A stretch of 64,000 nucleotides of DNA from the NCBI GenBank assembly GCA_041662665.1, contig JBAZSC010000001.1, positions 257,511 through 321,510 of the forward strand. Reading direction: 5' to 3'. The translations under genes were made by a program, and so were the position numbers. The notes under the pieces are model-generated. The model did no database searches. It was not told the origin of the DNA and worked only from the letters and a program-made list of their open reading frames with translations. The stretch's first letter is position 1; the number at the start of each line of letters is the position of its first letter. The stretch is from Patescibacteria group bacterium. GTDB taxonomy: Bacteria; Patescibacteriota; JABMPQ01; JAQVVF01. Positions 1 through 64,000 of the stretch are shown here, one piece after another.

Positions 1-852
1 AATGTTAATTGCATTTTTGCTCTTCCGGAATCAAAATTGATTTTAACTCATATTAGAATACCAAAAAGTACAGACCCTAAAAATTTTTCGAAAACAATTT
101 TAGAAAAAGTTCAAGAAACAATTCCTTTTCAAGCAAAAGATCTTTATTTTGATTATAAAATTGTCCTAACTTATAAAGATTATTATGAAATTCTATTTAC
201 TGGTGTTCAGAAAGGAATTCTTGATGAATTTATAACATCTTTGCAGCAAGCTGGACTAAAAGTTTCAATCGTTGATTTTGAATCAGCCTGCCTTATTAGA
301 TCATTAATTGCAAATTGCAACATGAATGATGCGTATGCTATAATTGATATAGGTGGCAGAACAACAATTGCCACTATTTATGATTTTTGCAATATTAGAT
401 TTTCCGATAATATGCCAATTGCTGGCAATGAATTTACTCAAGCCATAATTTCTAAATGGAATTTATCATTTCAAGAAGCAGAAGAATTCAAAAAAACTTA
501 TGGATTAGATCCCATGGTCGAAGAAGGCAAAGTCATGCTTGTTTTGCAAGAACCAATGCAAGAATTAATTAATTCGATTAAAAAGGATATTAATTTTTAT
601 CAAGGAAAAACTGGCCGAAAAATATCTAAAATCATTCTTTGCGGTGGATCTTCTGACATGCCAAAAATTGTTGATTATTTCTATAAAAATTTAAATATTA
701 AAACAGAATTAGGAAATCCATTTTTAAAAATAAAAACGAATGAACAAATTAGTAGCAAAATAGATTACACAACAGTTGCTGGTTTAGCTTTACGAGGCTT
801 AGAAAAAAAGCCAATTGAATCAGGCATTAATTTATTAAAAAATATAAAATAA
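1..852 (+). CDS. pilM: Type IV pilus assembly protein PilM-like (actin-like ATPase fold); 5' end truncated by window edge
   Basis: Reading frame is open from position 1. Motifs IDIGGRTTIATIY and ILCGGSSDMPKIVDYF resemble the PilM/FtsA phosphate-binding loops. A pilin gene follows immediately. Confidence 0.55.
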   Translation, partial: NVNCIFALPESKLILTHIRIPKSTDPKNFSKTILEKVQETIPFQAKDLYFDYKIVLTYKDYYEILFTGVQKGILDEFITSLQQAGLKVSIVDFESACLIRSLIANCNMNDAYAIIDIGGRTTIATIYDFCNIRFSDNMPIAGNEFTQAIISKWNLSFQEAEEFKKTYGLDPMVEEGKVMLVLQEPMQELINSIKKDINFYQGKTGRKISKIILCGGSSDMPKIVDYFYKNLNIKTELGNPFLKIKTNEQISSKIDYTTVAGLALRGLEKKPIESGINLLKNIK

Positions 853-856
853 AAAA

Positions 857-1354
857 ATGAAAAAACCAACACAAAAAAGCCGTGTCCATCGGCAAGCAGG
901 ATTCACTCTTATCGAGTTAATCTTGGTAATTGCAATCATCATTATTATTGCAGCTGCAATTTTTGTTGCTCTTAATCCAGCAAAAAGATTAGGCGATGCT
1001 AATGATTCAAGAAGATGGAGTGATGTTAATCAAACTTTAAGCGCTGTACATCAATACGTTGTTGACAATAAAGGCGCATTTCCAAATTCAGGAACATGGA
1101 CATCAGGTGTGAATTTTGTATTAGGAACAGCTGGTTCAGGTTGCAATACAACTTGCACTGCTGTTGCAACTCAGGCAGCTTGTTTGAATCTTTCTGATCT
1201 AGTCACAAATAATTATATCGGTGCTATTCCAGCTGATCCAGTTACTGGCACAGCTGCAAATACGGATTATTATGTTTCTAGAAATCCTGGAGGAATTGTT
1301 ACGATTGGCGCTTGTGACCCATATAGCGCTTCTCCAATTAAGGTAATGAGATAA
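857..1354 (+). CDS. Type IV pilin / pseudopilin-like protein with prepilin N-terminal cleavage-methylation motif
   Basis: N-terminus KSRVHRQAGFTLIELILVIAIIIIIAAAIF is a class III signal (G|FTLIE followed by a hydrophobic helix). The C-terminal region has paired Cys (GSGCNTTCTAV...AACLN, GACDPYS). Confidence 0.7.
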   Translation: MKKPTQKSRVHRQAGFTLIELILVIAIIIIIAAAIFVALNPAKRLGDANDSRRWSDVNQTLSAVHQYVVDNKGAFPNSGTWTSGVNFVLGTAGSGCNTTCTAVATQAACLNLSDLVTNNYIGAIPADPVTGTAANTDYYVSRNPGGIVTIGACDPYSASPIKVMR

Positions 1355-1373
1355 TTATTTAATTTTAAAAAAA

Positions 1374-1835
1374 ATGGACAAAATATCAAAAAAAGAAAAA
1401 TTTCCGTTTAGCAAAATAATTATTGTTGCTTTTGTATTTGCAATTCTTGGACAAATTATTCACACAATTGGTGCAATAATTACAATGCCATATTATATTG
1501 ATCCTAAATACTTCAAAATTTGGTCAATCTTAATGATGCCTCATGAAGGACCGCCACCAATCAGTTTTACGATCATCTCTTTGGCATTTGGCCTTATAAA
1601 TGGATTAATTTTTGCTTCAATCTATTCCATTTTGAAAAAATGTCTACCAGGTAGTACCTTGGCAAAGAAAGGAATGTTTTTTGGACTATTAGTTTTTCTT
1701 TTGGCAGGAATTAGCATGTTTTTTACTTTAGCATTATTAATAAATTTGCCATTCGCGCTTTTAATCTATTGGGTCTTTGAATCTTTAATTTTCTACTTGG
1801 TCCTAGGATTAATAACAGCAAATATAATTAAATAG
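1374..1835 (+). CDS. hypothetical multi-pass membrane protein
   Basis: 153-aa ORF with about four hydrophobic helices, sitting tightly downstream of the pilin gene. No recognisable motif. Confidence 0.4.
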   Translation: MDKISKKEKFPFSKIIIVAFVFAILGQIIHTIGAIITMPYYIDPKYFKIWSILMMPHEGPPPISFTIISLAFGLINGLIFASIYSILKKCLPGSTLAKKGMFFGLLVFLLAGISMFFTLALLINLPFALLIYWVFESLIFYLVLGLITANIIK

Positions 1836-1948
1836 TCTTTAAGAAGTTTCAAATATAAGCTATACTTAAGTTGAAAATAAATTTATTAATAATTAAAAAT
1901 CAAGTCTGTTATAAATAATTTATTTTAACAGACGAGAGGAGGTGTACT

Positions 1949-2278
1949 ATGGAAGAAAACAAATCAAATGCTCCTATGGGAGATAGCAAAGACATTGAAG
2001 AAAACAAAATATTCGCTGTCTTGTCTTATTTAGGAGTTTTAGTAATCGTGCCATTATTGGCAAAAAAAGAAAGCAAATTTGCGATGTTTCATGCAAAGCA
2101 AGGTTTAATTTTGTTGATCGGTTGGGTAATCTCATGGCTTTTATCATTCGTTTTTATCGGTTTCATTCTCGATGTCATAATGATTGTCTTCAGTATTTGG
2201 GGAATCGTAAATGCTGCAACTGGAAAATATGCAAAATTGCCAGTGATTGGTGATTTGGCTGAAAAATTCAAATTCTAA
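1949..2278 (+). CDS. small membrane protein, DUF4870-like
   Basis: GAGGAGG lies 7 nt upstream of the ATG. Motif FAVLSYLGVLVIVPLL...FHAKQGLIL is typical of the DUF4870 family. Confidence 0.5.
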   Translation: MEENKSNAPMGDSKDIEENKIFAVLSYLGVLVIVPLLAKKESKFAMFHAKQGLILLIGWVISWLLSFVFIGFILDVIMIVFSIWGIVNAATGKYAKLPVIGDLAEKFKF

Positions 2279-2337
2279 CCGTACTCGAATACTTTTTCGA
2301 ATAACATCGAATTATTTTTCGAATTACATTTAAATCT

Positions 2338-2367
2338 GGGCGAGGTGCTAAAGCCTCGCCCTATTTA
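2338..2367 (+). terminator. rho-independent terminator-like hairpin (GGGCGAGG-tgctaaag-CCTCGCCC followed by a T-rich tract)
   Basis: Perfect 8-bp GC stem followed by tattt, located 60 nt after the stop of the 1949-2278 ORF. Confidence 0.55.
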
Positions 2368-2394
2368 AAATCAAACAAAACTAGTTTAAATAAC

Positions 2395-2433
2395 TTCTGC
2401 GTTTTCTGCGTTCGATTCTGCGTTATTTTGCGA
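2395..2433. repeat. CTGCGTT-unit repeat (family A), half-element with three direct CTGCGTT units
   Basis: cttCTGCGTTttCTGCGTTcgattCTGCGTTattttgcg. The same units recur at 22068, 32553, 34712 and 60618. Confidence 0.7.
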
Positions 2434-2486
2434 AATAAACAGAATGGAATGCGCAAAACATATAAAATATACTTAACTATAAATTT

Positions 2487-3905
2487 ATGATAAAACGTAC
2501 TAAAATAGTTTGTACTATTGGTCCAGCAAGCGAGGATCAAAATATATTAGAAAAAATGGTAATTTCAGGTTTGGATGTTGCCAGGCTTAACTTTTCTCAT
2601 GGAACTCATGGAAATCATTTGCAATTAATTAGTAAAATCAGAACTTTATCAAAAAAACATAATAAGCCAATTGCAATTATTCAAGATTTGCAAGGTCCAA
2701 GAGTCCGAATTGGTTTATTGAAAGAAGAAGGCATTAAATTATGTCATAGCAAAGAAATAATTTTATCATGCCAAAAAGATGCGAAATTTGTAGAAGGCGA
2801 GATAAATATAATTCCAGTTACGCATCAAAATTTATGCTCTGATGTTAAAGTTGGTCAAACTATTTTACTTGATGATGGTCAAATAATTTTAAAAGTAAAA
2901 AAAATCGAAAATCAAAATATCCATTGCTTAATTGAAAGTAATGACTGCAAACTTGTTTCGCACAAAGGCATTAATGTGCCGGAAAGCAAGCTTTCTGTGC
3001 CAACTTTGACAGAAAAAGACAAACAAGATTTGCAATTTGGGATAGAAAATAATGTTGATTTTGTTGCCTTATCTTTTGTTAGAGAATCATCTGATGTTTT
3101 AGGAGCCAAAAAAATAATTGGCGATCATAATATCAAAATAATTTCTAAAATAGAAAAAAGAGAAGCTATCAAAAATTTTGACGAGATTTTAGAAGCAAGC
3201 GATGCCATCATGGTTGCCAGAGGCGATTTAGGTATTGAAATGCCAGCTGAAGAAGTTCCAATTTTACAGAAAAAAATAATTGATAAATGTCTAAAAGCAG
3301 CTAAGCCTGTAATTGTCGCAACTCAGATGCTAGATTCAATGATTAGAAATCCAAGACCAACCAGAGCCGAAGTTTCTGATGTTGCTAATGCAGTAATTGA
3401 TCATGCTGATGCAGTTATGCTTTCTGGAGAGTCAGCTTCTGGAAAATATCCTATTCAGGCAGTTGAAACAATGAACAAAATAATTTTGGAAACAGAAAAA
3501 TCACATTATGATGATTTGGTTTTCAAAGATTCAATCAAAAAAATTCCGATAGATTCCGCAATTTCCGAAGTCGCCAATATTCTAGCAAAAAGCGTTGATG
3601 CCAAATTAATTTTAGCTGCGTCATTATCTGGCGATACTGGCAGAATAATTTCTCGCTATCGTCCAGAATTGCCAATTTTTGTTGCAACAGATTCAGAAAA
3701 AGTTCAGCGTCAAGTCAACCTTTCTTGGGGCACTTTTCCATTTATAATTAAGACTTGCAAAACTGTTGAAGAATTAATTGAAGTTTCAATTAATCATATC
3801 AAAGAAAATAAGATTGTCATTGTAAAAGACAAAATAATAATCATCGCTGGCGAGCCTGTTGGCAAGTCAGGCGTGAACTTAGTTGAGATTAAAGAGATTG
3901 AATAA
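2487..3905 (+). CDS. pyk: pyruvate kinase
   Basis: 472 aa. N-terminus MIKRTKIVCTIGPAS...LNFSHG and the downstream MVARGDLGIEMP motif are canonical pyruvate kinase signatures. Confidence 0.9.
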   Translation: MIKRTKIVCTIGPASEDQNILEKMVISGLDVARLNFSHGTHGNHLQLISKIRTLSKKHNKPIAIIQDLQGPRVRIGLLKEEGIKLCHSKEIILSCQKDAKFVEGEINIIPVTHQNLCSDVKVGQTILLDDGQIILKVKKIENQNIHCLIESNDCKLVSHKGINVPESKLSVPTLTEKDKQDLQFGIENNVDFVALSFVRESSDVLGAKKIIGDHNIKIISKIEKREAIKNFDEILEASDAIMVARGDLGIEMPAEEVPILQKKIIDKCLKAAKPVIVATQMLDSMIRNPRPTRAEVSDVANAVIDHADAVMLSGESASGKYPIQAVETMNKIILETEKSHYDDLVFKDSIKKIPIDSAISEVANILAKSVDAKLILAASLSGDTGRIISRYRPELPIFVATDSEKVQRQVNLSWGTFPFIIKTCKTVEELIEVSINHIKENKIVIVKDKIIIIAGEPVGKSGVNLVEIKEIE

Positions 3906-3973
3906 GTCTAAAGTCTAAAATCTTAAATTAAAAATAAAGTCAAAAATTAGAAATAAAATCTAAAATAAAAAAT

Positions 3974-4349
3974 ATGACCGAAGAAAATAAATCTTTTGGC
4001 GAGAAAATGAAAGTAAGGATTTATAATCTTATTCTAAAAATTATTAAATTTACGGAATCTTTGCCCAAAAATGATGAAGTCTGTAGAGTAGCAATAAATC
4101 AATTGATCAGAAGTGGGACAAGCATTTGCGCTAATTATGTAGAAGCTACAGCCGGAACAAGTAAAAAAGATTTTTCCAATTTTTAAAGCTATTCATTAAA
4201 ATCAGCAAATGAATCAAATTTTGGCTAGCTTTATTAAGAGATACGAAAAAAGGAAACAAAAAAACAATTGAAGAATTACTAAAAGAATTAATTGAAATTT
4301 CTAATATCTTAGGAGCGAGTATTGGCACAATGAAAATGAAAAAGAAATA
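3974..4349 (+). pseudogene. four-helix-bundle protein gene (TIGR02436-like, 23S-IVS-type) interrupted by an in-frame TAA
   Basis: Frame 3974 reads ...ICANYVEATAGTSKKDFSNF then TAA at 4184-4186. The same frame continues as SYSLKSANESNFWLALLRDTKK...ILGASIGTMKMKKK. Family members have Leu at the stop position, so a TTA to TAA change is likely. Confidence 0.5.
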
Positions 4350-4422
4350 ATTATTTTTAACTTTTAACTTTACTTTTAATTTTTAATTCTATTTTAGACT
4401 TTAGACTTTAGACTAAAAACTT

Positions 4423-6783
4423 ATGCAACATATTCTTTGGTTCAACGAAATTAATATCAAAAATGTCAACGAGGTTGGCGGTAAAAACGCATCATTGGGC
4501 GAAATGTACCAAAATTTAACTAAGCAAGGAGTCAGAATTCCAAATGGCTTTGCAATCACAGCTGATGCTTATTGGTATTTTTTAGAGTCTGCCAAAATCA
4601 AAGACAAAATTAAAGAAATATTAAAAAATTTTTCCAAAAAAGATTTAGTTGCAAAAGGCACTTTAATTCGAGGCACGATTTTGAATGCTGATTTTCCAAA
4701 AGATTTAAAACAAGAAATAATTTCTGCTTACAAAAAATTAAGTTCCGAATCAAAAAAAGAAAATGTTGATGTTGCAGTTAGATCAAGCGCAACTGCTGAA
4801 GACGCGCCAGATGCTTCTTTTGCTGGACAGCAAGAATCATATCTCAATATTAAAGGTGAAAAAGAATTATTATTAGCCTGCAAAAGATGTATTTCATCTT
4901 TATTTACCGACCGCTCAATTTCATATCGCTTAGATAAAAAAATCAGTTTATTTAATGTTGCCTTGTCAGTTGGCGTTCAAAAAATGGTTCGTTCTGACAA
5001 AGCAAGTGCTGGCGTTATGTTTACTTTAGATCCAGAATCAGGTTTTAAAAATGTTATTGTAATAAATGGAGCTTTTGGATTAGGTGAAAACGTAGTTAAA
5101 GGCCGAGTCATTCCAGATGAATTTTGCGTCCACAAAGAATTATTGAAAAAAGGTTTCAAGCCAATCGTTGGAAAAACTTTAGGCAAAAAAGAAAAAACTT
5201 TAATTTATACCGACAATCCAAATTCACCAACAATAAACATTAAACTTAGCGATGAAAAAAGAAACATTTTTGTTTTAAATGACAAAGAAATTTTGGAATT
5301 AGCAAAATTCGGTTTGGCAATTGATGAGCATTACAAAAGACCAATGGATATCGAATGGGCAAAAGATGGCAATAATAATAAATTATATATCGTTCAAGCT
5401 CGTCCAGAAACAATTCACAAAAAAGAAAATGAAAAAGTTTTTAACGAATATTATTTAGCTAAAAAAGGCAAAGTCTTATTAGAAGGCGCTGCCATTGGTT
5501 CAAAGATAGGTCAAGGAAAAGTCCAATTAATTTTAGATGTCAAAAATATTGAAGAATTTAAAGAGGGCGAAATTTTAGTTACAACAAGCACTGATCCTGA
5601 TTGGGAGCCAGTAATGCGCAAAGCCAAAGCAATTATTACAGATACTGGTGGCAGGACATGTCATGCAGCAATCGTTTCACGCGAATTAGGAATTCCATGT
5701 ATTGTTGGTACTAACAAAGCCACAGAAATCTTGAAAGATAATCAAGAAATCACAGTCAGTTGTGCTGAAGGGGAGATTGGAAAGATTTATCAAGGATTAT
5801 TAGAAATAAAAACTCGTAAAATAGATTTAACAAATTTAAAAAAACCAAAGACAAAAATAATGATGAATGTCGGCGTGCCATTAGAGGCATTTGCGCTAAC
5901 TTCAATTCCAAATGATGGCATTGGTTTGGCTCGAGAAGAATTTATAATCGCTAATTCTATAAAAATTCATCCTAAAGCATTATTAAATTTTTCAACTTTG
6001 AAAGATAAAGATGCGAAAGAAAAAATAGCCGAAATTACAAAAAATTATAAAAATAAGTCAAAATTTTTTATTGATCATTTAGCTTGGGATATGGGCAGAA
6101 TTGCTGCAGCATTTTATCCAAATGATGTTATTGTTCGAACTTCAGATTTTAAGACTAATGAATACGCACAACTTTTAGGCGGAAAAGAATTTGAACCAAA
6201 AGAATCAAATCCAATGATTGGCTGGCGTGGAGCATCTCGCTATTATGATGAAAAATATAAAGATGCATTTGTTATGGAATGCGAGGCTTTAAAAAAATTG
6301 CGTGAAGAAATGGGATTTAGTAATGTAAAAATAATGATTCCTTTTTGCCGGACAGTAGATGAAGGCAAAAAAGTTTTAGCAATAATGAAAGAACATGGAC
6401 TAGAACGAGGTAAAAATAAATTAGAAGTTTACGTTATGGTTGAGATTCCATCTAACGTAATTCTAGCAGATCAATTTGCCAAAATTTTTGATGGTTTTTC
6501 AATTGGCACCAATGATTTAACTCAATTAACTTTAGGAGTTGATCGCGATTCTTCACTAGTTGCCCATGTTTATGACGAAAGAAATGAGGCTGTCAAAACT
6601 TTAGTTAAACAAGTGATCAAAGTTGCTCATGAAAATAAAATAAAAATTGGCATCTGTGGTGATGCGCCATCTACATTTCCAGATTTTGCTCAATTTTTAA
6701 TTGATAATAAAATTGATTCAATATCATTGTCGCCAGATGCAGTTTTTAAAACTACTTTAGAAATCCAGAAAAAAGAAAAATAA
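4423..6783 (+). CDS. ppsA: phosphoenolpyruvate synthase (pyruvate, water dikinase)
   Basis: 786 aa. N-terminus WFNEINIKNVNEVGGKNASLGEM is the PpsA ATP-grasp start. The phosphohistidine region GGRTCHAAIVSRELGIPCIVG and the C-terminal PEP-utilising domain are present. Confidence 0.9.
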   Translation: MQHILWFNEINIKNVNEVGGKNASLGEMYQNLTKQGVRIPNGFAITADAYWYFLESAKIKDKIKEILKNFSKKDLVAKGTLIRGTILNADFPKDLKQEIISAYKKLSSESKKENVDVAVRSSATAEDAPDASFAGQQESYLNIKGEKELLLACKRCISSLFTDRSISYRLDKKISLFNVALSVGVQKMVRSDKASAGVMFTLDPESGFKNVIVINGAFGLGENVVKGRVIPDEFCVHKELLKKGFKPIVGKTLGKKEKTLIYTDNPNSPTINIKLSDEKRNIFVLNDKEILELAKFGLAIDEHYKRPMDIEWAKDGNNNKLYIVQARPETIHKKENEKVFNEYYLAKKGKVLLEGAAIGSKIGQGKVQLILDVKNIEEFKEGEILVTTSTDPDWEPVMRKAKAIITDTGGRTCHAAIVSRELGIPCIVGTNKATEILKDNQEITVSCAEGEIGKIYQGLLEIKTRKIDLTNLKKPKTKIMMNVGVPLEAFALTSIPNDGIGLAREEFIIANSIKIHPKALLNFSTLKDKDAKEKIAEITKNYKNKSKFFIDHLAWDMGRIAAAFYPNDVIVRTSDFKTNEYAQLLGGKEFEPKESNPMIGWRGASRYYDEKYKDAFVMECEALKKLREEMGFSNVKIMIPFCRTVDEGKKVLAIMKEHGLERGKNKLEVYVMVEIPSNVILADQFAKIFDGFSIGTNDLTQLTLGVDRDSSLVAHVYDERNEAVKTLVKQVIKVAHENKIKIGICGDAPSTFPDFAQFLIDNKIDSISLSPDAVFKTTLEIQKKEK

Positions 6784-6868
6784 TATAAATATAATATATT
6801 GTTTTGATTAAGTCAGGTTTAATACTTGACTTAATTTAATTAATATATTAATATATTTTTATTGGTTT

Positions 6869-7125
6869 GCACCTTTCCCGGAGCCAGCAAGAGGCTCCAT
6901 CACCAGGAGGAAAAGCAGAATGGCAGCTGAGACCAAGACCCCGTCCTACGACTTCGTTCCCGCAACCTCCGCCAACGGTGGTCGGATCTTCGCAGTGGTC
7001 GAGACCACCAAGATCGCTACCCCCCATGAAGGAGGTTCGGACAAGCCGGAGAACGTGAGGCCCTGCAAGAGCAGGACGATTCACGGGCGGGGCAAGAAGC
7101 AGTAAGCTTCAGCTCTAGATTAATT
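6869..7125. other. GC-anomalous island (about 60% GC in a 30% GC context); candidate structured RNA or acquired micro-gene
   Basis: Every frame on both strands is open (ORFs 6848-7084, 6867-7058, 6920-7105, 7017-7253). AGGAGG at 6905-6910 sits 9 nt before the ATG at 6920 of a 61-codon ORF with GC-rich third positions. Local hairpins include GGAGCC/GGCTCC and GGTGGTC/GACCACC. Confidence 0.4.
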
Positions 7126-7245
7126 GTTTTTTGTAAAATACACGTTCTTTTTTTAACCATATAGTCCGATTCGTCGGGCTCTTTTTTTGGCCTCACTCGA
7201 ATGCTTTTTCGAATATTTCGAATGCCATAGTATTGTAATTTATCA

Positions 7246-7270
7246 TTTTTCATTTATAATTTAGTTATTC
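7246..7270 (+). promoter_or_regulatory. conserved 24-nt tRNA-associated motif ATTTTTCATTTATAATTTAGTTATT (contains a perfect TATAAT); copy 1
   Basis: Sits 6 nt upstream of tRNA-Ser(GGA). An identical 24-mer is at 12185-12211 and a close variant at 8215-8243. Confidence 0.5.
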
Positions 7271-7275
7271 GCAAT

Positions 7276-7360
7276 GGAGAGGTCGCATAGTGGCCTAGTG
7301 CGCAGGCTTGGAAAGCTTGTATATCGAAAGATATCGAGGGTTCGACTCCCTCCCTCTCCG
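7276..7360 (+). tRNA. tRNA-Ser (anticodon GGA)
   Basis: Manual fold: acceptor GGAGAGG/CCTCTCC, anticodon stem CAGGC/GCTTG with loop TTGGAAA, long variable arm, T-arm GAGGG-TTCGACT-CCCTC, discriminator G. CCA is not encoded. Confidence 0.85.
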
Positions 7361-7495
7361 TCTTCGCCCGCCGAAGCTTTAGCAAAAGCGAAGGCGGGAA
7401 AGATGAGTATTTAAATTAATATCTGTTTTTTTATAATTCTTGGGCGGGCTTCGACGGACAAAGTCCGCTTCTACTGATGCTTTAGCGAAGGTGGA
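7361..7495 (+). repeat. tRNA-Ser 3'-flank unit with GCTTTAGC-type hairpins (family B); copy 1
   Basis: The flank contains CCCGCCgaaGCTTTagcAAAGCgaaGGCGGG, then atatctgttttttt, then GGCGGGCTTCGACGGACAAAGTCCG. A near-identical block follows the second tRNA-Ser at 8336-8450. Confidence 0.7.
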
Positions 7496-7528
7496 TTCAA
7501 TAATAAAAATTATAGAATTTTAAAAGTT

Positions 7529-8158
7529 ATGTTTAGCAATACAAAAACAAAGATTAAAGAATTATCGTCTTATAATTTTTTTGCTACATTAATTGTTGTT
7601 AATGTAGTTTTTATTTTTCTTGGACTAATTTTTTATAATGGCAATTTTAATTTTTGGTCATATCCGTTTAGTTATCTCAGCGATGTCAAAACAGTTGACG
7701 GAATACAAAATAATATATCATCAATTATTTACAGTTTTGAGATGTTTACTAGTGGAATGATAATGATCAGCTTATTTTACAAATTCTACAAAAATAATTA
7801 TAGAAAAAAAGATCTTTTTATTCTAATATTTACATTTCTATGTTCTTCAGGTTTTTTGATTGCATGTTTTAGTCCAGATGATTCTCGGCAATATCTTCAT
7901 ATCTTTGGTTCAGCTCTAGTTGTAGCTTCACTTTGGCTAATTGCTACAAAATATTTATTTAATTTAAAAAAAGATTTAAAACAATTCAAGTATTATTTTT
8001 GGCAGACAATTTTGCAATTTTCCGTTTTTTCTTATGGTCTGACATATTTATTCAGAATCGAACCTCTTGCAACAATCTTGCAAAAATTTGCCTTTCTTGG
8101 GCTTGGCCTAGCTTTACTTTATGCTACTTATTTTGAAAAAAAGTTAAAAAATAAATAA
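7529..8158 (+). CDS. hypothetical membrane protein (about 6 TM helices)
   Basis: 209-aa ORF lying between the two tRNA-Ser units. Hydrophobic segments throughout and no motif recognised. Confidence 0.4.
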   Translation: MFSNTKTKIKELSSYNFFATLIVVNVVFIFLGLIFYNGNFNFWSYPFSYLSDVKTVDGIQNNISSIIYSFEMFTSGMIMISLFYKFYKNNYRKKDLFILIFTFLCSSGFLIACFSPDDSRQYLHIFGSALVVASLWLIATKYLFNLKKDLKQFKYYFWQTILQFSVFSYGLTYLFRIEPLATILQKFAFLGLGLALLYATYFEKKLKNK

Positions 8159-8214
8159 ACTCTTGAAAAATCGATTATACTAAGGTACCATTGACTTAGT
8201 CGAGAAGTTAATTT

Positions 8215-8243
8215 TGTTATTTTTCATTTAGTTATTTAAAATT
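8215..8243 (+). promoter_or_regulatory. tRNA-associated motif, variant copy (tgttaTTTTTCATTTAGTTATTtaaaatt)
   Basis: Sits 6 nt upstream of tRNA-Ser(TGA) and shares TTTTTCATTTA..TTAGTTATT with copies 1 and 3. Confidence 0.45.
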
Positions 8244-8248
8244 ATTCT

Positions 8249-8335
8249 GGAGAGGTGCCTGAGCGGCCGAAAGGACTAGTCTTGAAAACTAGCGCAGCCT
8301 CACGGTTGCCGTGGGTTCGAATCCCACCCTCTCCG
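8249..8335 (+). tRNA. tRNA-Ser (anticodon TGA)
   Basis: Acceptor GGAGAGG/CCTCTCC, anticodon stem CTAGT/ACTAG with loop CTTGAAA, long variable arm, T-arm GTGGG-TTCGAAT-CCCAC. It is a paralog of the tRNA at 7276. Confidence 0.85.
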
Positions 8336-8450
8336 TCTTCGCCCGCCGTAGCTTTAGCAAAAGCGAAGGCGGGATAGCTAAGTAAAAAAGTCAATATCTG
8401 TTTTTTTGTATTTCACAGGCGGGCTTCGACGGACAAAGTCCGTTTTTTGG
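8336..8450 (+). repeat. tRNA-Ser 3'-flank unit (family B); copy 2
   Basis: tcttcGCCCGCCgtaGCTTTAGCaaaagcgaaGGCGGG ... GGCGGGCTTCGACGGACAAAGTCCG. It is collinear with 7361-7495. Confidence 0.7.
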
Positions 8451-8461
8451 AGGGTGAAATA

Positions 8462-8709
8462 ATGCATTATGTTTATATTTTAGAAACGAAATTTAACAAA
8501 TTGTATATTGGATGTACTTCAGATATTAAAAAAGATTAATCCGGCATCAAAATGGTCACGTAATAGCAACAAAGAATCTCAGACCAATAAAATTAATAAG
8601 TTATATTGTTTTAAAAAATAAATATACAGCCTTTAAGCTTGAAAAATATTTTAAATCTGGATCCGGTAGAGCATTTATAAGAAAACATTTTTTTTATGAA
8701 AATCATTAA
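8462..8709 (+). pseudogene. small GIY-YIG nuclease family gene with a -1 frame break inside an A6 run
   Basis: Frame 1 reads MHYVYILETKFNKLYIGCTSDIKK then stops. After the A-run at 8528-8533, frame 2 continues RLIRHQNGHVIATKNLRPIKLISY...FKSGSGRAFIRKH. Together these give the GIY-(10)-YIG...R..H.N architecture. Confidence 0.55.
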
Positions 8710-8953
8710 AAAAGCATGGCCAGATTTATTTAAACAAGTCAAAGCTGGTAATAAAAATTTTGATCTTCGGCTTGCTGATTTTAAAATTAAAAAAGGCGAT
8801 ACCTTAATTTTAAAAGAATATAATCCAAAGACAAAAAAATATACTGGCAAAGAAATTTCCAAAAAAGTAAAATTCATTTTAAAAACAAAAGACATCAAAT
8901 TTTGGACTCAAAAAGAAATTAAAAAACATGGTTTTCAAATAATTTCATTTTAA
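8696..8953 (+). CDS. DUF3850 / ASCH-like small protein
   Basis: 85 aa. KAWPDLFKQVKAGNKNFDLRLADFKIKKGDTLILKEY matches the DUF3850 pattern (E.IKSGKKTFE.R.ND..F..GD.L.L.E). Confidence 0.5.
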   Translation: MKIIKKAWPDLFKQVKAGNKNFDLRLADFKIKKGDTLILKEYNPKTKKYTGKEISKKVKFILKTKDIKFWTQKEIKKHGFQIISF

Positions 8954-8979
8954 AAATAAAAATAATTAACAAAAAAATT

Positions 8980-9717
8980 ATGTTAAAAAACAAAACCGCT
9001 ATTGTAACTGGCGCTGGCCAAGGAATTGGCAAGGGAATAGCTTTGGCATTAGCAAAAGAAGGCTGTAATGTTGTCGTTTCAGACATTAATCAAGAAACTT
9101 GCGAACAAGTTGTTGCAGAAATCGTAAAATTAGGAGTCCAATCTATTGCCATAAAATGTGATGTTTCAAAAAAGGCAGAAGTTGATAATCTTGCAAAAGT
9201 TGCTTCTGAAAAATTTAATCAAATCAATATTTTAGTTAACAATGCTGGTATTTTTCCGTCTATACCATTTGCCAAAATGACTGAAGCTGATTGGGACAAA
9301 GTGATAGACATTAATTTAAAGAGCATGTTTTTAACTTCCCAAGCAATATCTTCAGAAATGCCAGAAGGTGGAAAAATAGTTGATATTTCGTCGATCGCAT
9401 CAATTGTTGGTTTTGAAGGATTAGTCCATTATTGTGCTTCGAAAGGTGGAGTGAATGGTATGATTAGAGCCTTAGCTCTTGAACTAGCTCCAAAAAAAAT
9501 CAATGTTAATGCTGTTGCGCCAGGTATGATTAAAACTCCAGGAGCGACACAAGTAATGGATGAAAAAGCCCTGGCGCAAATGATTGCCATGGTTCCTCAA
9601 AAAAGAATTGGAACACCTGAAGATATTGCTAATGCAGTTGTCTTTTTAGCTTCTGATAAATCAGATTATATCACTGGCCAAGTAATTGTTGTCGATGGTG
9701 GCTGGACATTAAGATAA
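8980..9717 (+). CDS. SDR-family NAD(P)-dependent oxidoreductase (FabG-like)
   Basis: Cofactor motif TGAGQGIGKG at the N-terminus, NNAG motif, and YCASKGG (catalytic Y..K). Length 245 aa. Confidence 0.8.
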   Translation: MLKNKTAIVTGAGQGIGKGIALALAKEGCNVVVSDINQETCEQVVAEIVKLGVQSIAIKCDVSKKAEVDNLAKVASEKFNQINILVNNAGIFPSIPFAKMTEADWDKVIDINLKSMFLTSQAISSEMPEGGKIVDISSIASIVGFEGLVHYCASKGGVNGMIRALALELAPKKINVNAVAPGMIKTPGATQVMDEKALAQMIAMVPQKRIGTPEDIANAVVFLASDKSDYITGQVIVVDGGWTLR

Positions 9718-9720
9718 TTA

Positions 9721-11046
9721 TTGTATTTCATGTCTCACAAAGAAAAAGTTTTAGATATCATAAAACAACTTAAAAATCTTAAATCGCAAAATCAGCCAAT
9801 CTCTTTTTCAAAAAAAACAGTTTCTCATTTTGTTCCATTGGCTCATACAAAAAAAGAAAAGCTTCCAAAGATAAATTTAAAATCTTTGGATTCTTTAATT
9901 AAAATTGATCCTCAAAAAAATATTGGAGTTGCTGAACCAGGCCTAACATTTTCGGAATTACTTAAAGAATCTTTGAAGCATAATTTAATTCCGGCAGTTG
10001 TTCCAGAATTAAAAACAATTACATTAGGTGGCGCAATTTCTGGTTGTTCAATAGAATCAATGTCTTACAGATATGGCGGTTTTCATGATAGCTGTTTAGA
10101 ATATGAAATAATTACAAGCAACGGTGAAATTGTCACTTGTTCAAAAGAAAAAAACCAAGATATTTTTGACATGATTCATGGATCTTATGGAACATTAGGA
10201 ATAATTTCAAAAATAAAGTTTAAACTTTTACCTGCAAAACCATTCGTCCATTTAACTTATAAAAAATATAATAATTTTAAAAAGTTTTGGTCTGTTTTAC
10301 AAAAATATTGCCAAGAAAAACAATATGATTTTATTGACGGCATAATTTATAACAAAAATTTATTTATTTTATGTTTAGGTAATATGGTAGATGAGGCGCC
10401 ATATACTTCAAGGTACGATTGGTTAAAAATATTTTATAAATCAGTTGTCAAAAAAGAGGAAGATTATTTCAAAATTTACGATTATTTTTACCGTTACGAT
10501 GCTGATTGCCATTGGTTATCAAAAAAAATTCCGTTAATGGAAACACTTTTTGGCAGATTGTTTTTTGGAAAATTTGTTCTAGGTTCAACAAATTTAATAA
10601 AATTATCTAAAAAATTTGGTCCAAAAATTAATAAAGGCAAAAATCCAGATGTTGTAGTTGATGTCTTTATTCCTCATAATAATTTTCCAAAATTTTACGA
10701 TTGGTATAAAACAGATTTTGATTTTTTTCCATTATGGATTGTGCCATACAAAGCTCCAAAAATTTATCCTTGGATTTCAGATGATCTAGCTAGTAAAAAT
10801 GATGATGCTTTTTTCATTGATGCTGCAATTTATGGCAAGGAAAATAATGAAAAAAATATTAATTATGCTAAAATATTAGAGGACAAAGTTTTTGAACTTA
10901 ATGGCATCAAGACTTTAATTTCACAAAATTATTATTCCAAAGACAGATTTTGGGAAATCTATAATCAAGAAAATTTTAATAAAGTTAAACAAAAAACGGA
11001 TCCAAATAATTTGTTTAATGGTCTATATTTAAAGATGGTGAAATAA
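9721..11046 (+). CDS. FAD-binding (PCMH-type) oxidase, DprE1/alditol-oxidase-like
   Basis: FAD-binding domain signatures GGAISGCSIESMSYRYGGFHDS and GSYGTLGIISKIKFKL. Length 441 aa, immediately after an SDR gene. Confidence 0.6.
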   Translation: MYFMSHKEKVLDIIKQLKNLKSQNQPISFSKKTVSHFVPLAHTKKEKLPKINLKSLDSLIKIDPQKNIGVAEPGLTFSELLKESLKHNLIPAVVPELKTITLGGAISGCSIESMSYRYGGFHDSCLEYEIITSNGEIVTCSKEKNQDIFDMIHGSYGTLGIISKIKFKLLPAKPFVHLTYKKYNNFKKFWSVLQKYCQEKQYDFIDGIIYNKNLFILCLGNMVDEAPYTSRYDWLKIFYKSVVKKEEDYFKIYDYFYRYDADCHWLSKKIPLMETLFGRLFFGKFVLGSTNLIKLSKKFGPKINKGKNPDVVVDVFIPHNNFPKFYDWYKTDFDFFPLWIVPYKAPKIYPWISDDLASKNDDAFFIDAAIYGKENNEKNINYAKILEDKVFELNGIKTLISQNYYSKDRFWEIYNQENFNKVKQKTDPNNLFNGLYLKMVK

Positions 11047-11051
11047 ATTTT

Positions 11052-11909
11052 ATGACAAATCCTGAAATAATAAAAGAACAGCCTGAAGAAACAAAAGAAT
11101 TTCATTTCGAGGATTTGGCTAAAATTGAAGTAGCTATGACATCTTTATCTTCACAGCTCAAAGAAAAAATTGATAATCAAGAATATGATACATTGATAAG
11201 TGATGAAGTTGGCGGCAGAATTCCAACTTTAGTGTTAAGAAAGATAATAAAAACAGTAAATCCTTATCAAGATCTAAAAACTTATTTTTTGGCCAGTGGA
11301 CAGCTATATTTTCCTAGGCAAGGACAAATGAACTATTATGAACTACAAAAAAAATTACAAATAATTGCTGGTAAAACAAAAAGAACATTATTAGTTACAC
11401 AGTTTGTTTTTCATGGAACAACAATTAAAAAAATGGTCACAGCTTTAAAAGATTCTGGAATTGAAAATCTAGATGTTGCTGCAGTTGAATCAACCGGTTT
11501 TGAATACCAGGATAAAATAAAAGAAGTTCTTGGTCCAAATAATCAATATGTTGTTGGCGAAGTAGGTGGCAGATCAAACCTTCATGAAAAACATGAAAGA
11601 TTTGCTGGAGTCAGAAAAACAAAGAAATATTCCACATTTCCTAAAAAAGCAAACGATGTATTTCAAGAGGAGGGGAGAGAAATTTCAGAAGAAGAATTTA
11701 ATGAAATTTTTGGCATAAAAAAAGATGACTCAGGAAAAATAATTATAGAAAAAACATCTAATACAGAGAAAATTAAAACATATGAAAGAAGAAAACATGA
11801 GCCACTTTCAGAAGAAGAAAAACAAAAAATTCAGCAAGATATTAATTTTGCCAGAGAAGATGTTGATTTGTTGGCTGGTAATATTGTAAAAAAAGTTTGG
11901 AAAAAATAA
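11052..11909 (+). CDS. hypothetical protein with phosphoribosyltransferase-like (PRTase type I) motif
   Basis: TLLVTQFVFHGTTIKKMVTALKDSG resembles the PRPP-binding loop (hhhVDDvhaTGgT) in a degenerate form. The C-terminal tail is acidic and K-rich. Confidence 0.35.
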   Translation: MTNPEIIKEQPEETKEFHFEDLAKIEVAMTSLSSQLKEKIDNQEYDTLISDEVGGRIPTLVLRKIIKTVNPYQDLKTYFLASGQLYFPRQGQMNYYELQKKLQIIAGKTKRTLLVTQFVFHGTTIKKMVTALKDSGIENLDVAAVESTGFEYQDKIKEVLGPNNQYVVGEVGGRSNLHEKHERFAGVRKTKKYSTFPKKANDVFQEEGREISEEEFNEIFGIKKDDSGKIIIEKTSNTEKIKTYERRKHEPLSEEEKQKIQQDINFAREDVDLLAGNIVKKVWKK

Positions 11910-11920
11910 TTAAGAAATAA

Positions 11921-11952
11921 AAAAATCTGTCAAATAATCGGCAGATTTTTTA
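11921..11952 (+). terminator. terminator-like hairpin (AAAATCTG-loop-CAGATTTTTT)
   Basis: A-T rich 8-bp stem plus T-tract, 12 nt after the stop of the 11052-11909 ORF. It could also terminate the convergent tRNA transcript. Confidence 0.45.
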
Positions 11953-11975
11953 TTTAAAATAATTTTTTTAACAAA

Positions 11976-12049
11976 CGGACTCGACCGGATTCGAACCGGC
12001 GATCTTCGCCGTGACAGGGCGACGTGTTGGGCCTCTACACCACGAGTCC
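11976..12049 (-). tRNA. tRNA-Asp (anticodon GTC)
   Basis: Reverse complement folds as GGACTCG-TG-GTGTAGAGGCCCAACAC-G-TCGCC-CTGTCAC-GGCGA-AGATC-GCCGG-TTCGAAT-CCGGT-CGAGTCC-G. Confidence 0.85.
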
Positions 12050-12060
12050 ATGTTTTATAA

Positions 12061-12134
12061 TAGCAGGGGACGGATTCGAACCGTCGACCGCCACTTTATG
12101 AGTGTGGTGCTCTAACCAACTGAGCTACCCTGCC
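12061..12134 (-). tRNA. tRNA-Met (anticodon CAT); elongator type, or possibly lysidine-modified tRNA-Ile2
   Basis: Reverse complement GGCAGGG-TA-GCTCAGTTGGTTAGAGC...CTCATAA...GACGG-TTCGAAT-CCGTC-CCCTGCT-A. There is a 31/39 A-A mismatch at the loop base. CAT alone cannot separate Met from Ile2. Confidence 0.75.
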
Positions 12135-12184
12135 CAAAAAAATAACAAAATTATAAATTAAAAATAACAAAATTTAGAATCGTA

Positions 12185-12211
12185 AATTTTTCATTTATAA
12201 TTTAGTTATTT
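12185..12211 (+). promoter_or_regulatory. tRNA-associated 24-nt motif, copy 3 (identical to copy 1)
   Basis: ATTTTTCATTTATAATTTAGTTATT lies immediately 3' of the minus-strand initiator tRNA and points toward it on the + strand. This argues against a simple promoter role for this copy. Confidence 0.4.
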
Positions 12212-12222
12212 CTAATTCAATA

Positions 12223-12296
12223 TTGCGGGGGGCGGATTTGAACCGCCGACCTTCAGGTTATGAGCCTGACGAGCTTCCAAGCTGCTCTACCCCGCG
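12223..12296 (-). tRNA. initiator tRNA-fMet (anticodon CAT)
   Basis: Reverse complement CGCGGGGTAGAGCAGCTTGGAAGCTCGTCAGGCTCATAACCTGAAGGTCGGCGGTTCAAATCCGCCCCCCGCAA. It has a C1:A72 mismatch, a TTCAAAT T-loop and near-identity to E. coli tRNA-fMet. Confidence 0.9.
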
Positions 12297-12360
12297 CCGT
12301 GTCCGCCGATTTATCTGCCGAAGCTTTAGCATAGGCAGAAGCTTTAGCGAAGGCGGAATA
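12297..12360. repeat. family B repeat block (two GAAGCTTTAGC units with GGCGG/CCGCC stems)
   Basis: gtgTCCGCCgatttatctgccGAAGCTTTAGCataggcaGAAGCTTTAGCgaaGGCGGAatac. Confidence 0.6.
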
Positions 12361-12405
12361 CATATATTATATATTAAACAAATAAAAAAGCAAGTTAAGT
12401 ACTTG

Positions 12406-14007
12406 CTATAGGTGCGATCGCTTGATCATGGCGTATCTCTCCATTGCTTCAACCAAGATAACAGGCAACAACTCCAGATGATCCATCCAAATGTATTCAG
12501 AAGTTCCATGAATATTCTGTGCTCCATTCCACATGTTTGGTCCAGGCAAATCTGGCAAATCCATATTCGCTATGCCAACATCTGTACCACCTCGAGCATC
12601 AAATTCTTTCATGATCATATCAAACATTGCCATCGCTTCACGCAATGGCTCCAGTACCCAAGGATGAGCCTGAATTGCATACTTGATATTTCGGTAATAC
12701 TTTTTCTTGTTAGTCAAAACTTCCAAAAGTCCAGAAAAATGATCATTTGTTTTCAGATCATCTGCCAGTTTACAGAGCAGTGCTACTAGCTGTTCAGCTT
12801 CCTCTTCATCAAATGTCCTTGGAATAGAATTCACCACAACCTTTTCCGGATTTTCCATCTTCACGCTATCAACCCAGCAAAATGACTGCTTATCCTTGCT
12901 CCTCCATGGCGGTACTGTATTATGGTGAACTGCCGACACGTAATAACACGCAGCAAGCAAAGCAGGCCAGACTTGAAATTCTTTCTCGCCAGAATATTCC
13001 GAAATAATATATTCAAGACCAACATTCAAAGCATCAGCTTCTCGCGTAAAGCTCTTCAACAAATTAACACTAATGCATGCTTTGTCAAAGAAAATATCAA
13101 CTTCAGATTTCACAGTTGACAAACTCTTGATCTGAATATAGAAACCAAGCTTTTTTGTGTCCAATACTTTTCTGACAAAATGCGACGCTGCATACTTGGC
13201 ATCAGCCAGATTACCGCCATCTAGTCCAGGATGAGCGCTTCTTCCAGTAAAGACCAAAGACATCTTTGTATTAACTCTGTCTTTGCTAACTTTAATGCCT
13301 TTGCTTTCAAAAGTTGCTGTTACCTTATTGCCGATGAAACAACCAACATCAACGATCGGTGGTTTTCCGCCATCAACTGTCAACAAAACATCGCGGTGGC
13401 GATCGGGCAACATGTTCGCATTGAATATGCCTTGCTCTTCATCAGGAAAGAAAAGAAGCTCAATTGGTCCATGCGGATGCTCTTCTTCATCGCTCAACAA
13501 TCTGGCAACTGCTTCCATAATTCCAGCCAATCCAGCTTTACAGTCAGCACCAAGCAAAGAGTCTCCACTACTTGTGATGATTCGCTGACCAAAACGATGC
13601 TCTCGATTCTTGCCATCGTCAAACAATACAACCTTTTTGCCTGTCTCTGGATCTGCGAGTGGGAGCTCAATTGGCTTGCCATCAAATCGATGAATCAACG
13701 GCTTGACATCTCCAGAAGCATCTGGAGCAGTATCAAAGTGTGCTGACAAAGTTACAACAACAGCAGCATTAAAACCAGGTGTTGCTGGAATCAAACAATC
13801 CAAAATACAAGTATCACTCAAATGCGGCTTCAGACCCATTGCTTCCAATTCAGATTTGACGAGTCTTGCCAATGTCCATTGTCCTTCGCTTGATGGTGAA
13901 GTTTCTGATTCGCAAGATTGAGTATTAATTCGAACACAGTCCAAAAAACGATTTACAACCGGTGACCACATTCCAAACATCGGATCTCTTTCGTCAACTT
14001 CGATCAT
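12406..14007 (-). CDS. M20-family metallopeptidase, peptidase T (tripeptidase)-like; GC-elevated gene
   Basis: HFDTAPDASGDV, SLLGADCKAGLAGIMEA, LLFFPDEEQG and FDARGGTDVG...NIHGTSEYI match PepT/M20B metal-binding blocks. GC is about 45% against a 30% background. GAGGAGGAAGAGAG lies immediately upstream of the ATG, with the hairpin ACGCTCCTA-AGG-TAGGAGCGT upstream of that. Confidence 0.6.
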   Translation of the reverse strand: MIEVDERDPMFGMWSPVVNRFLDCVRINTQSCESETSPSSEGQWTLARLVKSELEAMGLKPHLSDTCILDCLIPATPGFNAAVVVTLSAHFDTAPDASGDVKPLIHRFDGKPIELPLADPETGKKVVLFDDGKNREHRFGQRIITSSGDSLLGADCKAGLAGIMEAVARLLSDEEEHPHGPIELLFFPDEEQGIFNANMLPDRHRDVLLTVDGGKPPIVDVGCFIGNKVTATFESKGIKVSKDRVNTKMSLVFTGRSAHPGLDGGNLADAKYAASHFVRKVLDTKKLGFYIQIKSLSTVKSEVDIFFDKACISVNLLKSFTREADALNVGLEYIISEYSGEKEFQVWPALLAACYYVSAVHHNTVPPWRSKDKQSFCWVDSVKMENPEKVVVNSIPRTFDEEEAEQLVALLCKLADDLKTNDHFSGLLEVLTNKKKYYRNIKYAIQAHPWVLEPLREAMAMFDMIMKEFDARGGTDVGIANMDLPDLPGPNMWNGAQNIHGTSEYIWMDHLELLPVILVEAMERYAMIKRSHL

Positions 14008-14490
14008 CTCTCTTCCTCCTCTCTCGTTGTGACAAAGAACAACGCTCCTACCTTAGGAGCGTTATATCAGAATATAATTAAATTATAATTTCGTCAACTT
14101 ATTTCGGTCCCAAAAAATATTTCAGCAATGGCAAAAAAGCATAAAAAATAAATGCTATAATTGCGACCATAATTAAATAAACTCTTAAAATTTTTGCTTC
14201 TTCTAACATTTGACCCAAAGACTAATTACATAAATCAACGTAAACAACAAAATAATTGTTGAACAGGCAAAAGTTAATAATAATTTTTCAGTAATGTCCA
14301 TAACTTTAGTGATTAGTAAATAAGTAATCAGTAACTAGTAGATATCTATATTATAAATAATATTTAAAAAGATGGCAACCTTTTAAAGATAGTTAATATT
14401 TGTTAAAATAAACGAGTAGCAAGTAGAAAGCAGTATGTAGCTGGCAACTTTCTACTTTCTACATTCTACTCGCTACTAATAACAAAAATC

Positions 14491-15735
14491 ATGTTAACAT
14501 TTTTAATCATTCTTACTTCCATCCTAACCTTAATTTGCTCAGGCCTTGCTTATTATCTTATTAAGATTAATAAAAAGCTAGCGGAGCCAGAAAGCAATGA
14601 AAATGACAAAATCTTGCATGAGCGAATTGATAATTTAAATCAATATGTTTCTCAAAATTTAAATCAAACTAACAAATCAATTTCCGAAAATTTAAATCAA
14701 GTCACAAAAACAATGCTTGCTCAAATTAGTTCTCAAACTAGTCAGCTAAATGCCAGGTTAAATGATCAGACAGGTCAGCTTAATGAAAGATTAAAAGAAA
14801 ATAGCGAGCTAATCCAAAAATCTCAAGGCAATGTTGGCTCGCGTCTTGATAATGCTGCCAAAGTTGTAAGTTCTGTTCAATCAAAATTAGCCCAAATGGA
14901 AGAATCCAACAAAAAGATTTTTGAAGTTGGCAAAGATATTAGGGGATTGCAAGAAATTTTGAAAGCTCCAAAATTAAGAGGCTCTTTGGGAGAATTATTT
15001 TTGGGCGATTTATTATCTCAGACTTTTTCTAAAAATCATTATCAAGAACAATACATGTTTAAATCTGGTGAAAAAGTTGATGCTGTTATCAAATTAAAAG
15101 ATAATATGCTTGTTCCAATTGATGCTAAATTTCCTTTAGAAAATTTTCACAAAATGATTAATTTAGCCAAGAATGATCAAGAGAGAAAACAATATAAAAA
15201 AATGTTTAAAGATGATGTCAAAAAACATATTACTGCAATTTCCAAAAAATATATTTTACCTGATGAAGGCACAATTGATTATGCTTTGATGTATATTCCA
15301 GCAGAAAATGTTTATTATGAAACAATAATCAGAGACGAAGATGAAAATAATTTAGTTAATTTTGCTTATACGAAAAAAGTTTTTCCAGTCTCACCAAATT
15401 CATTATATATTTATGTCCAAGCAATTTTGCTTGGCTTAAAAGGCATGCAAATTGAAGAAGGAGCTAAAGAAATTTTGCATAATTTAAAAAGACTGCAAGG
15501 CGATTTTTCAAGATTTGGCGAGGAATTCAAAGTCTTAGGCAGTCACTTAAATAATGCAACAAAAAAATATAATGAAAGTGATAAAAGATTAGGCAAGTTT
15601 AATGATAAATTAGCTGAGATAAATTATGATGTTACAAACAAACCAGAAAAATTAGTTGAAACAAAAGCTTTGCCAATCAAACCAGAAGTTGCAGTACCTG
15701 TCAGTACACAAGAAAGTATAAATTTATATAATTAA
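14491..15735 (+). CDS. rmuC: DNA recombination protein RmuC-like
   Basis: N-terminal TM helix, then a long coiled-coil. Motif LKAPKLRGSLGELFLGDLL resembles the RmuC nuclease-fold core. Length 414 aa. Confidence 0.6.
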   Translation: MLTFLIILTSILTLICSGLAYYLIKINKKLAEPESNENDKILHERIDNLNQYVSQNLNQTNKSISENLNQVTKTMLAQISSQTSQLNARLNDQTGQLNERLKENSELIQKSQGNVGSRLDNAAKVVSSVQSKLAQMEESNKKIFEVGKDIRGLQEILKAPKLRGSLGELFLGDLLSQTFSKNHYQEQYMFKSGEKVDAVIKLKDNMLVPIDAKFPLENFHKMINLAKNDQERKQYKKMFKDDVKKHITAISKKYILPDEGTIDYALMYIPAENVYYETIIRDEDENNLVNFAYTKKVFPVSPNSLYIYVQAILLGLKGMQIEEGAKEILHNLKRLQGDFSRFGEEFKVLGSHLNNATKKYNESDKRLGKFNDKLAEINYDVTNKPEKLVETKALPIKPEVAVPVSTQESINLYN

Positions 15736-15736
15736 A

Positions 15737-16384
15737 ATGATCACTGCAATAATTTTTGACATGAATGGGGTAATAATAAATGATGAAGCCATTCATGAAT
15801 TAGCTTTTAAAGAAGTTTGTAAAAAATACAATATTATTTTAACGTCTCAAGGCTACAAGGATTTATGCATGGGCAAAACTGATGAGCAAGGTTTTATTGA
15901 AATAATTAAAAAATACAAATTAGATAATGTTAAAATAAGTAATTTAGTTGAACAAAAATCAACAAAATATTTAGAATTAATTCCAAAAAATATCAAAAGT
16001 TATCCAGGAGTTATTGATCTAATAAAAAAACTTCATAAAAAATTTATTTTAGCTTTAGCATCTAGTTCTAGTCGCCAAGAAATTGAAATGGTTTTGAATT
16101 ATTTTAAAATTAAAAAATTATTTAAAATAATTATTAGCGCTGATGATATTTCAAAAAGCAAGCCAGACCCAGAACCTTATCTTTTAACTACCAAAAAAAT
16201 TAACCAAAAACCAGAAAATTGTTTAGTTATTGAAGATTCAAAAAGTGGAATAATGTCAGCAAAAAGAGCTGGTATGAAATGTATTGCCATAACAACAACA
16301 CATAATGAAAAAGAATTAGTCGGTGCTGATGTTATCATAAATAAATTTTCAGAAATTACCGAAAAAATGATTCAAAATGTTTAA
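15737..16384 (+). CDS. HAD-superfamily hydrolase (subfamily IA, beta-phosphoglucomutase-like)
   Basis: DxD motif I IIFDMNGVII, motif II ALASSSS, and motif III-IV K...EDSKSG. Confidence 0.7.
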   Translation: MITAIIFDMNGVIINDEAIHELAFKEVCKKYNIILTSQGYKDLCMGKTDEQGFIEIIKKYKLDNVKISNLVEQKSTKYLELIPKNIKSYPGVIDLIKKLHKKFILALASSSSRQEIEMVLNYFKIKKLFKIIISADDISKSKPDPEPYLLTTKKINQKPENCLVIEDSKSGIMSAKRAGMKCIAITTTHNEKELVGADVIINKFSEITEKMIQNV

Positions 16385-16396
16385 AAAATAGCAATT

Positions 16397-16489
16397 TCTA
16401 CCCAGCTTTAGCTGAGGGGTGTTGGAGCTTTAGCTCCAGCGAACGAATAGGGCTAAAGCCCTGCGACCCCTTGGCTAAAGCCAGGTAGA
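16397..16489. mobile_element. MITE-like element (93 bp) with about 21-bp terminal inverted repeats; copy 1
   Basis: TIRs TCTACCCAGCTTTAGCTGAGG ... CCTTGGCTAAAGCCAGGTAGA. The interior is made of GGAGC-ttta-GCTCC and GGGC-taaa-GCCC hairpins. A second copy with the same TIRs and a different interior is at 49927-50033. Confidence 0.55.
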
Positions 16490-16505
16490 AAATAAATAAA
16501 ATCTT

Positions 16506-17324
16506 ATGCCCGAAAAACCACAAATAGAATTACAAGATATTCAACAAAATCCTGAACAAAAATCTGAAACAGGTTTAGAAATTGTAAAAACTCCAGAATC
16601 AGAACAATTTGTTGAACATGTCAATGAAATTCATGAAGCAGTACAACGTGATAGGAAAGTTACATATGGCCAAGTTGCAGATTTAAGAAAAGATTTAGAA
16701 GGATTTAAATTAGATGTTTGTGGCGAGCAAATGACTTTGGCAGAAATCAGAGAAATTCCAGATTTCGGATATAATTATGAAATTTGGAAATCTATAATGG
16801 AAGGAAATATTTTTTTACATAACCAAGTTACTGGTCTTATTCCTAACGTAACTCGAAAGTTAGTTGATGAAAATAATAAAAAAAACGAAAAGATCAGTAA
16901 TCAGGATGATTGGAAAGCTTTATATTTTGATTCTTTAAAAAAAATTTCACCTAAGATAGCAAAGGAATTTAGAAGTCTTAAGTCAGGAATCTATTTGAGT
17001 ACATTTACAGAACTTTCCGATGAAGTTATATTCGAGTTGTCCCATTCAGCTAGTTTATTTATTTCTTTAAGTCATCTAGTATCATTATCTGATCAGCAAG
17101 CAGAATATTTGTCTCAATTTCAAGGTAGGCTCAATTTAAACGGTGTCAATTCTTTATCGGACAATGCTGCGCGATTTATCGGGCAACGTGGTTCTTATAC
17201 TTGGTTAGATAGTCTAGTCCATATCTCTGATAATGGATTGAAATTTTTAGGTAAAGGGAGAATCGATCTATCTCCAGAGTTGGGAAAAAGATTAAAGAAA
17301 TTAAAAGCTGAACAAAATGCTTAA
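16506..17324 (+). CDS. paralog family P (conserved about 95-aa N-domain plus RI-type LRR-like about 25-aa repeats), member 1
   Basis: N-domain PEKPQIELQDIQQ..ETGLEIVKTPESEQFVEH.NEIHEA....K.TYGQVADLRKDLE is shared by five genes. C-terminal repeats follow L..L.SLSD..A..LS...G.L.LN...SLSD.AA. Confidence 0.6.
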   Translation: MPEKPQIELQDIQQNPEQKSETGLEIVKTPESEQFVEHVNEIHEAVQRDRKVTYGQVADLRKDLEGFKLDVCGEQMTLAEIREIPDFGYNYEIWKSIMEGNIFLHNQVTGLIPNVTRKLVDENNKKNEKISNQDDWKALYFDSLKKISPKIAKEFRSLKSGIYLSTFTELSDEVIFELSHSASLFISLSHLVSLSDQQAEYLSQFQGRLNLNGVNSLSDNAARFIGQRGSYTWLDSLVHISDNGLKFLGKGRIDLSPELGKRLKKLKAEQNA

Positions 17325-17375
17325 AGATTTTAACTTACAATAACGCCAAGCCGTCATAAAAAATAAATTAAAATT

Positions 17376-18239
17376 ATGTCCGAAAAACCACCAATAGAAT
17401 TAAAAGATATCGCCCAAGAATCAGAACCAAAATCTGAAACAGGTTTAGAAATTGTTGAAACTCCAGCATCAAAACAATTTGTTGAACATGCCAATGAAAT
17501 TCATGAAGCAATAGAACATGATAAAAAAATTACATATGGCCAAGTTGCAGATTTAAGAAAAGATTTAGAGCAATTTAAATTTGATGTATGTGGTGAGCAA
17601 ATGACTATTGCAGAAATAAAACAAATACCAGATTTTCAACATAATTATGAAATTTGGAAAAAAATAATGTCTGGAGAATTAATTAGTCGATGGAGCCAAA
17701 ATGAAGAAGATCTTACTTATCTTTTGCCAAAGGTGGCACAAGTTCTAGTTGAAGAATATAATAAAAAAAATGAAGAAACTTTCAAAATACATGATTATGG
17801 CGTTGAAGATCTTATGGACTTAAAGCTAAGCAACATCAAAAGAATCACTCCTGATACAATAAAAAATTTTAAAGATTTTAAAGCTAATATTTTTTTAGAT
17901 GGTTTGACCGAAATATCTGACGAATCAATGCTCGAATTATCAAAATCTTCAAGTTACCTTATTTCATTATCAAGCTTAACGTCTTTATCGGACAAACAAG
18001 CAGAATATTTATCTCAATTCAATGGCGGTAGATTATACTTAAATAGTATAAAATCACTTTCAGATTATGCTGCAAATAAATTTGCGCACAGCAAAGTTAC
18101 GTACGTATTATTAAGAGGTGTAGAAACTATTTCCGATTCTGCTCTTTTGCAGTTAGAAGGAACAAAAGTTGTTCTATCTGATACACAAAAAGAAAGGCTA
18201 AAAAGTTTAAAAGCCAAACAAAATGCTTCAAGATCTTAA
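17376..18239 (+). CDS. paralog family P, member 2
   Basis: About 85% nucleotide identity to member 1 over the first 300 nt. The same LRR-like C-terminal repeats are present. Confidence 0.6.
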   Translation: MSEKPPIELKDIAQESEPKSETGLEIVETPASKQFVEHANEIHEAIEHDKKITYGQVADLRKDLEQFKFDVCGEQMTIAEIKQIPDFQHNYEIWKKIMSGELISRWSQNEEDLTYLLPKVAQVLVEEYNKKNEETFKIHDYGVEDLMDLKLSNIKRITPDTIKNFKDFKANIFLDGLTEISDESMLELSKSSSYLISLSSLTSLSDKQAEYLSQFNGGRLYLNSIKSLSDYAANKFAHSKVTYVLLRGVETISDSALLQLEGTKVVLSDTQKERLKSLKAKQNASRS

Positions 18240-18282
18240 TCTAGAACAAACGCCAAGCCGTCATAAAAAATAAATTAAAACT

Positions 18283-18921
18283 ATGCCAGAACAACCATCG
18301 CAAGTAGAATTAAAAGATATTCAACAAACGAAAGAAACAGAATCTGAAACAGGTTTAGAAATTGTTAAAACTCCTGAATCAGAACAATTTGTTGAACATG
18401 CCAATGAAATTCATGAAGCAATGCAAGCTGATGGGAAAATAACTGCTGGCCAAGTTGCAGATTTAAGAAAAGATTTAGAAGGATTAAAATATGATTTTTA
18501 CGGAGAACAATTATCAATTGCCGAAATCAGGCAAATCCCAGATCTTCAACATAATTTAAAAATTTGGCAAGAAATTTCTAATGGAAAATTTCGTAATTAT
18601 AAGGAATTAACTTATTTAACTCCAGAAATTGCTCAGAAAATTGTTTATCCCGCCTCAATCAAAAGAGTCGGTCACGCACCTATTCCACTTATCGATTTTC
18701 CACCCAGAGATTTATATTTAAACAACTTAAAAACATTATCTGTCGAATCGGCAAGGATATTGTTGAGGAGATTGTCAACAGGTGATCGAATACTTTCTCT
18801 TCAAGGTTTAGTAGATTTCCCTGAAGAAGAATTAGGATTATTAGATGATCCAAATATTCATTTGTCCCGAGAGCTTACATTAAAGTTGATTGAAAAAAAA
18901 GAAGAGATGGGTTTAATTTAA
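18283..18921 (+). CDS. paralog family P, member 3 (shorter, divergent C-terminus)
   Basis: Shares the N-domain with members 1 and 2. The stop lies 3 nt before the helicase ATG. Confidence 0.55.
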   Translation: MPEQPSQVELKDIQQTKETESETGLEIVKTPESEQFVEHANEIHEAMQADGKITAGQVADLRKDLEGLKYDFYGEQLSIAEIRQIPDLQHNLKIWQEISNGKFRNYKELTYLTPEIAQKIVYPASIKRVGHAPIPLIDFPPRDLYLNNLKTLSVESARILLRRLSTGDRILSLQGLVDFPEEELGLLDDPNIHLSRELTLKLIEKKEEMGLI

Positions 18922-18924
18922 AAT

Positions 18925-21900
18925 ATGTTAAAAGATCTTAATACAGAACAACTCCAAGCCGTCAAACACGAAACAGGTCCACTACTTATCGTTGCCGGCG
19001 CTGGCACAGGAAAAACAACAGCCATTACTAAAAAATTGGCTTATTTAATTTTGGAAAAAAAAGTAAAGCCAGAAAATATTTTAGCGTTAACTTTTACTGA
19101 AAAAGCAGCTGCTGAAATGGAGGAGCGAGTAGACAAATTAATGCCTTATGGTTATACAGATTTATGGATTGAAACCTTTCATGGTTTTTGTGATCGAATT
19201 TTAAAAGATAACGCCTTAGATGTTGGCTTAGACCCAAATTACAAATTATTAACTTCTGCAGAACAATGGATGTTCATCAAATCCAAAATTTTTGATTTTG
19301 ATTTGAAATATTATAGACCATTAGGCAATCCTAATTCATTTATTTCAGAATTAATCAAACATTTTTCTCGCGCTAAAGATGAAAATATCTTGCCAGAAGA
19401 TTATTTGAAATTCGTCAAAAAACTATCCGCCTCCGCTCCTGCGGGAGCTTCGGCGGACAAAGAAACCATAGACAAAATGTCAGAAGTTGCCAAATCTTAC
19501 AAAAAATATCAAGAATTAATGGTCGCCGAAAGTCAGATGGATTTTGGTGATTTAATTATTGAAACATTAAAATTATTTAAAAAAAGAAAAAATATTCTAA
19601 AAAAATATCAAAAACAATTCCAATATATTCTAGTTGATGAATTTCAAGATACTAATTTTGCCCAATATCAATTATTGCAACTTTTAGCACCGCCACAAAA
19701 TAATTTAACTGTTGTCGGCGATGATGACCAATGCCTGCCTCCTGATTCCAAAATTGAAACAAAAACTGGAATAAAGAAAATAAATAAAATAAAAAAAGGA
19801 GAATTAGTTTTATCAGCAGTGGGCAAGGGACATACCTCTTATTATCAAGTTAATAAAGTTATCAAAAATAAAAAAAATGCTCGTTTCCTAAATATTTCAA
19901 CAAAAAATGGAAATAAAATTACAATTACTGATAATCACAAAATGTTTTGCTTTGTACCTTTAAAATCAGATAAAAAATATTACTATGTTTATTTAATGGA
20001 AAAAAGAAATTTAGGATATAGGCTTGGCATAACTAACGATTTAGCGACGCGATTAAGATTAGAACGAGGGGCTGATCGAATTATTGGTATTAAGTCCTTT
20101 AAATCAGAAATTGAAGCAAGATATTATGAAACATTGCTTTCATTAAAATATCAAATTCCTTTAACCTGTTTTTGTTTCCGTCCTGGAGTTTTTATGAATA
20201 AGGAACTGTTAGAAAAACTTTACCAAGAATTTGATACTTATAAAAATGCGGAAAGATTAGCCAAAGATTTAAAAATTGATTTATCAGCTCATCATTTTGC
20301 GTTAGATGCAGTTAATCGCGGTAGCAGTTTAAGAATAAAAATCATAATTGAACAGTGTTACCGTAAACATGTTAGCAAAGTCAGAAGAGGCATCCTTTTT
20401 GGACCCAAAATCAGTCATTCTGTAATAGTAGAAACATCGGACAAGAAAACTATTGAAACACTAAAGAAAAATGGTTTTAATTTAAGAAAAGCAAGAAAAA
20501 ATGGTTTTAGGTTTAAATATACAGATCAAGATTTTCAAAAAGTTGGACAAATCGCTTTAAAATTAGAAAAAATTACAGGCGGTATTTTAGAAACCAGATT
20601 TGAAGTTGGCGCATTAAATATTAAACACCGAAAAGCCTTGATGATGCCAGCCAAAAATTTGCTTGTTGGACATTTTTTACCTGTATTAAAAAAAGACAAT
20701 AAAGAAATTATTTATGATGAAATAATTGATATCAAAGAAAAAAATAAGACTAGCAATGTCTATGATTTAGAAATCGAAAAAACACATAATTTCATTGCTG
20801 ATAATATTGTTGTGCATAATTCTATCTATAAATTTCGCGGCGCTTCTGTTAGCAATATTTTGCAATTCCAAAAAGATTTTCCCAAAAGCAAAAAAATAGT
20901 TTTGACAGAAAATTATCGATCAGTTCAGCCAATTCTCGATTTAGCATATAATTCAATTCAATTAAATAATCCAGATCGGTTAGAAGCAAAATATAAAATC
21001 AATAAAAAATTAAAATCACAAATTAAATCTAAAAGCGATTTAGCAATCAATCATATCCATAAGGCAACATATGAGCAAGAAGCAGTTGATGTCATCAAAA
21101 ATATTATTAATCTAAAACAAAAAGATAAATCAACTTGGTCAGATTTTGCAATTCTAGTGCGCGCAAATTCTTCTGCTGAAATATTCATCAATCTTTTATC
21201 TTCAAAAAAAATTCCATATCAATTCATTGCATCTCGCGGACTTTATTCTCGCCCAGAAATTATGGATTTAATTTCGTATTTGCGTGTTGTTGCAAATTTT
21301 TATGATAATATTAATTTTTATCGCGTTTTAAGTTTGCCAATTTTTAAATTAAATTCAGAAGATATAATTAGACTTGTTGCCTATAGCCGTCGTAAAAATT
21401 TAAGCATTTTTGATTTAGCTTGCACACCAAGTCGAATTGTCGGACTGAATAAAGATAGTGTTGAAAAATTTAAAGTTGTTGTTGAACTAGTTAAAAAACA
21501 TGCAAAACTTAGTTTGGAAAAAAATGCCGCTGAAGTTTTGTTAGACTTTTTAAAAACATCCGGTTATTTAAAATATTTGCAAACCAATAAAGATTTAGAA
21601 GCAGAAAAAAAGATTTTGAATATCTCATTATTTTTCAAAAGAATCCAAGAATTGCAGGAAAATAAAAAATTAACTGTTCCAGAATTTATTGATCAATTAG
21701 ATTTGATGATTGAAGCAGGCGAGGATCCATCGCCAATCCAATTAGATGAAGGCCCAGATTCAATCAAAATTTTGACTATCCATTCTTCAAAAGGATTAGA
21801 ATTTGATAATGTTTTTGTCGTCAATATGGTTGAAGGAAAATTTCCATCTCGAAACAGAAAAGATTTAATTGAATTGCCAGAAAAATTAATTAAAGAGCAA

Positions 21901-22902
21901 TTGCCAGATTCAAATTCCAATATTCAAGAAGAAAGAAGACTATTTTATGTAGCAATGACTCGTGCAAAGAAAAGGTTATTTTTTACATCTGCCAATGATT
22001 ATGGCGGAAAAAGAAAAAAGAAAATTTCTAGATTTTTAGTTGAAATTAAAAAACATTTTGATAAAAATTCCGCGTTTTCTGCGTTAGATTCTGCGTGTTT
22101 CCGCGATAACAATATTTTAACGCAGAATAACGCTGAACCTAACGCAGAAAACGCGAAAAAGAAAATAAGATATTCTTTACCAAGTAAATTTTCATACACT
22201 CAGCTTAAAGCATTTGAAACTTGTCCGCATCAATACCGTTTCCGCCATATTATTGGTTTGCCAAGTTCAGGCGCTTCTTCTCAAAGTTATGGAAAAACAA
22301 TGCATGCAGTTTTGCAAAACTTTTTCGCTGATTTGCAAAAAGGAAAAAGTCCGACAGAAAAAGATTTATTAAGTTATTATGACAGTTTTTGGATCGATGA
22401 TTTTTATCAAGACAAAAAGCACGAACAAAAAAGATTTGAAGAAGGCAAGAAAGCTTTGCAAGAATTTTACAAAATAAATAATAAAAATTTAAAAGCGCCG
22501 TTATTTTTAGAAAAAGGCTTTAACCTAAGAATTAAAGACACATGTCTAAAAGGCCAGATTGATCGCATTGATAAATTAGATGATGGCACAGTTGAGATCG
22601 TTGATTATAAAACAGGCAAATTGCCAAAGAATGAAAAGGAAGTAGAGAAAAATGAGCAATTATTGATTTATTCTTATGCCTGCCAAAAAGTATTAAATTT
22701 AAAACCATCAAAACTAAGCCTTTATTTTATTGACCAAAACAAAAAATATTCTGCTAAACAAAATTCAATTAAAGAAGAAAAGATAATTCAAAAAGTCCAA
22801 GAACTAATTGCTAAAATTAAAGAATCAGAATTTATTGCCAAGCCAGGCTTTGCATGCAAATTTTGTGACTATAAGGATATCTGTGAACATGCTAAACATT
22901 GA
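18925..22902 (+). CDS. UvrD/PcrA-type SF1 helicase fused to a C-terminal RecB/Cas4-like PD-(D/E)xK nuclease with Cys cluster; intein-containing
   Basis: Walker A GAGTGKTT, motif III VVGDDDQ|...|SIYKFRGA split by the intein, and TENYRS. The C-terminal CPHQYRF...IDRIDKL...IVDYKTGK...CKFCDYKDICEH is an AddB/Cas4-like nuclease with four Cys. Confidence 0.8.
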   Translation: MLKDLNTEQLQAVKHETGPLLIVAGAGTGKTTAITKKLAYLILEKKVKPENILALTFTEKAAAEMEERVDKLMPYGYTDLWIETFHGFCDRILKDNALDVGLDPNYKLLTSAEQWMFIKSKIFDFDLKYYRPLGNPNSFISELIKHFSRAKDENILPEDYLKFVKKLSASAPAGASADKETIDKMSEVAKSYKKYQELMVAESQMDFGDLIIETLKLFKKRKNILKKYQKQFQYILVDEFQDTNFAQYQLLQLLAPPQNNLTVVGDDDQCLPPDSKIETKTGIKKINKIKKGELVLSAVGKGHTSYYQVNKVIKNKKNARFLNISTKNGNKITITDNHKMFCFVPLKSDKKYYYVYLMEKRNLGYRLGITNDLATRLRLERGADRIIGIKSFKSEIEARYYETLLSLKYQIPLTCFCFRPGVFMNKELLEKLYQEFDTYKNAERLAKDLKIDLSAHHFALDAVNRGSSLRIKIIIEQCYRKHVSKVRRGILFGPKISHSVIVETSDKKTIETLKKNGFNLRKARKNGFRFKYTDQDFQKVGQIALKLEKITGGILETRFEVGALNIKHRKALMMPAKNLLVGHFLPVLKKDNKEIIYDEIIDIKEKNKTSNVYDLEIEKTHNFIADNIVVHNSIYKFRGASVSNILQFQKDFPKSKKIVLTENYRSVQPILDLAYNSIQLNNPDRLEAKYKINKKLKSQIKSKSDLAINHIHKATYEQEAVDVIKNIINLKQKDKSTWSDFAILVRANSSAEIFINLLSSKKIPYQFIASRGLYSRPEIMDLISYLRVVANFYDNINFYRVLSLPIFKLNSEDIIRLVAYSRRKNLSIFDLACTPSRIVGLNKDSVEKFKVVVELVKKHAKLSLEKNAAEVLLDFLKTSGYLKYLQTNKDLEAEKKILNISLFFKRIQELQENKKLTVPEFIDQLDLMIEAGEDPSPIQLDEGPDSIKILTIHSSKGLEFDNVFVVNMVEGKFPSRNRKDLIELPEKLIKEQLPDSNSNIQEERRLFYVAMTRAKKRLFFTSANDYGGKRKKKISRFLVEIKKHFDKNSAFSALDSACFRDNNILTQNNAEPNAENAKKKIRYSLPSKFSYTQLKAFETCPHQYRFRHIIGLPSSGASSQSYGKTMHAVLQNFFADLQKGKSPTEKDLLSYYDSFWIDDFYQDKKHEQKRFEEGKKALQEFYKINNKNLKAPLFLEKGFNLRIKDTCLKGQIDRIDKLDDGTVEIVDYKTGKLPKNEKEVEKNEQLLIYSYACQKVLNLKPSKLSLYFIDQNKKYSAKQNSIKEEKIIQKVQELIAKIKESEFIAKPGFACKFCDYKDICEHAKH
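19426..19462 (+). repeat. family B nested-hairpin repeat inserted in-frame in the helicase CDS
   Basis: TCCGCCtccGCTCCtgcgGGAGCttcGGCGGAcaaag encodes SASAPAGASADKE. It is architecturally identical to the intergenic 27905-27941 CCCGCCttcGCTCCtcgtcatttGGAGCtacGGCGGG. Confidence 0.55.
19732..20820 (+). mobile_element. intein (363 aa) inserted in helicase motif III, with putative homing-endonuclease domain
   Basis: Begins with Cys (CLPPDSKIETKTG) right after VVGDDDQ and ends VVHN before S of SIYKFRGA, so excision restores the canonical VGDDDQSIYKFRGA. The internal YYYVYLMEKRNLGYRLGITNDLATRL is GIY-YIG-like. Confidence 0.75.
22068..22158 (+). repeat. CTGCGTT-unit palindromic repeat (family A) inserted in-frame in the helicase CDS
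   Basis: ccgCGTTttCTGCGTTagattCTGCGTgtttccgcg...AACGCAGAAtaacgctgaacctAACGCAGAAAACGcg. It translates in-frame as SAFSALDSACFRDNNILTQNNAEPNAENAKK, lying between the helicase and nuclease parts. Confidence 0.65.
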
Positions 22903-23037
22903 TTTTCGTCAGTAGACAATTCCAATTTTTTTCGTTATAATAGCAATAGATATTCGGATATTATGATATTCGGAAATTGTTTTGATATCGACAATATCCG
23001 CAATATCTCAATTTCCGAATATCTTAAATATTAAATA

Positions 23038-23415
23038 ATGACACTTCGTTCTTATCTCCTCGGCATGTTTCTATCCACAATCGTCTGCTGGCTTGCTTTC
23101 GGTCTGATTTTGTATTATGTTAATCCATTCAATACTGGAGCATTAGGATTGATTGCTTTTTATATCAGCTTGTTTTTTGCAAGTATTGGAACTTTAACTA
23201 TTGCAGGTTTTTATTTGCGTGTCTGGTTTTCCAAAAACGAAATTTTATTCGCTCATGTCAATCCATCTTTTCGTCAAGCAATTTTATTGTCAATCATTTT
23301 AGTCGGCTCATTAGTTTTGCAAGCGTTTAGATTATTAACTTGGTGGGATGGTGCATTATTTGTTTTAAGTATTGTGCTAATAGAATTTTATTTTATATCG
23401 CGCAATACTGCTTAA
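23038..23415 (+). CDS. hypothetical membrane protein (4 TM helices)
   Basis: 125-aa hydrophobic ORF preceded by an AT-rich inverted repeat (ATTCGGAAATTG...CAATTTCCGAAT). No motif recognised. Confidence 0.4.
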   Translation: MTLRSYLLGMFLSTIVCWLAFGLILYYVNPFNTGALGLIAFYISLFFASIGTLTIAGFYLRVWFSKNEILFAHVNPSFRQAILLSIILVGSLVLQAFRLLTWWDGALFVLSIVLIEFYFISRNTA

Positions 23416-23431
23416 GTTTATTTTTAAAAAT

Positions 23432-23824
23432 ATGGACAATGAATATGGTCAATCTATAGAGGAAACAGTATTGGAAAAAGAAAAACCAACTGAAAAAGAA
23501 TGGGAAGATTATAAAACAGAAATTGAAAATTTTAGAGGACAGATTTATCAAAAAGCTGAAGAAGTTTTAGGAAATGACGATGGTGGTGATTGGGTTTTTC
23601 GCAAAGTGCAGGATTTTACATATGATGTTTCAGCAAATATCCCAAACTATCGTTTCTTTATTGCTTTTCATGGGTTGATTGGTAGTGGCGTCAGTATTGA
23701 AAAAGTTCCGTTTTTAGATTTGCCATCGCCATACAATGTTAAAGATTTTTGCAACAAACTTTTACTTGAGCTTGATGACAAAGAAAGTTGCCAAAAATAT
23801 TTGCGTGAAAGAAAAGAAAAATAA
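23432..23824 (+). CDS. hypothetical protein
   Basis: 130-aa ORF packed tightly after the previous gene. No motif recognised. Confidence 0.35.
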   Translation: MDNEYGQSIEETVLEKEKPTEKEWEDYKTEIENFRGQIYQKAEEVLGNDDGGDWVFRKVQDFTYDVSANIPNYRFFIAFHGLIGSGVSIEKVPFLDLPSPYNVKDFCNKLLLELDDKESCQKYLRERKEK

Positions 23825-23881
23825 AGAATTATATATATTAGCATTAAGTTAAAATTCATTAATTAGTAATACATAAAAATT

Positions 23882-24127
23882 ATGTCATTTGACGAAAAAG
23901 GACCTAGCGCACAAGAAGTAGAACCAAAGAAAAAATTTATGGTTAGAGCTGAAATGGAGGCTTGGGGAAAAGATGGTTCCGCAATTGACGATTTATGGCG
24001 AGAAGTTAATATAGAGGTTGAAGCAGAAGATGACGATGATATTGATGACGAAATCGTAGACAAGCTTTTTGACATGGATTTTGGAAACGCAAAACCGACA
24101 GGACGTTTTGAAAAAACTGAAATTTAA
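23882..24127 (+). CDS. hypothetical small acidic protein
   Basis: 81 aa with a poly-D/E stretch (EAEDDDDIDDEIVD). No motif recognised. Confidence 0.3.
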   Translation: MSFDEKGPSAQEVEPKKKFMVRAEMEAWGKDGSAIDDLWREVNIEVEAEDDDDIDDEIVDKLFDMDFGNAKPTGRFEKTEI

Positions 24128-24150
24128 TTAAAACTTATTTGTGAAAATAT

Positions 24151-25173
24151 ATGAACATAACAGAATTAAAACAGCAAGCCTTAACTGAAATCCAAAACGC
24201 AAATTCAACACAACTGGTTGAGCAAATTAGAATTAAATTTTTAGGCCGAAAATCTGGTTTGCTTACAAAAATAATTCAAACCTTGCCAACATTAAATGTT
24301 GATCAAAGAAAAAAACTTGGTTCGCAAAGCAATCAAGTTAAGCATGAAATAAATCAGGCTTTGAATAATAAAATTATTGCTTTGAAATCAAAAAGCCATC
24401 AAACTGGCGAATTTTTTGACACAACCTTGCCAGGCATCAGACCAGAGATCGGACATTTGCATCCTATTACATTAGTTTCGCGCGAAGTTGAAGAAATTTT
24501 TAAATCAATGGGCTTCGAAGTCCATGAAGGTGCTGAACTAGTTACTGATTATTATAATTTTGAATCATTAAATATTCCCAAAGATCATCCAGCACGAGAT
24601 TCACAAGATACTTTTTTTGTCAATTTTAAACCTGAAGAAAAATATGTCATGCGTACCCAAACATCTGCAATGCAAGTGAAGATTATGGAAAATAGAAAAC
24701 CTCCTCTCAAAATAGTAGTCCCAGGACGCTGTTTTCGAAATGAATCAACTGATGCATCTCATGAACATACTTTTTATCAATGCGAAGGTTTTATCGTTTC
24801 TGAAAAAATTTCTGTCGCTAATTTAATTTGTACTCTAAAAGAATTTCTAAAAGCCTATTTCAAAAAAAATGATGTTAAAGTAAGACTCCGTCCAGGATAT
24901 TTTCCTTTTGTTGAACCAGGCTTTGAGCTTGATTTTCAATGTGCAATTTGTGGTGGTAAAGGCTGTCCTGTCTGCAAACAAACTGGCTGGGTAGAATTAA
25001 TTCCTTGTGGCATGATTCATCAGAAAGTTTTTCAATTTGCAGGTTATCCAAAAAACAAATATACAGGTTTTGCTTTTTGTATAGGTTTAACAAGATTAGC
25101 GATGATGAAATATGGAATTAATGATATCAGATTATTTATGGCTGGTGATTTAAGATTTATAAATCAATTTTAA
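24151..25173 (+). CDS. pheS: phenylalanine--tRNA ligase alpha subunit
   Basis: FDTTLPGIRPEIGHLHPIT...FFVNFKPEEKYVMRTQTS and class II motif 3 GFAFCIGLTRLAM. Confidence 0.9.
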   Translation: MNITELKQQALTEIQNANSTQLVEQIRIKFLGRKSGLLTKIIQTLPTLNVDQRKKLGSQSNQVKHEINQALNNKIIALKSKSHQTGEFFDTTLPGIRPEIGHLHPITLVSREVEEIFKSMGFEVHEGAELVTDYYNFESLNIPKDHPARDSQDTFFVNFKPEEKYVMRTQTSAMQVKIMENRKPPLKIVVPGRCFRNESTDASHEHTFYQCEGFIVSEKISVANLICTLKEFLKAYFKKNDVKVRLRPGYFPFVEPGFELDFQCAICGGKGCPVCKQTGWVELIPCGMIHQKVFQFAGYPKNKYTGFAFCIGLTRLAMMKYGINDIRLFMAGDLRFINQF

Positions 25174-25174
25174 A

Positions 25175-25555
25175 ATGCAAAAATATAATGGGAAAATTTT
25201 TACAGGAATTGGTGATTTTTCAAAAAAAATGTCTGGCATACCAGGATTAATGCAGGCGTATGAAAAAAAATTAGGAATTAAACTCTATCCTGGTACCTTG
25301 AACGTTAAAATTGAAAAGCCTTTTTCCTTCCCCAAAAAAAGAATGAGGTTGGAAAAAGAAGAATATAAAGGTAAAGTATCAATAAATATTTTACCTTGCA
25401 AAATAAATGGCGTAAAAGCCTTTATTTTAAGAACTGATAAAAACGAAGAAGAAAAAGGAATTTATCCTAAAACAGTTTTAGAAATTGCTAGTGGTTTTCG
25501 ATTACGGGATAAATTAAATATTAAAGATGGCGATGAAGTAATAATAGAAATATAA
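25175..25555 (+). CDS. archaeal-type CTP-dependent riboflavin kinase-like (DUF120/RibK) protein
   Basis: 126 aa. GIGDFSKKMSGIPG...LGIKLYPGTLNVKIEK...LNIKDGDEVIIEI parallels MJ0056-type RibK (G.G.G...PYPGTLN...LKDGD.V.I). Inserted between pheS and pheT. Confidence 0.5.
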   Translation: MQKYNGKIFTGIGDFSKKMSGIPGLMQAYEKKLGIKLYPGTLNVKIEKPFSFPKKRMRLEKEEYKGKVSINILPCKINGVKAFILRTDKNEEEKGIYPKTVLEIASGFRLRDKLNIKDGDEVIIEI

Positions 25556-25568
25556 TTTTATAACGATT

Positions 25569-27902
25569 ATGAAAATATCTGTTAATTGGCTAAAAGACTA
25601 TGTTAAGATTTCTGATCCACAAAAAACTGGAGATGATTTAACTATGTCCATTGCTGAAGTAGAAGAAATCGAAGATCTTTCTCAAAAATTTTATGGCATA
25701 ATCATTGGCGAAGTTATTGAAAAAAAGAAGCATCCAAATGCAGATCGTTTGAATTTAGCAAAAGTAAATATAGGCAAAGAAATTTTAGACATTGTTTGTG
25801 GCGCTCCAAATTTGGAAGAAGGCCAAAAAGTTCCAGTTGCTGTCATTGGCACAAAATTACAAAATGGCATGGTTATCAAACCAGTTGCCATCAGAGGCCA
25901 AAAATCTTTTGGCATGATTTGCTCTGAAGAAGAATTGGGCTTAGCCAAAAAATCAGAAGGCATTTTAGCTTTGGACAAAGGCGCAAAAGTCGGTGAGGAA
26001 TTCAGCAAATACCAGAATTTAGACGATATTATTTTTAATATTGATAACAAATCATTAACTCATCGATCTGACTTATTTTGCCATATTGGTATTGCCAGAG
26101 AAATTGCAGCAGCAGAATCGAAAAAATTATCTTTGCCAAAATTACCAAAAATAAAAAAAGTTAACAAAAAAATTGCAGTTGAAATCAAAGACAAAAATCT
26201 TTGTTTTCGCTACATGGCAATTAAATTAGACGATATTAAAATAGGGGAATCGCCATTGTGGATGCAATCAAGACTAACTTCAGCAGGCATGCGACCAATT
26301 AACAATATTGTTGATATTACTAATTATGTCATGTTGGAATTCGGCCAGCCATTACATGCTTTTGATGCTGATAAAATTGGCGATAAAATTGTAGTTCGCA
26401 AAGCCAAGAAAGGCGAGAGCTTAAAAACAATTGATGCCAAAGTTAGACAGTTAGATTCTGAAATGTTAATTATCGCAGATTCCAAAAAACCAATTGCAGT
26501 TGCTGGTGTAATGGGAGGATTTGATTCTGAAGTTTCCAAAAATACTAAATCAATAATTTTAGAATCAGCTAATTTTTATGCTTATTCAATAAGACAAACA
26601 GCCAGAAAATTAGGTTTGCATTCTGAAGCTGCAACAAGATTTGAAAAAAATATTGCCCCAGAATTAGCTTCTTATGCAATGCTTCGAGCTGTCCAATTAT
26701 TCCAAGAAATTTGTAAAGCTAAAATCGCAAGTTCAGTCAGCGATGTTTATTCCTCAAAACACAAAGCAATCAAAATTAAATTGGATCCAGAAAAAGCAGA
26801 TGAATTTTTAGGCGAGAAGATTCCTTTATCAAAAATCAAATCAATTTTAAAATCATTGGAATTCAAAATTACTGGCACAAAGAATTTAATTGTTGAAGTG
26901 CCATATTTCAGAATGGATATTCATAATCAAGAAGATCTATTTGAAGAAATCGCCAGAATTTATGGTTATGACAATATCAAGCCTCAAGCTTTAATCCAAA
27001 TATTAGAACCAGTTGCCAATTTAGCAGATTTGAAATTAGGAAATAATGCCCGAGATATTTTAGCTGGTTTTGGTTTTTCTGAAACTTACAATTATTCTTT
27101 TGTCTCGCAGAATTTATTGCAAAAATCAGGATTTAATTTTACGCAAAATATAAAAGTCTTGAATCCGCAATCAAAAGATCTGCAATATTTGCGTACTTCG
27201 CTTTTACCAGGTTTATTAGAAAATGTTCGCTTAAATTCCAAAAGATTTGAAAGCATTAAAATTTTTGAAATCGGCCATGTTTATCAAGATATCGAAAAAA
27301 AATATTTATCTGGAATAATTAGCGGTAAAAAAGAAAAAATATTTTATAATCTAAAAGGTGTTTTAGAAGGCTTGTTAATAAAATTAAATATTACTTGCCA
27401 ATTTGCCCAATTAGAAGAAACACCAAAATATTTAATTAACGGCAAATCAATCGAAATAAAGCAAGGACAAAAAATAATTGGCAAAATGGGATTAATTAAT
27501 CAAAACAATCTTGATCAAATGGGAATCAAAAAAATAAAAGTTGCTTTCTTTGAATTAGATATTAATGAATTAGTTGATGCATCAAAAAAAGACAAGAAAT
27601 TTCAGGCTATTCCAAAATTTCCAGAAGTTACGTTAGATCTTGCATTTATCTTAGATAAAACAATTCCTGCAGCAACAATTGAAAGAGAAATTTTAAAAGC
27701 TGGTCATCCATTATTGATAAAAGCAAAATTATTCGATGTCTATACTGGCAAGCCATTACAGTCAAATGAAAGAAATTTAGCCTATCATCTAATTTATCAA
27801 GATCCAAACAAAACTTTGCAGGATCAAGAAGTCAAAATAATTCAACAAAAAATTATCAATCAGCTTAGCCAGAAATTCCAAGCCAAGGTCAGAAAACAAT
27901 AA
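25569..27902 (+). CDS. pheT: phenylalanine--tRNA ligase beta subunit
   Basis: 777 aa. N-terminus MKISVNWLKDYV, tRNA-binding domain GIIIGEVIEKKKHPNADRLNLAKVNIG, plus B3/4, B5 and FDX-ACB regions. Confidence 0.9.
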   Translation: MKISVNWLKDYVKISDPQKTGDDLTMSIAEVEEIEDLSQKFYGIIIGEVIEKKKHPNADRLNLAKVNIGKEILDIVCGAPNLEEGQKVPVAVIGTKLQNGMVIKPVAIRGQKSFGMICSEEELGLAKKSEGILALDKGAKVGEEFSKYQNLDDIIFNIDNKSLTHRSDLFCHIGIAREIAAAESKKLSLPKLPKIKKVNKKIAVEIKDKNLCFRYMAIKLDDIKIGESPLWMQSRLTSAGMRPINNIVDITNYVMLEFGQPLHAFDADKIGDKIVVRKAKKGESLKTIDAKVRQLDSEMLIIADSKKPIAVAGVMGGFDSEVSKNTKSIILESANFYAYSIRQTARKLGLHSEAATRFEKNIAPELASYAMLRAVQLFQEICKAKIASSVSDVYSSKHKAIKIKLDPEKADEFLGEKIPLSKIKSILKSLEFKITGTKNLIVEVPYFRMDIHNQEDLFEEIARIYGYDNIKPQALIQILEPVANLADLKLGNNARDILAGFGFSETYNYSFVSQNLLQKSGFNFTQNIKVLNPQSKDLQYLRTSLLPGLLENVRLNSKRFESIKIFEIGHVYQDIEKKYLSGIISGKKEKIFYNLKGVLEGLLIKLNITCQFAQLEETPKYLINGKSIEIKQGQKIIGKMGLINQNNLDQMGIKKIKVAFFELDINELVDASKKDKKFQAIPKFPEVTLDLAFILDKTIPAATIEREILKAGHPLLIKAKLFDVYTGKPLQSNERNLAYHLIYQDPNKTLQDQEVKIIQQKIINQLSQKFQAKVRKQ

Positions 27903-27978
27903 AACCCGCCTTCGCTCCTCGTCATTTGGAGCTACGGCGGGCAGGCAAAAAAAACAAGACCTAAAAAGTCTTGTTTTG
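27903..27978. terminator. family B nested hairpin followed by a bidirectional terminator hairpin
   Basis: CCCGCCttcGCTCCtcgtcatttGGAGCtacGGCGGG, then CAAGACctaaaaaGTCTTGtttt, sitting between convergent pheT and the DHH-like gene. Confidence 0.5.
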
Positions 27979-28066
27979 TATTAGAAAAAGTATTCGCTGT
28001 ATTCGAAAATTTATTAGAGTGAGACCAAAAAAAAGACCGACGTAAATCGGTCAAAAAAGGTGCAAC

Positions 28067-29689
28067 TTATTCTGTCACTGCAATTGATGGAATTTCATCA
28101 GATCCGCGATCTGAAGTCATCTGGAAAAAGATCATCATTGCGAGCGATTGCTTGTCAGAGGTCAGGCTGTGGTAGAATTCACGCCAAGCCTTGCCTTGCT
28201 GTGAAGCATTTCGCATCTCAATGATTTCTTCAATCTGTGTTTGCAATTCTTGCTTTCCGGAAAGCATCTGATTGATGAACGTATCACGACGCTCTTCAAT
28301 CAAATCTTCGACTACAGAAGCAAGATAATCAAAATCCACAACATTCGAATCAACATGAAGACAAAAATCTCGATCGTCAGTATAGACCTCGAGCTCAATC
28401 TCGGGATAATGAGCTCTGATCCTAGCGACGATTTCTGCAGTATCCAAAAGGTCAACGCTCTGGAAGCCGGTGTTATAGATCACGAGCTGATTACGCTCTT
28501 TGTGACCAGTAACAACGAAATCCACGCGCTTTTTTCCAATTGGATACAAATCATTTGGTTCAATGTAAGGAGGCTTGCTGAAAAAGAATCTTGCAGTCTG
28601 TCCATTTACTCTGGACTGACTGAAATCTCCAACAAAATAGCTGATGCCATAACGGTTTACATAGCGACCCTTCTGCGATTCATTCAAGTTATAGCCAAAC
28701 ATTTCTCGAACTGAAAAGAAAGCTTCGATGCAGTAAAAAGCAGCTTGAACAGATTCTGCATAGAAGGCATGATCTCTTGAGCCGCCTGGTGTTACGCGAT
28801 AATTCATCCCTCGCATCAGGTTAGTGATGCCATAGAGATTATTCATCTCGTAATGAGGCCTGCCATCAAAAGGTCTGCCGTTGTCTTTTGCATCAATGAA
28901 ATCAGTCATGATTTGGATATGCTCGAAATTCGGAAGCTTAGTCAAGCGATCATTGTGAGCTCTGAATACCAGTCCAGTTGCAGACCAAGGCTGGTAGTAG
29001 AAAACTCTTCTGCCCTTCTGAAATTCTTCAGTACTGTAAGGGATATATTCATCTCCAATGCCCTTGCAGATAACAAGAGTCTGATCATCATATTCAGGGA
29101 AATGTCCATCATCATCTACGAATTCAACAAATACTTTGTCACGATCGAAAGAGAAAAGTTTGAAACTTTCGATCATTTTGTTCTTTACTGCAGACAGTCG
29201 CTTTGTTCTCAATGAGTTATCATTCAAAACAAAAACAACTCTCTTTGCATCTTCATTTGTTACTGTCTTAAGATTGGCATGATGATCATAATGAAACACT
29301 CTTTGTCCAGCCTTGAACTTTTCAGCAGTCCATGGGTCGAACTTGCATCCTGTATCAAGGTTAATGATCATTACGCGCGATCTTTTGACCGTGTTTCGAG
29401 CTACTGAAATTTCTGACTTTCCATCTGATTCTTCTTCATCATCAACATATGAAAGAAAACGTCCGAGTCCTGCATGGAAAAATCCATATTCAGTGTATGT
29501 CTCTCCGTTTTTCACAAACAACAAAATAATTCTAGCATCCATATTCGACAAACCAAAAGCTCGGCAAAACATGTCAAATGCACCTGCAACATCTCGATCT
29601 GGTGAGACATGTCCAACGAGAAGAATGAAATCCAAATGCAAATAATAAAACAAGTCTTTCAGTGCCATCTCGTCCTCCTTTGGATTCAA
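28067..29689 (-). CDS. DHH-family phosphoesterase-like protein with long uncharacterised C-terminal region; GC-elevated gene
   Basis: N-terminal motifs HLDFILLVGHVSPDRDVAGAFDM (DHH motif I, with PDRD in place of PDGD), VMIINLD and VFHYDHHAN (DHH motif III). A possible degenerate DHHA1 GGSRDH is present. GC is about 45%. AAAGGAGGACGAG lies immediately before the ATG. Confidence 0.45.
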   Translation of the reverse strand: MNPKEDEMALKDLFYYLHLDFILLVGHVSPDRDVAGAFDMFCRAFGLSNMDARIILLFVKNGETYTEYGFFHAGLGRFLSYVDDEEESDGKSEISVARNTVKRSRVMIINLDTGCKFDPWTAEKFKAGQRVFHYDHHANLKTVTNEDAKRVVFVLNDNSLRTKRLSAVKNKMIESFKLFSFDRDKVFVEFVDDDGHFPEYDDQTLVICKGIGDEYIPYSTEEFQKGRRVFYYQPWSATGLVFRAHNDRLTKLPNFEHIQIMTDFIDAKDNGRPFDGRPHYEMNNLYGITNLMRGMNYRVTPGGSRDHAFYAESVQAAFYCIEAFFSVREMFGYNLNESQKGRYVNRYGISYFVGDFSQSRVNGQTARFFFSKPPYIEPNDLYPIGKKRVDFVVTGHKERNQLVIYNTGFQSVDLLDTAEIVARIRAHYPEIELEVYTDDRDFCLHVDSNVVDFDYLASVVEDLIEERRDTFINQMLSGKQELQTQIEEIIEMRNASQQGKAWREFYHSLTSDKQSLAMMIFFQMTSDRGSDEIPSIAVTE

Positions 29690-29905
29690 AAATTGAGGGT
29701 ACGGTCCTGTCCCTTCGAACGTATTATATTAGCATATCTTTTTTATTTTGTCAATGAAATGCTGATGATTTGTCTCAAATAAGCCAAAATGAGAATTTAA
29801 TATTAATAATATTTATGCACAATTTGAGAGACCATTCTTGCAGAATTTATATATATTTGCTATACTTAAATTGTTTAGAAAACACATATTTTTTGTATTA
29901 AATTT

Positions 29906-31966
29906 ATGGCTATAAAGAAAGACACCAAAAAAAACGCTCCTAAAAATCCATCAGAAAGCTATGGAGCTTCTTCAATTACAGTTTTAAAAGGCCTTGATCC
30001 TGTCCGCAAACGTCCAGGTATGTATATTGGCGGTACTGGCATTGAAGGCCTTCATCATTTAATTTGGGAAGTTGTAGATAACTCAATTGATGAAGCTATG
30101 GCTGGATATTGTAAAAATATTAAAGTTACTTTATTCGAAGGTAACAAAGTTACAGTTTATGATGATGGCCGTGGTATTCCAGTCGAAATTCACAAAGCTA
30201 CCAAGAAATCAACACTTGAAACTGTCTTGACTGTTTTGCACGCTGGTGGAAAATTCGGTGGTGGCGGTTATAAAGTTTCTGGTGGCTTGCATGGTGTTGG
30301 TGTTTCTGTTGTTAATGCATTATCACAATATTTGAAAGCTGAAGTTACAAGAGATGGTTATCTTTGGGAGCAAGAATATAAACGAGGCAAGGCACAAGGA
30401 AAAATTAAAAAAGTAAAAAAAGCTTCTGGCACTGGCACAGCAATTACTTTTGATCCAGATCCAGAAATTTTTCCAAAGATAGAATTTGATTGGAAAACAA
30501 TTGTTACTCATTTGCGCCAACAAGCTTATTTAACAAAAGGCGTCAAAATTTCCATCACTGATGAAAGAAAAGGACATGAATTAGCGCCAAATATTCCACG
30601 CGCTCTGACTTTTTATTTTGAAGGTGGAATTTTATCATATGTAAAATTTTTAAATCGCACTGAAAAAGTAGTTCATCCAAATCCTTTTTATATTGAAAAA
30701 GCAAAAGGCGATTGTTTGGTAGAAGTAGCGTTGCAATATACTGAAGAGATCAAAGGTATTGAAATGACTTTCGCCAATAATATTTATACTCCAGAAGGTG
30801 GTACTCATCTGATGGGTTTCAGAACTGCTCTAACTCGTGTTATTAATGATTATGCTCGAAAAAATGGTTACCTCAAAGAAAAAGAAGACAATTTAACTGG
30901 TGATGATGTTCGTGAAGGACAGACAGCAGTTGTTTCTCTAAAACTTCCAGAGCCTCAATTTGAAGGCCAAACAAAAGCAAAATTAGGCAATTCCGAAATT
31001 AGGCCAATTGTTAGTTCAATTGTTTATGAATATTTCTCTCAATTCTTAGAAGAGCATCCGCAAGATGCGCGAGCTATTATGGCAAAAACTTTGCTAGCTT
31101 GCAAAGCCAGACTCGCTGCTAAAGCTGCCAAAGAAACAGTAATTAGAAAAGGCATTATGGAAGGTCTGACTTTGCCAGGAAAATTAGCCGATTGTTCATC
31201 AAGAAAACCAGAAGAATCTGAATTATACATTGTTGAGGGCGACTCCGCTGGTGGTTCTGCCAAACAAGGTCGTGATCGAAATTTCCAAGCCATTCTTCCT
31301 CTTCGCGGTAAAATTTTAAATGTCGAAAGAGCAAGAATTGACAAAATGCTAGGTTCAAAAGAAATCAAAGCTTTGATTATTGCTATGGGTATGGGAGTTG
31401 GTGAAGAAAAAGAAATTGAAAAAATGCGTTATCACAGAATAATTATCATGACTGATGCTGATGTTGATGGCGCTCACATCAGAACTTTGCTATTAACTTT
31501 TTTCTATCGCTATTATGCAGAAATAATCGAAAAAGGCTATCTTTATATTGCTCAACCGCCATTATATCGAGTTGAAAAGAATAAAAAAGTCGATTATGCC
31601 TATACTGATCAAGATAAAGAAAGAATCTTAAAAGAAATTGAAAAAACATCTGTTGCCAAAAAAACTAAAAAAAGCAAAATAGAAAAAGCTGGATTTACTG
31701 TTAAAGAATTGGAAACAGGTGAAGAAAATGGTGAAGAAAAAGTCGCTGGCGTTAATATTCAGCGTTACAAAGGTTTGGGTGAAATGAATCCTGAACAATT
31801 ATGGGAAACAACAATGGATCCAAAAAATCGCGTTATGCTTCAAGTTAAAGTAGAGGACGCAGCAAAAGCTGATGAAACTTTTGATATTTTGATGGGCAAT
31901 GAAGTTGAGCCTCGCAAACGTTTTATTCAAACTCATGCTGCCAAAGTTAAAAATTTGGATATCTAA
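29906..31966 (+). CDS. gyrB: DNA gyrase subunit B (type IIA topoisomerase ATPase subunit)
   Basis: GHKL ATPase motifs LHHLIWEVVDNSIDEAMAG and GGLHGVGVSVVNALS. Toprim EGDSAGG and PLRGKILNVE, then C-terminal QRYKGLGEM. Confidence 0.88.
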   Translation: MAIKKDTKKNAPKNPSESYGASSITVLKGLDPVRKRPGMYIGGTGIEGLHHLIWEVVDNSIDEAMAGYCKNIKVTLFEGNKVTVYDDGRGIPVEIHKATKKSTLETVLTVLHAGGKFGGGGYKVSGGLHGVGVSVVNALSQYLKAEVTRDGYLWEQEYKRGKAQGKIKKVKKASGTGTAITFDPDPEIFPKIEFDWKTIVTHLRQQAYLTKGVKISITDERKGHELAPNIPRALTFYFEGGILSYVKFLNRTEKVVHPNPFYIEKAKGDCLVEVALQYTEEIKGIEMTFANNIYTPEGGTHLMGFRTALTRVINDYARKNGYLKEKEDNLTGDDVREGQTAVVSLKLPEPQFEGQTKAKLGNSEIRPIVSSIVYEYFSQFLEEHPQDARAIMAKTLLACKARLAAKAAKETVIRKGIMEGLTLPGKLADCSSRKPEESELYIVEGDSAGGSAKQGRDRNFQAILPLRGKILNVERARIDKMLGSKEIKALIIAMGMGVGEEKEIEKMRYHRIIIMTDADVDGAHIRTLLLTFFYRYYAEIIEKGYLYIAQPPLYRVEKNKKVDYAYTDQDKERILKEIEKTSVAKKTKKSKIEKAGFTVKELETGEENGEEKVAGVNIQRYKGLGEMNPEQLWETTMDPKNRVMLQVKVEDAAKADETFDILMGNEVEPRKRFIQTHAAKVKNLDI

Positions 31967-32035
31967 ATTTAGGTACTTAGTTTCTCAGGCACTTAGGGAT
32001 TTTAAAACAATAAAAAAAGAGAGACAATTCTCTCT

Positions 32036-32380
32036 CTACCAATATAGTACAATTATCAAAGTATCAGAATCACCAAAGGTTTCAGGAATATCAAGCACTC
32101 CAGTGATCAGAAGATAGCATTTTTCTTCTTGAAAACCATCAATGTCATGCCAACAACAAACTCTGTTCGAAAAGCTCTCATCAGAAAAACAACCAATTGC
32201 GCATTCAGAATCATCTTCTAGATTTCCAGACCAAGCCTGCATTTCAAAAACGGGAAATTGTCCACAAGCACTTTCCATTTCATCTTCATCTTTATCAAAC
32301 ATTGCTTCAGAATTGTTAACAAAAGAACAAACCATCAAAATGCACATCACTGAAATCACCAAGAGCCCTGTTTTCCTCAT
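32036..32380 (-). CDS. small secreted Cys-rich acidic protein (signal peptide plus 6 Cys)
   Basis: N-terminus MRKTGLLVISVMCILMVCSFVNNSEA is a signal peptide. The mature part is D/E-rich with CG..C.IGC...CC.H...C. GAGGAGGAGGAAAAA lies immediately upstream of the ATG. GC is about 40%. Confidence 0.45.
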   Translation of the reverse strand: MRKTGLLVISVMCILMVCSFVNNSEAMFDKDEDEMESACGQFPVFEMQAWSGNLEDDSECAIGCFSDESFSNRVCCWHDIDGFQEEKCYLLITGVLDIPETFGDSDTLIIVLYW

Positions 32381-32552
32381 TTTTTCCTCCTCCTCAAGGT
32401 GCTACAGAAAAAATATCATTGTTTTTGATTTTTGTCAATATCATCCCAAAAAATAAAAAACTCTTGACAATCTAATTATTTATTAATATAATGGAACTAA
32501 TAAATAGTGGTTCCAGCCGCTGTTTTTTTAAACATAAATTACTGATTGGAAA

Positions 32553-32645
32553 TCTTTCTGCGTTTTCCGCGTTGGATTCCGCATTTTCCGCGTTAAAAAC
32601 TTTATCGCAGAAAAACGCAGAATTGAACGCAGAAAACGCGGAATA
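32553..32645. repeat. CTGCGTT-unit palindromic repeat (family A), intergenic copy
   Basis: tttCTGCGTTttccGCGTTggattccgcattttccGCGTTaaaaactttatcGCAGAAaAACGCAGAAttgAACGCAGAAAACGCGgaa. Confidence 0.7.
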
Positions 32646-32666
32646 AGAACAATCAAAAAAAATATT

Positions 32667-32864
32667 ATGAAGATCAAAGAAATTTTTCCAAAAGTTATCA
32701 ATTATTTTAAGGAATCCAGAGAAGAATTAAAAAAAGTTGTATGGCCAACTAGACAAGAATTATTTCGCCATACTTTAATCGTTATCGGCGTTTCACTTGT
32801 AACAGCTGCATTTTTGGGAGTTTTCGATTACGGATTTTCTAAATTATTGCAATTATTTATTTAA
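32667..32864 (+). CDS. secE: preprotein translocase subunit SecE
   Basis: 65 aa. EELKKVVWPTRQEL plus one C-terminal TM helix. Sits immediately upstream of nusG, the conserved gene order. Confidence 0.8.
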   Translation: MKIKEIFPKVINYFKESREELKKVVWPTRQELFRHTLIVIGVSLVTAAFLGVFDYGFSKLLQLFI

Positions 32865-32906
32865 TTTCTAGTTACTTATTACTAGTTACTAATTACTATA
32901 TTTTTT

Positions 32907-33452
32907 ATGCCAAAGCAAATAGGCCCAAAGGAAAGACAATGGTATGTTTTGCACACTTATTCTGGTTATGAAGAAAATGTCTCAGAAAATTTAAAACAGA
33001 GAATTGAGTCCATGAATATGCAGGACAAGATTTTTAATGTTTTAGTTCCAAAAGAAAAAAAGATCAAAATTAAGAATGGTAAAAGAAAAACAGTTGAAGA
33101 AAAAGTTTATCCTGGCTATGTTTTAGTTGAAATGATTGTAACTGATGAGTCATGGTATGTTGTAAGAAATACTCCGAATGTAACAGGCTTCATTGGTTCT
33201 GGCACAATTCCACTTCCTATTTCTGAAAAAGAATATGAATCATTGAAAAAGAGAATGGGAGTTGAAGAGCCAAAATTCAAGATTGATGTTGCAATTGGCG
33301 AGACTGTTAAAATCACTGATGGCCCATTCAAAGATTTTGATGGCAAAGTCAACAAAATTGATGAAGAAAAAGGAACAGTCAAAGTCCTTGTTAATATGTT
33401 TGGCAGAGAAACTCCAGTTGAATTAGACTTTTTGCAGATAAAGAAAATATAA
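32907..33452 (+). CDS. nusG: transcription termination/antitermination factor NusG
   Basis: NGN domain WYVLHTYSGYEENV and KOW motif GETVKITDGPFKDFDGKV. Confidence 0.9.
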   Translation: MPKQIGPKERQWYVLHTYSGYEENVSENLKQRIESMNMQDKIFNVLVPKEKKIKIKNGKRKTVEEKVYPGYVLVEMIVTDESWYVVRNTPNVTGFIGSGTIPLPISEKEYESLKKRMGVEEPKFKIDVAIGETVKITDGPFKDFDGKVNKIDEEKGTVKVLVNMFGRETPVELDFLQIKKI

Positions 33453-33460
33453 ACAAAAAA

Positions 33461-33570
33461 GAATCTGGAATCTAGAATCTCGAATCTAGAATAGAATTTA
33501 GAATGTGAAATATTCTAAATTCTACATTCTTTATTCATTCTAGATTCTAAATTCAAGATTCCAGATTCTC
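33461..33570. repeat. long AT-rich perfect-ish palindrome (GAATCTAGAAT / ATTCTAGATTC arms)
   Basis: aatctggaatctagaatctcgaatctagaatagaatttagaatgtgaaatattc | taaattctacattctttattcattctagattctaaattcaagattccagattc. Confidence 0.7.
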
Positions 33571-33586
33571 GTATTAAAATAATAAA

Positions 33587-34126
33587 ATGTTAATTATCCA
33601 AGCTCTATATTTTATTCTGCCAGCCGGAATAGCCAACATGGCTCCAGTTTTCGCGAAGAAGATTAATTTTTTAAATATACCTGTTGATTTCGGTCAAAGT
33701 TTTCGCGGTCAAAGAATTTTTGGTGATCACAAAACTTGGCGAGGATATTTTGCTGCAATTCTAGTTGGTGTTATCATCGCCGGTATCCAAGCATATCTAT
33801 ATTTCAATTTCGAATTCTTTCAATCCTTGACAATCTTCCCATTTCGGGCGTATAATTTTATACTATTCGGTTTTTTATCAGCTTTAGGTGCAATGGTTGG
33901 GGATACAGTTAAAAGTTTTTTCAAACGTCAAGCACATGTACAGCCTGGACAAAAATTTGTTCCTTGGGATCAAATTGATTTCATCCTCGGCGCATTAATC
34001 TTTATCTCATTCTATTTTCGACCAAATTGGTTAGTCTATGTCATTTTATTAATCCTAGTTCCATTCTTCCATATCTTAATTAATAGAATTGGATTCTGGT
34101 TAGGAATACATAAGACGAAGTGGTAA
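33587..34126 (+). CDS. CDP-archaeol synthase family (CarS/DUF46-like) membrane protein
   Basis: 179 aa, multi-TM. GDHKTWRGYF matches the CarS G.NKTWEG motif. It lies between nusG and rplK. Confidence 0.5.
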   Translation: MLIIQALYFILPAGIANMAPVFAKKINFLNIPVDFGQSFRGQRIFGDHKTWRGYFAAILVGVIIAGIQAYLYFNFEFFQSLTIFPFRAYNFILFGFLSALGAMVGDTVKSFFKRQAHVQPGQKFVPWDQIDFILGALIFISFYFRPNWLVYVILLILVPFFHILINRIGFWLGIHKTKW

Positions 34127-34284
34127 ATGTAATACGAATTTACGAAATTAATTTGCGACCTTAGAAGCAAATTAATGCTAATATAGCGAAAATACGAATC
34201 GACGTATTCGCATATTCGCAGATTGGCATAAATTCGTAGATTCGTATTATATATAAATTATTAACTAAGTATTAAACAATATTT

Positions 34285-34707
34285 ATGGCAAAAATCAAGA
34301 CAGTGATCAAACTTCAAATTCCAGCTGCAAAAGCAAATCCAGCTCCTCCAATTGGTCCAGCATTAGGCCAACATGGTTTGAATATTCAGGAATTTTGTAC
34401 AAAATTTAATGCTGCAACAAAAGACAAAGCTGGAGATATTATTCCAGTAGAAATTACTGTTTACGAAGATCGAACTTACGATTTTATTTTAAAAACTCCT
34501 CCAGCAGCTGAATTATTAAAAAAAGCTGCAAAAATTAAAAAAGGTTCAGGAACTCCAAATAAACAAAAAGTTGGAGTAGTCACAAAAGCTCAATTGCAAG
34601 AAATTGCAAAAGTAAAAATGCCTGACCTAAATACTGATAATGTTGAACAAGCAATGAAAATCATTGAAGGTACAGCAAAAAATATGGGACTTACCATTAA
34701 AGGTTAG
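34285..34707 (+). CDS. rplK: 50S ribosomal protein L11
   Basis: [34 protein letters not shown] is the canonical uL11 N-terminus. Confidence 0.92.
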
Positions 34708-34711
34708 TTTT

Positions 34712-34808
34712 TCTTTCTGCGTTTTTCTGCGTAAGTTTTTGCGTGATTCTGCGTTCAAGATTTTAACGCAGAGATACGCAGAATTTGACGCAGAAGACGC
34801 AGAATTAA
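34712..34808. repeat. CTGCGTT-unit palindromic repeat (family A), intergenic copy
   Basis: tttCTGCGTTtttCTGCGTaagtttttGCGTgattCTGCGTTcaagattttAACGCAGAgatACGCAGAAtttgACGCAGAAgACGCAGAAtt. Confidence 0.7.
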
Positions 34809-34831
34809 TATAAACGTCAATCAAAAATAAA

Positions 34832-35419
34832 ATGTTTATCAAAGAAATAAAAAAGTATTCTGATAATATTTTACCGCTTAAGTTTTATAAATTCTTAGAG
34901 CGAATAGGGTTGTCTCCAAACAAGCTTACCCTTATCGCTCTTTTTTTTAAGATTTTAGTACTATATTTTTTTTATAATGGACAAATCGTTTTAGGCGGAA
35001 TTTTCATCGTCTGTGATTATCTTTTTGATTATATGGATGGCACAATGGCAAGACGTTTAGACAAAGTTACGCCATTTGGTACTTTTTATGATACTGTTTT
35101 AGATAGATTTTTTCGAACTGCAGGCTGGCCATTATCTTTGGCATTTGGTAATATAATTACCTTCAAAATTGCTGCATTAGTAGTTGCCTTCAATTTACTC
35201 TTGATTTTTTCATCTAGCGTGGTAGAATCATATAAGTTGCGTCATTTCCCATACATGCTAAATGTATTTTACTTAATTCCTTATGGCGCATTGTTAAATC
35301 AAGTTGAGTTATTTGCTACATTAGAAGCTATTGTTGCCTTTATCTTACTTATTTTTAACACTATTACAATAATCGTTTTAAATTTTAATTATAATAGTGG
35401 AAGCTTGAAAAAGCGTTAA
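34832..35419 (+). CDS. CDP-alcohol phosphatidyltransferase family protein
   Basis: Signature D-x2-DG-x2-AR-x8-G-x3-D-x3-D is present as DYMDGTMARRLDKVTPFGTFYDTVLD. Multi-TM protein lying between rplK and rplA. Confidence 0.7.
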   Translation: MFIKEIKKYSDNILPLKFYKFLERIGLSPNKLTLIALFFKILVLYFFYNGQIVLGGIFIVCDYLFDYMDGTMARRLDKVTPFGTFYDTVLDRFFRTAGWPLSLAFGNIITFKIAALVVAFNLLLIFSSSVVESYKLRHFPYMLNVFYLIPYGALLNQVELFATLEAIVAFILLIFNTITIIVLNFNYNSGSLKKR

Positions 35420-35491
35420 AACCACACACTTTAAGTTAATTAATTAATCTTTATTTATAAAATTAATTAAGAAATCTTAAAGCAAATCACA

Positions 35492-36319
35492 ATGGCAAAA
35501 GAAAAAGAAATCAAAGAGAAAAAAGTTAAAGAAGTTGAGGATAAGAAAGAAGCTAAGGAAGAAAAAACTGCAACCACAAAAGCACCAAAAGAAGAAGAAA
35601 AGACACCAAAGAAAGTAAAGAAAGTTGTTAAAAAACAACCTCGCAAAAGAAGCAAGAGGTATTTAGCTTTGAAAAAAGAAGTTAAAAATCAACGCTATTC
35701 TGTAGAAGAAGCAATTGAATTAGCTAAAAAAACTTCAACAACAAAATTTGATGGTTCAATCGAAGTTCATGTTAGATTAGGAATTGATATCGGAAAATCT
35801 GATCAAATGGTCAGAGGATCAGTAAAATTTCCAAATCCAACAGGCAGAAAAATCAGAATTGCAGCATTTGTTGAAGAACAAAATCAAAAAGCAGCTAAAG
35901 AAGCTGGTGCAGAAGTAGTTGGTGGCGAAGAATTAATTAAACAAATTAAAGAAACAAAGAAATGCGATTTTGATGTTGCAGTAGCTGAACCAAAGATGAT
36001 GCCAAAATTAGGCCAAATTGCTAAAATTTTGGGTCCAAAAGGTTTAATGCCAACACCAAAAAATCAAACTGTTTCTATAACTCCAGATAAAACAATTAAA
36101 GAATTAATGGGCGGAAAAACAGCTTTCAAAAATGATGCAAATGGCATTATTCATATTATGATTGGCAAGGCTTCATTTGATTCCAAAAAATTAGTTGATA
36201 ACTTGAATATCTTTATTGAAGAATTAAAAAAATTAAAACCAGAAAAAGTTAAAGGTGATTTTATAAAAAGACTTACAGTTTGTTCCACAATGGGACCTGG
36301 TGTAAAAGTCAGAGTTTAA
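35492..36319 (+). CDS. rplA: 50S ribosomal protein L1 with about 50-aa K/E-rich N-terminal extension
   Basis: RYSVEEAIELAKK...FDGSIEVHVRLGIDIGKSDQMVRGSVKFPNPTGRKIRIAAF is the uL1 core. The N-terminal extension is lysine/glutamate-rich. Confidence 0.9.
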   Translation: MAKEKEIKEKKVKEVEDKKEAKEEKTATTKAPKEEEKTPKKVKKVVKKQPRKRSKRYLALKKEVKNQRYSVEEAIELAKKTSTTKFDGSIEVHVRLGIDIGKSDQMVRGSVKFPNPTGRKIRIAAFVEEQNQKAAKEAGAEVVGGEELIKQIKETKKCDFDVAVAEPKMMPKLGQIAKILGPKGLMPTPKNQTVSITPDKTIKELMGGKTAFKNDANGIIHIMIGKASFDSKKLVDNLNIFIEELKKLKPEKVKGDFIKRLTVCSTMGPGVKVRV

Positions 36320-36346
36320 TAAAATTAAATCAAAATTTAGTATAAA

Positions 36347-36375
36347 TAAAAAAAGGCTAGCAATAGCCTTTTTGG
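36347..36375. terminator. bidirectional rho-independent terminator (AGGCTA-gcaa-TAGCCT flanked by A/T runs)
   Basis: aaaaaAGGCTAgcaaTAGCCTtttt sits between convergent rplA and the HD-domain gene. Confidence 0.7.
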
Positions 36376-36388
36376 TTAAAGTGCGTTT

Positions 36389-36967
36389 TTAATGTAAGTC
36401 AGCAAGAAATTCTTGAATCGGTTCAAACATAATTTTCAAGCCCTTGAATTCTTCCAAAAATGGTTGAATCTTTTTATATTCTGTCCATAGCGGTTTATAG
36501 AATAAAACATTTCCAGCATCAATCTCTCTTAAACAATAATACAATCTTACAAAAAGTTCACTTGCTCTAAACAGTCGACTTTCGATAGAAGATCCTTTTT
36601 GAATATCATATAGACTTAGCAGTTTTCCTTGAAAATCGATCGGCAAGAATACAACCATTTCTTGGAACTTAACTTTTTCAAGTCTTTCATCTTCTTCTGT
36701 CTTATAAGGCTCTTGAATATCTCCAAAATCATCTGCAGCTTCTCCAAAATCATGGATAGTTGCTAAGTCTGAAAGTATTTCGCCATCAAATTCAATTTCT
36801 GAATCATATTTCCTTACCATCATTTTTACAAGTTGGACAATGACCAAAAGCTTGAGTGTATGTTGAGCAACATTCTCTGGAAATAGACGAGGATCCTTCT
36901 TCCATCTTTGTTCGTCTTGTAAGCCTTGCGCGATTTTCACTAAGCCTTCTTCGATCCGGTGCGGCAT
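36389..36967 (-). CDS. HD-domain 5'-deoxynucleotidase YfbR-like protein
   Basis: ENVAQHTLKLLVIV...LATIHDFGEAADDFGD...RASELFVRLYYCLREIDAGN parallels YfbR (ENVSEHSLQVAMVA...MYHDASEVLTGD...[20 protein letters not shown]). AAAGGAGGAAAGGAAG lies immediately upstream of the ATG. Confidence 0.6.
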   Translation of the reverse strand: MPHRIEEGLVKIAQGLQDEQRWKKDPRLFPENVAQHTLKLLVIVQLVKMMVRKYDSEIEFDGEILSDLATIHDFGEAADDFGDIQEPYKTEEDERLEKVKFQEMVVFLPIDFQGKLLSLYDIQKGSSIESRLFRASELFVRLYYCLREIDAGNVLFYKPLWTEYKKIQPFLEEFKGLKIMFEPIQEFLADLH

Positions 36968-37150
36968 CTTCCTTTCCTCCTTTTCCCTCTTGTTTTTTTC
37001 TTAATTTTTTTTTAAAATATAAAGAACACCTAAATTCCTTTTTCATCAAAATAAATGAACAATCATTTCAAATTAACATTTTTTCGAAAACATATCAACA
37101 ATATTTTTAAATATTTTTCACTTTTAGTTTTTCATTTTTAATTTTAAAAT

Positions 37151-38590
37151 ATGCCAAGTAAAAACAGTTGTCAAATCTATGCGTTAGAAGGATTATCGCC
37201 AGAAGTACGAGCCGTCACTTTTGCCAAGTGCTCGCGTTCAGACAAATCTTTTAGAGAAATTGCTGCCGGTTTAACTGCCGAAAATTCTTCAAAGTTTCAT
37301 GAAAAATGGGTTGTTGGTTATGGCCATTCTTCAGTAGCTGAACACGCGCCAATTTCAATTGCCATGGAAAATATTTCTCTTTTAGCAGTTGAAGCAATTG
37401 AATCAAATAGACTAGCATCATATACTGAAAAATCTTCTCGTTACCAAATTTACGACGAAGATAGAGTTTATTATCCATCTGAATTTAAAGCTGATAAAAC
37501 AGTTGATAAATTATTTAGAGATACAATAAAATTGCAATTTGCTTTGTACAAAAAAAGTGCAAAGCCAGTCCAAGAAATTATCTTTAAAGAAAATCCAAAA
37601 GAAAAAGACGAAGACCAAAAAGGTTACGAAGCTAGAGTTCGTTCCAAATGGATTGATATGTGCCGTTATCTTTTGCCAAATGCTTGTTTTGCAAATTTAG
37701 GCATGACTGCAAATGCAAGAACTTTTGAAAATGCTTTAATGAAATGGTTTTCGAATCCTCTGTCAGAAGTTCAAGATATTGCCAAGCAAGTCAAAAAAGA
37801 AGCCTTGAGAATTACTCCAACATTAGTTAAATATGCTGATCCAAATCAATATTTAATTGATTCCTATAAAATTTTACCTAAAAAAGTAAAAACAATTTTA
37901 GGTGCTGAAAAAAAATATTTAGGCAAAGAAACTTTAGTTGAATTAGTTGATTTTGATAAAGATGTCGAGAATAAAGTTTTAGCTGCAGTTATTTATCAAT
38001 TCTCAAATATTCCATACAAAAAAGCTTATCAAAAAGCAAGAAGTTTAAAGAGAGCAGACAAAGAAAAATTGCTTGATAATATTTTAAAAAGAATCGGCAG
38101 GCATGACAAGCCATTACGAGCAGTTGAACTACCATATTTCACTTTTGATTGTCTAATCGATCAAGGCGCTTACTTTGATTTAAAGAGAAATAGAATTATG
38201 ACTCAGCTTCCTCAATCTGTCACAACAAAACATGGCTATTTTATTCCAAGAGCAATGATTTTAGCAGGTCTTGAAAAAGAGTACAAAGAAGTCATGGAGA
38301 AAACAGACAAAGCCTTTAAAACAATTTCGAAAAAATTTCCAAATGAAGCAGGCTATATTGCAACCAAATCTTTTGCCCGCAGATTTTTAATGAAAATGAA
38401 TTTGCGTGAATTATATTATTTTTGCTATTATCGCGGCGCAAATCCAGGTGGTCATGTTTCTTACCGTTTTGTTGGCACAAAAATGTATGAAATAACAAAC
38501 AAAAAATTTCCGACATTAATGAAATATTTGCCATTTATTTTTGATATGAATAGCAAAGAATTAAATAAATATTTTGAATATATTGATTAA
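37151..38590 (+). CDS. ThyX-like flavin-dependent thymidylate synthase homolog, unusually long (479 aa) with variant catalytic motif
   Basis: GYGHSSVAEHAPISIA...ESNRLASYTEKSSRYQ aligns to the ThyX signature RHR-x7-S-x-RY, but here it reads SNR-x7-S-S-RY. A second half shows ThyX-like ...NARTFENALMKW. tmk follows. Confidence 0.5.
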   Translation: MPSKNSCQIYALEGLSPEVRAVTFAKCSRSDKSFREIAAGLTAENSSKFHEKWVVGYGHSSVAEHAPISIAMENISLLAVEAIESNRLASYTEKSSRYQIYDEDRVYYPSEFKADKTVDKLFRDTIKLQFALYKKSAKPVQEIIFKENPKEKDEDQKGYEARVRSKWIDMCRYLLPNACFANLGMTANARTFENALMKWFSNPLSEVQDIAKQVKKEALRITPTLVKYADPNQYLIDSYKILPKKVKTILGAEKKYLGKETLVELVDFDKDVENKVLAAVIYQFSNIPYKKAYQKARSLKRADKEKLLDNILKRIGRHDKPLRAVELPYFTFDCLIDQGAYFDLKRNRIMTQLPQSVTTKHGYFIPRAMILAGLEKEYKEVMEKTDKAFKTISKKFPNEAGYIATKSFARRFLMKMNLRELYYFCYYRGANPGGHVSYRFVGTKMYEITNKKFPTLMKYLPFIFDMNSKELNKYFEYID

Positions 38591-38595
38591 AAATT

Positions 38596-39228
38596 ATGAA
38601 CAAAAATAGCTTCATTACTAATCCGTACAAAGGTCTATTTATCGCTTTTGAAGGATTGGACGGTTCTGGCCTTTCGACCCAAGCCGATTTATTGAATAAA
38701 TATTTAAACAAACAAGGCTATAAAAGTTTTGCGACAAAAGAGCCGACAAATAATATTATCGGCGGTTTGATTCGTGGTTTATTAACCCATATTTGGAAAG
38801 CGAGTAATGAATGTTCGCAACTTTTATTTACTGCAGATCGTGCTTTGCACTTAGAAAAAGAAATCATTCCAGCCTTAAAAAAGAAAAATATTATTATTAC
38901 TGATCGCTATTTTTTTTCAACTGTTGCATTTGGTTCATTAAATATCAGAGATTTAGATTGGCTTGTTTCATTAAATCAGCATTTCATTTTGCCAGATATT
39001 ATTTTCTTAATTAAAGTTCCGCCAAAAGAATGTGTCAAAAGAATTAAATCATCTAGATTCAGCAAGGAATTATTTGAGGAAGAAATTAAGCTAAAAAAAA
39101 TCTGGCGAACATATAACAAATTAGCCAAGATATTTCCTAATATTTATGTTATTGATGGAAATAGAGACAAGAAAGAAGTTTTTAAGGATGTTTTTGATAT
39201 AGTGGTTAAAAAGCTGAAAAAGAAGTAG
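38596..39228 (+). CDS. tmk: thymidylate kinase
   Basis: P-loop FIAFEGLDGSGLSTQ, DRY motif ITDRYFFS, and a lid region. Length 210 aa. Confidence 0.88.
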   Translation: MNKNSFITNPYKGLFIAFEGLDGSGLSTQADLLNKYLNKQGYKSFATKEPTNNIIGGLIRGLLTHIWKASNECSQLLFTADRALHLEKEIIPALKKKNIIITDRYFFSTVAFGSLNIRDLDWLVSLNQHFILPDIIFLIKVPPKECVKRIKSSRFSKELFEEEIKLKKIWRTYNKLAKIFPNIYVIDGNRDKKEVFKDVFDIVVKKLKKK

Positions 39229-39257
39229 TTCGTTATTTTTTGTTATGTTATAATTTA

Positions 39258-39388
39258 TGTAGAATCATGAATTATGAATTATGAATCATGATTAGAATAA
39301 TGAATTAAGAATCCTGAATTCATTATTCTTTATTCTAAATTCAAATCATAATTCATAATTCATAATTCTTGATTCATAATTCACATTC
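39258..39388. repeat. long AT-rich palindrome (ATGAATTATGAAT / ATTCATAATTCAT arms)
   Basis: tgtagaatcatgaattatgaattatgaatcatgattagaataatgaattaagaatcctgaattcattattctttattctaaattcaaatcataattcataattcataattcttgattcataattcacattcta. Confidence 0.7.
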
Positions 39389-39392
39389 TAAA

Positions 39393-40886
39393 ATGCCCAA
39401 ACTTGAAACCATAATCGGCTTGGAAATCCACGTTCAGCTCAAAACAAAATCAAAAATGTTTTGTAGTTGTGATAATAATGCTGAAAACGCAAAACCAAAT
39501 ACCTTAGTTTGCCCAGTTTGTATGGCCCATCCTGGTACATTGCCAGTGATTAATCGCCAAGCAGTTGAATGGACAGTTATGACTGGTCTTGCTTTGAATT
39601 GTGAAATTCCAGAAAATTCAAAATTTGATCGTAAGAATTATTTTTATCCAGATCTTCCAAAGGGTTATCAAATTTCACAATATGACGAGCCATTATGCTT
39701 GGCCGGATATTTTGATATCTTAGTTAACGGTCAAAACAAAAGAATTAATTTAGAAAGAATACATTTAGAAGAAGACGCTGGAAAATTAACTCATTCCAAA
39801 AGCTTAGGTGCAAGTTTAGTTGACTACAATCGAGCTAGCACTCCATTAATGGAAATTGTAACTAAGCCAGATTTTAGAAGTCCATTAGAAGCAAAAATAT
39901 TTTTGCAAGAACTTCGCAATTTAGTTCGCTATATTAATGTTTCCAATGCTGATATGGAAAAAGGTCATATGCGTTGTGATGCCAATATTTCTTTAAGACC
40001 AGAAGGAACAACAGAACTGTCAGCTAAAACAGAATTAAAAAATATGAATTCATTCAAGGCTGTAGAAAAAGCTTTGACATATGAAGTCAATCGCCAGACC
40101 AAGCTTTGGCAAGAAAATAATCCGCCAAAATTTTCCACAACTAGACTTTGGAATGACGATCAAGGAATAACATCAGAAATGAGAACTAAAGAAGCTTCGC
40201 ATGATTATCGCTATTTTCCAGAGCCAGATTTACCACCATTGCAATTGGATAAAAAATGGATCGATGATTTGAAACAAAAGTTGCCAGAGCTTCCACAAGC
40301 AAAAAAAGTAAGATTTATCAATCAATTTGGCTTGTCAGAAAAAGAAGTTGATTTGTTAATTTCAAATCGTTTGATTTCGGAATATTTTGAAAATGTTTTG
40401 ACAGAGGCTAGAGAATGGGTAGATGATTTGAAACAAAAAGATGACAATTCAGAAAAGACTTACAAAGAATTAGTTAAGCTGGTTTCAAATTGGCTGACTT
40501 CAAAATTGTTTGCATTATTAAATTCTGAAAAAATTTCTATTTCAAATTGCAAAATAACTCCAGAAAATTTCGCAGAATTATGTGCAATGATTTATACTAA
40601 CAAAATTTCTTCTACTGCTGGCCAGCAAATTTTAAAAATAATGTTTGATAAAGGTTCAGATCCTTCCCAAGTTGCAAATGAGCAAAATCTTGGTCAAGTT
40701 TCAGATGAAAAAGAATTGGATATTATTTTAGACAAATTAATATCTGAAAATCCAAAGCCAGTTGCTGATTTTAAGGCAGGCAACAAAAATGCTTTGCAAT
40801 TCTTTATCGGCTTAGCAATGAAAGAAACAAAAGGCAAGGCAAATCCAAAAATAGTCATGGATATGTTGAAGAAAAAGTTGTCTTGA
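39393..40886 (+). CDS. gatB: Asp-tRNA(Asn)/Glu-tRNA(Gln) amidotransferase subunit B
   Basis: MPKLETIIGLEIHVQLKTKSKMFCSC and CPVCMAHPGTLPV are the canonical GatB start. The ORF-track start at 39369 lies inside the upstream palindrome, so the second Met is preferred. Confidence 0.88.
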   Translation: MPKLETIIGLEIHVQLKTKSKMFCSCDNNAENAKPNTLVCPVCMAHPGTLPVINRQAVEWTVMTGLALNCEIPENSKFDRKNYFYPDLPKGYQISQYDEPLCLAGYFDILVNGQNKRINLERIHLEEDAGKLTHSKSLGASLVDYNRASTPLMEIVTKPDFRSPLEAKIFLQELRNLVRYINVSNADMEKGHMRCDANISLRPEGTTELSAKTELKNMNSFKAVEKALTYEVNRQTKLWQENNPPKFSTTRLWNDDQGITSEMRTKEASHDYRYFPEPDLPPLQLDKKWIDDLKQKLPELPQAKKVRFINQFGLSEKEVDLLISNRLISEYFENVLTEAREWVDDLKQKDDNSEKTYKELVKLVSNWLTSKLFALLNSEKISISNCKITPENFAELCAMIYTNKISSTAGQQILKIMFDKGSDPSQVANEQNLGQVSDEKELDIILDKLISENPKPVADFKAGNKNALQFFIGLAMKETKGKANPKIVMDMLKKKLS

Positions 40887-40984
40887 TATAATTTTAAGAA
40901 TGTATTATCCTGTTAATAATGACAAACAGACGAATCCGTACAACTTATTTTTTTAAAGGGGTCATGTTTTAATTTTCTACTAAG

Positions 40985-41006
40985 TCCGCATAACAGCGGA
41001 TTTTTT
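40985..41006 (+). terminator. rho-independent terminator after gatB (TCCGC-ataaca-GCGGA-TTTTTT)
   Basis: Hairpin plus T6, about 100 nt after the gatB stop. Confidence 0.6.
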
Positions 41007-41104
41007 GATACACGCGCACCTTAGACAAACCGCCTACGCTCTGCGGAGCTTCCACCTTCGCTTACGCTTCGGTGGACAAGTCGGCGGTCGAGGGAGGAAA
41101 AGGG

Positions 41105-42121
41105 ATGACAGTAGCTCTCGAGAGAGTTAGTCTCGATGGACATGAACAGCATGGACAGACAAATTGGTGGCAGAGCTATACAGTAACTTTCGATTTGCTT
41201 TGCAAAGAATTTGGTCAAGAAAATCTTCCTGCTGGTTTGCCTCCAAGAATTTTTGTTGTTGACAGTGAAGCTGGACGCAGATTTTTGACTGGCCGTCATC
41301 TTTGGGGTTGGCGCAAGATTAAGCTGATTAAGGAAGTTACTCGTTCTTTGGTTCAGCCATTGGTTGATATTTTCAAAGAATCAAATGGCGAAGTAACACA
41401 GTTTGTTCCATTGAGCGGCGCTGATCCAATGAAAATCGGAAAGGCTTTGCATCATGCTTTGATTTATCCATTCACTGTTGCGCCAATGGCAACAGCATAT
41501 ATTGAAGCAGATCGAAAAGAACAGAAAGATGGTAGCTTCAAAGCAAGGGTCAGAAAACCTTTGAAGAAATTCCCGAAACATCCAGTCGCAGTCATTGTTG
41601 ACACATGTTGCGCCTCTGGTTCTACTCTTCAAGAAACTGTCCGAAGAATTATTGACTGGTACAAGACTGATAAGAAGCCATTGCGCAAGATTATTTTCTT
41701 TACTGCCTGCGGATCACTGGAAGCGCTTCAAGGAATCTGGGCATATTGTCAAAGAAGATGCATCGAATTCATTCCAGTTTTTTCTGTTGGTCTTCATCGA
41801 GTATTTGATGAACCTGGAGTTCTTGGCAAGAGATTTACTGATCTTTCGCCAATTTCGGAAACTGCAATAATGCCTGCCTCATTCATTCCATCAGCAAATG
41901 TTTATTTTCAAGAGAAACCAATGTGTGCTGTTGGCGATGTTGGGGACAGCTTGAGTATGAAATTCGAACTTTATCTTTTTGAAACACTTCGCGAGCTTGC
42001 AATCTTAAAAATGGACTTGAACCGTTCTCCTTGGTGTGAAATGAGAAGTCAAATCCCAACAACTGTTTACTTAAAATTGCAGTCTGAACATATTGGAGAA
42101 TTTTTGTACTATCGTCATTGA
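41105..42121 (+). CDS. hypothetical PRTase-fold protein (PRPP-binding loop motif); GC-elevated gene with GC-rich leader
   Basis: VAVIVDTCCASGSTLQETV matches the type I phosphoribosyltransferase PRPP loop. GC is about 48%. GAGGGAGGAAAAGGG precedes the ATG at 41105, preferred over the ORF-track start at 41072. An 80-nt GC-rich leader carries the hairpin CCACCttcgcttacgcttcGGTGG. Confidence 0.45.
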   Translation: MTVALERVSLDGHEQHGQTNWWQSYTVTFDLLCKEFGQENLPAGLPPRIFVVDSEAGRRFLTGRHLWGWRKIKLIKEVTRSLVQPLVDIFKESNGEVTQFVPLSGADPMKIGKALHHALIYPFTVAPMATAYIEADRKEQKDGSFKARVRKPLKKFPKHPVAVIVDTCCASGSTLQETVRRIIDWYKTDKKPLRKIIFFTACGSLEALQGIWAYCQRRCIEFIPVFSVGLHRVFDEPGVLGKRFTDLSPISETAIMPASFIPSANVYFQEKPMCAVGDVGDSLSMKFELYLFETLRELAILKMDLNRSPWCEMRSQIPTTVYLKLQSEHIGEFLYYRH

Positions 42122-42206
42122 TCTTTGTTTGAAACACAAAACCGACTCTCGTCGGTTTTTTCTTTGTCCGCCGTAGCTTTAGCGGAGGCGGATTCTTTGT
42201 AACTAT

Positions 42207-42264
42207 TCTACCTTGCCCATGGCAAGGGTCATGAGTTTATTCTACCTCTGCCATGGGCAGAGTA
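42207..42264. repeat. GCCCATGGCAAGG palindrome-pair repeat (family C), intergenic copy
   Basis: ctaCCTTGCCCATGGCAAGGgtcatgagtttattctaCCTCTGCCATGGGCAGAGtag. A homologous copy lies in-frame inside miaB at 45138-45196. Confidence 0.65.
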
Positions 42265-42267
42265 GAA

Positions 42268-43215
42268 CTATTTCAAAAATTCTTTCACTAATTTATTCGC
42301 TTCACTATATTTTTCAATCCATTTTATTTTCTCATCTCTTTTAAACCAGCTTTCCTGTCGTCTCGCATATTGATGCGTATGGTATTTGATTTGTTGAATA
42401 ATTTCTGTTAAGACTTTTTCATCTTTAATTTTATTCAATTTTCCTTTGAACTCACCATAGCCAATTCCAGTCATTGCTGGTAGTCTCCAGGAATATTTTT
42501 TATTCAATTTTTTAACTTCTCTAATCAAGCCATCATCAATCATTTGGTCAACTCTTTTATCAATTCTTTTATATAGTTTTTCGCGATCTACTTTTATTCC
42601 AATTTGTAAAAAATTATATTTTGGTTCTCCTTTTTTTTGAAAAGAAGAAAAAGGTTTGCCTGTCTTAATGCAAACTTCGAGAGCTCGAATAATTCTTCTT
42701 TTATTTTGTCTTTGCACAAAGCTAGCAGATTTTGGATCTAATTTTATTAATCTTGCCCATAATTTTTCGATATCAATTTTTTCAAATTTTTTACGCAATT
42801 TAAAATCTGGAGGTACTTCTGGGATTGACAAGTTGTCAACTATAGCTTGAATATATAATCCAGTTCCACCAACTATTATTGGCAACTTTTTTCGTCTCAA
42901 AATATCATTAATAATTTCCTCAGCTTGTTTTTTGAATTCTGCAACAGAAAAGTCTTGATCTGGCTTAATTATATCTATCATGTAATGAGCAATATTTTCA
43001 CTATAAACAATCTTTTGTTTTCGATCGGCAATATTTTTGACTTTAGATTTTAGACTTTTAACCTTAGCAGTACCCACATCCATGCCAATATAAAACTGTC
43101 TTGAATCACAAGAAATTATTTCGCCATTATATTTTTTTGCAAATTTAATACCCATTCCGGATTTACCGGAAGCAGTCGGACCTAAGATAACGATAACTTT
43201 TGATAGTATTGACAT
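42268..43215 (-). CDS. miaA: tRNA dimethylallyltransferase
   Basis: MSILSKVIVILGPTASGKSGMGIKFAKKYNGEIISCDSRQFYIGMDVGTAK is the MiaA P-loop start. The ORF-track start at 43434 adds 73 non-conserved residues overlapping the divergent gene, so the ATG at 43215 is preferred. Confidence 0.85.
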   Translation of the reverse strand: MSILSKVIVILGPTASGKSGMGIKFAKKYNGEIISCDSRQFYIGMDVGTAKVKSLKSKVKNIADRKQKIVYSENIAHYMIDIIKPDQDFSVAEFKKQAEEIINDILRRKKLPIIVGGTGLYIQAIVDNLSIPEVPPDFKLRKKFEKIDIEKLWARLIKLDPKSASFVQRQNKRRIIRALEVCIKTGKPFSSFQKKGEPKYNFLQIGIKVDREKLYKRIDKRVDQMIDDGLIREVKKLNKKYSWRLPAMTGIGYGEFKGKLNKIKDEKVLTEIIQQIKYHTHQYARRQESWFKRDEKIKWIEKYSEANKLVKEFLK

Positions 43216-43275
43216 AATAATTGTAAAATGGTAGTTTGTATAGAAAGAAAATGCCTTAAAGGAAGGAGGAGAAGG

Positions 43276-43569
43276 ATGTCCATTTCCGAATTCATAATCC
43301 TGCTCATTATAGGTATTGTAGGTTGCTGTGTTATCTTTCTCGTAATGGTTGCAGTAATTATTGTACTTTTCGATCATGTTTTGCCCAAGTACGATAATTG
43401 GCGAGATAGAAGAGAAGCTCAAAGAAGAGCTCACAGAATTATTAGCTTAATAGGTATTTTTGTAAAGGAAGATGCTGAAGAAGATGTTTTACTAGCAAAA
43501 CGCAAACGAGTATTGGAAAATAGTTCGAAATTAGCTGATGCGAAGCAAAAAAGTAATATGTTAAACTAA
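43276..43569 (+). CDS. small hydrophobic membrane protein (SD-driven accessory gene)
   Basis: GGAAGGAGGAGAAGG precedes the ATG at 43276. Sequence MSISEFIILLIIGIVGCCVIFLVMVAVIIVLF, then a basic tail. Antisense to the miaB-miaA operon. Confidence 0.4.
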   Translation: MSISEFIILLIIGIVGCCVIFLVMVAVIIVLFDHVLPKYDNWRDRREAQRRAHRIISLIGIFVKEDAEEDVLLAKRKRVLENSSKLADAKQKSNMLN

Positions 43570-43615
43570 ATAATTAAGAATTCGATTTCGTACATTTTTT
43601 ACTAGACTTTTCTGT

Positions 43616-43646
43616 CTAGTTTTTTATTTCTCCTTCCAAAATCAAG
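43616..43646. repeat. 31-bp direct repeat, copy 1 (duplicate of the 3' end of miaB), preceded by terminator-like hairpin CTAGAC-ttttct-GTCTAG
   Basis: CTAGTTTTTTATTTCTCCTTCCAAAATCAAG matches 44198-44229 (CTAGTTTTTTATTTCTCCTTCCAAAATCCAAG) at 30/31 positions. Confidence 0.7.
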
Positions 43647-43749
43647 TTAAATATTAACAAATTTATAATGACTTTTGGTAAGCTGTTTGACATAAATTAT
43701 TTAACAGGATAATATTTAATATCGTACCCTTAGAAAAAGGAGGAGAAAA

Positions 43750-44163
43750 ATGAATTCAATAATTTTTTCTAGTGTTGTTGTTATAATATTTATTACGATC
43801 ATCTTGGTTTTGATTTTAGCATACAAAGGTAAAATCAATAAATTGAATCTTGATAATTATTATCTGTCTGAAATATGCAGACTCAATAGAACATTACTTG
43901 AAACAGCAAGACTTGAAACAAACAAAGAAGAAAAAACAAAGCAACAATTAGAAATAATTAAGAAATTTGCAAGCAAATTTGGAAGAGAAATTGCAAAAGC
44001 AGAATATTCTTATCGAAGACTTGAAGATTTGTTAACCTTTGCTTTAGAATTATGTGAAGAATTGCAAGAAATTGAAGAAAAGGAAAAAATAACAAATTTG
44101 ATCCAATACTTACAAGACATCAGAGTTGCAGTAAAAACTAAAGAGAGAGAAGGACGTTTTTAA
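43750..44163 (+). CDS. small membrane / coiled-coil protein carried on the DR-flanked cassette
   Basis: AAAGGAGGAGAAAA lies immediately upstream of the ATG. One N-terminal TM helix (IIFSSVVVIIFITIILVLILAY), then a helical, charged C-terminus. Confidence 0.45.
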   Translation: MNSIIFSSVVVIIFITIILVLILAYKGKINKLNLDNYYLSEICRLNRTLLETARLETNKEEKTKQQLEIIKKFASKFGREIAKAEYSYRRLEDLLTFALELCEELQEIEEKEKITNLIQYLQDIRVAVKTKEREGRF

Positions 44164-44197
44164 CAAAGTTTTAATAGCACCCTCAACTAGCATTAAG

Positions 44198-44229
44198 CTA
44201 GTTTTTTATTTCTCCTTCCAAAATCCAAG
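44198..44229. repeat. 31-bp direct repeat, copy 2 (the genuine last 10 codons plus stop of miaB, on the minus strand)
   Basis: The reverse complement encodes AWILEGEIKN*. It is also preceded by a hairpin (CTAGC-attaa-GCTAG). Confidence 0.7.
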
Positions 44230-45529
44230 CTAGAGATTTAGTAATCTTTGCTTTCACAATTTGTCCAATCAAATCTTTATCACTTTCAAATTTAACTAGC
44301 TTAAAAGTTTTTGTTCTGCCAAGATTTTTCTTTTCAACCAAAATATCAACAGTCTTTCCTAAATATTTTTTATTATTATTTAAAGCAGTTTTTCTCAAAA
44401 TATCATTCAAATAATTTTCTCGTCTTTTCTTTTCAGTCATTAAAACATTATCTTTCATTTTAAAAGAAATTGTTCCAGGTCTTGGTGAATATTTAGCTAA
44501 AAAAGCCATGTCGTATTTTACTTCTTTAAACAATTTACAAGTATCTAAAAATTGTTTTTTAGTTTCGCCTGGAAAACCAACAATAATATCCGTTGACAAA
44601 CAAACATCAGATAAATTCTTTTTTATCAATTTAACAAGCTTTAAATATTTTGCATGTGTATATTTTCTGTTCATCTTTTCCAAAATCAGATCATTTCCAG
44701 CTTGAGCAGGCAAGTGAATATAATGGCAGACTTTTTTGCAACTTTTTATTGTCTTAATTAACTTAAGACTCATATCTTTAGGATGTGATGTTACAAACCA
44801 AATCCAATAGTCATTTTCAATTAAATTCAACAATTTTAAAAGTGTTGCGAAATCACAATATTTTCCGAATTTAATTTTGGGATATTCGGATATTAAGATA
44901 TTAGATATTGTACCTTTATAACTGTTTACGTTCTGTCCTAATAAAGTAATCGCGTTGTAGCCATGTTTTAATAAAAATTTAACTTCGTCTAGAATTTCAT
45001 TGACTGGCCTAGATACTTCTCGTCCTCTTGAATATGGCACAACACAATATGAACAAAAATTATTACAGCCAGTCATAATCGGAACATAGGCATGAAATTT
45101 ACTTGAATAATTAGGATTAATTTTGAAATAGTTAGTTTCTACTTTGCCCATGGCAAAGGTTCGTTTCTTACGCGACCCCTGCCACGGGCAGGGTAGAATG
45201 CTTGGCCATTTTTTCAAATCCTTAATATCCAAAACAAAATCAGCAAAATTTTCAAATCTCTTTTTTTCTTTAACAGCAGAACATCCAGTTATAATTGCAA
45301 CTTGTTTATTCTTGCGAGCCAATTTCAAAGTTGAAATCGCTCTATTTTCCGCAGCCTGTCTAACTGAACATGAATTAACAATTACAAAATCAGCCAAATT
45401 TTCGCAATATACTTTCTTAAATTTTGCATTCAACAAAACAGACTCGATTCTTTCTGAATCAGAAATATTCATTTGACATCCAAATGTTTTAATAAAAAAT
45501 TTATTTTTCATATCCAAATAATTTACCAT
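44198..45529 (-). CDS. miaB: MiaB/RimO-family radical-SAM methylthiotransferase (tRNA 2-methylthio-adenosine synthase-like)
   Basis: MTTase N-domain FFIKTFGCQMNISDSERI, radical-SAM CxxxCxxC as TGCNNFCSYCVVP, and a TRAM-like C-terminus. Sits upstream of miaA on the same strand. Confidence 0.82.
   Translation of the reverse strand: MVNYLDMKNKFFIKTFGCQMNISDSERIESVLLNAKFKKVYCENLADFVIVNSCSVRQAAENRAISTLKLARKNKQVAIITGCSAVKEKKRFENFADFVLDIKDLKKWPSILPCPWQGSRKKRTFAMGKVETNYFKINPNYSSKFHAYVPIMTGCNNFCSYCVVPYSRGREVSRPVNEILDEVKFLLKHGYNAITLLGQNVNSYKGTISNILISEYPKIKFGKYCDFATLLKLLNLIENDYWIWFVTSHPKDMSLKLIKTIKSCKKVCHYIHLPAQAGNDLILEKMNRKYTHAKYLKLVKLIKKNLSDVCLSTDIIVGFPGETKKQFLDTCKLFKEVKYDMAFLAKYSPRPGTISFKMKDNVLMTEKKRRENYLNDILRKTALNNNKKYLGKTVDILVEKKNLGRTKTFKLVKFESDKDLIGQIVKAKITKSLAWILEGEIKN
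45138..45196 (-). repeat. family C palindrome-pair repeat inserted in-frame in the miaB inter-domain linker
   Basis: The + strand reads tctaCTTTGCCCATGGCAAAGGttcgtttcttacgcgacCCCTGCCACGGGCAGGGtagaa. In miaB it encodes ...LPCPWQGSRKKRTFAMGKVE..., lying between the MTTase and radical-SAM domains. Confidence 0.6.
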
Positions 45530-45607
45530 GAATTTTAAGTCTTGACAAGATAAGTTAAATATAATAATCTAATTTATTGCTCTTTCCAACCCAGAGGAGG
45601 GAAGAAG

Positions 45608-46168
45608 ATGAGAGAGATGTCTATTGTAAGATTGGATAGCTTTCCTGAACTTGCAGAAATCAAGAAAATGATAAATGAAGCTGACAAAAAATTCCGAAAT
45701 TGGCTTCTTTATGTTGTATTGTTCCTTCTTGTTATTTCTTACATTACATTTATCAATTTTGATTTTGGAATGTTTACGTCTGCTAATTTCACTATCTTTT
45801 TCCTTCTGTTGATAGCGTCCATGATTTTAGTGGTTCAGAAATTCGAACATGTTATGGCCAGAAATTCCATTTTGCGTCCTCGTTCTGATTTTGAAAAATA
45901 CTGCATTTTGATTTGTCAATATGCAAAAATTGTAAATGGACAAATCACTGAATTCAACACTTTGTTTTCTAATCTAAGAGAAGATCCGCATGGTACTGAC
46001 ATAAAAGATCATTATCATAGTGATAAGCTTGAAGTTGCGACAATCCTAGCAGAAAAGAAACGCTTTTTGGAAAATATTCTCAGCAATTTAGGCAAAGAAA
46101 AATCAAATCCAACTACTCTTCTAGTTGCAATTGCAATTATTGCAGAAAGAATCAAAAAGGAAAAGTAA
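45608..46168 (+). CDS. 2-TM small membrane protein, family M member (SD-driven)
   Basis: AGAGGAGGGAAGAAG lies immediately upstream of the ATG. Two TM helices, then a conserved block ARNSILRPRSDFEKYCILICQYAKIVNGQITEFN. Followed by terminator AGACCAtaattTGGTCTttttttt. Confidence 0.5.
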   Translation: MREMSIVRLDSFPELAEIKKMINEADKKFRNWLLYVVLFLLVISYITFINFDFGMFTSANFTIFFLLLIASMILVVQKFEHVMARNSILRPRSDFEKYCILICQYAKIVNGQITEFNTLFSNLREDPHGTDIKDHYHSDKLEVATILAEKKRFLENILSNLGKEKSNPTTLLVAIAIIAERIKKEK

Positions 46169-46285
46169 GCTAAAGCAAACGTACTTTTAGACCATAATTT
46201 GGTCTTTTTTTATTTCATCTTGCAAATTAATTCAAAACATCTTATCATAATACGTCGCACTCTACAATCAAAGGAGGAGGAGAAA

Positions 46286-47002
46286 ATGCCAAATCAACGA
46301 TCCGGTATTGAAATTTGTCAAGTACGCAATTTATGGGAATTAACAATATTCAAATTCGATCAAGATGATTTGAAAAAAATTGATAAAAAGATTAAGTTAG
46401 TTAAAGATGATGTCTCAAGAAAAGTATTTTTCATTACTTGTGTGATTTTAGTAATGTGCCTTGGCGGAATATTCATCCAGCCTAATGAAATATTGAAAAT
46501 CATTTCAGTCATTTTTGGCATTATTGATCTCATTGTCCTAATTTTTCATTTCTGTTTTGAAATTGAAAATATGCTTGCTAAGAATTATATTTCAAAGCCA
46601 AAAGATGCTTATGCAAAATATTGCCTTCAACTTTATCAATTGATCGTAATTATTAATAAGCAAATTACGAGATATAATCTTGCCGTTAGAAATATGATTA
46701 TGATCAGATCTAGCGAAGGCGAAAGTATTTACGATGAAAATCTCTACAAACTCAAAAAGAAGCTATCAAAAAAAATAGAAAGGATTTCCATTATTGTTGA
46801 ATCTTTGCCTGAAATCAAAAGAACAATCATCGATCAAGAATCGAGTGCCTTAATTGCCGAACTTAGTCATCTTGCAATTTCAGAAGTAGACCAAGCCAAT
46901 CCACTTTTATCATGTCCAATTAGTCCAGAAGGCTTAGAAGAAGAGATTGAGCGAGAAGAGGAAGTTCTGGCAAGTTTTCAAGAACCTAATCAAAACCAAT
47001 AA
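46286..47002 (+). CDS. 2-TM small membrane protein, family M paralog
   Basis: AAAGGAGGAGGAGAAA precedes the ATG at 46286. The block AKNYISKPKDAYAKYCLQLYQLIVIINKQITRYN is paralogous to the previous gene. Followed by terminator AGACCAtttcGGTCTtttttt. Confidence 0.5.
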   Translation: MPNQRSGIEICQVRNLWELTIFKFDQDDLKKIDKKIKLVKDDVSRKVFFITCVILVMCLGGIFIQPNEILKIISVIFGIIDLIVLIFHFCFEIENMLAKNYISKPKDAYAKYCLQLYQLIVIINKQITRYNLAVRNMIMIRSSEGESIYDENLYKLKKKLSKKIERISIIVESLPEIKRTIIDQESSALIAELSHLAISEVDQANPLLSCPISPEGLEEEIEREEEVLASFQEPNQNQ

Positions 47003-47181
47003 CGTACTTTCAAGACCATTTCGGTCTTTTTTTAATTATCAACAGTTTATTTGTTTTTAAAGCCGATTTATTGTATAATAAATTAAAGTTTATAAATATT
47101 TAAAATAAAAATACAAGCTTAAAAAAGTATATCTAGAAATTATATATTTTTAGATGATCTTAATTTAAGTTTTTAAACAAA

Positions 47182-48018
47182 ATGGCAAACGGAGTACCTC
47201 CAACAAATTTACCAACAGACGATCAAAACAAAACAACAAATGAACCACCAAAAAGAGAATTCAAACCATCTCAAGACAGAGTGCAGAATTTTCGTCAGCA
47301 AATGGGCAGAATAAATCCAGATCCAGGAATGCCAAATCGTCCAACGCCTCCAGCTCCACCAAAGCCACCAACACCGCCAGCACCACGTCCACAAGCACCA
47401 AGACCACAGCCTCCTATGCCTCCAAAGTCTCAGCCTCCAGTTCCTCAATTTAAACCAAAAGCGCCTACACCTGCACCGATGCCTCCAAAACCTCAACCTC
47501 AACCTCAGCCGATGACCAAACCTCAAGCTCCGATGCAACCAAAATCACCAGAAATGCCACAACATGCTGATGGACCATCAATTGAGCAAGTAGAGAAAAA
47601 GAATTTAGTCGTTAAAATTATAATTTTAATTCTTGTTGTTGCTGCTTTAGCTGGATTAGTTTTAGGTGGAGTTTTCGCCTACAACAAATGGCTTAATCCA
47701 TCTTCAAAAACAAACACTAATATTGTAGTTAATACTAATCAGCAAGTTGTACCGGAAAATGTGATCATAAAAGAGCAGATTAAAATTAAAGATACTGATG
47801 GTGATACAATGACTGATGAATGGGAAATAAAATATGGATTAGATCCAAACGATCCAGCAGATGCTCAAAAAGATAATGATAAAGACAAGCTAATAAATAT
47901 TGAAGAATTTAAATACAAAACAAATCCAAATAGTCAAGATACAGATGGTGACACATTCAGCGATTATGTTGAGATCCAAAAAGGTTTTAATCCAAATGGA
48001 CAAGGCAAACTTAAATAA
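47182..48018 (+). CDS. membrane-anchored Pro-rich surface protein with Ca-binding thrombospondin-type-3-like repeats
   Basis: PTPPAPPKPPTPPAPRPQAPRPQPPMPP tract, one TM helix, then DTDGDTMTDEWE..GLDPNDPAD..DNDKD and DTDGDTFSDYVE (DxDxDG repeats). Confidence 0.5.
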   Translation: MANGVPPTNLPTDDQNKTTNEPPKREFKPSQDRVQNFRQQMGRINPDPGMPNRPTPPAPPKPPTPPAPRPQAPRPQPPMPPKSQPPVPQFKPKAPTPAPMPPKPQPQPQPMTKPQAPMQPKSPEMPQHADGPSIEQVEKKNLVVKIIILILVVAALAGLVLGGVFAYNKWLNPSSKTNTNIVVNTNQQVVPENVIIKEQIKIKDTDGDTMTDEWEIKYGLDPNDPADAQKDNDKDKLINIEEFKYKTNPNSQDTDGDTFSDYVEIQKGFNPNGQGKLK

Positions 48019-48023
48019 TATAT

Positions 48024-48551
48024 ATGCAAAATTCTGGATTTCACAAATCAGCACCACCAATCAATATTCCTACTAATCAAAAACCAAATCTAGAATTTAA
48101 ATATCTGGAAACTGATAACAACAAGAAGCATCCCATTCTTGTTGTTTTACTTATCTTATTCTTCATTGCAATTTTAGTCGTTGCTTTCATTATTGCTTAT
48201 GATTTTTTTCAAAAAAATGAGCAAGCAAATTTAACTGCAGATTTATCAAATCAAGATATTGATGGTGATGGATTAACAACAATTGAGGAGCTAAAAAATG
48301 ACACTGATCAAAATCAATATGATTCAGATTTTGACAAAATGTCGGACGGCTGGGAAGTCAGAAACAATCTCAATCCAAAAGATTATCTTGATGCTACAAA
48401 AGATAATGATCAAGATGGATTAACAAATTTACAAGAATTGCAATATAATTCAAATCCAAATAATAAAGATACTGATAATGATGGCGTAAAAGACGGTGAT
48501 GAAGTTGCAAATAATTTAAACCCAAATGGTGATGGTAAAATCATTAAATAA
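48024..48551 (+). CDS. membrane-anchored protein with thrombospondin-type-3-like DxDxDG repeats (paralog of previous)
   Basis: TM helix ILVVLLILFFIAILVVAFIIAY, then DIDGDGLTTIEELKND, DNDQDGLTNLQELQYN and DTDNDGVKDGDE. Confidence 0.5.
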   Translation: MQNSGFHKSAPPINIPTNQKPNLEFKYLETDNNKKHPILVVLLILFFIAILVVAFIIAYDFFQKNEQANLTADLSNQDIDGDGLTTIEELKNDTDQNQYDSDFDKMSDGWEVRNNLNPKDYLDATKDNDQDGLTNLQELQYNSNPNNKDTDNDGVKDGDEVANNLNPNGDGKIIK

Positions 48552-49923
48552 AAATAAATTTTACTTTTTTGAAGCTATTTTAATTTTAGGATTAGCAATA
48601 TTTTTGCCAAAAATTTCTTTTGCAAAAATTCCATTCAATATTTTAGTTAGTACTGGTTTTGGAGTTAATCCACAATTGCACGAATTTTCAAATACTGGAA
48701 AAATTTCTAGCTATCTATCTGATCTCAAAAATTTACCAAGCAACAATAAAGGCATTAATTTAGCTTCCGGCGATGTTGATGGCGATGCTGTTGATGAAAT
48801 TATTGTTTCACAACGAGCCGGCGGAATTCCGCAAGTTTTTGTTTTTGAAAAAAATGGCAAATTAAAAATGGTTTTCAAACCTTATCCCTCAAATTCACAA
48901 ACTGGAATTAATATTGCAACAGGTGACGTTGATAAAGATGGCAAAGATGAAATAGTTACTGTTCCAGCTGAAGGCGGAGTTGCTTTAGTCAAAATTTATC
49001 GTTTTAACAAAAAACAAGAAATTATTAAAGAATTTAAAGCCTTTAGCAATGATAGCTGTGGAGCATCAGTTGCTGCTGGAGATATTGATCATGATGATAA
49101 AGATGAAATAATTGTTGGCAATGGTCCGAAATGTTCGCCAAAAATTCGTGTTTATGAATCAAATGGCGCAAGATTGCCTTTAGAATTTTATGCTTTTAAT
49201 CCAAATTTTCTAGGCGGAATAGATGTCGCAGCTGGCGATGTTGATAAAGATGGAATTGATGAAATCGGTACTTGCCAATCGCAACAACAAGCTTGGTGCA
49301 AGATTTATAAATACAAAAATAATACGCCTTTAATTGGATCCTGGCTAGCTTATAATAATTTTGAAGTTGGTGCCAGAATTGATTTCGCTGATTTAGATTC
49401 TGATGGACGAGACGAGGTTCTTACTGGAACAGCCCATGGCACTCCGCAAGTTCGTTTTTTTGAAGCATCTGGTTCGCCAATTAATATAAATTTTTATCCA
49501 TTTCCAAAAAATTATAATTCAGGAATTGATGTTGCGCCATTTTTTGCCAATAAAAAATCTCAAGAAAAAGTTATTTATGTTGAAGATGGAGATAGCGTTT
49601 ATCTAACAGATGGCCGAGAAATGCGCTATATTGGAGTCAATACACCAGAAGTTGGCAAGAAATTTTATGAAGAAGCAATTAATTTAAATAAAAGATTAGT
49701 CGAAAATAAAAATGTAATTTTAGAATATGATGTTGATCGCGAAGACCATATCGGCAGAGATTTAGCCTATGTTCATGTCGGCAAGAAATTCATCAATAAA
49801 ATTTTAGTTTCAAAAGGTTTAGCTAAAGTAGACACTTTCAAGCCAAATGTTAAATATAGATCAGTATTTAAAAAAGCCCAAGCAAGGGCTCAAAGAATGC
49901 ATCGAGGGATGTGGAGGAGGTGA
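48526..49923 (+). CDS. secreted FG-GAP/VCBS-like repeat protein fused to C-terminal staphylococcal-nuclease (SNase/thermonuclease) domain
   Basis: Signal peptide, then repeated G(D)VD.DG.DEI(IV) units (six or more). The C-terminal DGDSVYLTDGREMRYIGVNTPE...GRDLAYVHV...ARAQRMHRGMW matches the SNase fold. Confidence 0.6.
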   Translation: MVMVKSLNKNKFYFFEAILILGLAIFLPKISFAKIPFNILVSTGFGVNPQLHEFSNTGKISSYLSDLKNLPSNNKGINLASGDVDGDAVDEIIVSQRAGGIPQVFVFEKNGKLKMVFKPYPSNSQTGINIATGDVDKDGKDEIVTVPAEGGVALVKIYRFNKKQEIIKEFKAFSNDSCGASVAAGDIDHDDKDEIIVGNGPKCSPKIRVYESNGARLPLEFYAFNPNFLGGIDVAAGDVDKDGIDEIGTCQSQQQAWCKIYKYKNNTPLIGSWLAYNNFEVGARIDFADLDSDGRDEVLTGTAHGTPQVRFFEASGSPININFYPFPKNYNSGIDVAPFFANKKSQEKVIYVEDGDSVYLTDGREMRYIGVNTPEVGKKFYEEAINLNKRLVENKNVILEYDVDREDHIGRDLAYVHVGKKFINKILVSKGLAKVDTFKPNVKYRSVFKKAQARAQRMHRGMWRR

Positions 49924-49926
49924 AGT

Positions 49927-50033
49927 TTCTACTCAGCTTTAGCTGAGGTTGTGCAACTTTAGTTGCAGTTTAGAACAGCTTTAAACGCACTAAAACTAAA
50001 GTTTTACGAACCCTTGGCTAAAGCTAGGTAGAA
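49927..50033. mobile_element. MITE-like element, copy 2 (same TIRs as 16397-16489, different interior)
   Basis: TTTCTACTCAGCTTTAGCTGAGG ... CCTTGGCTAAAGCTAGGTAGAAA. The interior has GCAACtttaGTTGC and AACAGCTTTAAACgcactaaaactAAAGTTTT hairpins. It overlaps the last 3 codons of folC. Confidence 0.55.
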
Positions 50034-51280
50034 ATCAAAAGTGTTTTATAAGCAGATATAGAATAAATTGATCCGCAAATCAAAATAGGTAGTTTATTTT
50101 TTAAAGCCAATTCCTTGGCTTTTTTGATTGCCAAATTCAATTCCATAATCTGTCCATTTTTATAATATTTTTTTAGCTGTTCTGGTTCAAACATCATATC
50201 AAGATCTAGTTTTGGAAAAATAATCTCTGAAATTATTGGTTTTAAAATTTTTAAATTTTGTTTTGCATCTTTAGTTATCTTAGCAGAAAACAAAACGATC
50301 GCTTTTTTATATTTTAAATCTTTGAAAGTTTTAACTAAAGTTTTAAATCCTCCAGGATTATGAGCAGAATCGATGATAATGGGAAATGGGAAATGAGAAG
50401 TGGGAGGTGTGATCTGAAAACGCATCTGCCATTTTACCTCAAGAAATCCTTTTTTAATTGCGTCTTCAGAAATTTTATACTTTTTTTGCAATTCTTTTAT
50501 TGCCGAGAAAACAATTCCAGCATTTCGCATTTGATGTTCGCCAAGTAACGAAAGCTTATAAATTTTACTTATTTTACCGCTTTTTACTAGTCTCGCTTTT
50601 TTATTTTTGCAAACTTTTTTAATAACATTTAAAGCAGTACCAGAATTAGAAGTAACAACAATAGAATTTTCTTTTATAATTCCAGCTTTTTCTTTAGAAA
50701 TTTTTGCAATTGTATTTCCTAGATATTCTTTATGATCAATTGAAATGTCGGTTATTGCTTCAATGCCTAAATTTAAAACATTTGTCGCATCAAGTCTGCC
50801 ACCCAAACCAACTTCAAAAATAACAAAATCAACTTTCTCTTCTTTAAAATATAAAATAGCAATGCAAGTTAAAATCTCAAACCAAGTTGGCTGATCATTA
50901 ATTTCTTTTTTAACTTGCAAAACATATGGCTTAATTCTTTCAAAATATTTCGCCAATTCTTTTTCTGAAATATCAATATAATCAATTCTAATTCTTTCAG
51001 TCATTTTGAAAATATGTGGAGAAGTAAAAAGACCGCATTTATAGTGAGCTTGAGTTAAAATGCTTTGCAAACTTGCAGAAACAGATCCCTTGCCATTTGT
51101 TCCAGCCACATGCACACCTTTTAAATCTTTTTCTGGATTGCCTAATAATTCCAACAATTTTTCAACTCTTTTCAAATTTAACCAAGTCCTCTTTTTTGGA
51201 GGAGTATCAAAAAGTTTTTCGTATTTTAATAAAATATTTTTCATAAACCTAAAAATAGCATAAAGCGATGATGTTGACAA
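50024..51280 (-). CDS. folC: Mur-ligase family protein, folylpolyglutamate synthase/dihydrofolate synthase-like
   Basis: GTNGKGSVSA P-loop. The MurC/FolC central-domain architecture is present. Length 418 aa. Confidence 0.65.
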   Translation of the reverse strand: MSTSSLYAIFRFMKNILLKYEKLFDTPPKKRTWLNLKRVEKLLELLGNPEKDLKGVHVAGTNGKGSVSASLQSILTQAHYKCGLFTSPHIFKMTERIRIDYIDISEKELAKYFERIKPYVLQVKKEINDQPTWFEILTCIAILYFKEEKVDFVIFEVGLGGRLDATNVLNLGIEAITDISIDHKEYLGNTIAKISKEKAGIIKENSIVVTSNSGTALNVIKKVCKNKKARLVKSGKISKIYKLSLLGEHQMRNAGIVFSAIKELQKKYKISEDAIKKGFLEVKWQMRFQITPPTSHFPFPIIIDSAHNPGGFKTLVKTFKDLKYKKAIVLFSAKITKDAKQNLKILKPIISEIIFPKLDLDMMFEPEQLKKYYKNGQIMELNLAIKKAKELALKNKLPILICGSIYSISAYKTLLIST

Positions 51281-51341
51281 GACATTTAATTTATGATAGA
51301 CTCAAAAGCTAGCTAAGCGCAGCTGGAGGAGGAGGAAGGAC

Positions 51342-51959
51342 ATGAATCGAAGAGAGATTGAAATCGCCAGAGCAAGTTTTTCAGATGACTGTAGAAGAAT
51401 TCGAGAAAATACTATCAAGCCAATTCCTCTGCATTGGAAAACTGATGAAATCGTCAAGAACTATCAACGGTTTCCTTGGTTGCCATCTTGCCTTAGTTTT
51501 TCTGCTATCTGTTTTTCAATCGCAGTATTTGTGTTTGGTGACAGCACATTTGCATTATTGATTACTGCCATATCGCTAATACTTGGGATAGTTGCTTTGA
51601 CAAATGCTTTCTCCGGCTATTGCAAGAATTGGAAGCTCACACCGGAAATAAAGTTTCATCTTGAACTTGCTGAAAAAGTTGCGCAATTGAATGCTAAAAT
51701 TGAAAGGCATAATACACTGTATCTTCGGTCTTTGCACAATCCAGAAATGCAAACAAATCTAGCAATTATCAAAGGTGACATCCTGAAAGCCCAAGAAAGG
51801 ATGTCTCGAATATACCAAGCAGTACCGCTTGTTAATGAAGCAAACGCACTATCTGCGCTTGACGACCCAACGGCAATTCCTGCTCAGGAAATTCAAGCTC
51901 TTCAAGATGATCTGGAAAGAACTCGACTCTTGCTTGAAGCTTACGACGAATTAAGATAG
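51342..51959 (+). CDS. 2-TM small membrane protein with C-terminal coiled-coil (SD-driven, GC-elevated)
   Basis: GGAGGAGGAGGAAGGAC lies immediately upstream of the ATG. Two TM helices at residues about 45-95, then a helical C-terminus. It has the same architecture as 45608 and 46286. Followed by hairpin GTAGCGACAGGGCAGTGCCCTGTCGCTAC. Confidence 0.45.
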   Translation: MNRREIEIARASFSDDCRRIRENTIKPIPLHWKTDEIVKNYQRFPWLPSCLSFSAICFSIAVFVFGDSTFALLITAISLILGIVALTNAFSGYCKNWKLTPEIKFHLELAEKVAQLNAKIERHNTLYLRSLHNPEMQTNLAIIKGDILKAQERMSRIYQAVPLVNEANALSALDDPTAIPAQEIQALQDDLERTRLLLEAYDELR

Positions 51960-52144
51960 CGATTGTACATTCTTAAGGTTCTCATAGAGCCTTTTTTTAT
52001 TTCTCAAATTTTATCAGTAGCGACAGGGCAGTGCCCTGTCGCTACGTGTTATAAATCAAAAAACCAGCATTATTTTTTGCTGGTTTTATGTTCAAAAAGT
52101 TTCGAAACTCGGTTTTTCTTAAAACCGAGTTTCTTGAGAATGTA

Positions 52145-52843
52145 TTATGCCCATTTTCTAAAAAAATCTTTATTAAAACTATATCTTTTTGAAATCCTTA
52201 ATCCTGATAAATCAATCTTTTTAGATAGCAAATAATTTAATCCAGTATTAAAAATTGTATAGCTTGCCCAAATACCAGAAGCAAACAAACCTCGTTCAAC
52301 TGCAACAACAGGAATCAACGCAATCCAAACTGATGCTGGAAGATTGAATGCGTACAAAAATGCAACTGATCCAACAGCATGAGCAGTAAAAGTTGAGCCT
52401 AAGCTTTTTAAAATTAATCTATCAGCTTTAAAAGCACAGGCAATAGGAATCAACCAATACAATGCAAAAAACCAAGCTTGTCTTCCTTCTGGTTTCAACC
52501 AAAAAAGAATCATGCAAATAACTGGAATAGAAATTCTGAAAAGTTTGCTGTCTTTTTTAATTCCAAAATAAATCGCTGCAAATACCATTGGAAATAATCT
52601 AATTATATTTGTCACATCAAAAGCTTGATGATGGAATATAGTGTTAAACAATTTTACTGCCAGAACAGAAATCGCTGCAGGAATTGCTCCTAAAAATCCT
52701 CCAGACATTGGAGCAAAAAAATCAAAACCAGTGAATGCTTGTGAAGATCCCATTATTTTCGTAAAAGGAAATTGCAACAAAATATAGCCGATAATTGTGA
52801 ATAGCGTTACGAACACGATTTTTCTAAATACATTTGATTTCAT
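52145..52843 (-). CDS. hypothetical membrane protein (6 TM; ECF-S-component-like topology)
   Basis: 232-aa hydrophobic ORF. No diagnostic motif. Confidence 0.35.
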   Translation of the reverse strand: MKSNVFRKIVFVTLFTIIGYILLQFPFTKIMGSSQAFTGFDFFAPMSGGFLGAIPAAISVLAVKLFNTIFHHQAFDVTNIIRLFPMVFAAIYFGIKKDSKLFRISIPVICMILFWLKPEGRQAWFFALYWLIPIACAFKADRLILKSLGSTFTAHAVGSVAFLYAFNLPASVWIALIPVVAVERGLFASGIWASYTIFNTGLNYLLSKKIDLSGLRISKRYSFNKDFFRKWA

Positions 52844-52926
52844 AAAAAAAATATTAGATATTAAGAAATTCGGATATTCGGAAATTAACTATTAATTTAG
52901 TAAGTCATTTGTTTGTTATTTTAGTA

Positions 52927-54672
52927 TTATAAACTTCGTTCCAAAATCTCTTTCTTAACTTTTTCGATAAAATCTGTTAGCGGGAAATTTTCAACTTTTC
53001 CGTCTCTCATTCTAATTGGCAATTCTTCCGATTTTTCTTCACGTTCGCCGAAAACAATTGTATAAGGCACCTTTTGTTTTCTTGATCCGGCGATTTTCTT
53101 GCCAACACTTTCTTCGCGATTATCAACTTCTACTCTTATGCCTTGTTTTTTAAATTTATCTGCTAATTCATTAGCTTTATCTCCAAATTTTTCCGAAACA
53201 GACAAAATAGAAACTTGGACAGGAGAAAGCCAGACCGGAAGATTACCATTAAGATGCTCAAGAAGGATCATAATCATTCTTTCTGTAGAACCAAGGATCG
53301 CTCTATGAAGCATCACTGGTTGACTTTTTTTACCTTCCTTATCCGTATATGTTAATCCAAATCGTGCAGGCATAACAAAATCAATCTGAACAGTTGATAA
53401 TTGCCATTCTCTACCAAGTGAATCAGTCGCCATCAAATCCATTTTTGGCGCATAAAAAGCCGCTTCACCAGGTCCATCAAAATAATCTATTTTATTTCTT
53501 TTCATAATCTCTACTGCCCATTTTTCAACTCGATCCCAGACTTTAGGATCGCCCAAGTATTTTTCGGGATGTTTTGGATCTCGAGTAGAAAGTCTATATC
53601 GATATTTTAATCCCAAAGTTTCCATCACTTTTTTAATCAAGCCTAATGCTTTATCTATTTCTTCATCAACTTGATCTTCGCGACAAAAAATATGTAAGTC
53701 ATCTTGGGAAAAGGATCTTACTCTAGCTAAACCGTTAAGTTCGCCTGGTTTCTCATCACGATAGAGCATAGCAAAATCAGAATAACGCAAAGGAAGATCT
53801 TTGTAAGAACGCTGTTGGCTTGCATATATTTGTGTATGTTGCGGGCAATTCATTGGCTTAAGAAAAAATTCATCATCTGTGTAATGAGAATGTACTGTAA
53901 ACATATCATTTTTGTATTTATCGTAATGGCCAGATATTTTGAAAAGCTCAGCTTTAGCAATTTGTGGAGTCCATACTTGTGTATAACCAAGCTGTATTTG
54001 TTCTTCCTCTATATAATCATTCAAAAGTTTCCTAATAATTGTTCCTTTTGGAGTATATAAAGGCATGCCACTCCCAATAAGATCAGAAAAAGTGAACAAA
54101 TCCATTTCTTTTCCTAATTTTCGATGATCTCTTTTTTCAGCTTCAGCTTTTTGAGCTTCATATTTTCTTAATTCTTTTGCATCAGAAAATGCTAAGCCAT
54201 AAATTCTTTGCAGCATTTTATTTTTTTCATCGCCTCGCCAATATGCGCCAGCAACACGTTCCAATTTAAAACTTTTCGGATTAATTTCAGACGTATTTTT
54301 TACATGAGGTCCTTTGCATAAATTTTCAAACCAATCTGATTTGTAAAAGCTGACATCTTTTTCGCCAGATTTTTTTAGATCATTAATCAATTCAGTCTTA
54401 TATGGATCATCTTTATAAATTTTCAAAGCTTCATCAAATGACATTTGATGCTGAACAAAAGTCATTTTTTGCTTAATTAATTCTTGCATTCTTTTTTCTA
54501 TCCATTCAAAATCTTTTTCAGAAAATTTTTCAGGCAAATCATAATCTTGATAAAAGCCATTTTCAATAGTTGGCCCAACGCCAAGTTTCGCTTTTGGATA
54601 TTTTTCCAAAATCGCCATAGTCATTAAATGGGATAAAGAATGTCTAATTTTTTGTATTTGATTATTTTCCAT
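52927..54672 (-). CDS. thrS: threonine--tRNA ligase
   Basis: Class II core FHRAILGSTERMIMILLEH, zinc-site motif CPQHTQIY, editing-domain remnants, and the C-terminal anticodon-binding domain. Confidence 0.88.
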   Translation of the reverse strand: MENNQIQKIRHSLSHLMTMAILEKYPKAKLGVGPTIENGFYQDYDLPEKFSEKDFEWIEKRMQELIKQKMTFVQHQMSFDEALKIYKDDPYKTELINDLKKSGEKDVSFYKSDWFENLCKGPHVKNTSEINPKSFKLERVAGAYWRGDEKNKMLQRIYGLAFSDAKELRKYEAQKAEAEKRDHRKLGKEMDLFTFSDLIGSGMPLYTPKGTIIRKLLNDYIEEEQIQLGYTQVWTPQIAKAELFKISGHYDKYKNDMFTVHSHYTDDEFFLKPMNCPQHTQIYASQQRSYKDLPLRYSDFAMLYRDEKPGELNGLARVRSFSQDDLHIFCREDQVDEEIDKALGLIKKVMETLGLKYRYRLSTRDPKHPEKYLGDPKVWDRVEKWAVEIMKRNKIDYFDGPGEAAFYAPKMDLMATDSLGREWQLSTVQIDFVMPARFGLTYTDKEGKKSQPVMLHRAILGSTERMIMILLEHLNGNLPVWLSPVQVSILSVSEKFGDKANELADKFKKQGIRVEVDNREESVGKKIAGSRKQKVPYTIVFGEREEKSEELPIRMRDGKVENFPLTDFIEKVKKEILERSL

Positions 54673-54912
54673 AAGTTTATTTAAGTTTTATAATTATACG
54701 TCTAGATTAGCATTATTACAAGATAAATTCAAATTATTAAGTTTGTTAAAAGCCAAATAATTTGCTAAAATAAACAAAAGACAAAAATAACATCGTCATC
54801 CTGAGCCGAAGCGAAGGATCCCATTAATGAGCAAATATTCATGGGATTCTTCACTGATTAAATTTATTAATATTAATAAATTTAATCAGAATGACACTTA
54901 TTTAAAACAAAA

Positions 54913-55485
54913 ATGAGACCAGAACAACCAATTCAAGAAAATCTAGCTGATATTAAAGAGCCTTCAAAGCAAACAGAAGGCGGTCTTGAAATTGCAAAAA
55001 CGCCTGAATCAAAAACAGTTGTAGATTTAGCCAATGAATTTCATGAAGCAATACAAAATGATTCACCAATTACTTATGGGAAAGTTGAAGATTTTAGAGA
55101 AGCTTTAGGAAAAATGAAATTTAATATTGATGGAGAATTAATGACAATAGAGGAAGCCAGAAAAATTCCCAATCTAAAAGAAAACCTAAAAATAATGAAA
55201 GAAATTGAAGCTGGAAATTTCAATAATATTTACAAGCTTACTTATTTAACAGATAGAATCGCCGAATCTCTAAGTCGTTCTCAAAATGACCTTCGCTTAA
55301 ATCGCCTGACATCATTATCTGATCTATCTGCTGCATCTCTAAGTCATCATCAAGGTAATCTTTATCTTAATAGTCTCAACTCCATCTCAAACAAAGCCGC
55401 AAAATTTTTAAGCCATCATCGAGGCAACGTTTACGCGAATGATGAAATTACACAGCAAATAAACAAATTTAAAGTTAGAAAATAA
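54913..55485 (+). CDS. paralog family P, member 4
   Basis: N-domain RPEQPIQENLADIKEPSKQTEGGLEIAKTPES. Its first 85 nt are 100% identical to the start of member 5. LRR-like tail LTSLSDLSAASLSHHQGNLYLNSLNSISNKAAKFL. Confidence 0.55.
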   Translation: MRPEQPIQENLADIKEPSKQTEGGLEIAKTPESKTVVDLANEFHEAIQNDSPITYGKVEDFREALGKMKFNIDGELMTIEEARKIPNLKENLKIMKEIEAGNFNNIYKLTYLTDRIAESLSRSQNDLRLNRLTSLSDLSAASLSHHQGNLYLNSLNSISNKAAKFLSHHRGNVYANDEITQQINKFKVRK

Positions 55486-56651
55486 TGCCAAATCCAGAAC
55501 AACCAATTCAAGAAAATCTAGCTGATATTAAAGAGCCTTCAAAGCAAACAGAAGGCGGTCTTGAAATTGCCAAAACAGAAGCTTCAGAAAGAGTTGTTAA
55601 AACTGCCGATCAAATTCATAATGCAATGGAAGCAAATGAACCAGTCTATAAAAAAACAGTTGATGAACTAAGAGAGGCATTATCAAAGCTTGAGTATAAT
55701 TTTTATGGCGAAAAAATGACGTTGCAAGAGATAAAAGAGATTCAAGAACAAAATAAAGAAGCTTGGGAAATGATTACAACTGGAAGAAATTTCAATGTTT
55801 GGCTGCTAAATCGCATCCTAACATTTCTGACTCCTGATGTTGCTAAACGCTTAGTAGAAAGAATGAAGCCAAATCAAAATTCATTATTATATCTTGATAG
55901 CTTAAAAAGTATCTCTACAAAAGTCGCCCAAGAATTAATAAAACATGAAGGTCCATTATATCTAGATGGAGTAGAAGAAATGTCTCTTGATGTCTTAAAA
56001 AGCTTATGTCAAAAAGAACACAAAACAGGATTAAGTCTAGGACTAAAATCTATATCTAAAGAGCAAGCCGAAGTTATCAAAAATTACAAAGGTCCAATTA
56101 GCTTAACAAAGCTTACAGAAATGGATTCTGCTTCTGCGCATGAACTAGGCGAATTACAAGGTTATTCATTAAGATTAGGTTTAGAAAGCTTGCCTCCAGA
56201 TGTCGCGCAAGAATTAGCAAATTTTAAAAGCGATGAAAGCAATTCTTACAAAAAATTATCTTTTATTTCATTGCAATATATTTCTCCAGAATCTGCCCAA
56301 AAATTTGATTCTTACGTTCAAGAATTAAATTTTGTCACAATGGAAAAAATAGATTTAGAAACAGCAAAAGGATTTAGAAATTTTTCCGGCACATTGGAAT
56401 TTGGTGATTTTATAGAATTTGACGATGAAACAGCCAAAGCTCTTTCAGAAAGCGATGCAGATTTAGGATTGAATATTTTAAAAGAAATTTCTCTACAAGC
56501 TTTACGATATTTTGCCAGCCGACAGAAAAAAGTTTATTTAACTGGCTTAGAAGCAGAGAATCTAACACCAGAACATTTGCGCATTATTGCCAATTCCGAA
56601 AATATTGTAGTTGATAATGAAATCAAAGAATTAGCAGCCAAACATAAATAA
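55485..56651 (+). CDS. paralog family P, member 5 (longest LRR-like repeat region)
   Basis: TAATG stop/start overlap with member 4. It carries more than 8 repeats of L.L..L.SIS...A..L....G.L.L. Confidence 0.55.
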   Translation: MPNPEQPIQENLADIKEPSKQTEGGLEIAKTEASERVVKTADQIHNAMEANEPVYKKTVDELREALSKLEYNFYGEKMTLQEIKEIQEQNKEAWEMITTGRNFNVWLLNRILTFLTPDVAKRLVERMKPNQNSLLYLDSLKSISTKVAQELIKHEGPLYLDGVEEMSLDVLKSLCQKEHKTGLSLGLKSISKEQAEVIKNYKGPISLTKLTEMDSASAHELGELQGYSLRLGLESLPPDVAQELANFKSDESNSYKKLSFISLQYISPESAQKFDSYVQELNFVTMEKIDLETAKGFRNFSGTLEFGDFIEFDDETAKALSESDADLGLNILKEISLQALRYFASRQKKVYLTGLEAENLTPEHLRIIANSENIVVDNEIKELAAKHK

Positions 56652-56677
56652 TTTTATATATTAAATTTTTTAAAACT

Positions 56678-58567
56678 ATGGCAACAGAACAAGGACCAAA
56701 ACCAGAACAAAAAGAAATTGATCGAAACAAAGAATTAACGCCAGATGAATTAAGACAAGGATTAAGCGATCTTAAAACAGAATTTTGCACAAAATTAGGC
56801 GAGGAGCTTGGCATGCAACTAACTTTGCCAGCTGGAACAAAAATTGGTGAATTAGATCTTAGTGGTAAAACTTTAGCTGAACTTTTTGATAGCTTAATGC
56901 GACCATTGGAAACTTATGAGCCTCCAATAATCAGAGAAGAACAACAAGAAGTGCAAGAAAAACCAACCGAAATTCCAGAATGGCTAATTGGCCATGAAGA
57001 TTTAATCTGGAAGGGAACACATGATAATCCAAGATGGCAAGCTAAAGCAACACAATCTGGCAGTGAAGTCAGTGTTACATACAAAAGACGCAATAAAGAA
57101 TACAAACCAGGAAAAACAAAAGAAGAACAAGGAAAGGCATTAGAACCAGTTGAAAATACTTTTACACTAAAAGAATGGAAAGTCGCCAAACAAATTTTTG
57201 ATGGCTATGATGATTTAATGAAGCGTTATGAACAAGGTGATAGAGAAGCAAGAAAAGAATTCTTAGCAATTTTACGAGAAGAAAATAAATTTAGACGAGG
57301 TAGTGGTGAAACGCCAGCAATTTTAGCGCAAAAAGTTGAAGATGCTGTTAATACAACTGCTGAAACAACCAGAGGTTTTAGGCGCGATTCAATAGATCAA
57401 GAAGCATTAACTCAAAAAATTGCGGAATTATTAAGTCAATTAGTCGTTTTAAATGCTACCAGAGGCGAAGGTAAAGAACGTGTACCTGTCGTAAAAAAAA
57501 GCATTAAAGAATTTCCAACGTTTATATTAGGACTAGAAAAAATAGCAAAAGCTTTAGATACTCAACTAAAAAGCAATAAAGGTCTGACATTAATAATTGG
57601 CGAGGCTGGAACTGGAAAAAATGAGGCTGCAAGTCATTTAGCTGGAAATACAAATCGACCATATTTTTGGTTTCCTTGCGCTCGCGGTATGGAGTCAATT
57701 GAATTAGTTGTCCATTATGAATTTGATTCTAAAGAAGGTACAAAAAAATTCTTAACAGATCTTGCAGAAGGTGTCCAAACTCCAGGCGCAATTGTTATGA
57801 TTGATGAAGCCAATGCTTTGAAACAAGAAGTTCAAGCCATGTTTCATGGTTTAGGCGATGAAAACAGAAGCTTGAATTATGACGGCGTCCATATTCCTGT
57901 TGCTGAAGGCGTTGTTATAATTATTGCTGTCAATCCTGCAACTTATGGTTCAGCTGGAAATATTGGCCAAGCATTACTTTCTAGAACTAGAGGTCAAGCA
58001 GTGGTTATGGAATATCCAGCTTTGAGAAAAGGTGAATTTCAGAAAAATAAAAATAAATGGTCAGATGCTGTTTTGGCGCAAAAAGAAGGAGAAGATAATA
58101 CTTTGCGTGATTATGCTTGTGATGAAGTCCAAGTTACTCGCAGTCAATTTAATGAGCTAGCAGAACTTTCAGATTCAGAATTTGCTTTGCTTTGGGATGT
58201 CGTAATTAATGAAACAACTCAAGGTCAAAAAGTTACAGATCTAGAAAAAGATGAAAAATTAAAATATTTATTAAGTGAAAATCTAAAAGAGCATACTACT
58301 AAATTGCTAAGAGATCTTCGCGATATTGAAAGAATTGCTGATACTTGGCGAAAATATTATGAAAAAAGGGCAGGCGGAATGGATATCATTGGTGTCAGCA
58401 TGCGTGATACAATTGCAGTTGCCAAAGAATACAAGGACACCGGCGATGTTCGCAAGGCTTATCTAGAAGTTATGGATGATTTTAGAAAGAATCCAATCGA
58501 AGGATTAGATGTAACTTTAAAAGCTTTGGAAGAATTGATTGAAAAGACTTTGGGAGAACAAGCTTAA
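56678..58567 (+). CDS. MoxR/AAA_5-type AAA+ ATPase with about 290-aa N-terminal extension
   Basis: Walker A GEAGTGKN, Walker B IVMIDEAN and sensor-2-like LLSRTRGQAVVMEYP. It pairs with a downstream vWA protein. Confidence 0.6.
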   Translation: MATEQGPKPEQKEIDRNKELTPDELRQGLSDLKTEFCTKLGEELGMQLTLPAGTKIGELDLSGKTLAELFDSLMRPLETYEPPIIREEQQEVQEKPTEIPEWLIGHEDLIWKGTHDNPRWQAKATQSGSEVSVTYKRRNKEYKPGKTKEEQGKALEPVENTFTLKEWKVAKQIFDGYDDLMKRYEQGDREARKEFLAILREENKFRRGSGETPAILAQKVEDAVNTTAETTRGFRRDSIDQEALTQKIAELLSQLVVLNATRGEGKERVPVVKKSIKEFPTFILGLEKIAKALDTQLKSNKGLTLIIGEAGTGKNEAASHLAGNTNRPYFWFPCARGMESIELVVHYEFDSKEGTKKFLTDLAEGVQTPGAIVMIDEANALKQEVQAMFHGLGDENRSLNYDGVHIPVAEGVVIIIAVNPATYGSAGNIGQALLSRTRGQAVVMEYPALRKGEFQKNKNKWSDAVLAQKEGEDNTLRDYACDEVQVTRSQFNELAELSDSEFALLWDVVINETTQGQKVTDLEKDEKLKYLLSENLKEHTTKLLRDLRDIERIADTWRKYYEKRAGGMDIIGVSMRDTIAVAKEYKDTGDVRKAYLEVMDDFRKNPIEGLDVTLKALEELIEKTLGEQA

Positions 58568-58569
58568 AT

Positions 58570-58652
58570 CAGTTTCAAAGTTATAAAGTTATAAAGTTCT
58601 TAAAGCTATGACGACTTTATGAACTTTATTAACTTTACAAACTTTATAACTT
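58570..58652. repeat. AT-rich palindrome (AAGTTATAAAGTT / AACTTTATAACTT arms)
   Basis: cagtttcaaagttataaagttataaagttcttaaagctatgacgactttatgaactttattaactttacaaactttataacttaat. Confidence 0.6.
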
Positions 58653-58659
58653 AATCTTT

Positions 58660-60591
58660 ATGTCATATTTAAACCCATTTGAAAGAGTACCACAATTTCA
58701 AGAGCTTGGCGATCCTGATTTATTTCGCCAAGAAATAGCAGAGCGTGCCAAAACAGCAACTCCAGAAGAAACAGAAAGATTATTATCAAATCTTGAAAGA
58801 TATTCTCAAGCTCCAGACCGAAATATTGAGCTTTATACAGATCCAAATTTAGATACTTTTTGTTGCGCCGAAGTGCCAGCACAAAAAGTTATACAGTCAG
58901 GAGAAATAGTTGATGATCCTGCAAAAAAGACATATTTAATTGGCGTACCATTTATTTATGCAGCCGGCAAAGCACCAGAAAAATTTTTACGTGGTGAAAT
59001 TTTACATGAACGTGGACACGCTGAATTCTCGCAATTTAGTATGTTTGAAAGATTAAGAAAATTAGCAAGGCAAGAAGGGTATGATGAAGGAGAAATAATG
59101 AGTGGAATAAATTGTGCTGAAGATCCAAGAATGGAGAGACTAGTTGGCGGACCATTGCATCCAAATGAACGAGAGCAAATGTTTGAAAAAAATCGTCAGT
59201 TAATTATTCCAAGTATTGCCAAGGGTTTAGATGAAATGCAACCAGCTGAACAATTTAAATTTATTTTGAAACTAGAAGGTCTATGGAATATTTATGGTAA
59301 AGATTTAAAGGATACTCCAAAGCCTTGGTCAATTGACAAATTACATCCAGATGTTGCCAAAGAATTTAAAGCAGTTGAATCTTCTTTGAGGAAAATAACT
59401 GGCGATGCAACAAATCCAGCAATGAAAGTCATGGCATTAGTTGAAAAAACTTTTGTTGATAATATTTGGCAAGCTCAAAAAAGATTACTTGATAAATATC
59501 CGCCAAAAAAAGAAGAAGGAAAAACAGGCAAAGGCCAAGGAAAAGGACAGCCAGGACAAGGCGAGCCTCAACCAGGCGAGCCAACAGAGCCGTTAGATCC
59601 AACTAATACTGACAATTGGCCACCAGAATTAAAAAAAATTATTGAAAAATTCAAGAATGAACATCAAAAGAAGCTAGAACAAAAAGCTGATCAAGCAAAA
59701 GCTGATGCAGAAAAAGGTAAAGAAAATGCTGAAAATTTAGCACAAGAAAAACATGAGCTTTTGAAAACTCGCGATCAATTTGATACTCCAGAAATGCGTG
59801 AAAGATATAATACTTTAAGCGCAGAAGTTAGTCCAATTACCGGACAATTAAAAAGATCATTTAAAAGATTTGTCCCAAAAGTTACAGAACCAGGACTTGA
59901 ATGGGGCAGAAAAGGCGGACGTTATTCAGAACGAAGAAGAATCATGCGAGCAGGATCAGGTCATGAAAAGCCAATGGGCAAAAGAGAGCATCCAGAAGAA
60001 ACAGCTCTTGCTTTACAATTATTAGTCGATGTTAGCGGTTCAATGTACGGACAAAATAAAGAAAGAATTAAAAATGCGATCAAAGCTTGCATTGCAATTA
60101 GTGAAGCTGCAAAAGACAATAATATCGTAATTGAGATTTTAGCTAATGATGAAAAAAATGTTTCAAATGATATTAGATATCAGATCAAAGGTTTTAATGA
60201 GCCTTATGATGGCAGAACAAAATCAAGAATAGTACAAATGATGGAAGCTTTTGGCGGAGATAATAAAGATGCCGACGCAATCATGGCAGCAGTTCCAAGA
60301 ATACGTAAAAGAATTCAAACATTGCGCGCTGAAGCAGATCGAGTTGGCTCTTTGATTATTGATATAACTGATAGCACAACTCAGAGTCCTGATACAAGGG
60401 ATGCTGTTGAACAAGCAAGAAAATTTAGTCCAATGGAGGGAACAGCGATTACTCCAGAAGGTGAGATCCCAGGAATGGTTAAATTTCATTTTGGACCGCA
60501 GAGCATTATTCCAAGATCGCTTAATGAATTTCCAGACGCAATTCAGCAAATTCTAGAGCGACATGTTAGAAGATTGAGACCAAGACAATAA
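58660..60591 (+). CDS. vWA-domain (MIDAS) protein with N-terminal HExxH zincin-like motif and central low-complexity acidic linker (CobT/NorD-like partner of AAA+)
   Basis: C-terminal LLVDVSGSMYG (DxSxS MIDAS). N-terminal ILHERGHAEF (HExxH) with a downstream E. Central GKGQGKGQPGQGEPQPGEPTEP followed by a K/E-rich coiled-coil. Confidence 0.55.
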   Translation: MSYLNPFERVPQFQELGDPDLFRQEIAERAKTATPEETERLLSNLERYSQAPDRNIELYTDPNLDTFCCAEVPAQKVIQSGEIVDDPAKKTYLIGVPFIYAAGKAPEKFLRGEILHERGHAEFSQFSMFERLRKLARQEGYDEGEIMSGINCAEDPRMERLVGGPLHPNEREQMFEKNRQLIIPSIAKGLDEMQPAEQFKFILKLEGLWNIYGKDLKDTPKPWSIDKLHPDVAKEFKAVESSLRKITGDATNPAMKVMALVEKTFVDNIWQAQKRLLDKYPPKKEEGKTGKGQGKGQPGQGEPQPGEPTEPLDPTNTDNWPPELKKIIEKFKNEHQKKLEQKADQAKADAEKGKENAENLAQEKHELLKTRDQFDTPEMRERYNTLSAEVSPITGQLKRSFKRFVPKVTEPGLEWGRKGGRYSERRRIMRAGSGHEKPMGKREHPEETALALQLLVDVSGSMYGQNKERIKNAIKACIAISEAAKDNNIVIEILANDEKNVSNDIRYQIKGFNEPYDGRTKSRIVQMMEAFGGDNKDADAIMAAVPRIRKRIQTLRAEADRVGSLIIDITDSTTQSPDTRDAVEQARKFSPMEGTAITPEGEIPGMVKFHFGPQSIIPRSLNEFPDAIQQILERHVRRLRPRQ

Positions 60592-60617
60592 TTTACCATA
60601 ATAAAAAAGCTCCGTAT

Positions 60618-60690
60618 AATATTCCGCGTGTAATCCGTCGTATCCGCGTTTTTAACGCAGATTTAACGGATTGCACGCGGACATTATGGA
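60618..60690. repeat. CGCG/ACGC-unit palindromic repeat (family A variant)
   Basis: aatattCCGCGTgtaatCCGTcgtatCCGCGTttttAACGCAGAtttAACGGattgCACGCGGAcatt. Confidence 0.5.
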
Positions 60691-60694
60691 GCTT

Positions 60695-61822
60695 TTATTT
60701 TACTGTAATTTCAGTATTTCCAGACGGCACTGTCTTTTGCCAGAACGGCGAAAAATAAACTTCAACAGTTTCTATATCCTCTTTATATTTATTATAATAA
60801 GTTTTAACTTCATCATTATTAAATCCCGTAATTTTTTCTTTATCCAAAGCTTCTTTTGCTAAAACAGGTTTTAAAAAAGCTGAGCAATAAATTTTAAAAA
60901 CTGCTTGGTTTTTTTTAGGATCAATTTCAATAATTTCTGCTTTAAAATTTTCATCATCAAGTTCAGAAAATTCTTTTTCACCGATTATCTGATCTTTTAG
61001 TTTTGCAATTGCTAAATTTTCCAGCATTTCTTTATTTAAAATCACACCAGTTATTTTTAATTTTAAATCAGCCTTTAGACTATCCGCTTCAGTATTTGCA
61101 TCGACTGATGATTTGAAGCTAGAAATTTCTTTTTTAAATAATTGATCCCAGAGCTCTTCATTTTCTTTTTGCTCATTTTTTGTATCATCCAAAAATTTTG
61201 CAAATAAACTATCAGAAATTTTAACTCTTAAATTATTTAGATCTTCTTCAGAAACAATCTTGCCAGTTTTTTCTCCGCCAGTAAATTCTTGTTTATTTTC
61301 AGCATAAACCAAATTTTTCCATCCATCCCAAAGTTTTACAAAATTAAATTTAGTTGGCGCCAAATTTCCGGCAACTCCTTTTTGTGTTGCCACAATTTTC
61401 ATTTCTACTTTATCATTCGGTTTTAAAACCAATGGTCCTGTTGTCTTAAAAATTATATCCGAATCTACAGGCTTTAATTGCGAAGAAGCTAAAAGAGTTA
61501 AGCTTTTTGTTTGTTTATTATAAATTGTCACTTTGCCAGTAGCAAAATCATCAACTGTTTTGCTTTTGATTTCACTCGTTTCATCAGAACCAGAAATTTC
61601 TTTTTCAATAAACCTGCCGCTTACTGAAGTTGCATTAATTTTGTCTTTGCCAACTGCAATTTCAAAATTTGTCTCAATCTTTTCTTTTCTCAAATTCAAA
61701 ATTATTTTAGCTTTAGAAAAAGAAGTATAGAAAACAAAAATCAGAATCAAAAAACTAATAATTCCAAAAATAAATATTGCTTTGTATGGTGAACGCGATG
61801 GTCCAATTCTACCTAGATTCAT
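60695..61822 (-). CDS. hypothetical N-terminally membrane-anchored protein
   Basis: 375-aa ORF with TM helix AIFIFGIISFLILIFVFYTSF near the N-terminus. The rest is K/E-rich and soluble. No motif recognised. Confidence 0.35.
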   Translation of the reverse strand: MNLGRIGPSRSPYKAIFIFGIISFLILIFVFYTSFSKAKIILNLRKEKIETNFEIAVGKDKINATSVSGRFIEKEISGSDETSEIKSKTVDDFATGKVTIYNKQTKSLTLLASSQLKPVDSDIIFKTTGPLVLKPNDKVEMKIVATQKGVAGNLAPTKFNFVKLWDGWKNLVYAENKQEFTGGEKTGKIVSEEDLNNLRVKISDSLFAKFLDDTKNEQKENEELWDQLFKKEISSFKSSVDANTEADSLKADLKLKITGVILNKEMLENLAIAKLKDQIIGEKEFSELDDENFKAEIIEIDPKKNQAVFKIYCSAFLKPVLAKEALDKEKITGFNNDEVKTYYNKYKEDIETVEVYFSPFWQKTVPSGNTEITVK

Positions 61823-61834
61823 GAGCTTAAAAAA

Positions 61835-62329
61835 CTAAAAATTTAAAAATCTAAAAAAATTAAAAACGTTTACGCGACGGCGTCTTATTTTATATTTATG
61901 ATTTTTGACTTTAGATTTGACAACACTTGGCCAATTTTGTTTCAACCAGATTTTTGATTTCACAAAATATTCTTCTAAACCGCGTTTTGCCATTTCACTT
62001 CGTATAATTCCGCCTTTATGCGGATGGCGAAAAGACTGAGCAAGTGGGGAATTGAATCCATGCGCATAATGAACAAGTTCATGTATAATTGTGCCATCTA
62101 CAACAAATTGTGGAATTTTTTCATCTTTGAAATAAGAAGTCAAAGTAATAACAGTCTGATTATTTTTAGGATTTAATTTAATAGATCCCAACCTTGCTTT
62201 TGCTTTTCTTCCAAACAAAATAACAATCTCATTTTTAATCGGCACATCAGAAAAATGATTTTGTAAAAAAAATAAAAGTCTTTGTTTTAACCAATTATTA
62301 TCACGCATAATCGAGTTAACTAGTAACAA
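61835..62329 (-). CDS. DUF45/YgjP-family predicted metal-dependent hydrolase (HExxH)
   Basis: KARLGSIKLNPKNNQTVITL...IIHELVHYAHGFNS parallels YgjP (RWGSC....I.LN..L...P..L.DYVVVHELCHL..NHS). Confidence 0.55.
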   Translation of the reverse strand: MLLVNSIMRDNNWLKQRLLFFLQNHFSDVPIKNEIVILFGRKAKARLGSIKLNPKNNQTVITLTSYFKDEKIPQFVVDGTIIHELVHYAHGFNSPLAQSFRHPHKGGIIRSEMAKRGLEEYFVKSKIWLKQNWPSVVKSKVKNHKYKIRRRRVNVFNFFRFLNF

Positions 62330-62384
62330 GTAATTAGTAACTAGAAAACGACAGTTACTAGTTACAGGTTACTAGTTACCAATT

Positions 62385-64000
62385 TTACTTCGTCATTGTC
62401 ACGTTTCCACTACCTACAACCATCTCAATCTGGCTCAAAACTTTCGGATCGTACAAGATTTTTGATTTTGCTTTAATCTTTTTAAAACTTCCATCATGAT
62501 AAGGAATATTTAAAAAAACATCAGTTGATCCTAAATTATTTAAAATAATCGGTTTTAAATCTTCAATAATTTTGGAATTTGCGTTTTTTGGAATATTTAT
62601 TTCGATTGATTTTGGAATTTCCTCTTTTGCAACTTCAATATCTTTATCAGAAATAATTTTTACTTTGTCAGCCAAAATTTTAACCTCGCCATCTCGATCA
62701 TTGACCTTGCCATCAATCAAAACAACTTTTTCTTCCTGCCAAATCAGAGGATATTTTTTTAAAACAGATGGAAAAACAACAATCTCGCAACTGCCAGTCA
62801 TATCTTCAATTTCCACAAACAGCATTGGATCATTTTTTTTCGTAAATATTTTTTTAGTCTTTGCAATTACACCTCCAACCTTAATTTTTTGTTCATTCAT
62901 GCTGATATTCAGTTGATTTATTGGAATAGCAACAGCATTCAAATAATCTTTATATTCATCAACTGGATGCTCTGAAACATAAAGCCCAAGTAATTCCTTT
63001 TCCCATGCCAATCTCATTTTTTTTGTTGCAGGTTCTGCTTGATCTAATTTTAAATTGATAGTTGAAACTTCATTTTTTTTATTACCAAATAAATCTGTTT
63101 GACCAGAATCTAATTCCTTTTGAACTGATTTAGAAAAAGTTAAAATCTTATCAATATTTTGCAGGACTTGATTTCTCTCAATTAAAGAATCTAAAGCGCC
63201 AGCTTTTGCCAATGCCTCAATTGATTTTTTATTCAAATCTTTGTGTCGCACTCTTCTAACAAATTCAGTAAAGTCTTTAAATTTTCCAGCTTTCTTTCTT
63301 TCTTTATAAATTGCTTCTGCAATAGTTGCGCCAACATTTTTTATAGCATTAAAAGCAAATCTAATACATTTTCCACGCTCTTTTACTACACCAAAATTTG
63401 GAAAACTTTCATTAACATCAGGAGGCAAAACTTCTATTCCCATTTCTTCGCATTCAGTAATCTCAATTGCAATTCTATCCATATTCTGCTGATCAGAAGT
63501 CAGCAATGAAGCCATGAATTCAACTGGATAATGAGATTTTAAATAAGCAGTTCGATAACCAATCAAAGCATAGCAAGCAGCATGAGATCTATTAAAACCA
63601 TAGCCAGCAAAAGGCTCGATAAAAGCAAAAACTTTTCTGGCAACTTCTTCTGCAATTCCATTCGCAACACAACCCTTGATAAATTTATCCTTTTGCTCTT
63701 CCAATAATTTTTTTATTTTCTTGCCAACAGCTTTTCTCAAAACATCAGCTTCGCCTAAAGTAAAGCCAGCCAAGTCTCTCGCAATTTGCATCAATTGTTC
63801 CTGATATACAGCAATACCAAAAGTTTTATTTAAGATCGGTTCAAGCTTTGGATGTACATATTCAACTTGCTTTCTGCCATGTTTGCCATCAATGTAAGAA
63901 GGAATCCATTCCATTGGACCTGGACGATATAAAGCAACCATAGCAATTAAATCTTCAAAATTAGTTGGTTTTAACAATTTTAAATATCTTCTCATGCCCG
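62385..64000 (-). CDS. dnaE: DNA polymerase III alpha subunit, C-terminal portion (gene continues beyond window end)
   Basis: LIAMVALYRPGPMEWIPSYI and FNRSHAACYALIGYRTAYLKSHYP are finger/beta-binding regions. The OB-fold tail is present. The reading frame is open to position 64000. Confidence 0.8.
   Translation of the reverse strand, partial: GMRRYLKLLKPTNFEDLIAMVALYRPGPMEWIPSYIDGKHGRKQVEYVHPKLEPILNKTFGIAVYQEQLMQIARDLAGFTLGEADVLRKAVGKKIKKLLEEQKDKFIKGCVANGIAEEVARKVFAFIEPFAGYGFNRSHAACYALIGYRTAYLKSHYPVEFMASLLTSDQQNMDRIAIEITECEEMGIEVLPPDVNESFPNFGVVKERGKCIRFAFNAIKNVGATIAEAIYKERKKAGKFKDFTEFVRRVRHKDLNKKSIEALAKAGALDSLIERNQVLQNIDKILTFSKSVQKELDSGQTDLFGNKKNEVSTINLKLDQAEPATKKMRLAWEKELLGLYVSEHPVDEYKDYLNAVAIPINQLNISMNEQKIKVGGVIAKTKKIFTKKNDPMLFVEIEDMTGSCEIVVFPSVLKKYPLIWQEEKVVLIDGKVNDRDGEVKILADKVKIISDKDIEVAKEEIPKSIEINIPKNANSKIIEDLKPIILNNLGSTDVFLNIPYHDGSFKKIKAKSKILYDPKVLSQIEMVVGSGNVTMTK

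Follow-up and report, generated by a model that had tools for sequence, protein, structure and literature searches.

Our sequence comparisons support the reading that hairpin repeats, usually intergenic in a Patescibacterium, also lie in frame within two conserved genes, a helicase-nuclease gene and miaB, where they are probably read as extra linker peptides. The window, which is the whole stretch of DNA that we analyzed, comprises 64 kb of the small, AT-rich (31% GC) genome of a Patescibacteria (CPR) MAG. Each of four sites (1 to 4) falls within an uninterrupted conserved ORF and has a motif in common with intergenic copies. A first-pass annotation had reported at least four repeat segments inside ORFs with the frame unbroken, among them a family B nested hairpin at 19426-19462, a 91-bp family A palindrome at 22068-22158 between the helicase core and the nuclease domain, and a family C pair at 45138-45196 in the miaB linker, homologous to an intergenic copy at 42207-42264. 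All four segments are present, with coordinates right to within 1 to 3 nt (Table 1). The annotation's interpretation of them as intragenic REP/MITE-like elements is likewise supported, given that alignment of orthologs from relatives revealed the predicted insert-free state at sites 1, 3, and 4 and a non-palindromic linker at site 2. Intragenic repeat hairpins are a known kind of event, with Rickettsia as the best-known example; we found no description in the literature of translated intragenic repeat hairpins for this group.

Table 1. Host genes, in-gene repeat sites, and intergenic repeat copies in the window
Feature	Position	Strand	Basis
UvrD/PcrA-type helicase + PD-(D/E)XK nuclease fusion, 1325 aa	18925..22902	+	ORF list; Pfam UvrD-helicase, UvrD_C, PDDEXK_1, Intein_splicing
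Site 1, GC-rich nested hairpin of family B, in frame (36 nt, 12 codons)	19426..19461	+	Sequence, indel versus relatives, motif count, fold
Site 2, family A palindrome, 90 nt, 30 codons (SAFSALDSACFRDNNILTQNNAEPNAENAK), helicase-nuclease linker	22069..22158	+	Alignments, motif count, fold, relatives
miaB, tRNA methylthiotransferase, 443 aa, host of sites 3 and 4	44198..45529	-	Pfam UPF0004, Radical_SAM, TRAM; homologues named MiaB
Site 3, family C doublet, two inverted short palindromes, 62 nt, inter-domain linker	45137..45198	-	Alignment, fold, pLDDT, relatives
Site 4, family D array of GATATTCG-like octamers in tandem, with weak 7-bp hairpin	44860..44910	-	Sequence, relatives, motif count, fold
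Intergenic family A copy, one arm intact, second degenerate	2395..2459		Alignment, motif
Intergenic family D palindrome built from octamers, between promoter-like site and next start codon	22949..23023		Motif; absent at orthologous place in L001, L002, L003
Intergenic family B hairpin, closest relative of site 1, just after pheT stop codon	27905..27941		Motif, locus comparison
Intergenic family A palindrome, secE 5' leader	32556..32644		Alignment, motif; absent at orthologous L001 site
Intergenic family A palindrome, rplK to next gene	34715..34805		Alignment, motif; orthologous spacer 9-10 nt in L001, L004, L005, L006
Intergenic family C doublet, 62 nt, adjoining miaA stop codon	42206..42267		Alignment; L004 has an orthologous copy downstream of miaA
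Intergenic family D one-armed array	52846..52886		Motif

The repeats fall into four families. Family A consists of four TTCYGCGT units and their inverted copies (∼87 nt), family B of nested CCGCC...GGCGG hairpins (∼32-37 nt), family C of a 62-nt doublet with TTCTAC/GTAGAA ends, and family D of arrays of the octamer GATATTCG. Motif counts were 7 for family A (shuffle mean, 0.2), 6 for family B (motif GGAGCTWCGGCGGR; shuffle mean, 0.15), 6 for family C (shuffle mean, 1.0), and 9 for family D (shuffle mean, 0.8), and no family's observed count was reached in any of its 100 shuffles. Most copies are located in spacers, beside terminators or in 5' leaders; a 12/12 promoter match at 32464-32492 lies upstream of the family A copy in the secE leader. 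Family A was seen four times in the window and on four more contigs of the same sample, family B about six times in the 64 kb, and family C at two loci. Could these palindromes have been created by assembly? Two contigs (L148 and L137) from an independent assembly are 100% identical to window positions 22034-25025 and 33930-35347, each across a family A element, so the elements are not products of assembly. The cores of five intergenic family A copies measure 86, 88, 87, 85, and 87 nt, which covers every residue modulo 3, and each has between one and four of six frames free of stops. In-frame copies are therefore survivors and not the outcome of a built-in family property, and the earlier suggestion of selection for multiples of 3 is not supported as such a property.

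The helicase-nuclease ORF is the host of sites 1 and 2. Its product is 100% identical to a protein from a Patescibacteria MAG named UvrD-helicase domain-containing protein, and the ORF additionally carries an intein (Pfam Intein_splicing). Site 1 (TCCGCCTCCGCTCCTGCGGGAGCTTCGGCGGACAAA) occupies codons 168-179, encodes the peptide SASAPAGASADK, and folds at -19.4 kcal/mol (z = -3.7). It is a clean 36-nt indel: two relatives (L001 and L003) read GATCAG directly followed by GAAGAA, and the hairpin is present in the window and in a third relative (L002). Between these two copies, changes affected 0 of 22 stem bases versus 3 of 14 other bases and were confined to unpaired positions (loop or bulge). 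Because the stem bases are unchanged, the hairpin itself could be under selection.

Site 2 is positioned between the Pfam domains UvrD_C (ending at aa 1023) and PDDEXK_1 (starting at aa 1089). Four TTCYGCGT units are followed by a loop and then by ACGCRGAA-type units in reverse complement; three units of this second arm pass the strict unit pattern, and the fourth, ACGCTGAA, is degenerate. The helicase copy aligns with three intergenic copies, and one of its arms (22067-22109) is 91% complementary to intergenic positions 32602-32644 over 43 nt. The MFE is -46.4 kcal/mol (z = -9.6). At the same position, L001 and L002 have a non-palindromic linker of 27-28 aa; the element replaced an ancestral linker, through insertion combined with loss of the older sequence, and is not a simple insertion.

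In MiaB, site 3 separates UPF0004 (aa 10-95) from Radical_SAM (aa 149-333), encodes the peptide LPCPWQGSRKKRTFAMGKVE, and has REPIN-like ends (TTCTAC...GTAGAA). The 62-nt intergenic copy at 42206-42267 aligns with it from end to end, and the miaB element folds with z = -6.6 and -8.2 in its two strands. The linker has 14 codons in L005 and L006, where the element is absent; where it is present, the linker has 21 (window) or 31 codons (L004), and in L004 the loop of the first palindrome also holds a nested 30-nt hairpin. The element has two stem differences, neither of them compensatory. Here too the element is a replacement, with insertion and loss of the earlier linker, and not a simple insertion. 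The MiaB structure model has a mean pLDDT of 92.8, and residues 111-130, which correspond to site 3, score 50-68 and form its sole internal low-confidence stretch.

Site 4 reads GATATTCG GATATTAA GATATTA GATATT and has its motif in common with 22949-23023 and 52865-52886. It contributes ∼12 extra codons to a variable region of the radical-SAM domain, and these are missing in L005 and L006. Because site 4 folds only weakly (z = -0.5 and -2.4), it is best described as a one-armed array of tandem octamers and not as a palindrome; the match with intergenic copies claimed for it stands, and the claim that it is palindromic does not. Each of the four sites lies in a region that varies in the alignments of homologues; the MiaB regions of sites 3 and 4 range from 7 to 63 and from 2 to 63 residues, respectively, across 116 homologues. 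Distant homologues do not conserve the segment peptides. The proposed placement in linkers or loops agrees with this variability and, at site 3, with the low pLDDT, with the caveat that the site 4 region is modeled at high confidence (pLDDT, ∼94).

Sites 1 and 3 are common to the window and the relative GCA_964574655.1 and are therefore older, predating the split from this relative, and sites 2 and 4, which are window specific among the relatives compared, are younger; to this extent the inserts can serve as the dated markers that they had been proposed to be. Three intergenic family A/D copies (at rplK, at secE, and after the helicase) are without counterpart in the orthologous spacers of relatives. 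Between thyX and tmk, conversely, the window, L005, and L006 have a spacer of 5 nt, and L004 has a complete family A element. Such presence and absence at orthologous spacers and sites shows turnover of the repeats.

The intergenic homology, the insert-free orthologues, the presence or absence in orthologous spacers, and the placement in variable regions are all visible in the alignments. The probable explanation is that several repeat families, each short, non-coding, and able to form hairpins, spread over evolutionary time to new genomic locations, with in-gene copies persisting where they are tolerated. A copy within a gene would survive only if its net length change were a multiple of three, its read frame were free of stops, and its site were a tolerant linker or variable loop. 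A stop-free frame would be easy to obtain because the units are GC rich in a 31% GC genome. The surviving copies would simply become part of the linker peptide on translation, and the original linker would often be trimmed later.

As for the route of spread, we infer transposition of a DNA hairpin by an enzyme whose gene would lie elsewhere in the genome; in family C, the doublet with its GTAG tags may point to a RAYT/IS200-type tyrosine transposase as the agent. A Pfam scan of 42 ORFs in the window, which is part of a contig of roughly 645 kb, revealed no transposase of any kind, RAYTs (IS200/IS605-type Y1 transposases) were found neither in these ORFs nor among the called genes of L001-L006, and neither the window nor the relatives' loci showed an insertion sequence. 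Four comparisons of filled and empty sites gave no clear target-site duplication; the flank of site 1 has only a CA(A) microrepeat relative to the empty site, and the rplK, secE, and thyX-tmk spacers are AT rich and partly diverged. The two family C loci are ∼3 kb apart and both conserved in GCA_964574655.1, a low copy number that fits local duplication as well as transposition. Since sites 2 and 3 are replacements, a second event (deletion) or a different mechanism is needed, which counts against simple transposition.

These replacements, together with the lack of a target-site duplication in the four comparisons and of a transposase among the window ORFs, could also be explained if the palindromes were made in place, with slippage expanding the units, intra-strand template switching copying an arm, and gene conversion homogenizing distant loci, all without transposition. 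Unit sequences differ from spacer to spacer in nearly every case, and the spacer downstream of pheT has the same architecture with different units in different relatives (CACTAATT in L002, CACGAAT in L001 and L003). In addition, the MiaB linker of L006 contains a perfect 20-nt palindrome at an unchanged length of 14 codons, like that of L005. However, complete family A elements with the same 9-12-10-nt unit spacing and loop occur at unrelated loci in two genomes, and they stand whole where the spacer of relatives measures 5-10 nt, with no intermediates. Site 1, moreover, is an all-or-none 36-nt indel. We consider an origin in place unlikely.

Might the intragenic hairpins instead be kept for a function of the nucleic acid in cis, such as mRNA pausing or processing at domain boundaries or the binding of proteins to arrays, with the peptide as a by-product? 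Sites 1 and 3 persist over ∼20% nucleotide divergence with an element identity of 90-92% versus 72-87% in the flanks, the changes at site 1 spare the stem, and sites 2 and 3 are exactly between domains. Two intergenic copies are located in 5' leaders, and arrays of TTCYGCGT units recur in distant CPR, Omnitrophica, and Elusimicrobia genomes. Yet close relatives have no elements, or unrelated families, at the same sites, the site 3 palindrome of L004 is split by its nested insertion, and the stem differences at site 3 do not compensate for each other. Of 26 genes surveyed, only 2 are affected. On balance, we regard retention for a cis function as quite improbable. Although these regions are length variable in all homologues, the idea that the segments are native lineage-specific linkers with a coincidental likeness to intergenic repeats is scarcely credible and is refuted by the 91% complementarity of the helicase arm to an intergenic copy, the end-to-end alignment of the family C copies, the shuffles, and the insert-free orthologues.

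The favored reading, in which hairpin repeats spread and were tolerated within genes, has parallels in several known classes of element. The GC clusters of yeast mitochondrial var1 are in-frame hairpin-forming DNA in a conserved gene of an AT-rich compact organellar genome, and they belong to other sizes and families. Coding palindromes in Nematomorpha mitochondria are similarly in-frame hairpin DNA in conserved genes of AT-rich compact genomes but are organellar and differ in size and family from the elements here (PMC6649704). Many intragenic REPs and RPEs are in replication and repair genes (PMC3733652, PMC10969869). RPEs resemble our elements in being palindromic, in occupying an AT-rich reduced genome with several families per genome, and in lying both between genes and in frame in conserved genes, where they add an extra peptide at tolerant sites, as was found here (PMC3733652, PMC10969869). 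They are, however, ∼100-150 bp long with a family-conserved peptide and a CGTC tag, whereas the elements here are 32-90 nt, consist of 8-10-nt units in tandem or of nested GC hairpins, and reside in a Patescibacteria MAG. No consistent CGTC end was found (the units have TGCGTT or CGCGTT), and the likeness to RPEs is one of description.

GTAG/CGTC-tagged REPs are short stem-loops, mostly extragenic, with a minority wholly within ORFs (Di Nocera et al. 2013, PMC3733652). Many of the host ORFs function in replication or repair, including recB, and inverted dimers are common (PMC3733652); family C has CTAC/GTAG ends. The TTCTAC...GTAGAA ends occur at both family C loci in both genomes, and stem-loops of the REP type (stem of 5-13 bp) are formed by the family C units (CYTGCC-CRTG-GCARGG) and the family B hairpins. 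The REP survey, however, covered Proteobacteria, Cyanobacteria, Chloroflexi, PVC, and a few other phyla, not CPR (PMC3733652), and families A, B, and D have no GTAG/CGTC tag. With its two inverted palindromes and spacer forming one long hairpin, family C also resembles RAYT-mobilized REPINs (PMC3116915, PMC3337134), and its doublet fold has an MFE of -31.5 (intergenic) and -30.6 (miaB) in 60-nt windows. REPINs usually form large populations, and REPs typically reach tens to hundreds of copies in a genome, unlike family C, which has two loci per genome in the sequence examined and no RAYT in the window. MITEs are likewise small, non-coding elements with inverted arms, orthologous presence/absence, and occasional in-frame ORF fusions (PMC10969869), and inverted arms were found in families A, C, and D (the latter in the intergenic copy at 22949-23023). 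In contrast to MITEs, the elements here have no recognizable target-site duplication and no known parent insertion sequence, and their arms are short-unit arrays, not classical terminal inverted repeats. Intrinsic terminators (GC-rich stem and T-run) were rejected as an identity for the elements: the terminator scan called separate hairpins (42138-42159, 28052-28035, 27977-27951, and others), its sole call within family A-D elements was a weak six-pair stem at 42218-42233 in the intergenic family C copy, and two elements lie in 5' leaders.

It is possible, although we hold this tentatively, that genome-specific palindromic or tandem-unit repeats routinely colonize the same permissive loops of core enzymes across the CPR and are a leading source of protein-length variation; the recurrence of TTCYGCGT may point to a conserved candidate trans-acting protein that copies or binds the arrays. 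Two further observations support the favored reading itself. An unbiased survey of indels in 26 orthologue groups revealed 20 regions that differed in length by 4 aa or more, of which 2 were inteins, 9 were hairpin related (all in the helicase or miaB), and 9 were other indels. Other families have also entered these linkers in other lineages: the helicase linker of L003 contains GGCGAGA...TCTCGCC palindromes, the miaB linker of L006 contains another palindrome, GTGAAATTCATGAATTTCAC, and in the MiaB of a distant CPR member (L127) both regions contain hairpins (z = -7.2 and -5.1).

All four repeat segments that the first-pass annotation had placed inside open reading frames were found at the coordinates claimed, each in an unbroken frame. 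Two (sites 1 and 2) lie in a gene for a UvrD-type helicase-nuclease, and two (sites 3 and 4) lie in miaB. Each belongs to one of four families: A (TTCYGCGT units with inverted copies), B (nested GC hairpins), C (a 62-nt doublet), and D (octamer arrays). The window has ∼31% G+C, and its proteins are 100% identical to proteins of a Patescibacteria (CPR) MAG encoded on a 645,164-nt contig. In it, the diagnostic motif of each family occurs 6 to 9 times (0.15 to 1.0 expected), and none of 100 shuffles reached the observed count. Site 1 is a nested GC hairpin, and site 2 consists of four TTCYGCGT units, a loop, and reverse-complement units (three strict and one degenerate). Three intergenic family A copies align with the entire site 2 element, and intergenic positions 32602-32644 are 91% complementary to one of its arms (43 nt). 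As proposed, site 3 (TTCTAC...GTAGAA) is homologous to an intergenic copy, aligning end to end with the 62 nt at 42206-42267. The GATATTCG-like tandem octamers of site 4 are also present at 22949-23023 and 52865-52886. Sites 1 to 3 fold much more strongly than shuffled sequence and are palindromic, as had been described; site 4 does not fold in this way and is therefore an array of repeat units, not a palindrome. In an independent assembly (JGI sample Ga0172379), two contigs match window segments that carry family A elements at 100% identity, which rules out an assembly artefact.

Host genes and in-gene repeat elements in the window
Feature	Position	Strand	Length	Family or Pfam domains	Fold z-score
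Helicase-nuclease gene	18925-22902	+	1325 aa	UvrD-helicase, UvrD_C, PD-(D/E)XK nuclease, intein	
miaB	44198-45529	-	443 aa	UPF0004, Radical_SAM, TRAM	
Site 1 (helicase)	19426-19461		36 nt, 12 codons	B	-3.7
Site 2 (helicase)	22069-22158		90 nt, 30 codons	A	-9.6
Site 3 (miaB)	45137-45198		62 nt	C	-6.6 / -8.2
Site 4 (miaB)	44860-44910		51 nt	D	-0.5 / -2.4

Where do these segments fall in the proteins? All four occupy regions whose length differs between homologues, in agreement with the suggested placement in linkers or loops. The two variable regions of MiaB span 7 to 63 and 2 to 63 residues among 116 homologues. In the AlphaFold model of MiaB (mean pLDDT, 92.8), the sole internal low-confidence stretch, residues 111 to 130, is site 3, and the site 4 region is modeled confidently. 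The idea that a length in multiples of three is a property of the family did not hold: the cores of five intergenic family A copies are 86, 88, 87, 85, and 87 nt long, each with one to four stop-free frames of six. The in-gene copies are in frame because insertions of other lengths would destroy the gene. A 60-nt folding scan gave ∼24 peaks that reached -20 kcal/mol, only four of them in confident coding sequence, including sites 1 and 3.

The orthologue alignment was run on four close relatives for the helicase (79 to 89% amino acid identity) and three for MiaB (77 to 80%), and it revealed relatives without the inserts. Their DNA was compared as syntenic loci, L001 to L003 for the helicase and L004 to L006 for miaB, with L002 and L004 both from GCA_964574655.1. 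At site 1, L001 and L003 read GATCAG GAAGAA and L002 reads GATCAA TCCGCCTCCGCTCCTGCTGGAGCTACGGCGGACAAG GAAGAA, a clean 36-nt difference; the window carries the hairpin as in L002, plus a 24-nt deletion immediately upstream. At site 2, the family A palindrome of the window replaces a nonpalindromic linker of 27 to 28 aa seen in L001 and L002. L003 has other palindromes at this position (GGCGAGACTCCGGAGTCTCG, TCTCGCCTGC...GCAGGCGAGA, and GAGAATCATGATTCTC) and one more hairpin, of 10 codons, elsewhere in the gene. The site 3 element is common to the window and L004, and the L004 copy has an additional 30-nt hairpin nested within the loop of its first palindrome. The element is missing from L005 and L006, which have a 14-codon linker; in L006, this linker holds an unrelated perfect palindrome of 20 nt. 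At site 4, the window is ∼12 codons longer than L005 and L006, and L004 has a different, lysine-rich insert of 13 codons. None of the four inserted peptides is conserved among distant helicase and MiaB homologues, so the outcome that would have made them native linkers was looked for and not observed.

Across 26 orthologue groups (window and L001 to L006), 20 regions differ in length by at least 4 aa: two inteins, nine hairpin-related differences, and nine ordinary or low-complexity indels. All nine hairpin-related differences lie in the helicase or MiaB. The helicase intein of the window (19732-20820; 363 aa; GDDDQ/C...HN/SIYKFRGA; Pfam Intein_splicing and Hint) is absent from the four nearest relatives, and an intein at the identical site recurs in distant CPR homologues. 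The gyrB of GCA_964574655.1 (L002, 15871-19230) carries a 433-aa intein, and none is present in gyrB of the window (29906-31966), L001, or L003.

GCA_964574655.1 shares with the window sites 1 and 3 and, downstream of miaA, an orthologous copy of family C. Since, with three lineages, one event suffices for each shared character, sites 1 and 3 are old inserts. At the nucleotide level, the two genomes are ∼80% identical gene-wide; inside sites 1 and 3 the identity is 90 to 92%, compared to 72 to 87% in the 270-nt flanks. All three differences between the window and L002 at site 1 fall at unpaired positions. A compensatory-change test of site 3 against L004 gave two stem differences, which are not at paired positions and hence not compensatory. 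Sites 2 and 4 are specific to the window lineage. Turnover is also seen in spacers. The rplK spacer holds a family A element in the window versus 9 to 10 nt in four relatives, the secE leader has one that is absent in L001, and a family D element that separates a promoter-like site from the start codon after it is found in the window only. Conversely, the thyX-tmk spacer contains a complete family A element in L004 versus 5 nt in the window, L005, and L006. At L048 of GCA_964574655.1 (2206-2300 and 1762-1800), family A arrays are translated as the C-terminal tails of two proteins, ATP synthase alpha (AtpA; ...TQNDAEANAEKAENKSRNNAEVDADNADKK, then stop) and a 140-aa ORF (...CKSSASSALASA, then stop). 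Small opposite-strand ORFs lie between miaB and miaA in the window (43435-44197) and L004 (11309-11925), and the two genes overlap directly in L005 and L006.

These data show that the elements form dispersed families that are gained and lost and are tolerated as translated peptide at variable sites. The main rival is that the palindromes grew in place, through slippage and template switching, without transposition. This would fit the unit sequences, which differ locus by locus, and the linker replaced with its length unchanged; against it are the complete elements with identical unit spacing in spacers that are otherwise 5 to 10 nt long. A role of the families as intrinsic terminators was rejected, as the canonical terminators are separate hairpins. 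Family C is a GTAG-tagged inverted doublet, which is typical of REPINs, elements moved by RAYT transposases (PMC3733652), and it may likewise have been moved by a RAYT-type transposase. A single-strand, hairpin-targeting enzyme would fit the nested insertions in the hairpin loops of L004. Among 42 ORFs of the window, Pfam detected no Y1, DDE, or other type of transposase, and none was seen in L001 to L006. No target-site duplication was evident at site 1, which shows only a CA(A) microrepeat, or in the AT-rich and partly diverged rplK, secE, and thyX-tmk spacers.

Similar repeats occur more widely. A MiaB of another CPR genome (L127; GCA_034659355.1; ∼51% amino acid identity) has significant hairpins in both variable regions (10307-10393 and 10610-10801; z = -7.2 and -5.1), one with a GGATTCCCGC...GCGGGAATGAC repeat type read as ...WIPACAGMTG.... 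Another CPR MiaB (L128) has a tandem GAAATTGG array in a variable region, and many CPR MiaB loops hold peptides that resemble translated repeats. TTCYGCGT/ACGCRGAA arrays and palindromes were found in CPR of other classes (L013, L039, L050, L052, and L078), in an Omnitrophica MAG (L007), and in an Elusimicrobia MAG (L086); these lineages are distantly related, mostly uncultivated, and of 32 to 49% G+C. A pattern of 17 specified bases is too short for 596 Gb, and the matches listed from a scan of genome contigs of that size with TTCTGCGTNNN... were mostly single chance hits in unrelated taxa; the source genome was not among them. A stricter family A scan of metagenomes gave 24 stretches, of which two are fragments identical to the window and four more come from the same sample; many others are coding repeats, acidic (DAE)n or RRR, that have no relation to family A.

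The observation of in-gene repeat copies is thus confirmed and its RPE-like reading supported, with corrections for site 4 and for multiples of three. The elements behave like Rickettsia palindromic elements (PMC3733652 and PMC10969869) and like the intragenic REPs in the survey of Di Nocera et al., many of which occur in genes for replication and repair, recB among them (PMC3733652). At 32 to 90 nt and with no consistent CGTC end, they do not appear to belong to the RPE families, and of the four families, C alone passes the structural tests of a GTAG REP or REPIN. In the literature searched, no paper connects REPs or MITEs with CPR or Patescibacteria. Rickettsia and the intragenic REPs already provide the general principle; the gain is one of breadth, not of concept. 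For annotation, odd low-complexity peptides in conserved CPR proteins, and likewise short spurious ORFs, become recognizable as translated genomic repeats rather than lineage-specific functional insertions. The elements also provide discrete gain/loss characters for ordering closely similar uncultivated genomes, and the sites show where helicase-nuclease and MiaB accept 12 to 30 additional residues. Active repeat families persist in a genome of ∼0.65 Mb with no transposase visible nearby.

Many other spacers of the window (39250-39380, 33460-33569, 62320-62375, 2280-2330, and 60624-60680) hold a palindrome of tandem 7- to 10-nt units, and the unit varies between spacers (GAATYATG, GAATCTNG, TAGTTACT, TCGAAT...). 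After pheT, relatives keep the spacer architecture with different units, CACTAATT in L002 and CACGAAT in L001 and L003. Two tRNA-Ser genes that differ from each other share a 136-nt repeat (7335-7470 and 8310-8445; 87% identity), which covers their 3' ends and the family B-like hairpins after them. Arrays of three (16506-18921) and two (54913-56651) paralogues, at 63 to 85% nucleotide identity, have no Pfam match. Immediately upstream of tRNA-Ser, positions 6860-7130 are GC rich (0.56 to 0.69), strongly folding, and contain only doubtful short ORFs; this region may be an unannotated structured RNA, with no credible Rfam match. The Rfam gathering scan returned five tRNAs only, and the repeat families match no known RNA family. 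Upstream of secE, positions 32464-32530 contain a perfect match to a -35/-10 promoter and, after it, a small hairpin and T-run (GGAACTAATAAATAGTGGTTCC...TTTTTTT), an arrangement that is conserved in L001 and may be a leader or attenuator.

Follow-up and report, generated by a model that had tools for sequence, protein, structure and literature searches.

A gene held as diverged allele classes between pheT and gyrB in Patescibacteria probably encodes a metal-dependent phosphoesterase of the DHH superfamily

The lone minus-strand gene between pheT and gyrB in the 64-kb stretch of Patescibacteria DNA analysed here (the window) encodes a protein whose N-terminal lobe has the fold class and the conserved motifs of the DHH superfamily. 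Judged from these motifs and from structural models, the protein is probably a cytoplasmic, catalytically competent, divalent-metal-dependent phosphoesterase, belonging to a tiny clade that is confined to the ultra-small Patescibacteria. Its C-terminal lobe takes the place of DHHA1 or DHHA2 in the known DHH enzymes. The gene is of the accessory type and persists, in genomes that are otherwise close relatives, as at least three deeply diverged allele classes.

The minus-strand open reading frame 28067..29689 is free of interruptions. An earlier sequence-only reading had taken it as a protein of 540 aa preceded by a consensus GGAGG. This motif is present within the Shine-Dalgarno sequence AAGGAGG read at 29674..29680 (-), but it falls inside the 540-aa reading. 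Because AAGGAGG lies 5 nt upstream of ATG 29668, all ortholog N-termini (M-x-x-KDLFY) agree with this position and an identical 533-aa entry is found in the database, ATG 29668 is the likely start. The coding sequence then spans 28067..29668 (-), i.e. 533 aa plus stop, and corresponds to protein P0001, 'hypothetical protein WC663_01515', from a Patescibacteria MAG. A promoter-like site at 29726..29754 (-) reads TTGACA-17-TAATAT and has an extended -10 TG; it is a consensus match only, the best of seven such matches regionally, and shuffled controls give an equal number of sites. At 28035..28052 (-), 15 nt past the stop codon, an intrinsic-terminator-like hairpin (GACCGA...TCGGTC) is followed by T8, in an intergenic stretch that is 90% identical in the related locus L003. 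A 12-bp palindromic hairpin with an A-run and a T-run on its sides is found between pheT and the gene at 27951..27977, and probably functions as a terminator for pheT and/or bidirectionally. The earlier description of a gene sitting alone between convergent terminators is in line with these two hairpins and with the plus-strand orientation of pheT and gyrB on either side. The gene is a real, stand-alone transcription unit with its own Shine-Dalgarno sequence, promoter-like site and terminator. Neither a tRNA or Rfam element nor a convincing repeat was detected in its flanks; a 19-nt direct repeat around the gene (28016-28034 and 29916-29934, 84% identity) is A-rich, has one copy within gyrB and was attributed to chance.

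That the N-terminal part belongs to the DHH superfamily had been proposed from the strings HVSPDRDVAGAFDM, NLDTG and YDHHAN, all of which are found in the protein, and Pfam, profile and fold matches all point to DHH. The Pfam family DHH (PF01368) was matched with an E-value of 0.0096 over profile positions 2-80 of 125, at 16.6 bits and so below the gathering cut-off of 28.1, and it was the best Pfam family for five of six members; no other family was matched, weak FUR and Mitoregulin matches in single members being noise. A profile of the N-domain matched family II pyrophosphatases with E-values from 4.6e-5 to 1e-4. When the full-length model, which is only moderate (pLDDT 69.5, pTM 0.51), was compared with the PDB by Foldseek, the top eight matches were DHH enzymes (E 1e-5 to 4e-3, probability up to 1.0, with low TM-scores of 0.15-0.20 on the query). 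These included the HAN DHH domain 5yh1, the TM1595 phosphodiesterase (PDE) 5o7f, NrnA 3w5w, DhhP 9r7o and NrN 9lq9. Most of the top 17 matches in a BFVD fold search were DHH enzymes as well, the highest being DHH phosphohydrolases. The Pfam match by itself is marginal; with DHH as best family in five of six members, the profile match and DHH enzymes leading in two independent fold libraries, the resemblance of the N-lobe to the superfamily exceeds chance. The whole protein had no match in NCBIfam or, by phmmer, in the PDB; the only PDB match of a whole-protein profile, DNA polymerase theta (E 0.022), was rejected as a helical-region coincidence.

Motif I, GHVSPDRDVAGA, occupies residues 19-30 (29579..29614 (-)). 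The sequence-only reading had regarded the second Asp of its DxD as replaced by Arg. However, GH-x-x-P-D-R-D-V aligns on pyrophosphatase GHQNPDTDT, so that R25 is the variable x, and H20, D24 and D26 are all invariant. The motif II region, MIINLDTGCKFDP, is found at residues 100-112 (29333..29371 (-)), with D105, G107 and D111 invariant; D105 is part of (I/V)-x-(L/F)-D-T-G and stands at the end of a predicted strand, 99-104. Motif III, VFHYDHH, covers residues 124-130 (29279..29299 (-)). Its H130 never varies; Asn replaces D128 in P0007 and P0010, which carry NHH/NEH for DHH, and H129 is Glu in P0010 only. Among nine sequences down to 24% identity the invariant residues are H20, P23, D24, D26, D105, G107, D111, H130, S229 and T231; the putative metal ligands of motifs I-III among them, whose conservation the earlier reading had singled out for checking, are thus retained in nine of nine members. 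The domain does not end after the first 170 or so residues, as had been supposed, but resumes past an insert of about 95 aa and extends to about residue 265-300. The resumed part, residues 229-265 (28874..28984 (-)), consists of the SATG helix and a motif IV candidate, FIDAKDNG. SATGvVFR aligns to pyrophosphatase GSASSIVYR. By sequence, the motif IV Asp may be either D259, which lies in FIDAK, was aligned by eye with pyrophosphatase ISDT and is Asn in P0006, or D262, which is invariant in allele classes A-C.

The insert, delimited at residues 133-228 (28985..29272 (-)) by alignments and predicted secondary structure, belongs to allele classes A and C, class B being without it. Its predicted secondary structure is beta-alpha-beta-beta-alpha-beta, with a pLDDT of 76-85. 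Within it, residues 196-225 (28994-29083) repeat residues 98-127 in decayed form, with D105 turned into K and DHH into QPW. The Smith-Waterman score between duplicate and original is 60, compared with 21.5 +/- 3.9 for shuffled sequences, none of 2000 of which attained 60. The insert originated when the beta-alpha-beta unit carrying motifs II-III was duplicated in tandem, and its catalytic residues have been lost.

A C-terminal region of about 370 aa had been reported as lacking any assignment. That part shrinks to about 210-230 aa, which were modelled as two modules. The first is an alpha/beta module at residues 325-460 (28289..28696 (-)), made up of three (beta-hairpin + helix) units with a domain-model pLDDT of 80.6; its best-conserved blocks are DFSxSxVNGQTARxFFxKPPY (348-368) and Y429-x-D431-x-R433-D434-F435. 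The second, residues 461-533 (28070..28288 (-)), is a three-helix bundle, its helices taken from the model. It evolves fastest, with a dN within class B of 0.18-0.34 versus 0.05-0.14 for the other segments. As the sequence-only reading had noticed, no clean GGGH motif follows the DHH domain: GGGH is found in no family member, and GGSRDH (residues 295-300 in the 533-aa numbering) is the sole look-alike. This is not a motif, since the segment has a pLDDT below 50, as expected of a disordered linker, and reads GERTKKDD in orthologs. The hairpin equivalent to the GGGH site reads Y-x-D-x-R-D-F. Neither DHHA1 nor DHHA2 was matched by Pfam in family members, and a Foldseek comparison of the C-domain model with the PDB yielded no DHHA1, no pyrophosphatase C-domain and no significant fold match. 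The best fold match, ribosome recycling factor (a small alpha/beta domain plus a three-helix bundle; E 0.01, probability 0.35), was not accepted as homology. An identity with DHHA1 was likewise rejected: hhalign against RecJ/GAN DHHA1 segments, which were gathered from the PDB with a seed consensus serving only as bait, gave a probability of 0.1%. The order of secondary structure elements in the C-lobe fits a very divergent DHHA1, by eye only.

In DHH enzymes substrate specificity comes from the C-terminal lobe, DHHA1 or DHHA2. By analogy, the C-lobe of the protein studied here may close over the metal site and set its specificity, while the N-lobe (residues 1 to about 265-300) would serve as the DHH domain with H20, D24, D26, D105, H129/H130 and D259 or D262 as ligands. 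The protein would hydrolyse a phosphoester or phosphoanhydride by a two-metal-ion mechanism, and the substrate would be small and probably nucleotide-derived. Neither the neighbouring genes nor any named homolog gives a clue to it. The sequence-only reading had offered a specialised nucleotide, oligoribonucleotide or polyphosphate hydrolase as one candidate role, which is plausible. GGGH (GGH-x-x-AAG) characterises the DHH/DHHA1 subfamily, to which NrnA, RecJ and GdpP/Pde2/DhhP belong. Mutation of its His ends the activity of NrnA, and the DHH domain alone still hydrolyses pAp and bis-pNPP (PMC4081065). The lack of GGGH suggests that the substrate is probably bound otherwise than the nucleotide phosphate in NrnA/RecJ.

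Searches of 5.8 and 1.84 billion proteins retrieved about 13 relatives, all from Patescibacteria, and two further rounds of word-indexed searching, based on broader alignments, gained only P0012 and P0013. This rarity sets the protein apart from a common housekeeping NrnA or RecJ, as the sequence-only reading had anticipated. In every close relative that covers the slot the order pheT / gene / gyrB is constant, with flanks that are 80-88% identical, and at least six assemblies, independent and made from different samples, have the gene at the identical position with an intact frame. At this one slot at least three allele classes (A, B and C) are found, which are mutually 35-56% identical, and the divergence of the protein is 3-5 times that of the flanking housekeeping genes. 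Within class B, dN is 0.11-0.14 and fourfold-site divergence 0.63-0.77, which gives a ratio near 0.2. Within an allele class the gene evolves under purifying selection, with no sign of positive selection. Between classes, fourfold sites diverge about 1.4-2.9 times as much as those of pheT and the flanks, and within a class as much as those of pheT; the excess was determined on composition-normalised fourfold sites, and bootstrap intervals did not overlap in two of the three comparisons of the window allele with class B. A saturation of NG86 dS between classes was discarded: the fourfold-site excess is real but smaller, and the within-class dS of 1.2-1.3 is too high. A metagenome scan anchored on pheT for further slot alleles produced one distant locus only, which was uninformative.

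The gene had been called compositionally foreign, with 45% GC. Its GC content is 40.6-40.8%, and the deviant composition is real, but a recent foreign acquisition is unsupported, the slot being filled in every close relative covering it. With a GC3 of 0.383 the gene ranks highest of the 55 open reading frames (median 0.209, MAD 0.021). In a genome of 31% GC in which TTA encodes half of the leucines, TTA is found 0/36 times in the gene versus 50% in the flanks, and AAG 65% versus 9%. TTA and CTA are both missing, and their absence persists through synonymous turnover. Strand or high-expression bias was rejected as the source of this codon dialect, minus-strand host genes and ribosomal protein genes having an A3 of 0.36-0.53. 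Upkeep of an antisense open reading frame was rejected, for the window gene, as the source of TTA/CTA avoidance: 11 in-register TCA codons create 11 antisense stops there, and synonymous shuffles leave open frames that are equally long. Elsewhere in the window an M20-like, GC-rich gene (12406-14007) adjoins tRNA-Met and, in contrast to the DHH gene, is missing in relatives.

An alternative that retains some probability, clearly below that of the reading given above, is a lineage-specific housekeeping nanoRNase or pAp phosphatase substitute, i.e. an NrnA analogue that would turn scavenged or turnover oligonucleotides into mononucleotides in a salvage-dependent bacterium. The nucleotide economy of Patescibacteria rests on salvage. 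The nearest structural matches include NrnA (3w5w) and the pApA/short-oligonucleotide PDEs TM1595 and DhhP, the slot is filled in every close relative that covers it, and a predicted FG-GAP + SNase nuclease in the window (48526-49923) could supply oligonucleotides. No canonical DHH/DHHA1 gene was found in the window or in any relative's retrieved locus; however, the contig is at least 645 kb long and the window covers 64 kb of it, so that one of the canonical genes nrnA, orn and recJ may lie elsewhere. Against an NrnA analogue speak also the lack of GGGH, a C-lobe not recognisable as DHHA1 and the confinement of the family to a few genomes when the degradation of nanoRNA is a universal process. 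The 3-5 times faster divergence than in the flanking housekeeping genes and the 35-56% identity between classes fit it poorly as well. Should the protein prove to be a nanoRNase of the ordinary kind whose DHHA1 has diverged, the locus would be of no more interest than a remote family member.

It is unlikely that the protein is a conflict enzyme acting in defence, counter-defence or symbiont-host interaction, for instance by degrading a second messenger like NrN (SAM-AMP) or the ring nucleases, with frequency-dependent selection keeping the diversity. Deeply diverged classes at one slot amid closely similar flanks would agree with such a role, as would the excess of fourfold-site divergence between but not within classes, the accessory-like distribution, the foreign codon dialect and the presence of NrN and cyclic-dinucleotide PDEs among the structural matches. 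Degradation of cyclic-oligonucleotide signals had been raised in the sequence-only reading together with a survey of homolog neighbourhoods. That survey lends it no support: in eight of eight distinct neighbourhoods no cyclase, CBASS, CRISPR/Cas, toxin or other defence gene was adjacent, and the neighbours across all loci were housekeeping genes (pheS/pheT, gyrB, secE, nusG, ruvA, femAB and others). PADLOC returned zero families at E <= 1 for five family members, PHROGs gave no meaningful match, and no viral homolog was found: a scan of viral contigs gave two matches, both spurious, to a phage structural protein that happens to include 'QRVFHYD'. Within a class, moreover, selection is purifying.

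A more far-reaching proposal is rather doubtful. The protein would represent a new DHH subfamily with a substrate lobe of unseen fold, a codon-insulated enzyme under balancing selection that acts, in conflicts with phages or between symbiont and host, on a novel nucleotide-derived substrate, its divergent alleles being exchanged at a fixed recombination slot. Were this true, selection would keep the gene without TTA and CTA and poor in AAA amid a 31%-GC genome, and its translation would be shielded from host decoding of A-ending codons, e.g. when particular tRNAs or A-rich codons come under attack or become limiting.

That the protein is an inactivated, Cdc45-like DHH scaffold, whose sole role would be to bind a ligand or partner protein, is very unlikely. 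The insert in the DHH domain recalls the insertion of Cdc45, the duplicated unit has no catalytic residues, and P0007 and P0010 deviate from DHH in motif III. The suggestion of inactivation, however, rested on the misread DxD, which is intact, and the invariance of H20, D24, D26, D105 and H130 is hard to explain without metal binding and is accompanied by purifying selection (dN / fourfold-site ratio about 0.2). An assembly chimera, decaying pseudogene or spurious frame opposite a plus-strand gene, as a lone opposite-strand gene of deviant composition and the nearly stop-free antisense frame of class B alleles might suggest, has a negligible probability in view of the shared position in six or more independent assemblies, intact frames under sense-frame purifying selection, conserved catalytic motifs, the Shine-Dalgarno, promoter and terminator signals and the 11 stops in the antisense frame of the window gene.

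With the active phosphoesterase retained as the preferred reading, a conserved and selected DHH domain joined to an equally conserved but unrecognisable C-lobe would imply a substrate or binding mode that is new to the superfamily. The evolution of the gene is unusual: it keeps a fixed slot between two essential genes, with classes that are 35-56% identical versus about 85% for the flanks. A non-host codon dialect that lasts through synonymous turnover is equally out of the ordinary. The locus is thereby a compact natural test case for the retention and exchange of accessory genes in streamlined genomes and for selection on synonymous codons.

Comparison with known systems places the protein as follows. 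Cdc45 of eukaryotes belongs to the DHH superfamily, is catalytically inactive and has an insertion in its DHH domain. An extra segment likewise breaks the DHH domain of the protein studied here, which differs in having all motif I-III ligands invariant and has no detectable specific similarity to Cdc45. NrN (9lq9-9lqc), which is CRISPR-associated and was crystallised with SAM-AMP / SAH-AMP, is a DHH enzyme employed in a conflict system and matches the DHH fold with E 1.6e-3 to 6e-3. Its chains are only 245-252 aa, and the present gene has no CRISPR or defence gene nearby and no PADLOC match. RecJ, GAN and HAN share the DHH fold, the HAN domain 5yh1 being the top Foldseek match (E 1e-5), and motif II is of the D-x-G type, as in RecJ; unlike these enzymes, the protein has no OB fold and no GGH-x-AAG DHHA1 signature. 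The Mn-dependent family II inorganic pyrophosphatases (1wpn, 2iw4, 1k23, 1wpp, 1k20), members of the DHH/DHHA2 subfamily alongside PPX1 and Prune, are the best sequence-profile match (E 4.6e-5): GHxxPDxDxI/V corresponds column by column to GHQNPDTDTI and the SATGxVFR helix to GSASSIVYR. The significant match concerns the N-domain only, mainly motif I and the next 80 residues; DHHA2 is missing and the spacing from DHH to the SAT helix differs. B. fragilis NrnA, T. maritima TM1595 and Borrelia DhhP (3w5w, 5o7f, 9r7o), which stand for the nanoRNases / pAp phosphatases and the short-oligonucleotide or cyclic-dinucleotide PDEs of the DHH/DHHA1 subfamily, are set apart by the lack of GGGH and of a recognisable DHHA1 in the protein, by its 95-aa duplicated insert past motif III and 75-aa helical tail, and by its length of 533 aa versus 320-351 aa in the matched chains, at about 10% identity. 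They are nevertheless its best structural matches, with the same two-lobed arrangement around an N-terminal DHH catalytic domain and the same succession of H-x-x-P-D-x-D-x-x-G-[AS], D-x-G, DHH and then the S-A-T/S helix.

The lone gene for a DHH-motif protein that lies on the minus strand between the plus-strand genes pheT and gyrB is contained in an uninterrupted ORF (28067..29689). A sequence-only reading had started it at a TTG, giving 540 aa, which would put the AAGGAGG at 29680-29674 within the ORF. An ATG at 29668 is situated 5 nt after this Shine-Dalgarno sequence. Every ortholog N-terminus agrees with this start, as does the database entry (533 aa, 'hypothetical protein WC663_01515', from a Patescibacteria group bacterium MAG), and the CDS was therefore set at 28067-29668 (-), 533 aa. 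Upstream on the same strand is a promoter-like match, TTGACA-17-TG-TAATAT (29754-29726), and 15 nt past the stop codon a GC-rich hairpin followed by T8 (28052-28035, minus strand); a second palindromic hairpin (27977-27951) is found on the pheT side. At 32% GC, the window represents part of a streamlined chromosome and contains pheS, pheT, gyrB, secE, nusG, gatB, thrS, dnaE, pyruvate kinase and PPDK. The gene had been described as compositionally odd, and indeed it had the top GC3 among 55 ORFs (0.383; median 0.209, MAD 0.021); its GC content is 40.6% (40.8% for the 540-aa ORF) and not the 45% read earlier. The gene was not found to be bracketed by tRNA genes, Rfam elements or convincing repeats. 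A 19-nt A-rich direct repeat around the unit (28016-28034 and 29916-29934, 84% identical) was put down to chance; one copy is within the gyrB CDS.

The order pheT-target-gyrB, with the target on the opposite strand, was present in six independent assemblies. Compared with three relatives' loci (L001, L003 and L010), the window has flanks that are 80-88% identical in DNA, and PheT and GyrB are 86-89% and 85-93% identical; the target protein is just 54-56% identical and differs besides by an insert (residues 133-228) that is missing from the short-form orthologs. At L005, the locus of the distant family member P0007, the target is 37% and the flanks are 82-85% identical. With pheT, dN was 0.068-0.078 among the window, L001 and L003, which are thus about equidistant. 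For the target, L001 and L003 differed by a dN of 0.14, and the window differed from each of these two by 0.35-0.39; the excess was even along the CDS, without an internal breakpoint. As Nei-Gojobori dS pointed to 'saturation', divergence was rechecked with composition-normalised values from fourfold sites at which the residue is conserved. Among the short-form alleles the target (0.63-0.77) equalled pheT (0.51-0.81), which indicates joint inheritance with the flanking DNA and a normal mutation rate for this class. In comparisons between classes the target reached 1.26-1.66 versus 0.58-0.88 for pheT, with bootstrap intervals that were separate for window-L003 and window-L010 and overlapping for window-L001; for P0007 the values were at least 1.35 versus 0.78-0.89. 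The simplest reading is that there are at least three allele classes, A (the window allele and P0002), B (P0003-P0006 and the L010 allele) and C (P0007), which either arose before the surrounding genomes diverged or move between genomes through recombination in the conserved flanks. The window and L003 share 90% identity in the intergenic stretch on the terminator side, and exchange has been reported to be common in Patescibacteria (PMC12455944). Alternatively, dN and the synonymous rate may both have accelerated in particular lineages.

The compositional anomaly was common to all target alleles. Third-position A is depleted to 0.17-0.24 versus 0.36-0.53 in host genes, and T3 is unchanged. In the alleles of classes A and B, TTA was absent from the Leu codons (0/36, 0/37, 0/34 and 0/39; 50-59% in their own flanking genes), CTA occurred at most once in each (five times each in the window's pheT and gyrB), and AAG made up 52-77% of the Lys codons versus 9-22% in the flanking genes. 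Four alleles have 16 conserved Leu columns in common, and 13 of these showed synonymous turnover (TTG, CTG, CTT, CTC); TTA and CTA were missing from all 64 codons, and in pheT the count of TTA was 132/216. Lys codons flip freely between AAA and AAG at sites shared by the alleles. Third-position A/G changes therefore occur, and TTA appears to be specifically excluded. Together, the codon turnover and the Lys flips argue that this dialect is maintained and is more than an unameliorated remnant. It may result from selection on codon choice or from repeated import from unsampled donors. Strand bias and high-expression bias were excluded as its cause, since the host range of 0.36-0.53 covers genes of either strand and includes ribosomal protein genes, and maintenance of an antisense ORF was excluded for the window allele by 11 antisense stops. 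In the class B alleles (L001 10001-11326, L003 4432-5727 and L010 15964-17292) the antisense frame in codon register is nearly free of stops, with just 1-3 of them and with 285-393 codons in its open runs, because TTA, CTA and TCA are almost missing. Synonymous shuffles of these alleles yielded runs of similar length, and the open frame is probably a side effect of avoiding A3 rather than an overlapping gene. The allele-class pattern and the maintained dialect are the least expected features of the target.

Several other loci were recorded in the window and its relatives. A divergent M20/M28-type peptidase-like gene of 533 aa (12406-14007, minus strand; Pfam Peptidase_M20, E 2.6e-9; 42% GC, TTA 0/52 Leu codons) is a true lineage-specific insertion (12297-14095), its flanks being 75-255 bp apart in L010, L009 and L011; it adjoins the tRNA-Met gene (12223-12296) of a tRNA-Met/Met/Asp cluster. 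A lone 349-aa gene (41072-42121, plus strand; 41.5% GC) has a target-like dialect (TTA 2/32, AAG 44%) and just very weak phosphoribosyltransferase-like Pfam matches (E 0.03-0.09). Four consecutive ORFs at 15737-18921 (215, 272, 287 and 212 aa) are missing from L010, in which their flanks are directly joined. Some of them are paralogous to one another, one L009 segment matching 16361-16804, 17357-17669 and 18264-18649, and the set resembles a variable array of paralogs with a composition normal for the host. The gyrB/secE interval is a second variable slot, with a 114-aa Cys-rich ORF in the window (32036-32380, minus strand; signal-peptide-like N-terminus, no Pfam match) and three small ORFs of 117, 113 and 96 aa in L001 (5025-6290). 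The gyrB gene of L001 (6312-9671, 1119 aa) carries an intein (Pfam Intein_splicing) and that of L003 (1636-4164, 842 aa) a shorter one at the identical insertion point, which corresponds to about 31254/31259 in the intein-free window gyrB (686 aa). A 465-aa protein with FG-GAP repeats and a staphylococcal-nuclease (SNase) domain (48526-49923, plus strand) is plausibly an extracellular nuclease that serves to scavenge nucleic acids. A 629-aa AAA_5 (dynein-related/MoxR/McrB-like) ATPase (56678-58567, plus strand) and the following 643-aa protein without Pfam match (58660-60591, plus strand) could be a two-gene system.

The target family is small. A word-indexed search of 5.8 billion proteins found six members, and an exhaustive profile search of 1.84 billion representatives found seven sequences at E <= 1e-3, of which one was a false positive (a repeat protein) and three, P0007, P0010 and P0011, were fragments or distant relatives; broader profiles added solely P0012 and P0013. 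All named sources are Patescibacteria MAGs. The P0010 and P0011 genes are likewise lone and on the opposite strand amid housekeeping genes. A link to conflict systems had been proposed. Neither a cyclase nor a gene of CBASS, CRISPR or any other defence system was found near the target or the family genes, PADLOC gave no match, PHROGs gave noise only and the sole viral-contig matches were spurious. The genomic associations typical of defence-linked DHH enzymes were not seen.

DHH was the sole Pfam family on the target, below threshold (E 0.0096, 16.6 bits versus 28.1), as it was in five of six close homologs; neither NCBIfam nor a direct PDB sequence search gave a match. An N-domain profile from which the insert had been cut (alignment A3) matched the Mn-dependent family II inorganic pyrophosphatases (E 4.6e-5 to 1e-4), which belong to the DHH superfamily. 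An AlphaFold2 model from nine sequences (mean pLDDT 69.5, N-lobe mostly 75-90) had only DHH enzymes as top PDB matches (E 1e-5 to 6e-3), namely the HAN DHH domain 5yh1, TM1595 PDE 5o7f, B. fragilis NrnA 3w5w, Borrelia DhhP 9r7o and NrN 9lq9-9lqc, and DHH phosphohydrolases ranked first in the viral BFVD library. We attribute the low TM-scores (0.15-0.20) to moderate model quality and to the protein having two lobes plus an additional insert. The second Asp of the DxD had been misread as Arg: motif I is D24-R25-D26, with Arg at the variable position. H20, P23, D24, D26, D105, G107, D111, H130, S229 and T231 are invariant in the nine sequences (identity down to 24%), and D259 (FIDAK) or D262 are candidates for motif IV. 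Within one allele class dN is 0.11-0.14 and fourfold divergence 0.63-0.77; their ratio of about 0.2 points to purifying selection. With the DxD intact, the previously considered inactivated scaffold is therefore unlikely, and the N-terminal part is a DHH domain that is probably active.

What had been taken for an unassigned region of about 370 aa resolves into the insert, the remainder of the DHH domain and a linker, and residues 325-533, which are the truly unassigned part. The insert occurs in the window protein, P0002 and the distant P0007. Its final 30 residues, QTLVICKGIGDEYIPYSTEEFQKGRRVFYY, form a degenerate copy of RVMIINLDTGCKFDPWTAEKFKAGQRVFHY (Smith-Waterman score 60 versus 21.5 +/- 3.9 for shuffles, attained by 0/2000), in which Lys replaces the motif II Asp and QPW replaces DHH; the copy is likewise found in P0002 and P0007. 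The insert was modelled as an additional beta-alpha-beta-beta-alpha-beta unit (pLDDT 76-85). Residues 229 to about 300 finish the DHH domain and run into a low-confidence linker (268-323) containing the unconserved 'GGSRDH'. Modelled alone, residues 325-533 (pLDDT 80.6, pTM 0.69) form three beta-hairpin+helix units and then a three-helix bundle. This lobe holds the family's most conserved blocks, DFSxSxVNGQTARxFFxKPPY and Y-x-D-x-R-D-F. P0010 (L006 10001-11491) has two tandem C-terminal alpha/beta modules (FIHDSGFCMYI, FLHRDEFCLYI), and in P0010 and P0011 a His occupies the hairpin position of the core clade's Asp431, nearer to a GGH-like arrangement.

By motifs I-III and fold the target is a member of the DHH superfamily, and the description as a non-standard DHH protein holds. 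GHQNPDTDT of the family II pyrophosphatases matches its GH-x-x-P-D-R-D-V column for column, and their GSASSIVYR aligns with its SATGvVFR. The subfamily-defining C-domains DHHA1 and DHHA2 were both not recognised: neither was among the matches listed by Foldseek for the C-lobe model, nothing in the PDB was significant (best ribosome recycling factor, E 0.01, probability 0.35), and profile-profile comparison with RecJ/GAN DHHA1 segments from the PDB gave a probability of 0.1%. The GGGH motif is characteristic of DHH/DHHA1 enzymes, and NrnA depends on its His for activity; the DHH domain by itself retains hydrolysis of pAp and bis-pNPP (PMC4081065). From these data and a conserved C-lobe not recognisable as DHHA1 or DHHA2 we infer an active phosphoesterase with its substrate held by a C-lobe of a different kind. 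The target is classified as a rare DHH subfamily, restricted to Patescibacteria, in which a duplicated insert is combined with a substrate lobe that matches no assigned domain.

What the first reader, a model, noticed from the sequence alone, without database searches (positions are those of the whole stretch)
36389..39228. Nucleotide-metabolism trio with an atypical double-length ThyX homolog whose RHR catalytic motif is replaced
Seen in the sequence: a YfbR-like HD 5'-deoxynucleotidase (minus strand, strong SD) sits divergent from a 479-aa ThyX-like ORF and tmk.

Established knowledge: ThyX proteins are about 220-260 aa and carry RHR-x7-S-x-RY.

Seen in the sequence: the aligned positions here read SNR-LASYTEK-S-S-RY. 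The first Arg and the His are lost while Ser and RY are kept. The protein is twice the usual length, with a second half that again shows ThyX-like features (NARTFENALMKW).

Inference: the His of RHR contacts the substrate/FAD site. Its loss plus the domain expansion suggests either a fused pseudo-dimer or a flavin-dependent pyrimidine-modifying enzyme with changed chemistry. Such enzymes are typical of phage DNA hypermodification pathways, and the flanking dNMP nucleotidase and kinase would fit that context.
Basis: partly seen in the sequence, partly recalled or inferred. Interest (0 to 1): 0.6.

Follow-up and report, generated by a model that had tools for sequence, protein, structure and literature searches.

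The report
Domain-duplicated ThyX thymidylate synthase with split motif
The double-length gene is a fused two-copy version of the flavin-dependent thymidylate synthase ThyX; its "missing" catalytic motif sits in the second copy, so it is most likely an ordinary housekeeping dTMP-making enzyme of a small-genome bacterium, not a phage DNA-modification enzyme.

Summary
The three genes are real: a YfbR-like HD nucleotidase (36389-36967, minus), a 479-aa ThyX-like ORF (37151-38590) and tmk (38596-39228). Both halves of the long ORF are complete ThyX domains (Pfam 96.6 and 54.9 bits; the C-half model matches only ThyX structures).

The RHR motif is not lost. It sits in the C-half (R346-N347-R348; His in 122/132 diverse relatives). 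The C-half lacks S-x-RY. The N-half keeps S-x-RY and GH-S-EH but never has RHR (0/132). A canonical ThyX site is built from three subunits, and these losses all fall in the same two of four sites. A dimer of the fusion should therefore have two complete sites.

The family is large: at least 587 species genomes and 623 clusters at 50% identity. Sources name it FAD-dependent thymidylate synthase. The domain duplication was noted in Chloroflexi in 2009 as uncharacterised.

The context is cellular (L11, L1, GatB, FolC). In related genomes the upstream gene is dUTPase, dCMP deaminase or a Tmk-dUTPase fusion. The HD gene is a lineage-specific occupant of that slot.

The fused pseudo-dimer reading is supported. 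The hypermodification reading is not. Activity, oligomeric state and site count are inferred, not shown.

The parts
36389..36967 (-). YfbR-like HD-domain 5'-deoxynucleotidase, 192 aa, transcribed divergently from thyX
   Evidence: Pfam PF12917 at 42 bits (cut-off 25.9) and HD_3. Best PDB relative is E. coli YfbR 2paq, E 2.9e-6, with H36, H72-D73 and GD aligned. NCBIfam equivalog NF003009 scores only 32 bits against a cut-off of 122. Present in L083 and L065, absent in L081/L082.
36968..37150 (.). 183-nt AT-rich divergent intergenic region. It holds the GGAGG Shine-Dalgarno of the HD gene (+ strand cctcc at 36976-36980).
   Evidence: Sequence read. Promoter-like consensus matches are not above the shuffle expectation.
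37151..38590 (+). Tandem (domain-duplicated) ThyX, 479 aa, putative FAD-dependent thymidylate synthase
   Evidence: PF02511 at 147 bits with two stretches. AF2 model pLDDT 92.1, pTM 0.89. PDB fold hits are all ThyX. dN/dS 0.072 against the 90% relative.
37151..37846 (+). N-half ThyX domain (residues 1-232), the 'dUMP/B+C-role' half
   Evidence: The first-half construct tested (residues 1-240) scores PF02511 at 96.6 bits on its own. It keeps GHSSVAEH, S95-x-R97-Y98, R172 and R190. It has S85-N86-R87 in place of RHR and K198 in place of R199. dN/dS 0.061.
37322..37345 (+). GHSSVAEH (residues 58-65), equivalent to Mtb H69/S71/E74/H75. This element is provided by subunit B in canonical ThyX.
   Evidence: S61 is conserved in 121/121 close and 131/132 diverse relatives. 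The subunit role comes from PMC6514825.
37403..37444 (+). SNRLASYTEKSSRY (residues 85-98). RHR is degenerate here (SNR), but the dUMP-binding S-x-RY is intact.
   Evidence: Aligned to Mtb R95-Y108. S95 and R97 are conserved in 132/132 and Y98 in 126/132. RHR occurs in 0/132.
37847..37936 (+). Inter-domain linker (residues 233-262), mostly one long helix
   Evidence: DSSP on the AF2 model gives helix H233-255. This is the variable-length region in alignment A1.
37937..38587 (+). C-half ThyX domain (residues 263-479), the 'FAD/A-role' half
   Evidence: The second-half construct tested (residues 241-479) scores PF02511 at 54.9 bits on its own, covering 3-191 of 191 model positions. The C-half modelled alone (residues 256-479) gives pLDDT 89.5, and its top 50 PDB fold hits are all ThyX or the ThyX homolog PolB, TMq 0.55-0.66. 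dN/dS 0.066.
38111..38128 (+). PLRAVE (residues 321-326). This replaces the GH-S-EH element: P321 sits at the His position and the conserved R323 at the Ser71 position.
   Evidence: Profile alignment to H. pylori ThyX. R323 is conserved in 121/121 and 125/132.
38183..38215 (+). KRNRIMTQLPQ (residues 345-355). This is the RHR-motif equivalent, R346-N347-R348. No S-x-RY follows it.
   Evidence: Aligned to Hp R74-H75-R76. R346 is conserved in 132/132 and R348 in 131/132. Position 347 is H in 122, N in 8 and Q in 2. S-x-RY occurs in 0/132.
38399..38434 (+). NLRELYYFCYYR (residues 417-428), equivalent to Mtb N188, R190 and R199
   Evidence: Profile alignment to Mtb ThyX. R428 is conserved in 132/132 and R419 in 124/132.
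38596..39228 (+). tmk, dTMP kinase, 210 aa. It starts 5 nt after the thyX stop codon, so it is probably co-transcribed.
   Evidence: TIGR00041 at 149.3 bits (cut-off 83.25) and PF02223 at 146.7 bits. The spacing was checked. thyX-tmk adjacency recurs in related loci.

Best explanation
The 479-aa ORF is a domain-duplicated flavin-dependent thymidylate synthase (ThyX), and each half is a complete ThyX fold.

The catalytic signature is divided between the halves:
- The C-half alone keeps the FAD-binding R-[H/N]-R (R346-N347-R348) and the uracil-binding Arg (R428, equivalent to Mtb R199).
- The N-half alone keeps the dUMP-binding S-x-RY (S95, R97, Y98), the GH-S-EH element (H59, S61) and R172.

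In canonical homotetrameric ThyX each site is built from three subunits. Subunit A gives RHR and R199. Subunit B gives S71 and R190. Subunit C gives S105, R107 and Y108.

The observed losses are exactly those expected if two fused chains assemble into a pseudo-tetramer. In it, C-halves play role A and N-halves play roles B and C. That gives two complete active sites and two degenerate ones.

The enzyme is inferred to methylate dUMP to dTMP using CH2H4folate and NAD(P)H. It would feed the dTMP kinase encoded 5 nt downstream.

The His-to-Asn change in RHR is a minority lineage variant of a residue that H-bonds FAD phosphate.

The HD gene is a YfbR-like dNMP nucleotidase. It occupies a variable slot upstream of thyX. 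In related genomes that slot holds dUTPase, dCMP deaminase or a Tmk-dUTPase fusion.

Shown here: the domain architecture, the fold, the residue distribution, its conservation, purifying selection and the gene context. Inferred: the oligomeric arrangement, the number of live sites and the catalytic activity.
For: - Both halves pass Pfam Thy1 independently, at 96.6 and 54.9 bits against a cut-off of 24.8.
- The AF2 full-length model has pLDDT 92.1 and pTM 0.89. The C-half alone has pLDDT 89.5, and its top 50 PDB fold hits are all ThyX or the ThyX homolog PolB.
- Residues were mapped by profile alignment to Mtb and H. pylori ThyX.
- Conservation in 121 close relatives and 132 diverse representatives: N-half RHR 0/132, S..R 132/132; C-half R-x-R 131/132 (H in 122, N in 8, Q in 2), S-x-RY 0/132, R428 132/132.
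- The subunit origin of each residue is taken from PMC6514825 section 3.1.
- The same split is seen in phage tandem ThyX at 21-27% identity.
- dN/dS is 0.061 for the N-half and 0.066 for the C-half.
- Context in the window: tmk lies 5 nt downstream, and FolC is present.
- Context elsewhere: dUTPase, dCMP deaminase or Tmk-dUTPase lies immediately upstream in related loci. dCMP deaminase and dUTPase lie next to the tandem thyX of phage Tunturi_5.
- Non-Dehalococcoides Chloroflexi are reported to have only this duplicated ThyX and no ThyA (PMC3224940).
- Sources name the family FAD-dependent thymidylate synthase.
Against: - No biochemical or structural study of any tandem ThyX was found. The 2009 paper calls it uncharacterised, and the PDB holds no tandem ThyX.
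- The NCBIfam equivalog TIGR02170 scores 62.1, below its cut-off of 87.9.
- The pseudo-tetramer arrangement was not modelled.
- Positions lining the supposedly dead sites remain conserved: R87 125/132, K198 109/132, R323 125/132, R419 124/132. Those sites may therefore not be inert.
- Only 64 kb of the genome was seen. A second thymidylate synthase elsewhere cannot be excluded.
- The Arg equivalent to Mtb R87 is Leu here, though that position varies across the family.
Confidence: 0.75

Rival explanations
1. The two 'degenerate' sites are not dead but repurposed. The tandem ThyX is still a thymidylate synthase, but its second pair of pockets binds another anionic ligand, such as NAD(P)H, a second flavin/ADP moiety or a regulatory nucleotide. 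The enzyme would then be functionally asymmetric.
For: Residues that would line the degenerate pockets are strongly conserved. These are R87, K/R198, R323 (an Arg replacing Ser71), R419, and T351/Q355 of the C-half loop. Both halves show equally strong purifying selection. In Mtb ThyX, NADP+ can occupy the FAD site (PMC6514825).
Against: The conserved arginines could be structural, for example salt bridges at the pseudo-dimer interface. N86 and Q352 are much less conserved in the diverse set. The TQxxQ loop is not kept in phage Ma-LMM01. There is no direct evidence for any ligand.
Confidence: 0.15
2. The protein is a flavin-dependent pyrimidine-modifying enzyme with altered chemistry, part of a (phage-type) DNA hypermodification pathway together with the nucleotidase and the kinase.
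For: Neither domain alone has the full RHR-x7-S-x-RY motif. It falls below the TIGR02170 equivalog cut-off. Tandem ThyX also occurs in some phages. ThyX-fold enzymes with other specificities exist, for example PolB UMP/dUMP methylase 4p5b, which appears in the fold hits.
Against: The context is a cellular housekeeping neighbourhood, conserved beside L11/L1/tmk/gatB. All canonical FAD- and dUMP-binding residues are present in trans. Neighbours in relatives and in phage Tunturi_5 are dUTPase, dCMP deaminase and Tmk, the standard dTMP route. It is reported as the only thymidylate synthase in many Chloroflexi. No glycosyl-, amino- or hydroxymethyl-transfer genes were seen in the ORFs scanned.
Confidence: 0.04
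3. The enzyme methylates a different nucleotide (UMP, dCMP or an RNA/tRNA uridine) rather than dUMP, in the manner of PolB or other ThyX-fold paralogues.
For: L77 replaces the Arg equivalent to the dUMP-phosphate ligand Mtb R87. K198 replaces R199 in the N-half.
Against: Position 77 is variable across the whole tandem family (I 61, R 33, N 13 and others). The uracil/phosphate ligands S95, R97, Y98, R172 and R428 are invariant. Operon linkage is to dTMP kinase, and to dUTPase and dCMP deaminase in relatives.
Confidence: 0.04
4. One half is a decaying remnant, or the whole protein is a non-catalytic pseudoenzyme.
For: Each half on its own lacks part of the signature motif.
Against: dN/dS is 0.06-0.07 in both halves. 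There are dozens of invariant residues in both halves across relatives down to 30% identity. The losses are complementary, not random.
Confidence: 0.02

Closest known systems
Canonical homotetrameric ThyX / FDTS (T. maritima TM0449 1O26, M. tuberculosis Rv2754c 3GWC, H. pylori 3N3Y, PBCV-1 A674R 4FZB)
   Same: Same fold in both halves (TMt about 0.68-0.75). Same Pfam family. The same set of FAD- and dUMP-binding residues. Presumably the same reaction (dUMP + CH2H4folate + NADPH -> dTMP).
   Different: Canonical ThyX is one domain of about 220-260 aa, and each subunit carries the full RHR-x7-S-x-RY. It has four equivalent sites. Here two domains are fused, the motif is split between them, and two complete sites per four domains are predicted. 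The His of RHR is Asn in this lineage.
Domain-duplicated ThyX of Chloroflexi, noted by Valas & Bourne 2009 (PMC3224940)
   Same: Same architecture and the same family. Anaerolineae/Chloroflexota proteins are 42-48% identical over the full length. The window protein is a Patescibacteria-type member.
   Different: That paper only notes the duplication and says it is uncharacterised. The complementary split of the active-site residues was not described in any paper I could search.
Phage tandem ThyX (Tunturiibacter phage Tunturi_5 gp50, 518 aa; Microcystis phage Ma-LMM01 gp020, 491 aa; Mvi-JY20)
   Same: Two ThyX domains with the same N-half S-x-RY / C-half RHR split. They are annotated thymidylate synthase. 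Tunturi_5 gp50 is flanked by dCMP deaminase and dUTPase.
   Different: Only 21-27% identity, in a viral context. Ma-LMM01 has lost even the third Arg in the N-half.
PolB UMP/dUMP C5-methylase of Streptomyces cacaoi (4P5B)
   Same: ThyX fold. It appears among the fold hits (rank 25).
   Different: It is single-domain and belongs to a nucleoside-antibiotic pathway. There is no evidence here for altered substrate specificity or a biosynthetic cluster.
E. coli YfbR 5'-deoxynucleotidase (2PAQ), for the HD gene
   Same: HD-domain fold family with the H..HD..D metal ligands aligned. E 2.9e-6. It passes the Pfam YfbR-like cut-off.
   Different: Well below the NCBIfam equivalog cut-off (32 against 122 bits). 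Substrate specificity is untested.

Membership tests
ThyX / FDTS (Pfam Thy1 PF02511) | Thy1 domain above the Pfam gathering score | tested here: met
   The whole protein scores 147.1 bits. The N-half alone scores 96.6 and the C-half alone 54.9, against a cut-off of 24.8.
ThyX / FDTS | NCBIfam equivalog TIGR02170 (thyX) above its curated cut-off | tested here: not met
   62.1 bits against a cut-off of 87.9. The model is built on single-domain ThyX.
ThyX / FDTS | ThyX signature RHR-x7-S-x-RY within one domain | tested here: not met
   The N-half reads SNR-x7-S-x-RY. The C-half reads RNR-x7-S-V-TT in this protein, and the Ser there is not conserved (position 356 is P/L/E/D and others in relatives). 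Neither domain has the whole motif. The motif is complete only when the two halves are combined.
ThyX / FDTS | Full set of FAD ligands (RHR, Ser71/His69 element, Arg190) and dUMP ligands (Ser105, Arg107, Tyr108, Arg199, Arg172), Mtb numbering | tested here: met
   All are present somewhere in the chain and are conserved. From the C-half: R346, N/H347, R348 and R428. From the N-half: H59, S61, S95, R97, Y98, R172 and R190. His96 is Asn in this lineage.
ThyX / FDTS | ThyX three-dimensional fold | tested here: met
   For the full-length model, the listed PDB fold hits are all ThyX. For the C-half model alone, the top 50 hits are all ThyX or the ThyX homolog PolB, TMq 0.55-0.66.
ThyX / FDTS | Tetrameric (D2) assembly with active sites at three-subunit interfaces | not testable with these tools
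   No multimer prediction is offered, model coordinates are not exposed, and AFDB is unavailable. The two-site pseudo-tetramer is inferred from residue bookkeeping against PMC6514825.
ThyX / FDTS | FAD-dependent conversion of dUMP to dTMP; complementation of thyA deficiency | not testable with these tools
   No experimental report on a tandem ThyX was found.
ThyX / FDTS | Genomic association with dTMP-pathway genes | tested here: met
   tmk lies 5 nt downstream. dUTPase, dCMP deaminase or Tmk-dUTPase lies upstream in related loci. 17 of 80 loci have such neighbours within 1.5 kb. The same association is seen in phage Tunturi_5.
ThyX / FDTS | Sole thymidylate synthase of the genome (no thyA) | tested here: inconclusive
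   No thyA, folA or second thyX was found among the ORFs of at least 120 aa that were scanned; three ORFs of 125-130 aa and the presumed PheT (25569-27902) were not scanned. Only 64 kb was available. The literature says the duplicated ThyX is the only thymidylate synthase in most Chloroflexi.
Phage DNA hypermodification pathway | Viral genome context and accompanying modification enzymes (hydroxymethylase, kinase on hmdU, glycosyl-/amino-transferases) | tested here: not met
   The window encodes ribosomal proteins, aminoacyl-tRNA synthetases, GyrB, DnaE and FolC. No phage structural or modification genes were seen.
YfbR-like HD 5'-deoxynucleotidase | Pfam PF12917 above cut-off and conserved H..HD..D metal ligands | tested here: met
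   42 bits against a cut-off of 25.9. The alignment to YfbR 2paq conserves H36, H72-D73 and GD. The NCBIfam equivalog is not reached (32 against 122 bits).
dTMP kinase (Tmk) | TIGR00041 equivalog above cut-off | tested here: met
   149.3 bits against a cut-off of 83.25.

The most novel reading that the evidence does not exclude
The second pair of pockets in the tandem ThyX pseudo-tetramer is not a fossil. It would be a conserved, repurposed ligand site lined by R87, K198, R323 and R419, for example a dedicated NAD(P)H or regulatory-nucleotide site. These enzymes would then spatially separate functions that canonical ThyX performs in one shared pocket. Such an enzyme would be a natural tool for the long-unresolved question of where and how NADPH and folate bind in ThyX.
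Probability: 0.15. Interest if true: 0.6.

Novelty: new member of a known kind. Interest (0 to 1): 0.3.

Why it matters
The finding itself is an ordinary housekeeping enzyme read through a single-domain motif. The RHR is not lost; it has moved to the other domain.

The subfamily it belongs to still deserves attention. It is very widespread: Chloroflexota, Patescibacteria, Armatimonadota, Dependentiae, some archaeal MAGs, some phages and one glaucophyte alga transcriptome. It is reported to be the only thymidylate synthase in many Chloroflexi. Yet it appears never to have been characterised biochemically or structurally.

The strict complementary split of the active-site residues is a natural confirmation that ThyX sites are built from three subunits. 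It predicts an enzyme with half the sites per domain. It also offers a clean system for dissecting which subunit contributes what, which is relevant to ThyX inhibitor design.

For annotation, motif-based or equivalog-based filters (TIGR02170) will under-call these proteins or flag them as atypical.

Tried and rejected
- The AFDB Foldseek search, meant to find named full-length tandem relatives, could not run because the library is not installed.
- Model coordinates are not exposed. I could not superpose the pseudo-dimer on the T. maritima or Mtb tetramer, or decide which interface is intramolecular.
- Pairwise MAFFT of the two halves is unreliable at 23% identity. I replaced it with profile-to-reference alignments.
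- My first motif count on the diverse representatives was wrong, because hmmalign --trim shifted the numbering. I redid it with a sanity check.
- Literature searches for a tandem, fused or heteromeric ThyX returned nothing relevant, except Valas & Bourne 2009.
- Griffin et al. 2005 (chlamydial ThyX) and Leduc et al. 2004 (three-monomer active site) are not in the library. My recollection that chlamydial ThyX is about 529 aa, and therefore possibly tandem, remains untested.
- Rfam found no rRNA with which to name the organism.
- A pseudogene or decay explanation was considered and rejected, on dN/dS and conservation.
- A phage-island explanation was considered and rejected, on context and uniform GC (0.317 for thyX against about 0.31 for the window).


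Full report
**1. What is at the coordinates**

The ORF list confirms three genes:
- a 192-aa ORF on the minus strand (36389-36967);
- a 479-aa ORF on the plus strand (37151-38590);
- a 210-aa ORF (38596-39228) that starts 5 nt after the previous stop codon.

Family assignments:
- The first ORF is YfbR-like (PF12917, 42 bits against a cut-off of 25.9). Its best solved relative is E. coli YfbR, with the H..HD..GD ligands aligned. A GGAGG lies 8 nt upstream of its ATG.
- The third ORF is dTMP kinase (TIGR00041, 149 bits against a cut-off of 83).
- The long ORF hits Thy1/PF02511 with two stretches. When the two halves are scanned separately, each passes the gathering score (96.6 and 54.9 bits against 24.8). 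The C-half covers profile positions 3-191 of 191.

**2. The genome is cellular, not viral**

The surrounding genes are:
- NusG, L11, L1, GatB, MiaA and MiaB;
- PheS, ThrRS, GyrB and DnaE;
- pyruvate kinase, a PEP-utilising enzyme, PilM, a UvrD/PD-(D/E)XK helicase-nuclease with an intein, and FolC.

GC content is about 31% throughout, and 31.7% for thyX. The closest named relatives of the ThyX are Candidatus Falkowbacteria and Magasanikbacteria. The source is therefore most likely a Patescibacteria (CPR) bacterium.

**3. Both halves are ThyX folds**
- The AlphaFold2 full-length model is confident (pLDDT 92.1, pTM 0.89). It repeats the same strand/helix order twice.
- Foldseek against the PDB returns only single-domain ThyX chains, covering about half of the query (TMq about 0.36, TMt about 0.68). 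No tandem ThyX has been solved.
- Residues 256-479 modelled alone give pLDDT 89.5. The top 50 PDB hits are all ThyX: PBCV-1, T. maritima, M. tuberculosis, T. thermophilus and C. glutamicum, plus the ThyX-fold methylase PolB. TMq is 0.55-0.66 over about 220 columns.

**4. The motif is split, not lost**

That alignment is correct. The second half, however, contains KRNRIMTQ (345-352). Profile alignment places this on H. pylori R74-H75-R76.

It belongs to the first half.

Residue counts were made over 121 close relatives and 132 diverse full-length representatives at 29-51% identity.
- The N-half never has RHR (0/132). It always has S95 and R97 (132/132), and Y98 in 126/132. It also keeps S61 (131/132), R172 (130/132) and R190 (125/132). 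Lys stands in place of R199 (109/132).
- The C-half always has R346 (132/132), and R348 in 131/132. Position 347 is His in 122, Asn in 8 and Gln in 2. R428 (= R199) is in 132/132 and R419 (= R190) in 124/132.
- The C-half never has S-x-RY (0/132). It has Pro and Arg where the GH-S element would be (R323 in 125/132). It lacks the R172 equivalent.

The window's RNR is therefore a minority variant of an intact RHR. 68 of 121 close homologs carry RHR.

The same split is present in phage tandem ThyX at only 21-27% identity: Tunturi_5, Ma-LMM01 and Mvi-JY20.

**5. Why the split makes mechanistic sense**

The structural review of FDTS (PMC6514825, section 3.1) describes each active site of the homotetramer as built from three subunits:
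- subunit A gives RHR (binding FAD phosphates and the isoalloxazine) and R199;
- subunit B gives S71 and R190 (FAD);
- subunit C gives R87, S105, R107 and Y108 (dUMP).

Assign the C-half to role A and the N-halves to roles B and C. Every residue of a complete site is then present.

By D2 symmetry, every loss falls into the other two sites. Those losses are RHR and R199 in the N-half, and S71, S-x-RY and R172 in the C-half.

The invariance of GHSSVAEH in the N-half argues that the N-half, and not the C-half, supplies role B.

The inference is that a homodimer of the fusion mimics the tetramer with two complete and two degenerate sites. This step is inferred. I could not model the dimer or superpose coordinates.

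**6. Both halves are under selection**

Against the 90%-identical relative (L083), dN/dS is 0.061 for the N-half and 0.066 for the C-half. Neither half is decaying.

Several residues that would line the 'degenerate' pockets are themselves conserved: R87, K198, R323 and R419. This leaves open the possibility that those pockets have a function. That possibility is the novel case.

**7. Function from context**
- In the window, thyX is followed directly by tmk.
- The L11-L1...thyX-tmk-gatB arrangement recurs in about ten Patescibacteria-type loci.
- The gene immediately upstream of the tandem thyX in those loci is:
  - dUTPase in L010, L012 and L018;
  - a Tmk-dUTPase fusion in L002 and L005;
  - dCMP deaminase in L009;
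  - a YfbR-like HD in L065;
  - NUDIX in L015;
  - an AAA_18 protein in L037, possibly a nucleotide kinase.
- 17 of 80 loci have such neighbours within 1.5 kb.
- In phage Tunturi_5 the tandem ThyX lies beside dCMP deaminase and dUTPase.
- Enzymes that make dUMP lie upstream, and the enzyme that consumes dTMP lies downstream. That is the expected signature of a bona fide thymidylate synthase.
- FolC in the window (TIGR01499, 342 bits) shows that the organism handles folates.
- The HD gene is present in the 90% relative and in L065. It is absent from the 73% relative, where L1 abuts thyX. It is therefore a variable occupant of this slot, not a fixed member of a trio.

**8. How widespread and how well known**
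- The word-indexed search found 6,509 proteins at E <= 0.001, among 8,000 candidates scored. The best 120 are all 451-499 aa. Those that carry a source name are called FAD-dependent thymidylate synthase or thymidylate synthase ThyX.
- The species-genome scan found at least 587 genomes. These are mostly Anaerolineae/Chloroflexota and Patescibacteria, plus a few archaeal MAGs.
- The exhaustive search of 1.84 billion representatives found 623 clusters at E <= 1e-30. They include Armatimonadota, Dependentiae, Woykebacteria and a glaucophyte transcriptome.
[quoted passage not shown] - No other paper in the library describes a tandem, fused or heteromeric ThyX.

**9. Verdict**

The protein is a member of a large, database-annotated but experimentally uncharacterised subfamily of domain-duplicated ThyX.

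The fused pseudo-dimer reading is supported. The changed-chemistry and phage-hypermodification reading is not.

The complementary division of the active-site residues between the two domains may not have been reported before; I found no description of it in the searchable literature. It is a tidy, testable structural prediction (one FAD per chain, two sites per dimer). It refines a known kind of enzyme and does not define a new one.

Interest is 0.3. Novelty is a new member of a known kind.

Noticed in passing
window 18925-22902 (+): A 1325-aa UvrD-helicase / PD-(D/E)XK nuclease (AddA-like) carries an intein (Pfam Intein_splicing and Hint, residues about 268-632). In the 90% relative L083 the GyrB gene carries an intein (1119 aa), whereas the window's GyrB (29906-31966, 686 aa) does not. 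Intein content therefore differs between close relatives.
   Followed up: no
L002:4711-5952 and L005:4799-5860: Fused Tmk-dUTPase proteins (413 and 353 aa; Pfam Thymidylate_kin plus dUTPase) are encoded immediately upstream of the tandem thyX in two MAGs. The fusion joins the enzyme that makes the ThyX substrate to the enzyme that consumes its product.
   Followed up: partly
window 12406-14007 (-) and 28067-29689 (-): Two minus-strand ORFs lie in local GC peaks (0.42 and 0.39, against about 0.31 background). The first is a PepT/M20-like peptidase of 533 aa, below the equivalog cut-offs. The second (540 aa) has no Pfam or NCBIfam hit. They may be horizontally acquired.
   Followed up: partly
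window 56678-58567 and 58660-60591 (+): A 629-aa protein with an AAA_5 (dynein/McrB-like) domain is followed by a 643-aa protein with no family hit. This could be a McrBC-like or other two-gene NTPase system.
   Followed up: no
window 41072-42121 (+): A 349-aa ORF (GTG start, local GC about 0.38) lies between gatB and miaA and has no Pfam or NCBIfam hit. An unannotated gene of similar size (342 aa) sits at the same position in L083. Sequence similarity between the two was not tested.
   Followed up: no
P0149: A 530-aa tandem ThyX representative comes from a eukaryotic transcriptome (the glaucophyte Gloeochaete wittrockiana, MMETSP0308 / EukProt). It may be a eukaryotic or plastid-derived copy, or bacterial contamination.
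   Followed up: no
L002, L005, L009, L010, L012, L041: MAGs titled 'uncultured Gammaproteobacteria bacterium' share the Patescibacteria-type L11-L1...thyX-tmk-gatB synteny and have 44-47% identical tandem ThyX. Their taxonomic labels look unreliable.
   Followed up: no
window 50024-51280 (-): A FolC homolog (TIGR01499, 342 bits against a cut-off of 162.65) is present, but no folA was seen in the ORFs scanned. This fits ThyX organisms, which do not oxidise tetrahydrofolate. Only 64 kb was examined.
   Followed up: partly
window residues 96, 101, 347, 415, 423 of the ThyX (37151-38590): In the close family, His-to-Asn at the C-half RHR co-varies with four other positions (T96S, F101Y, T415K, H423Y) at more than 90% in each group. 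This may be a lineage signature or a compensatory set around the FAD site.
   Followed up: no
window 11976-12296 (-), 7276-7360 and 8249-8335 (+): Five tRNA genes, three of them clustered on the minus strand. There are no rRNA or other Rfam families in the window.
   Followed up: no
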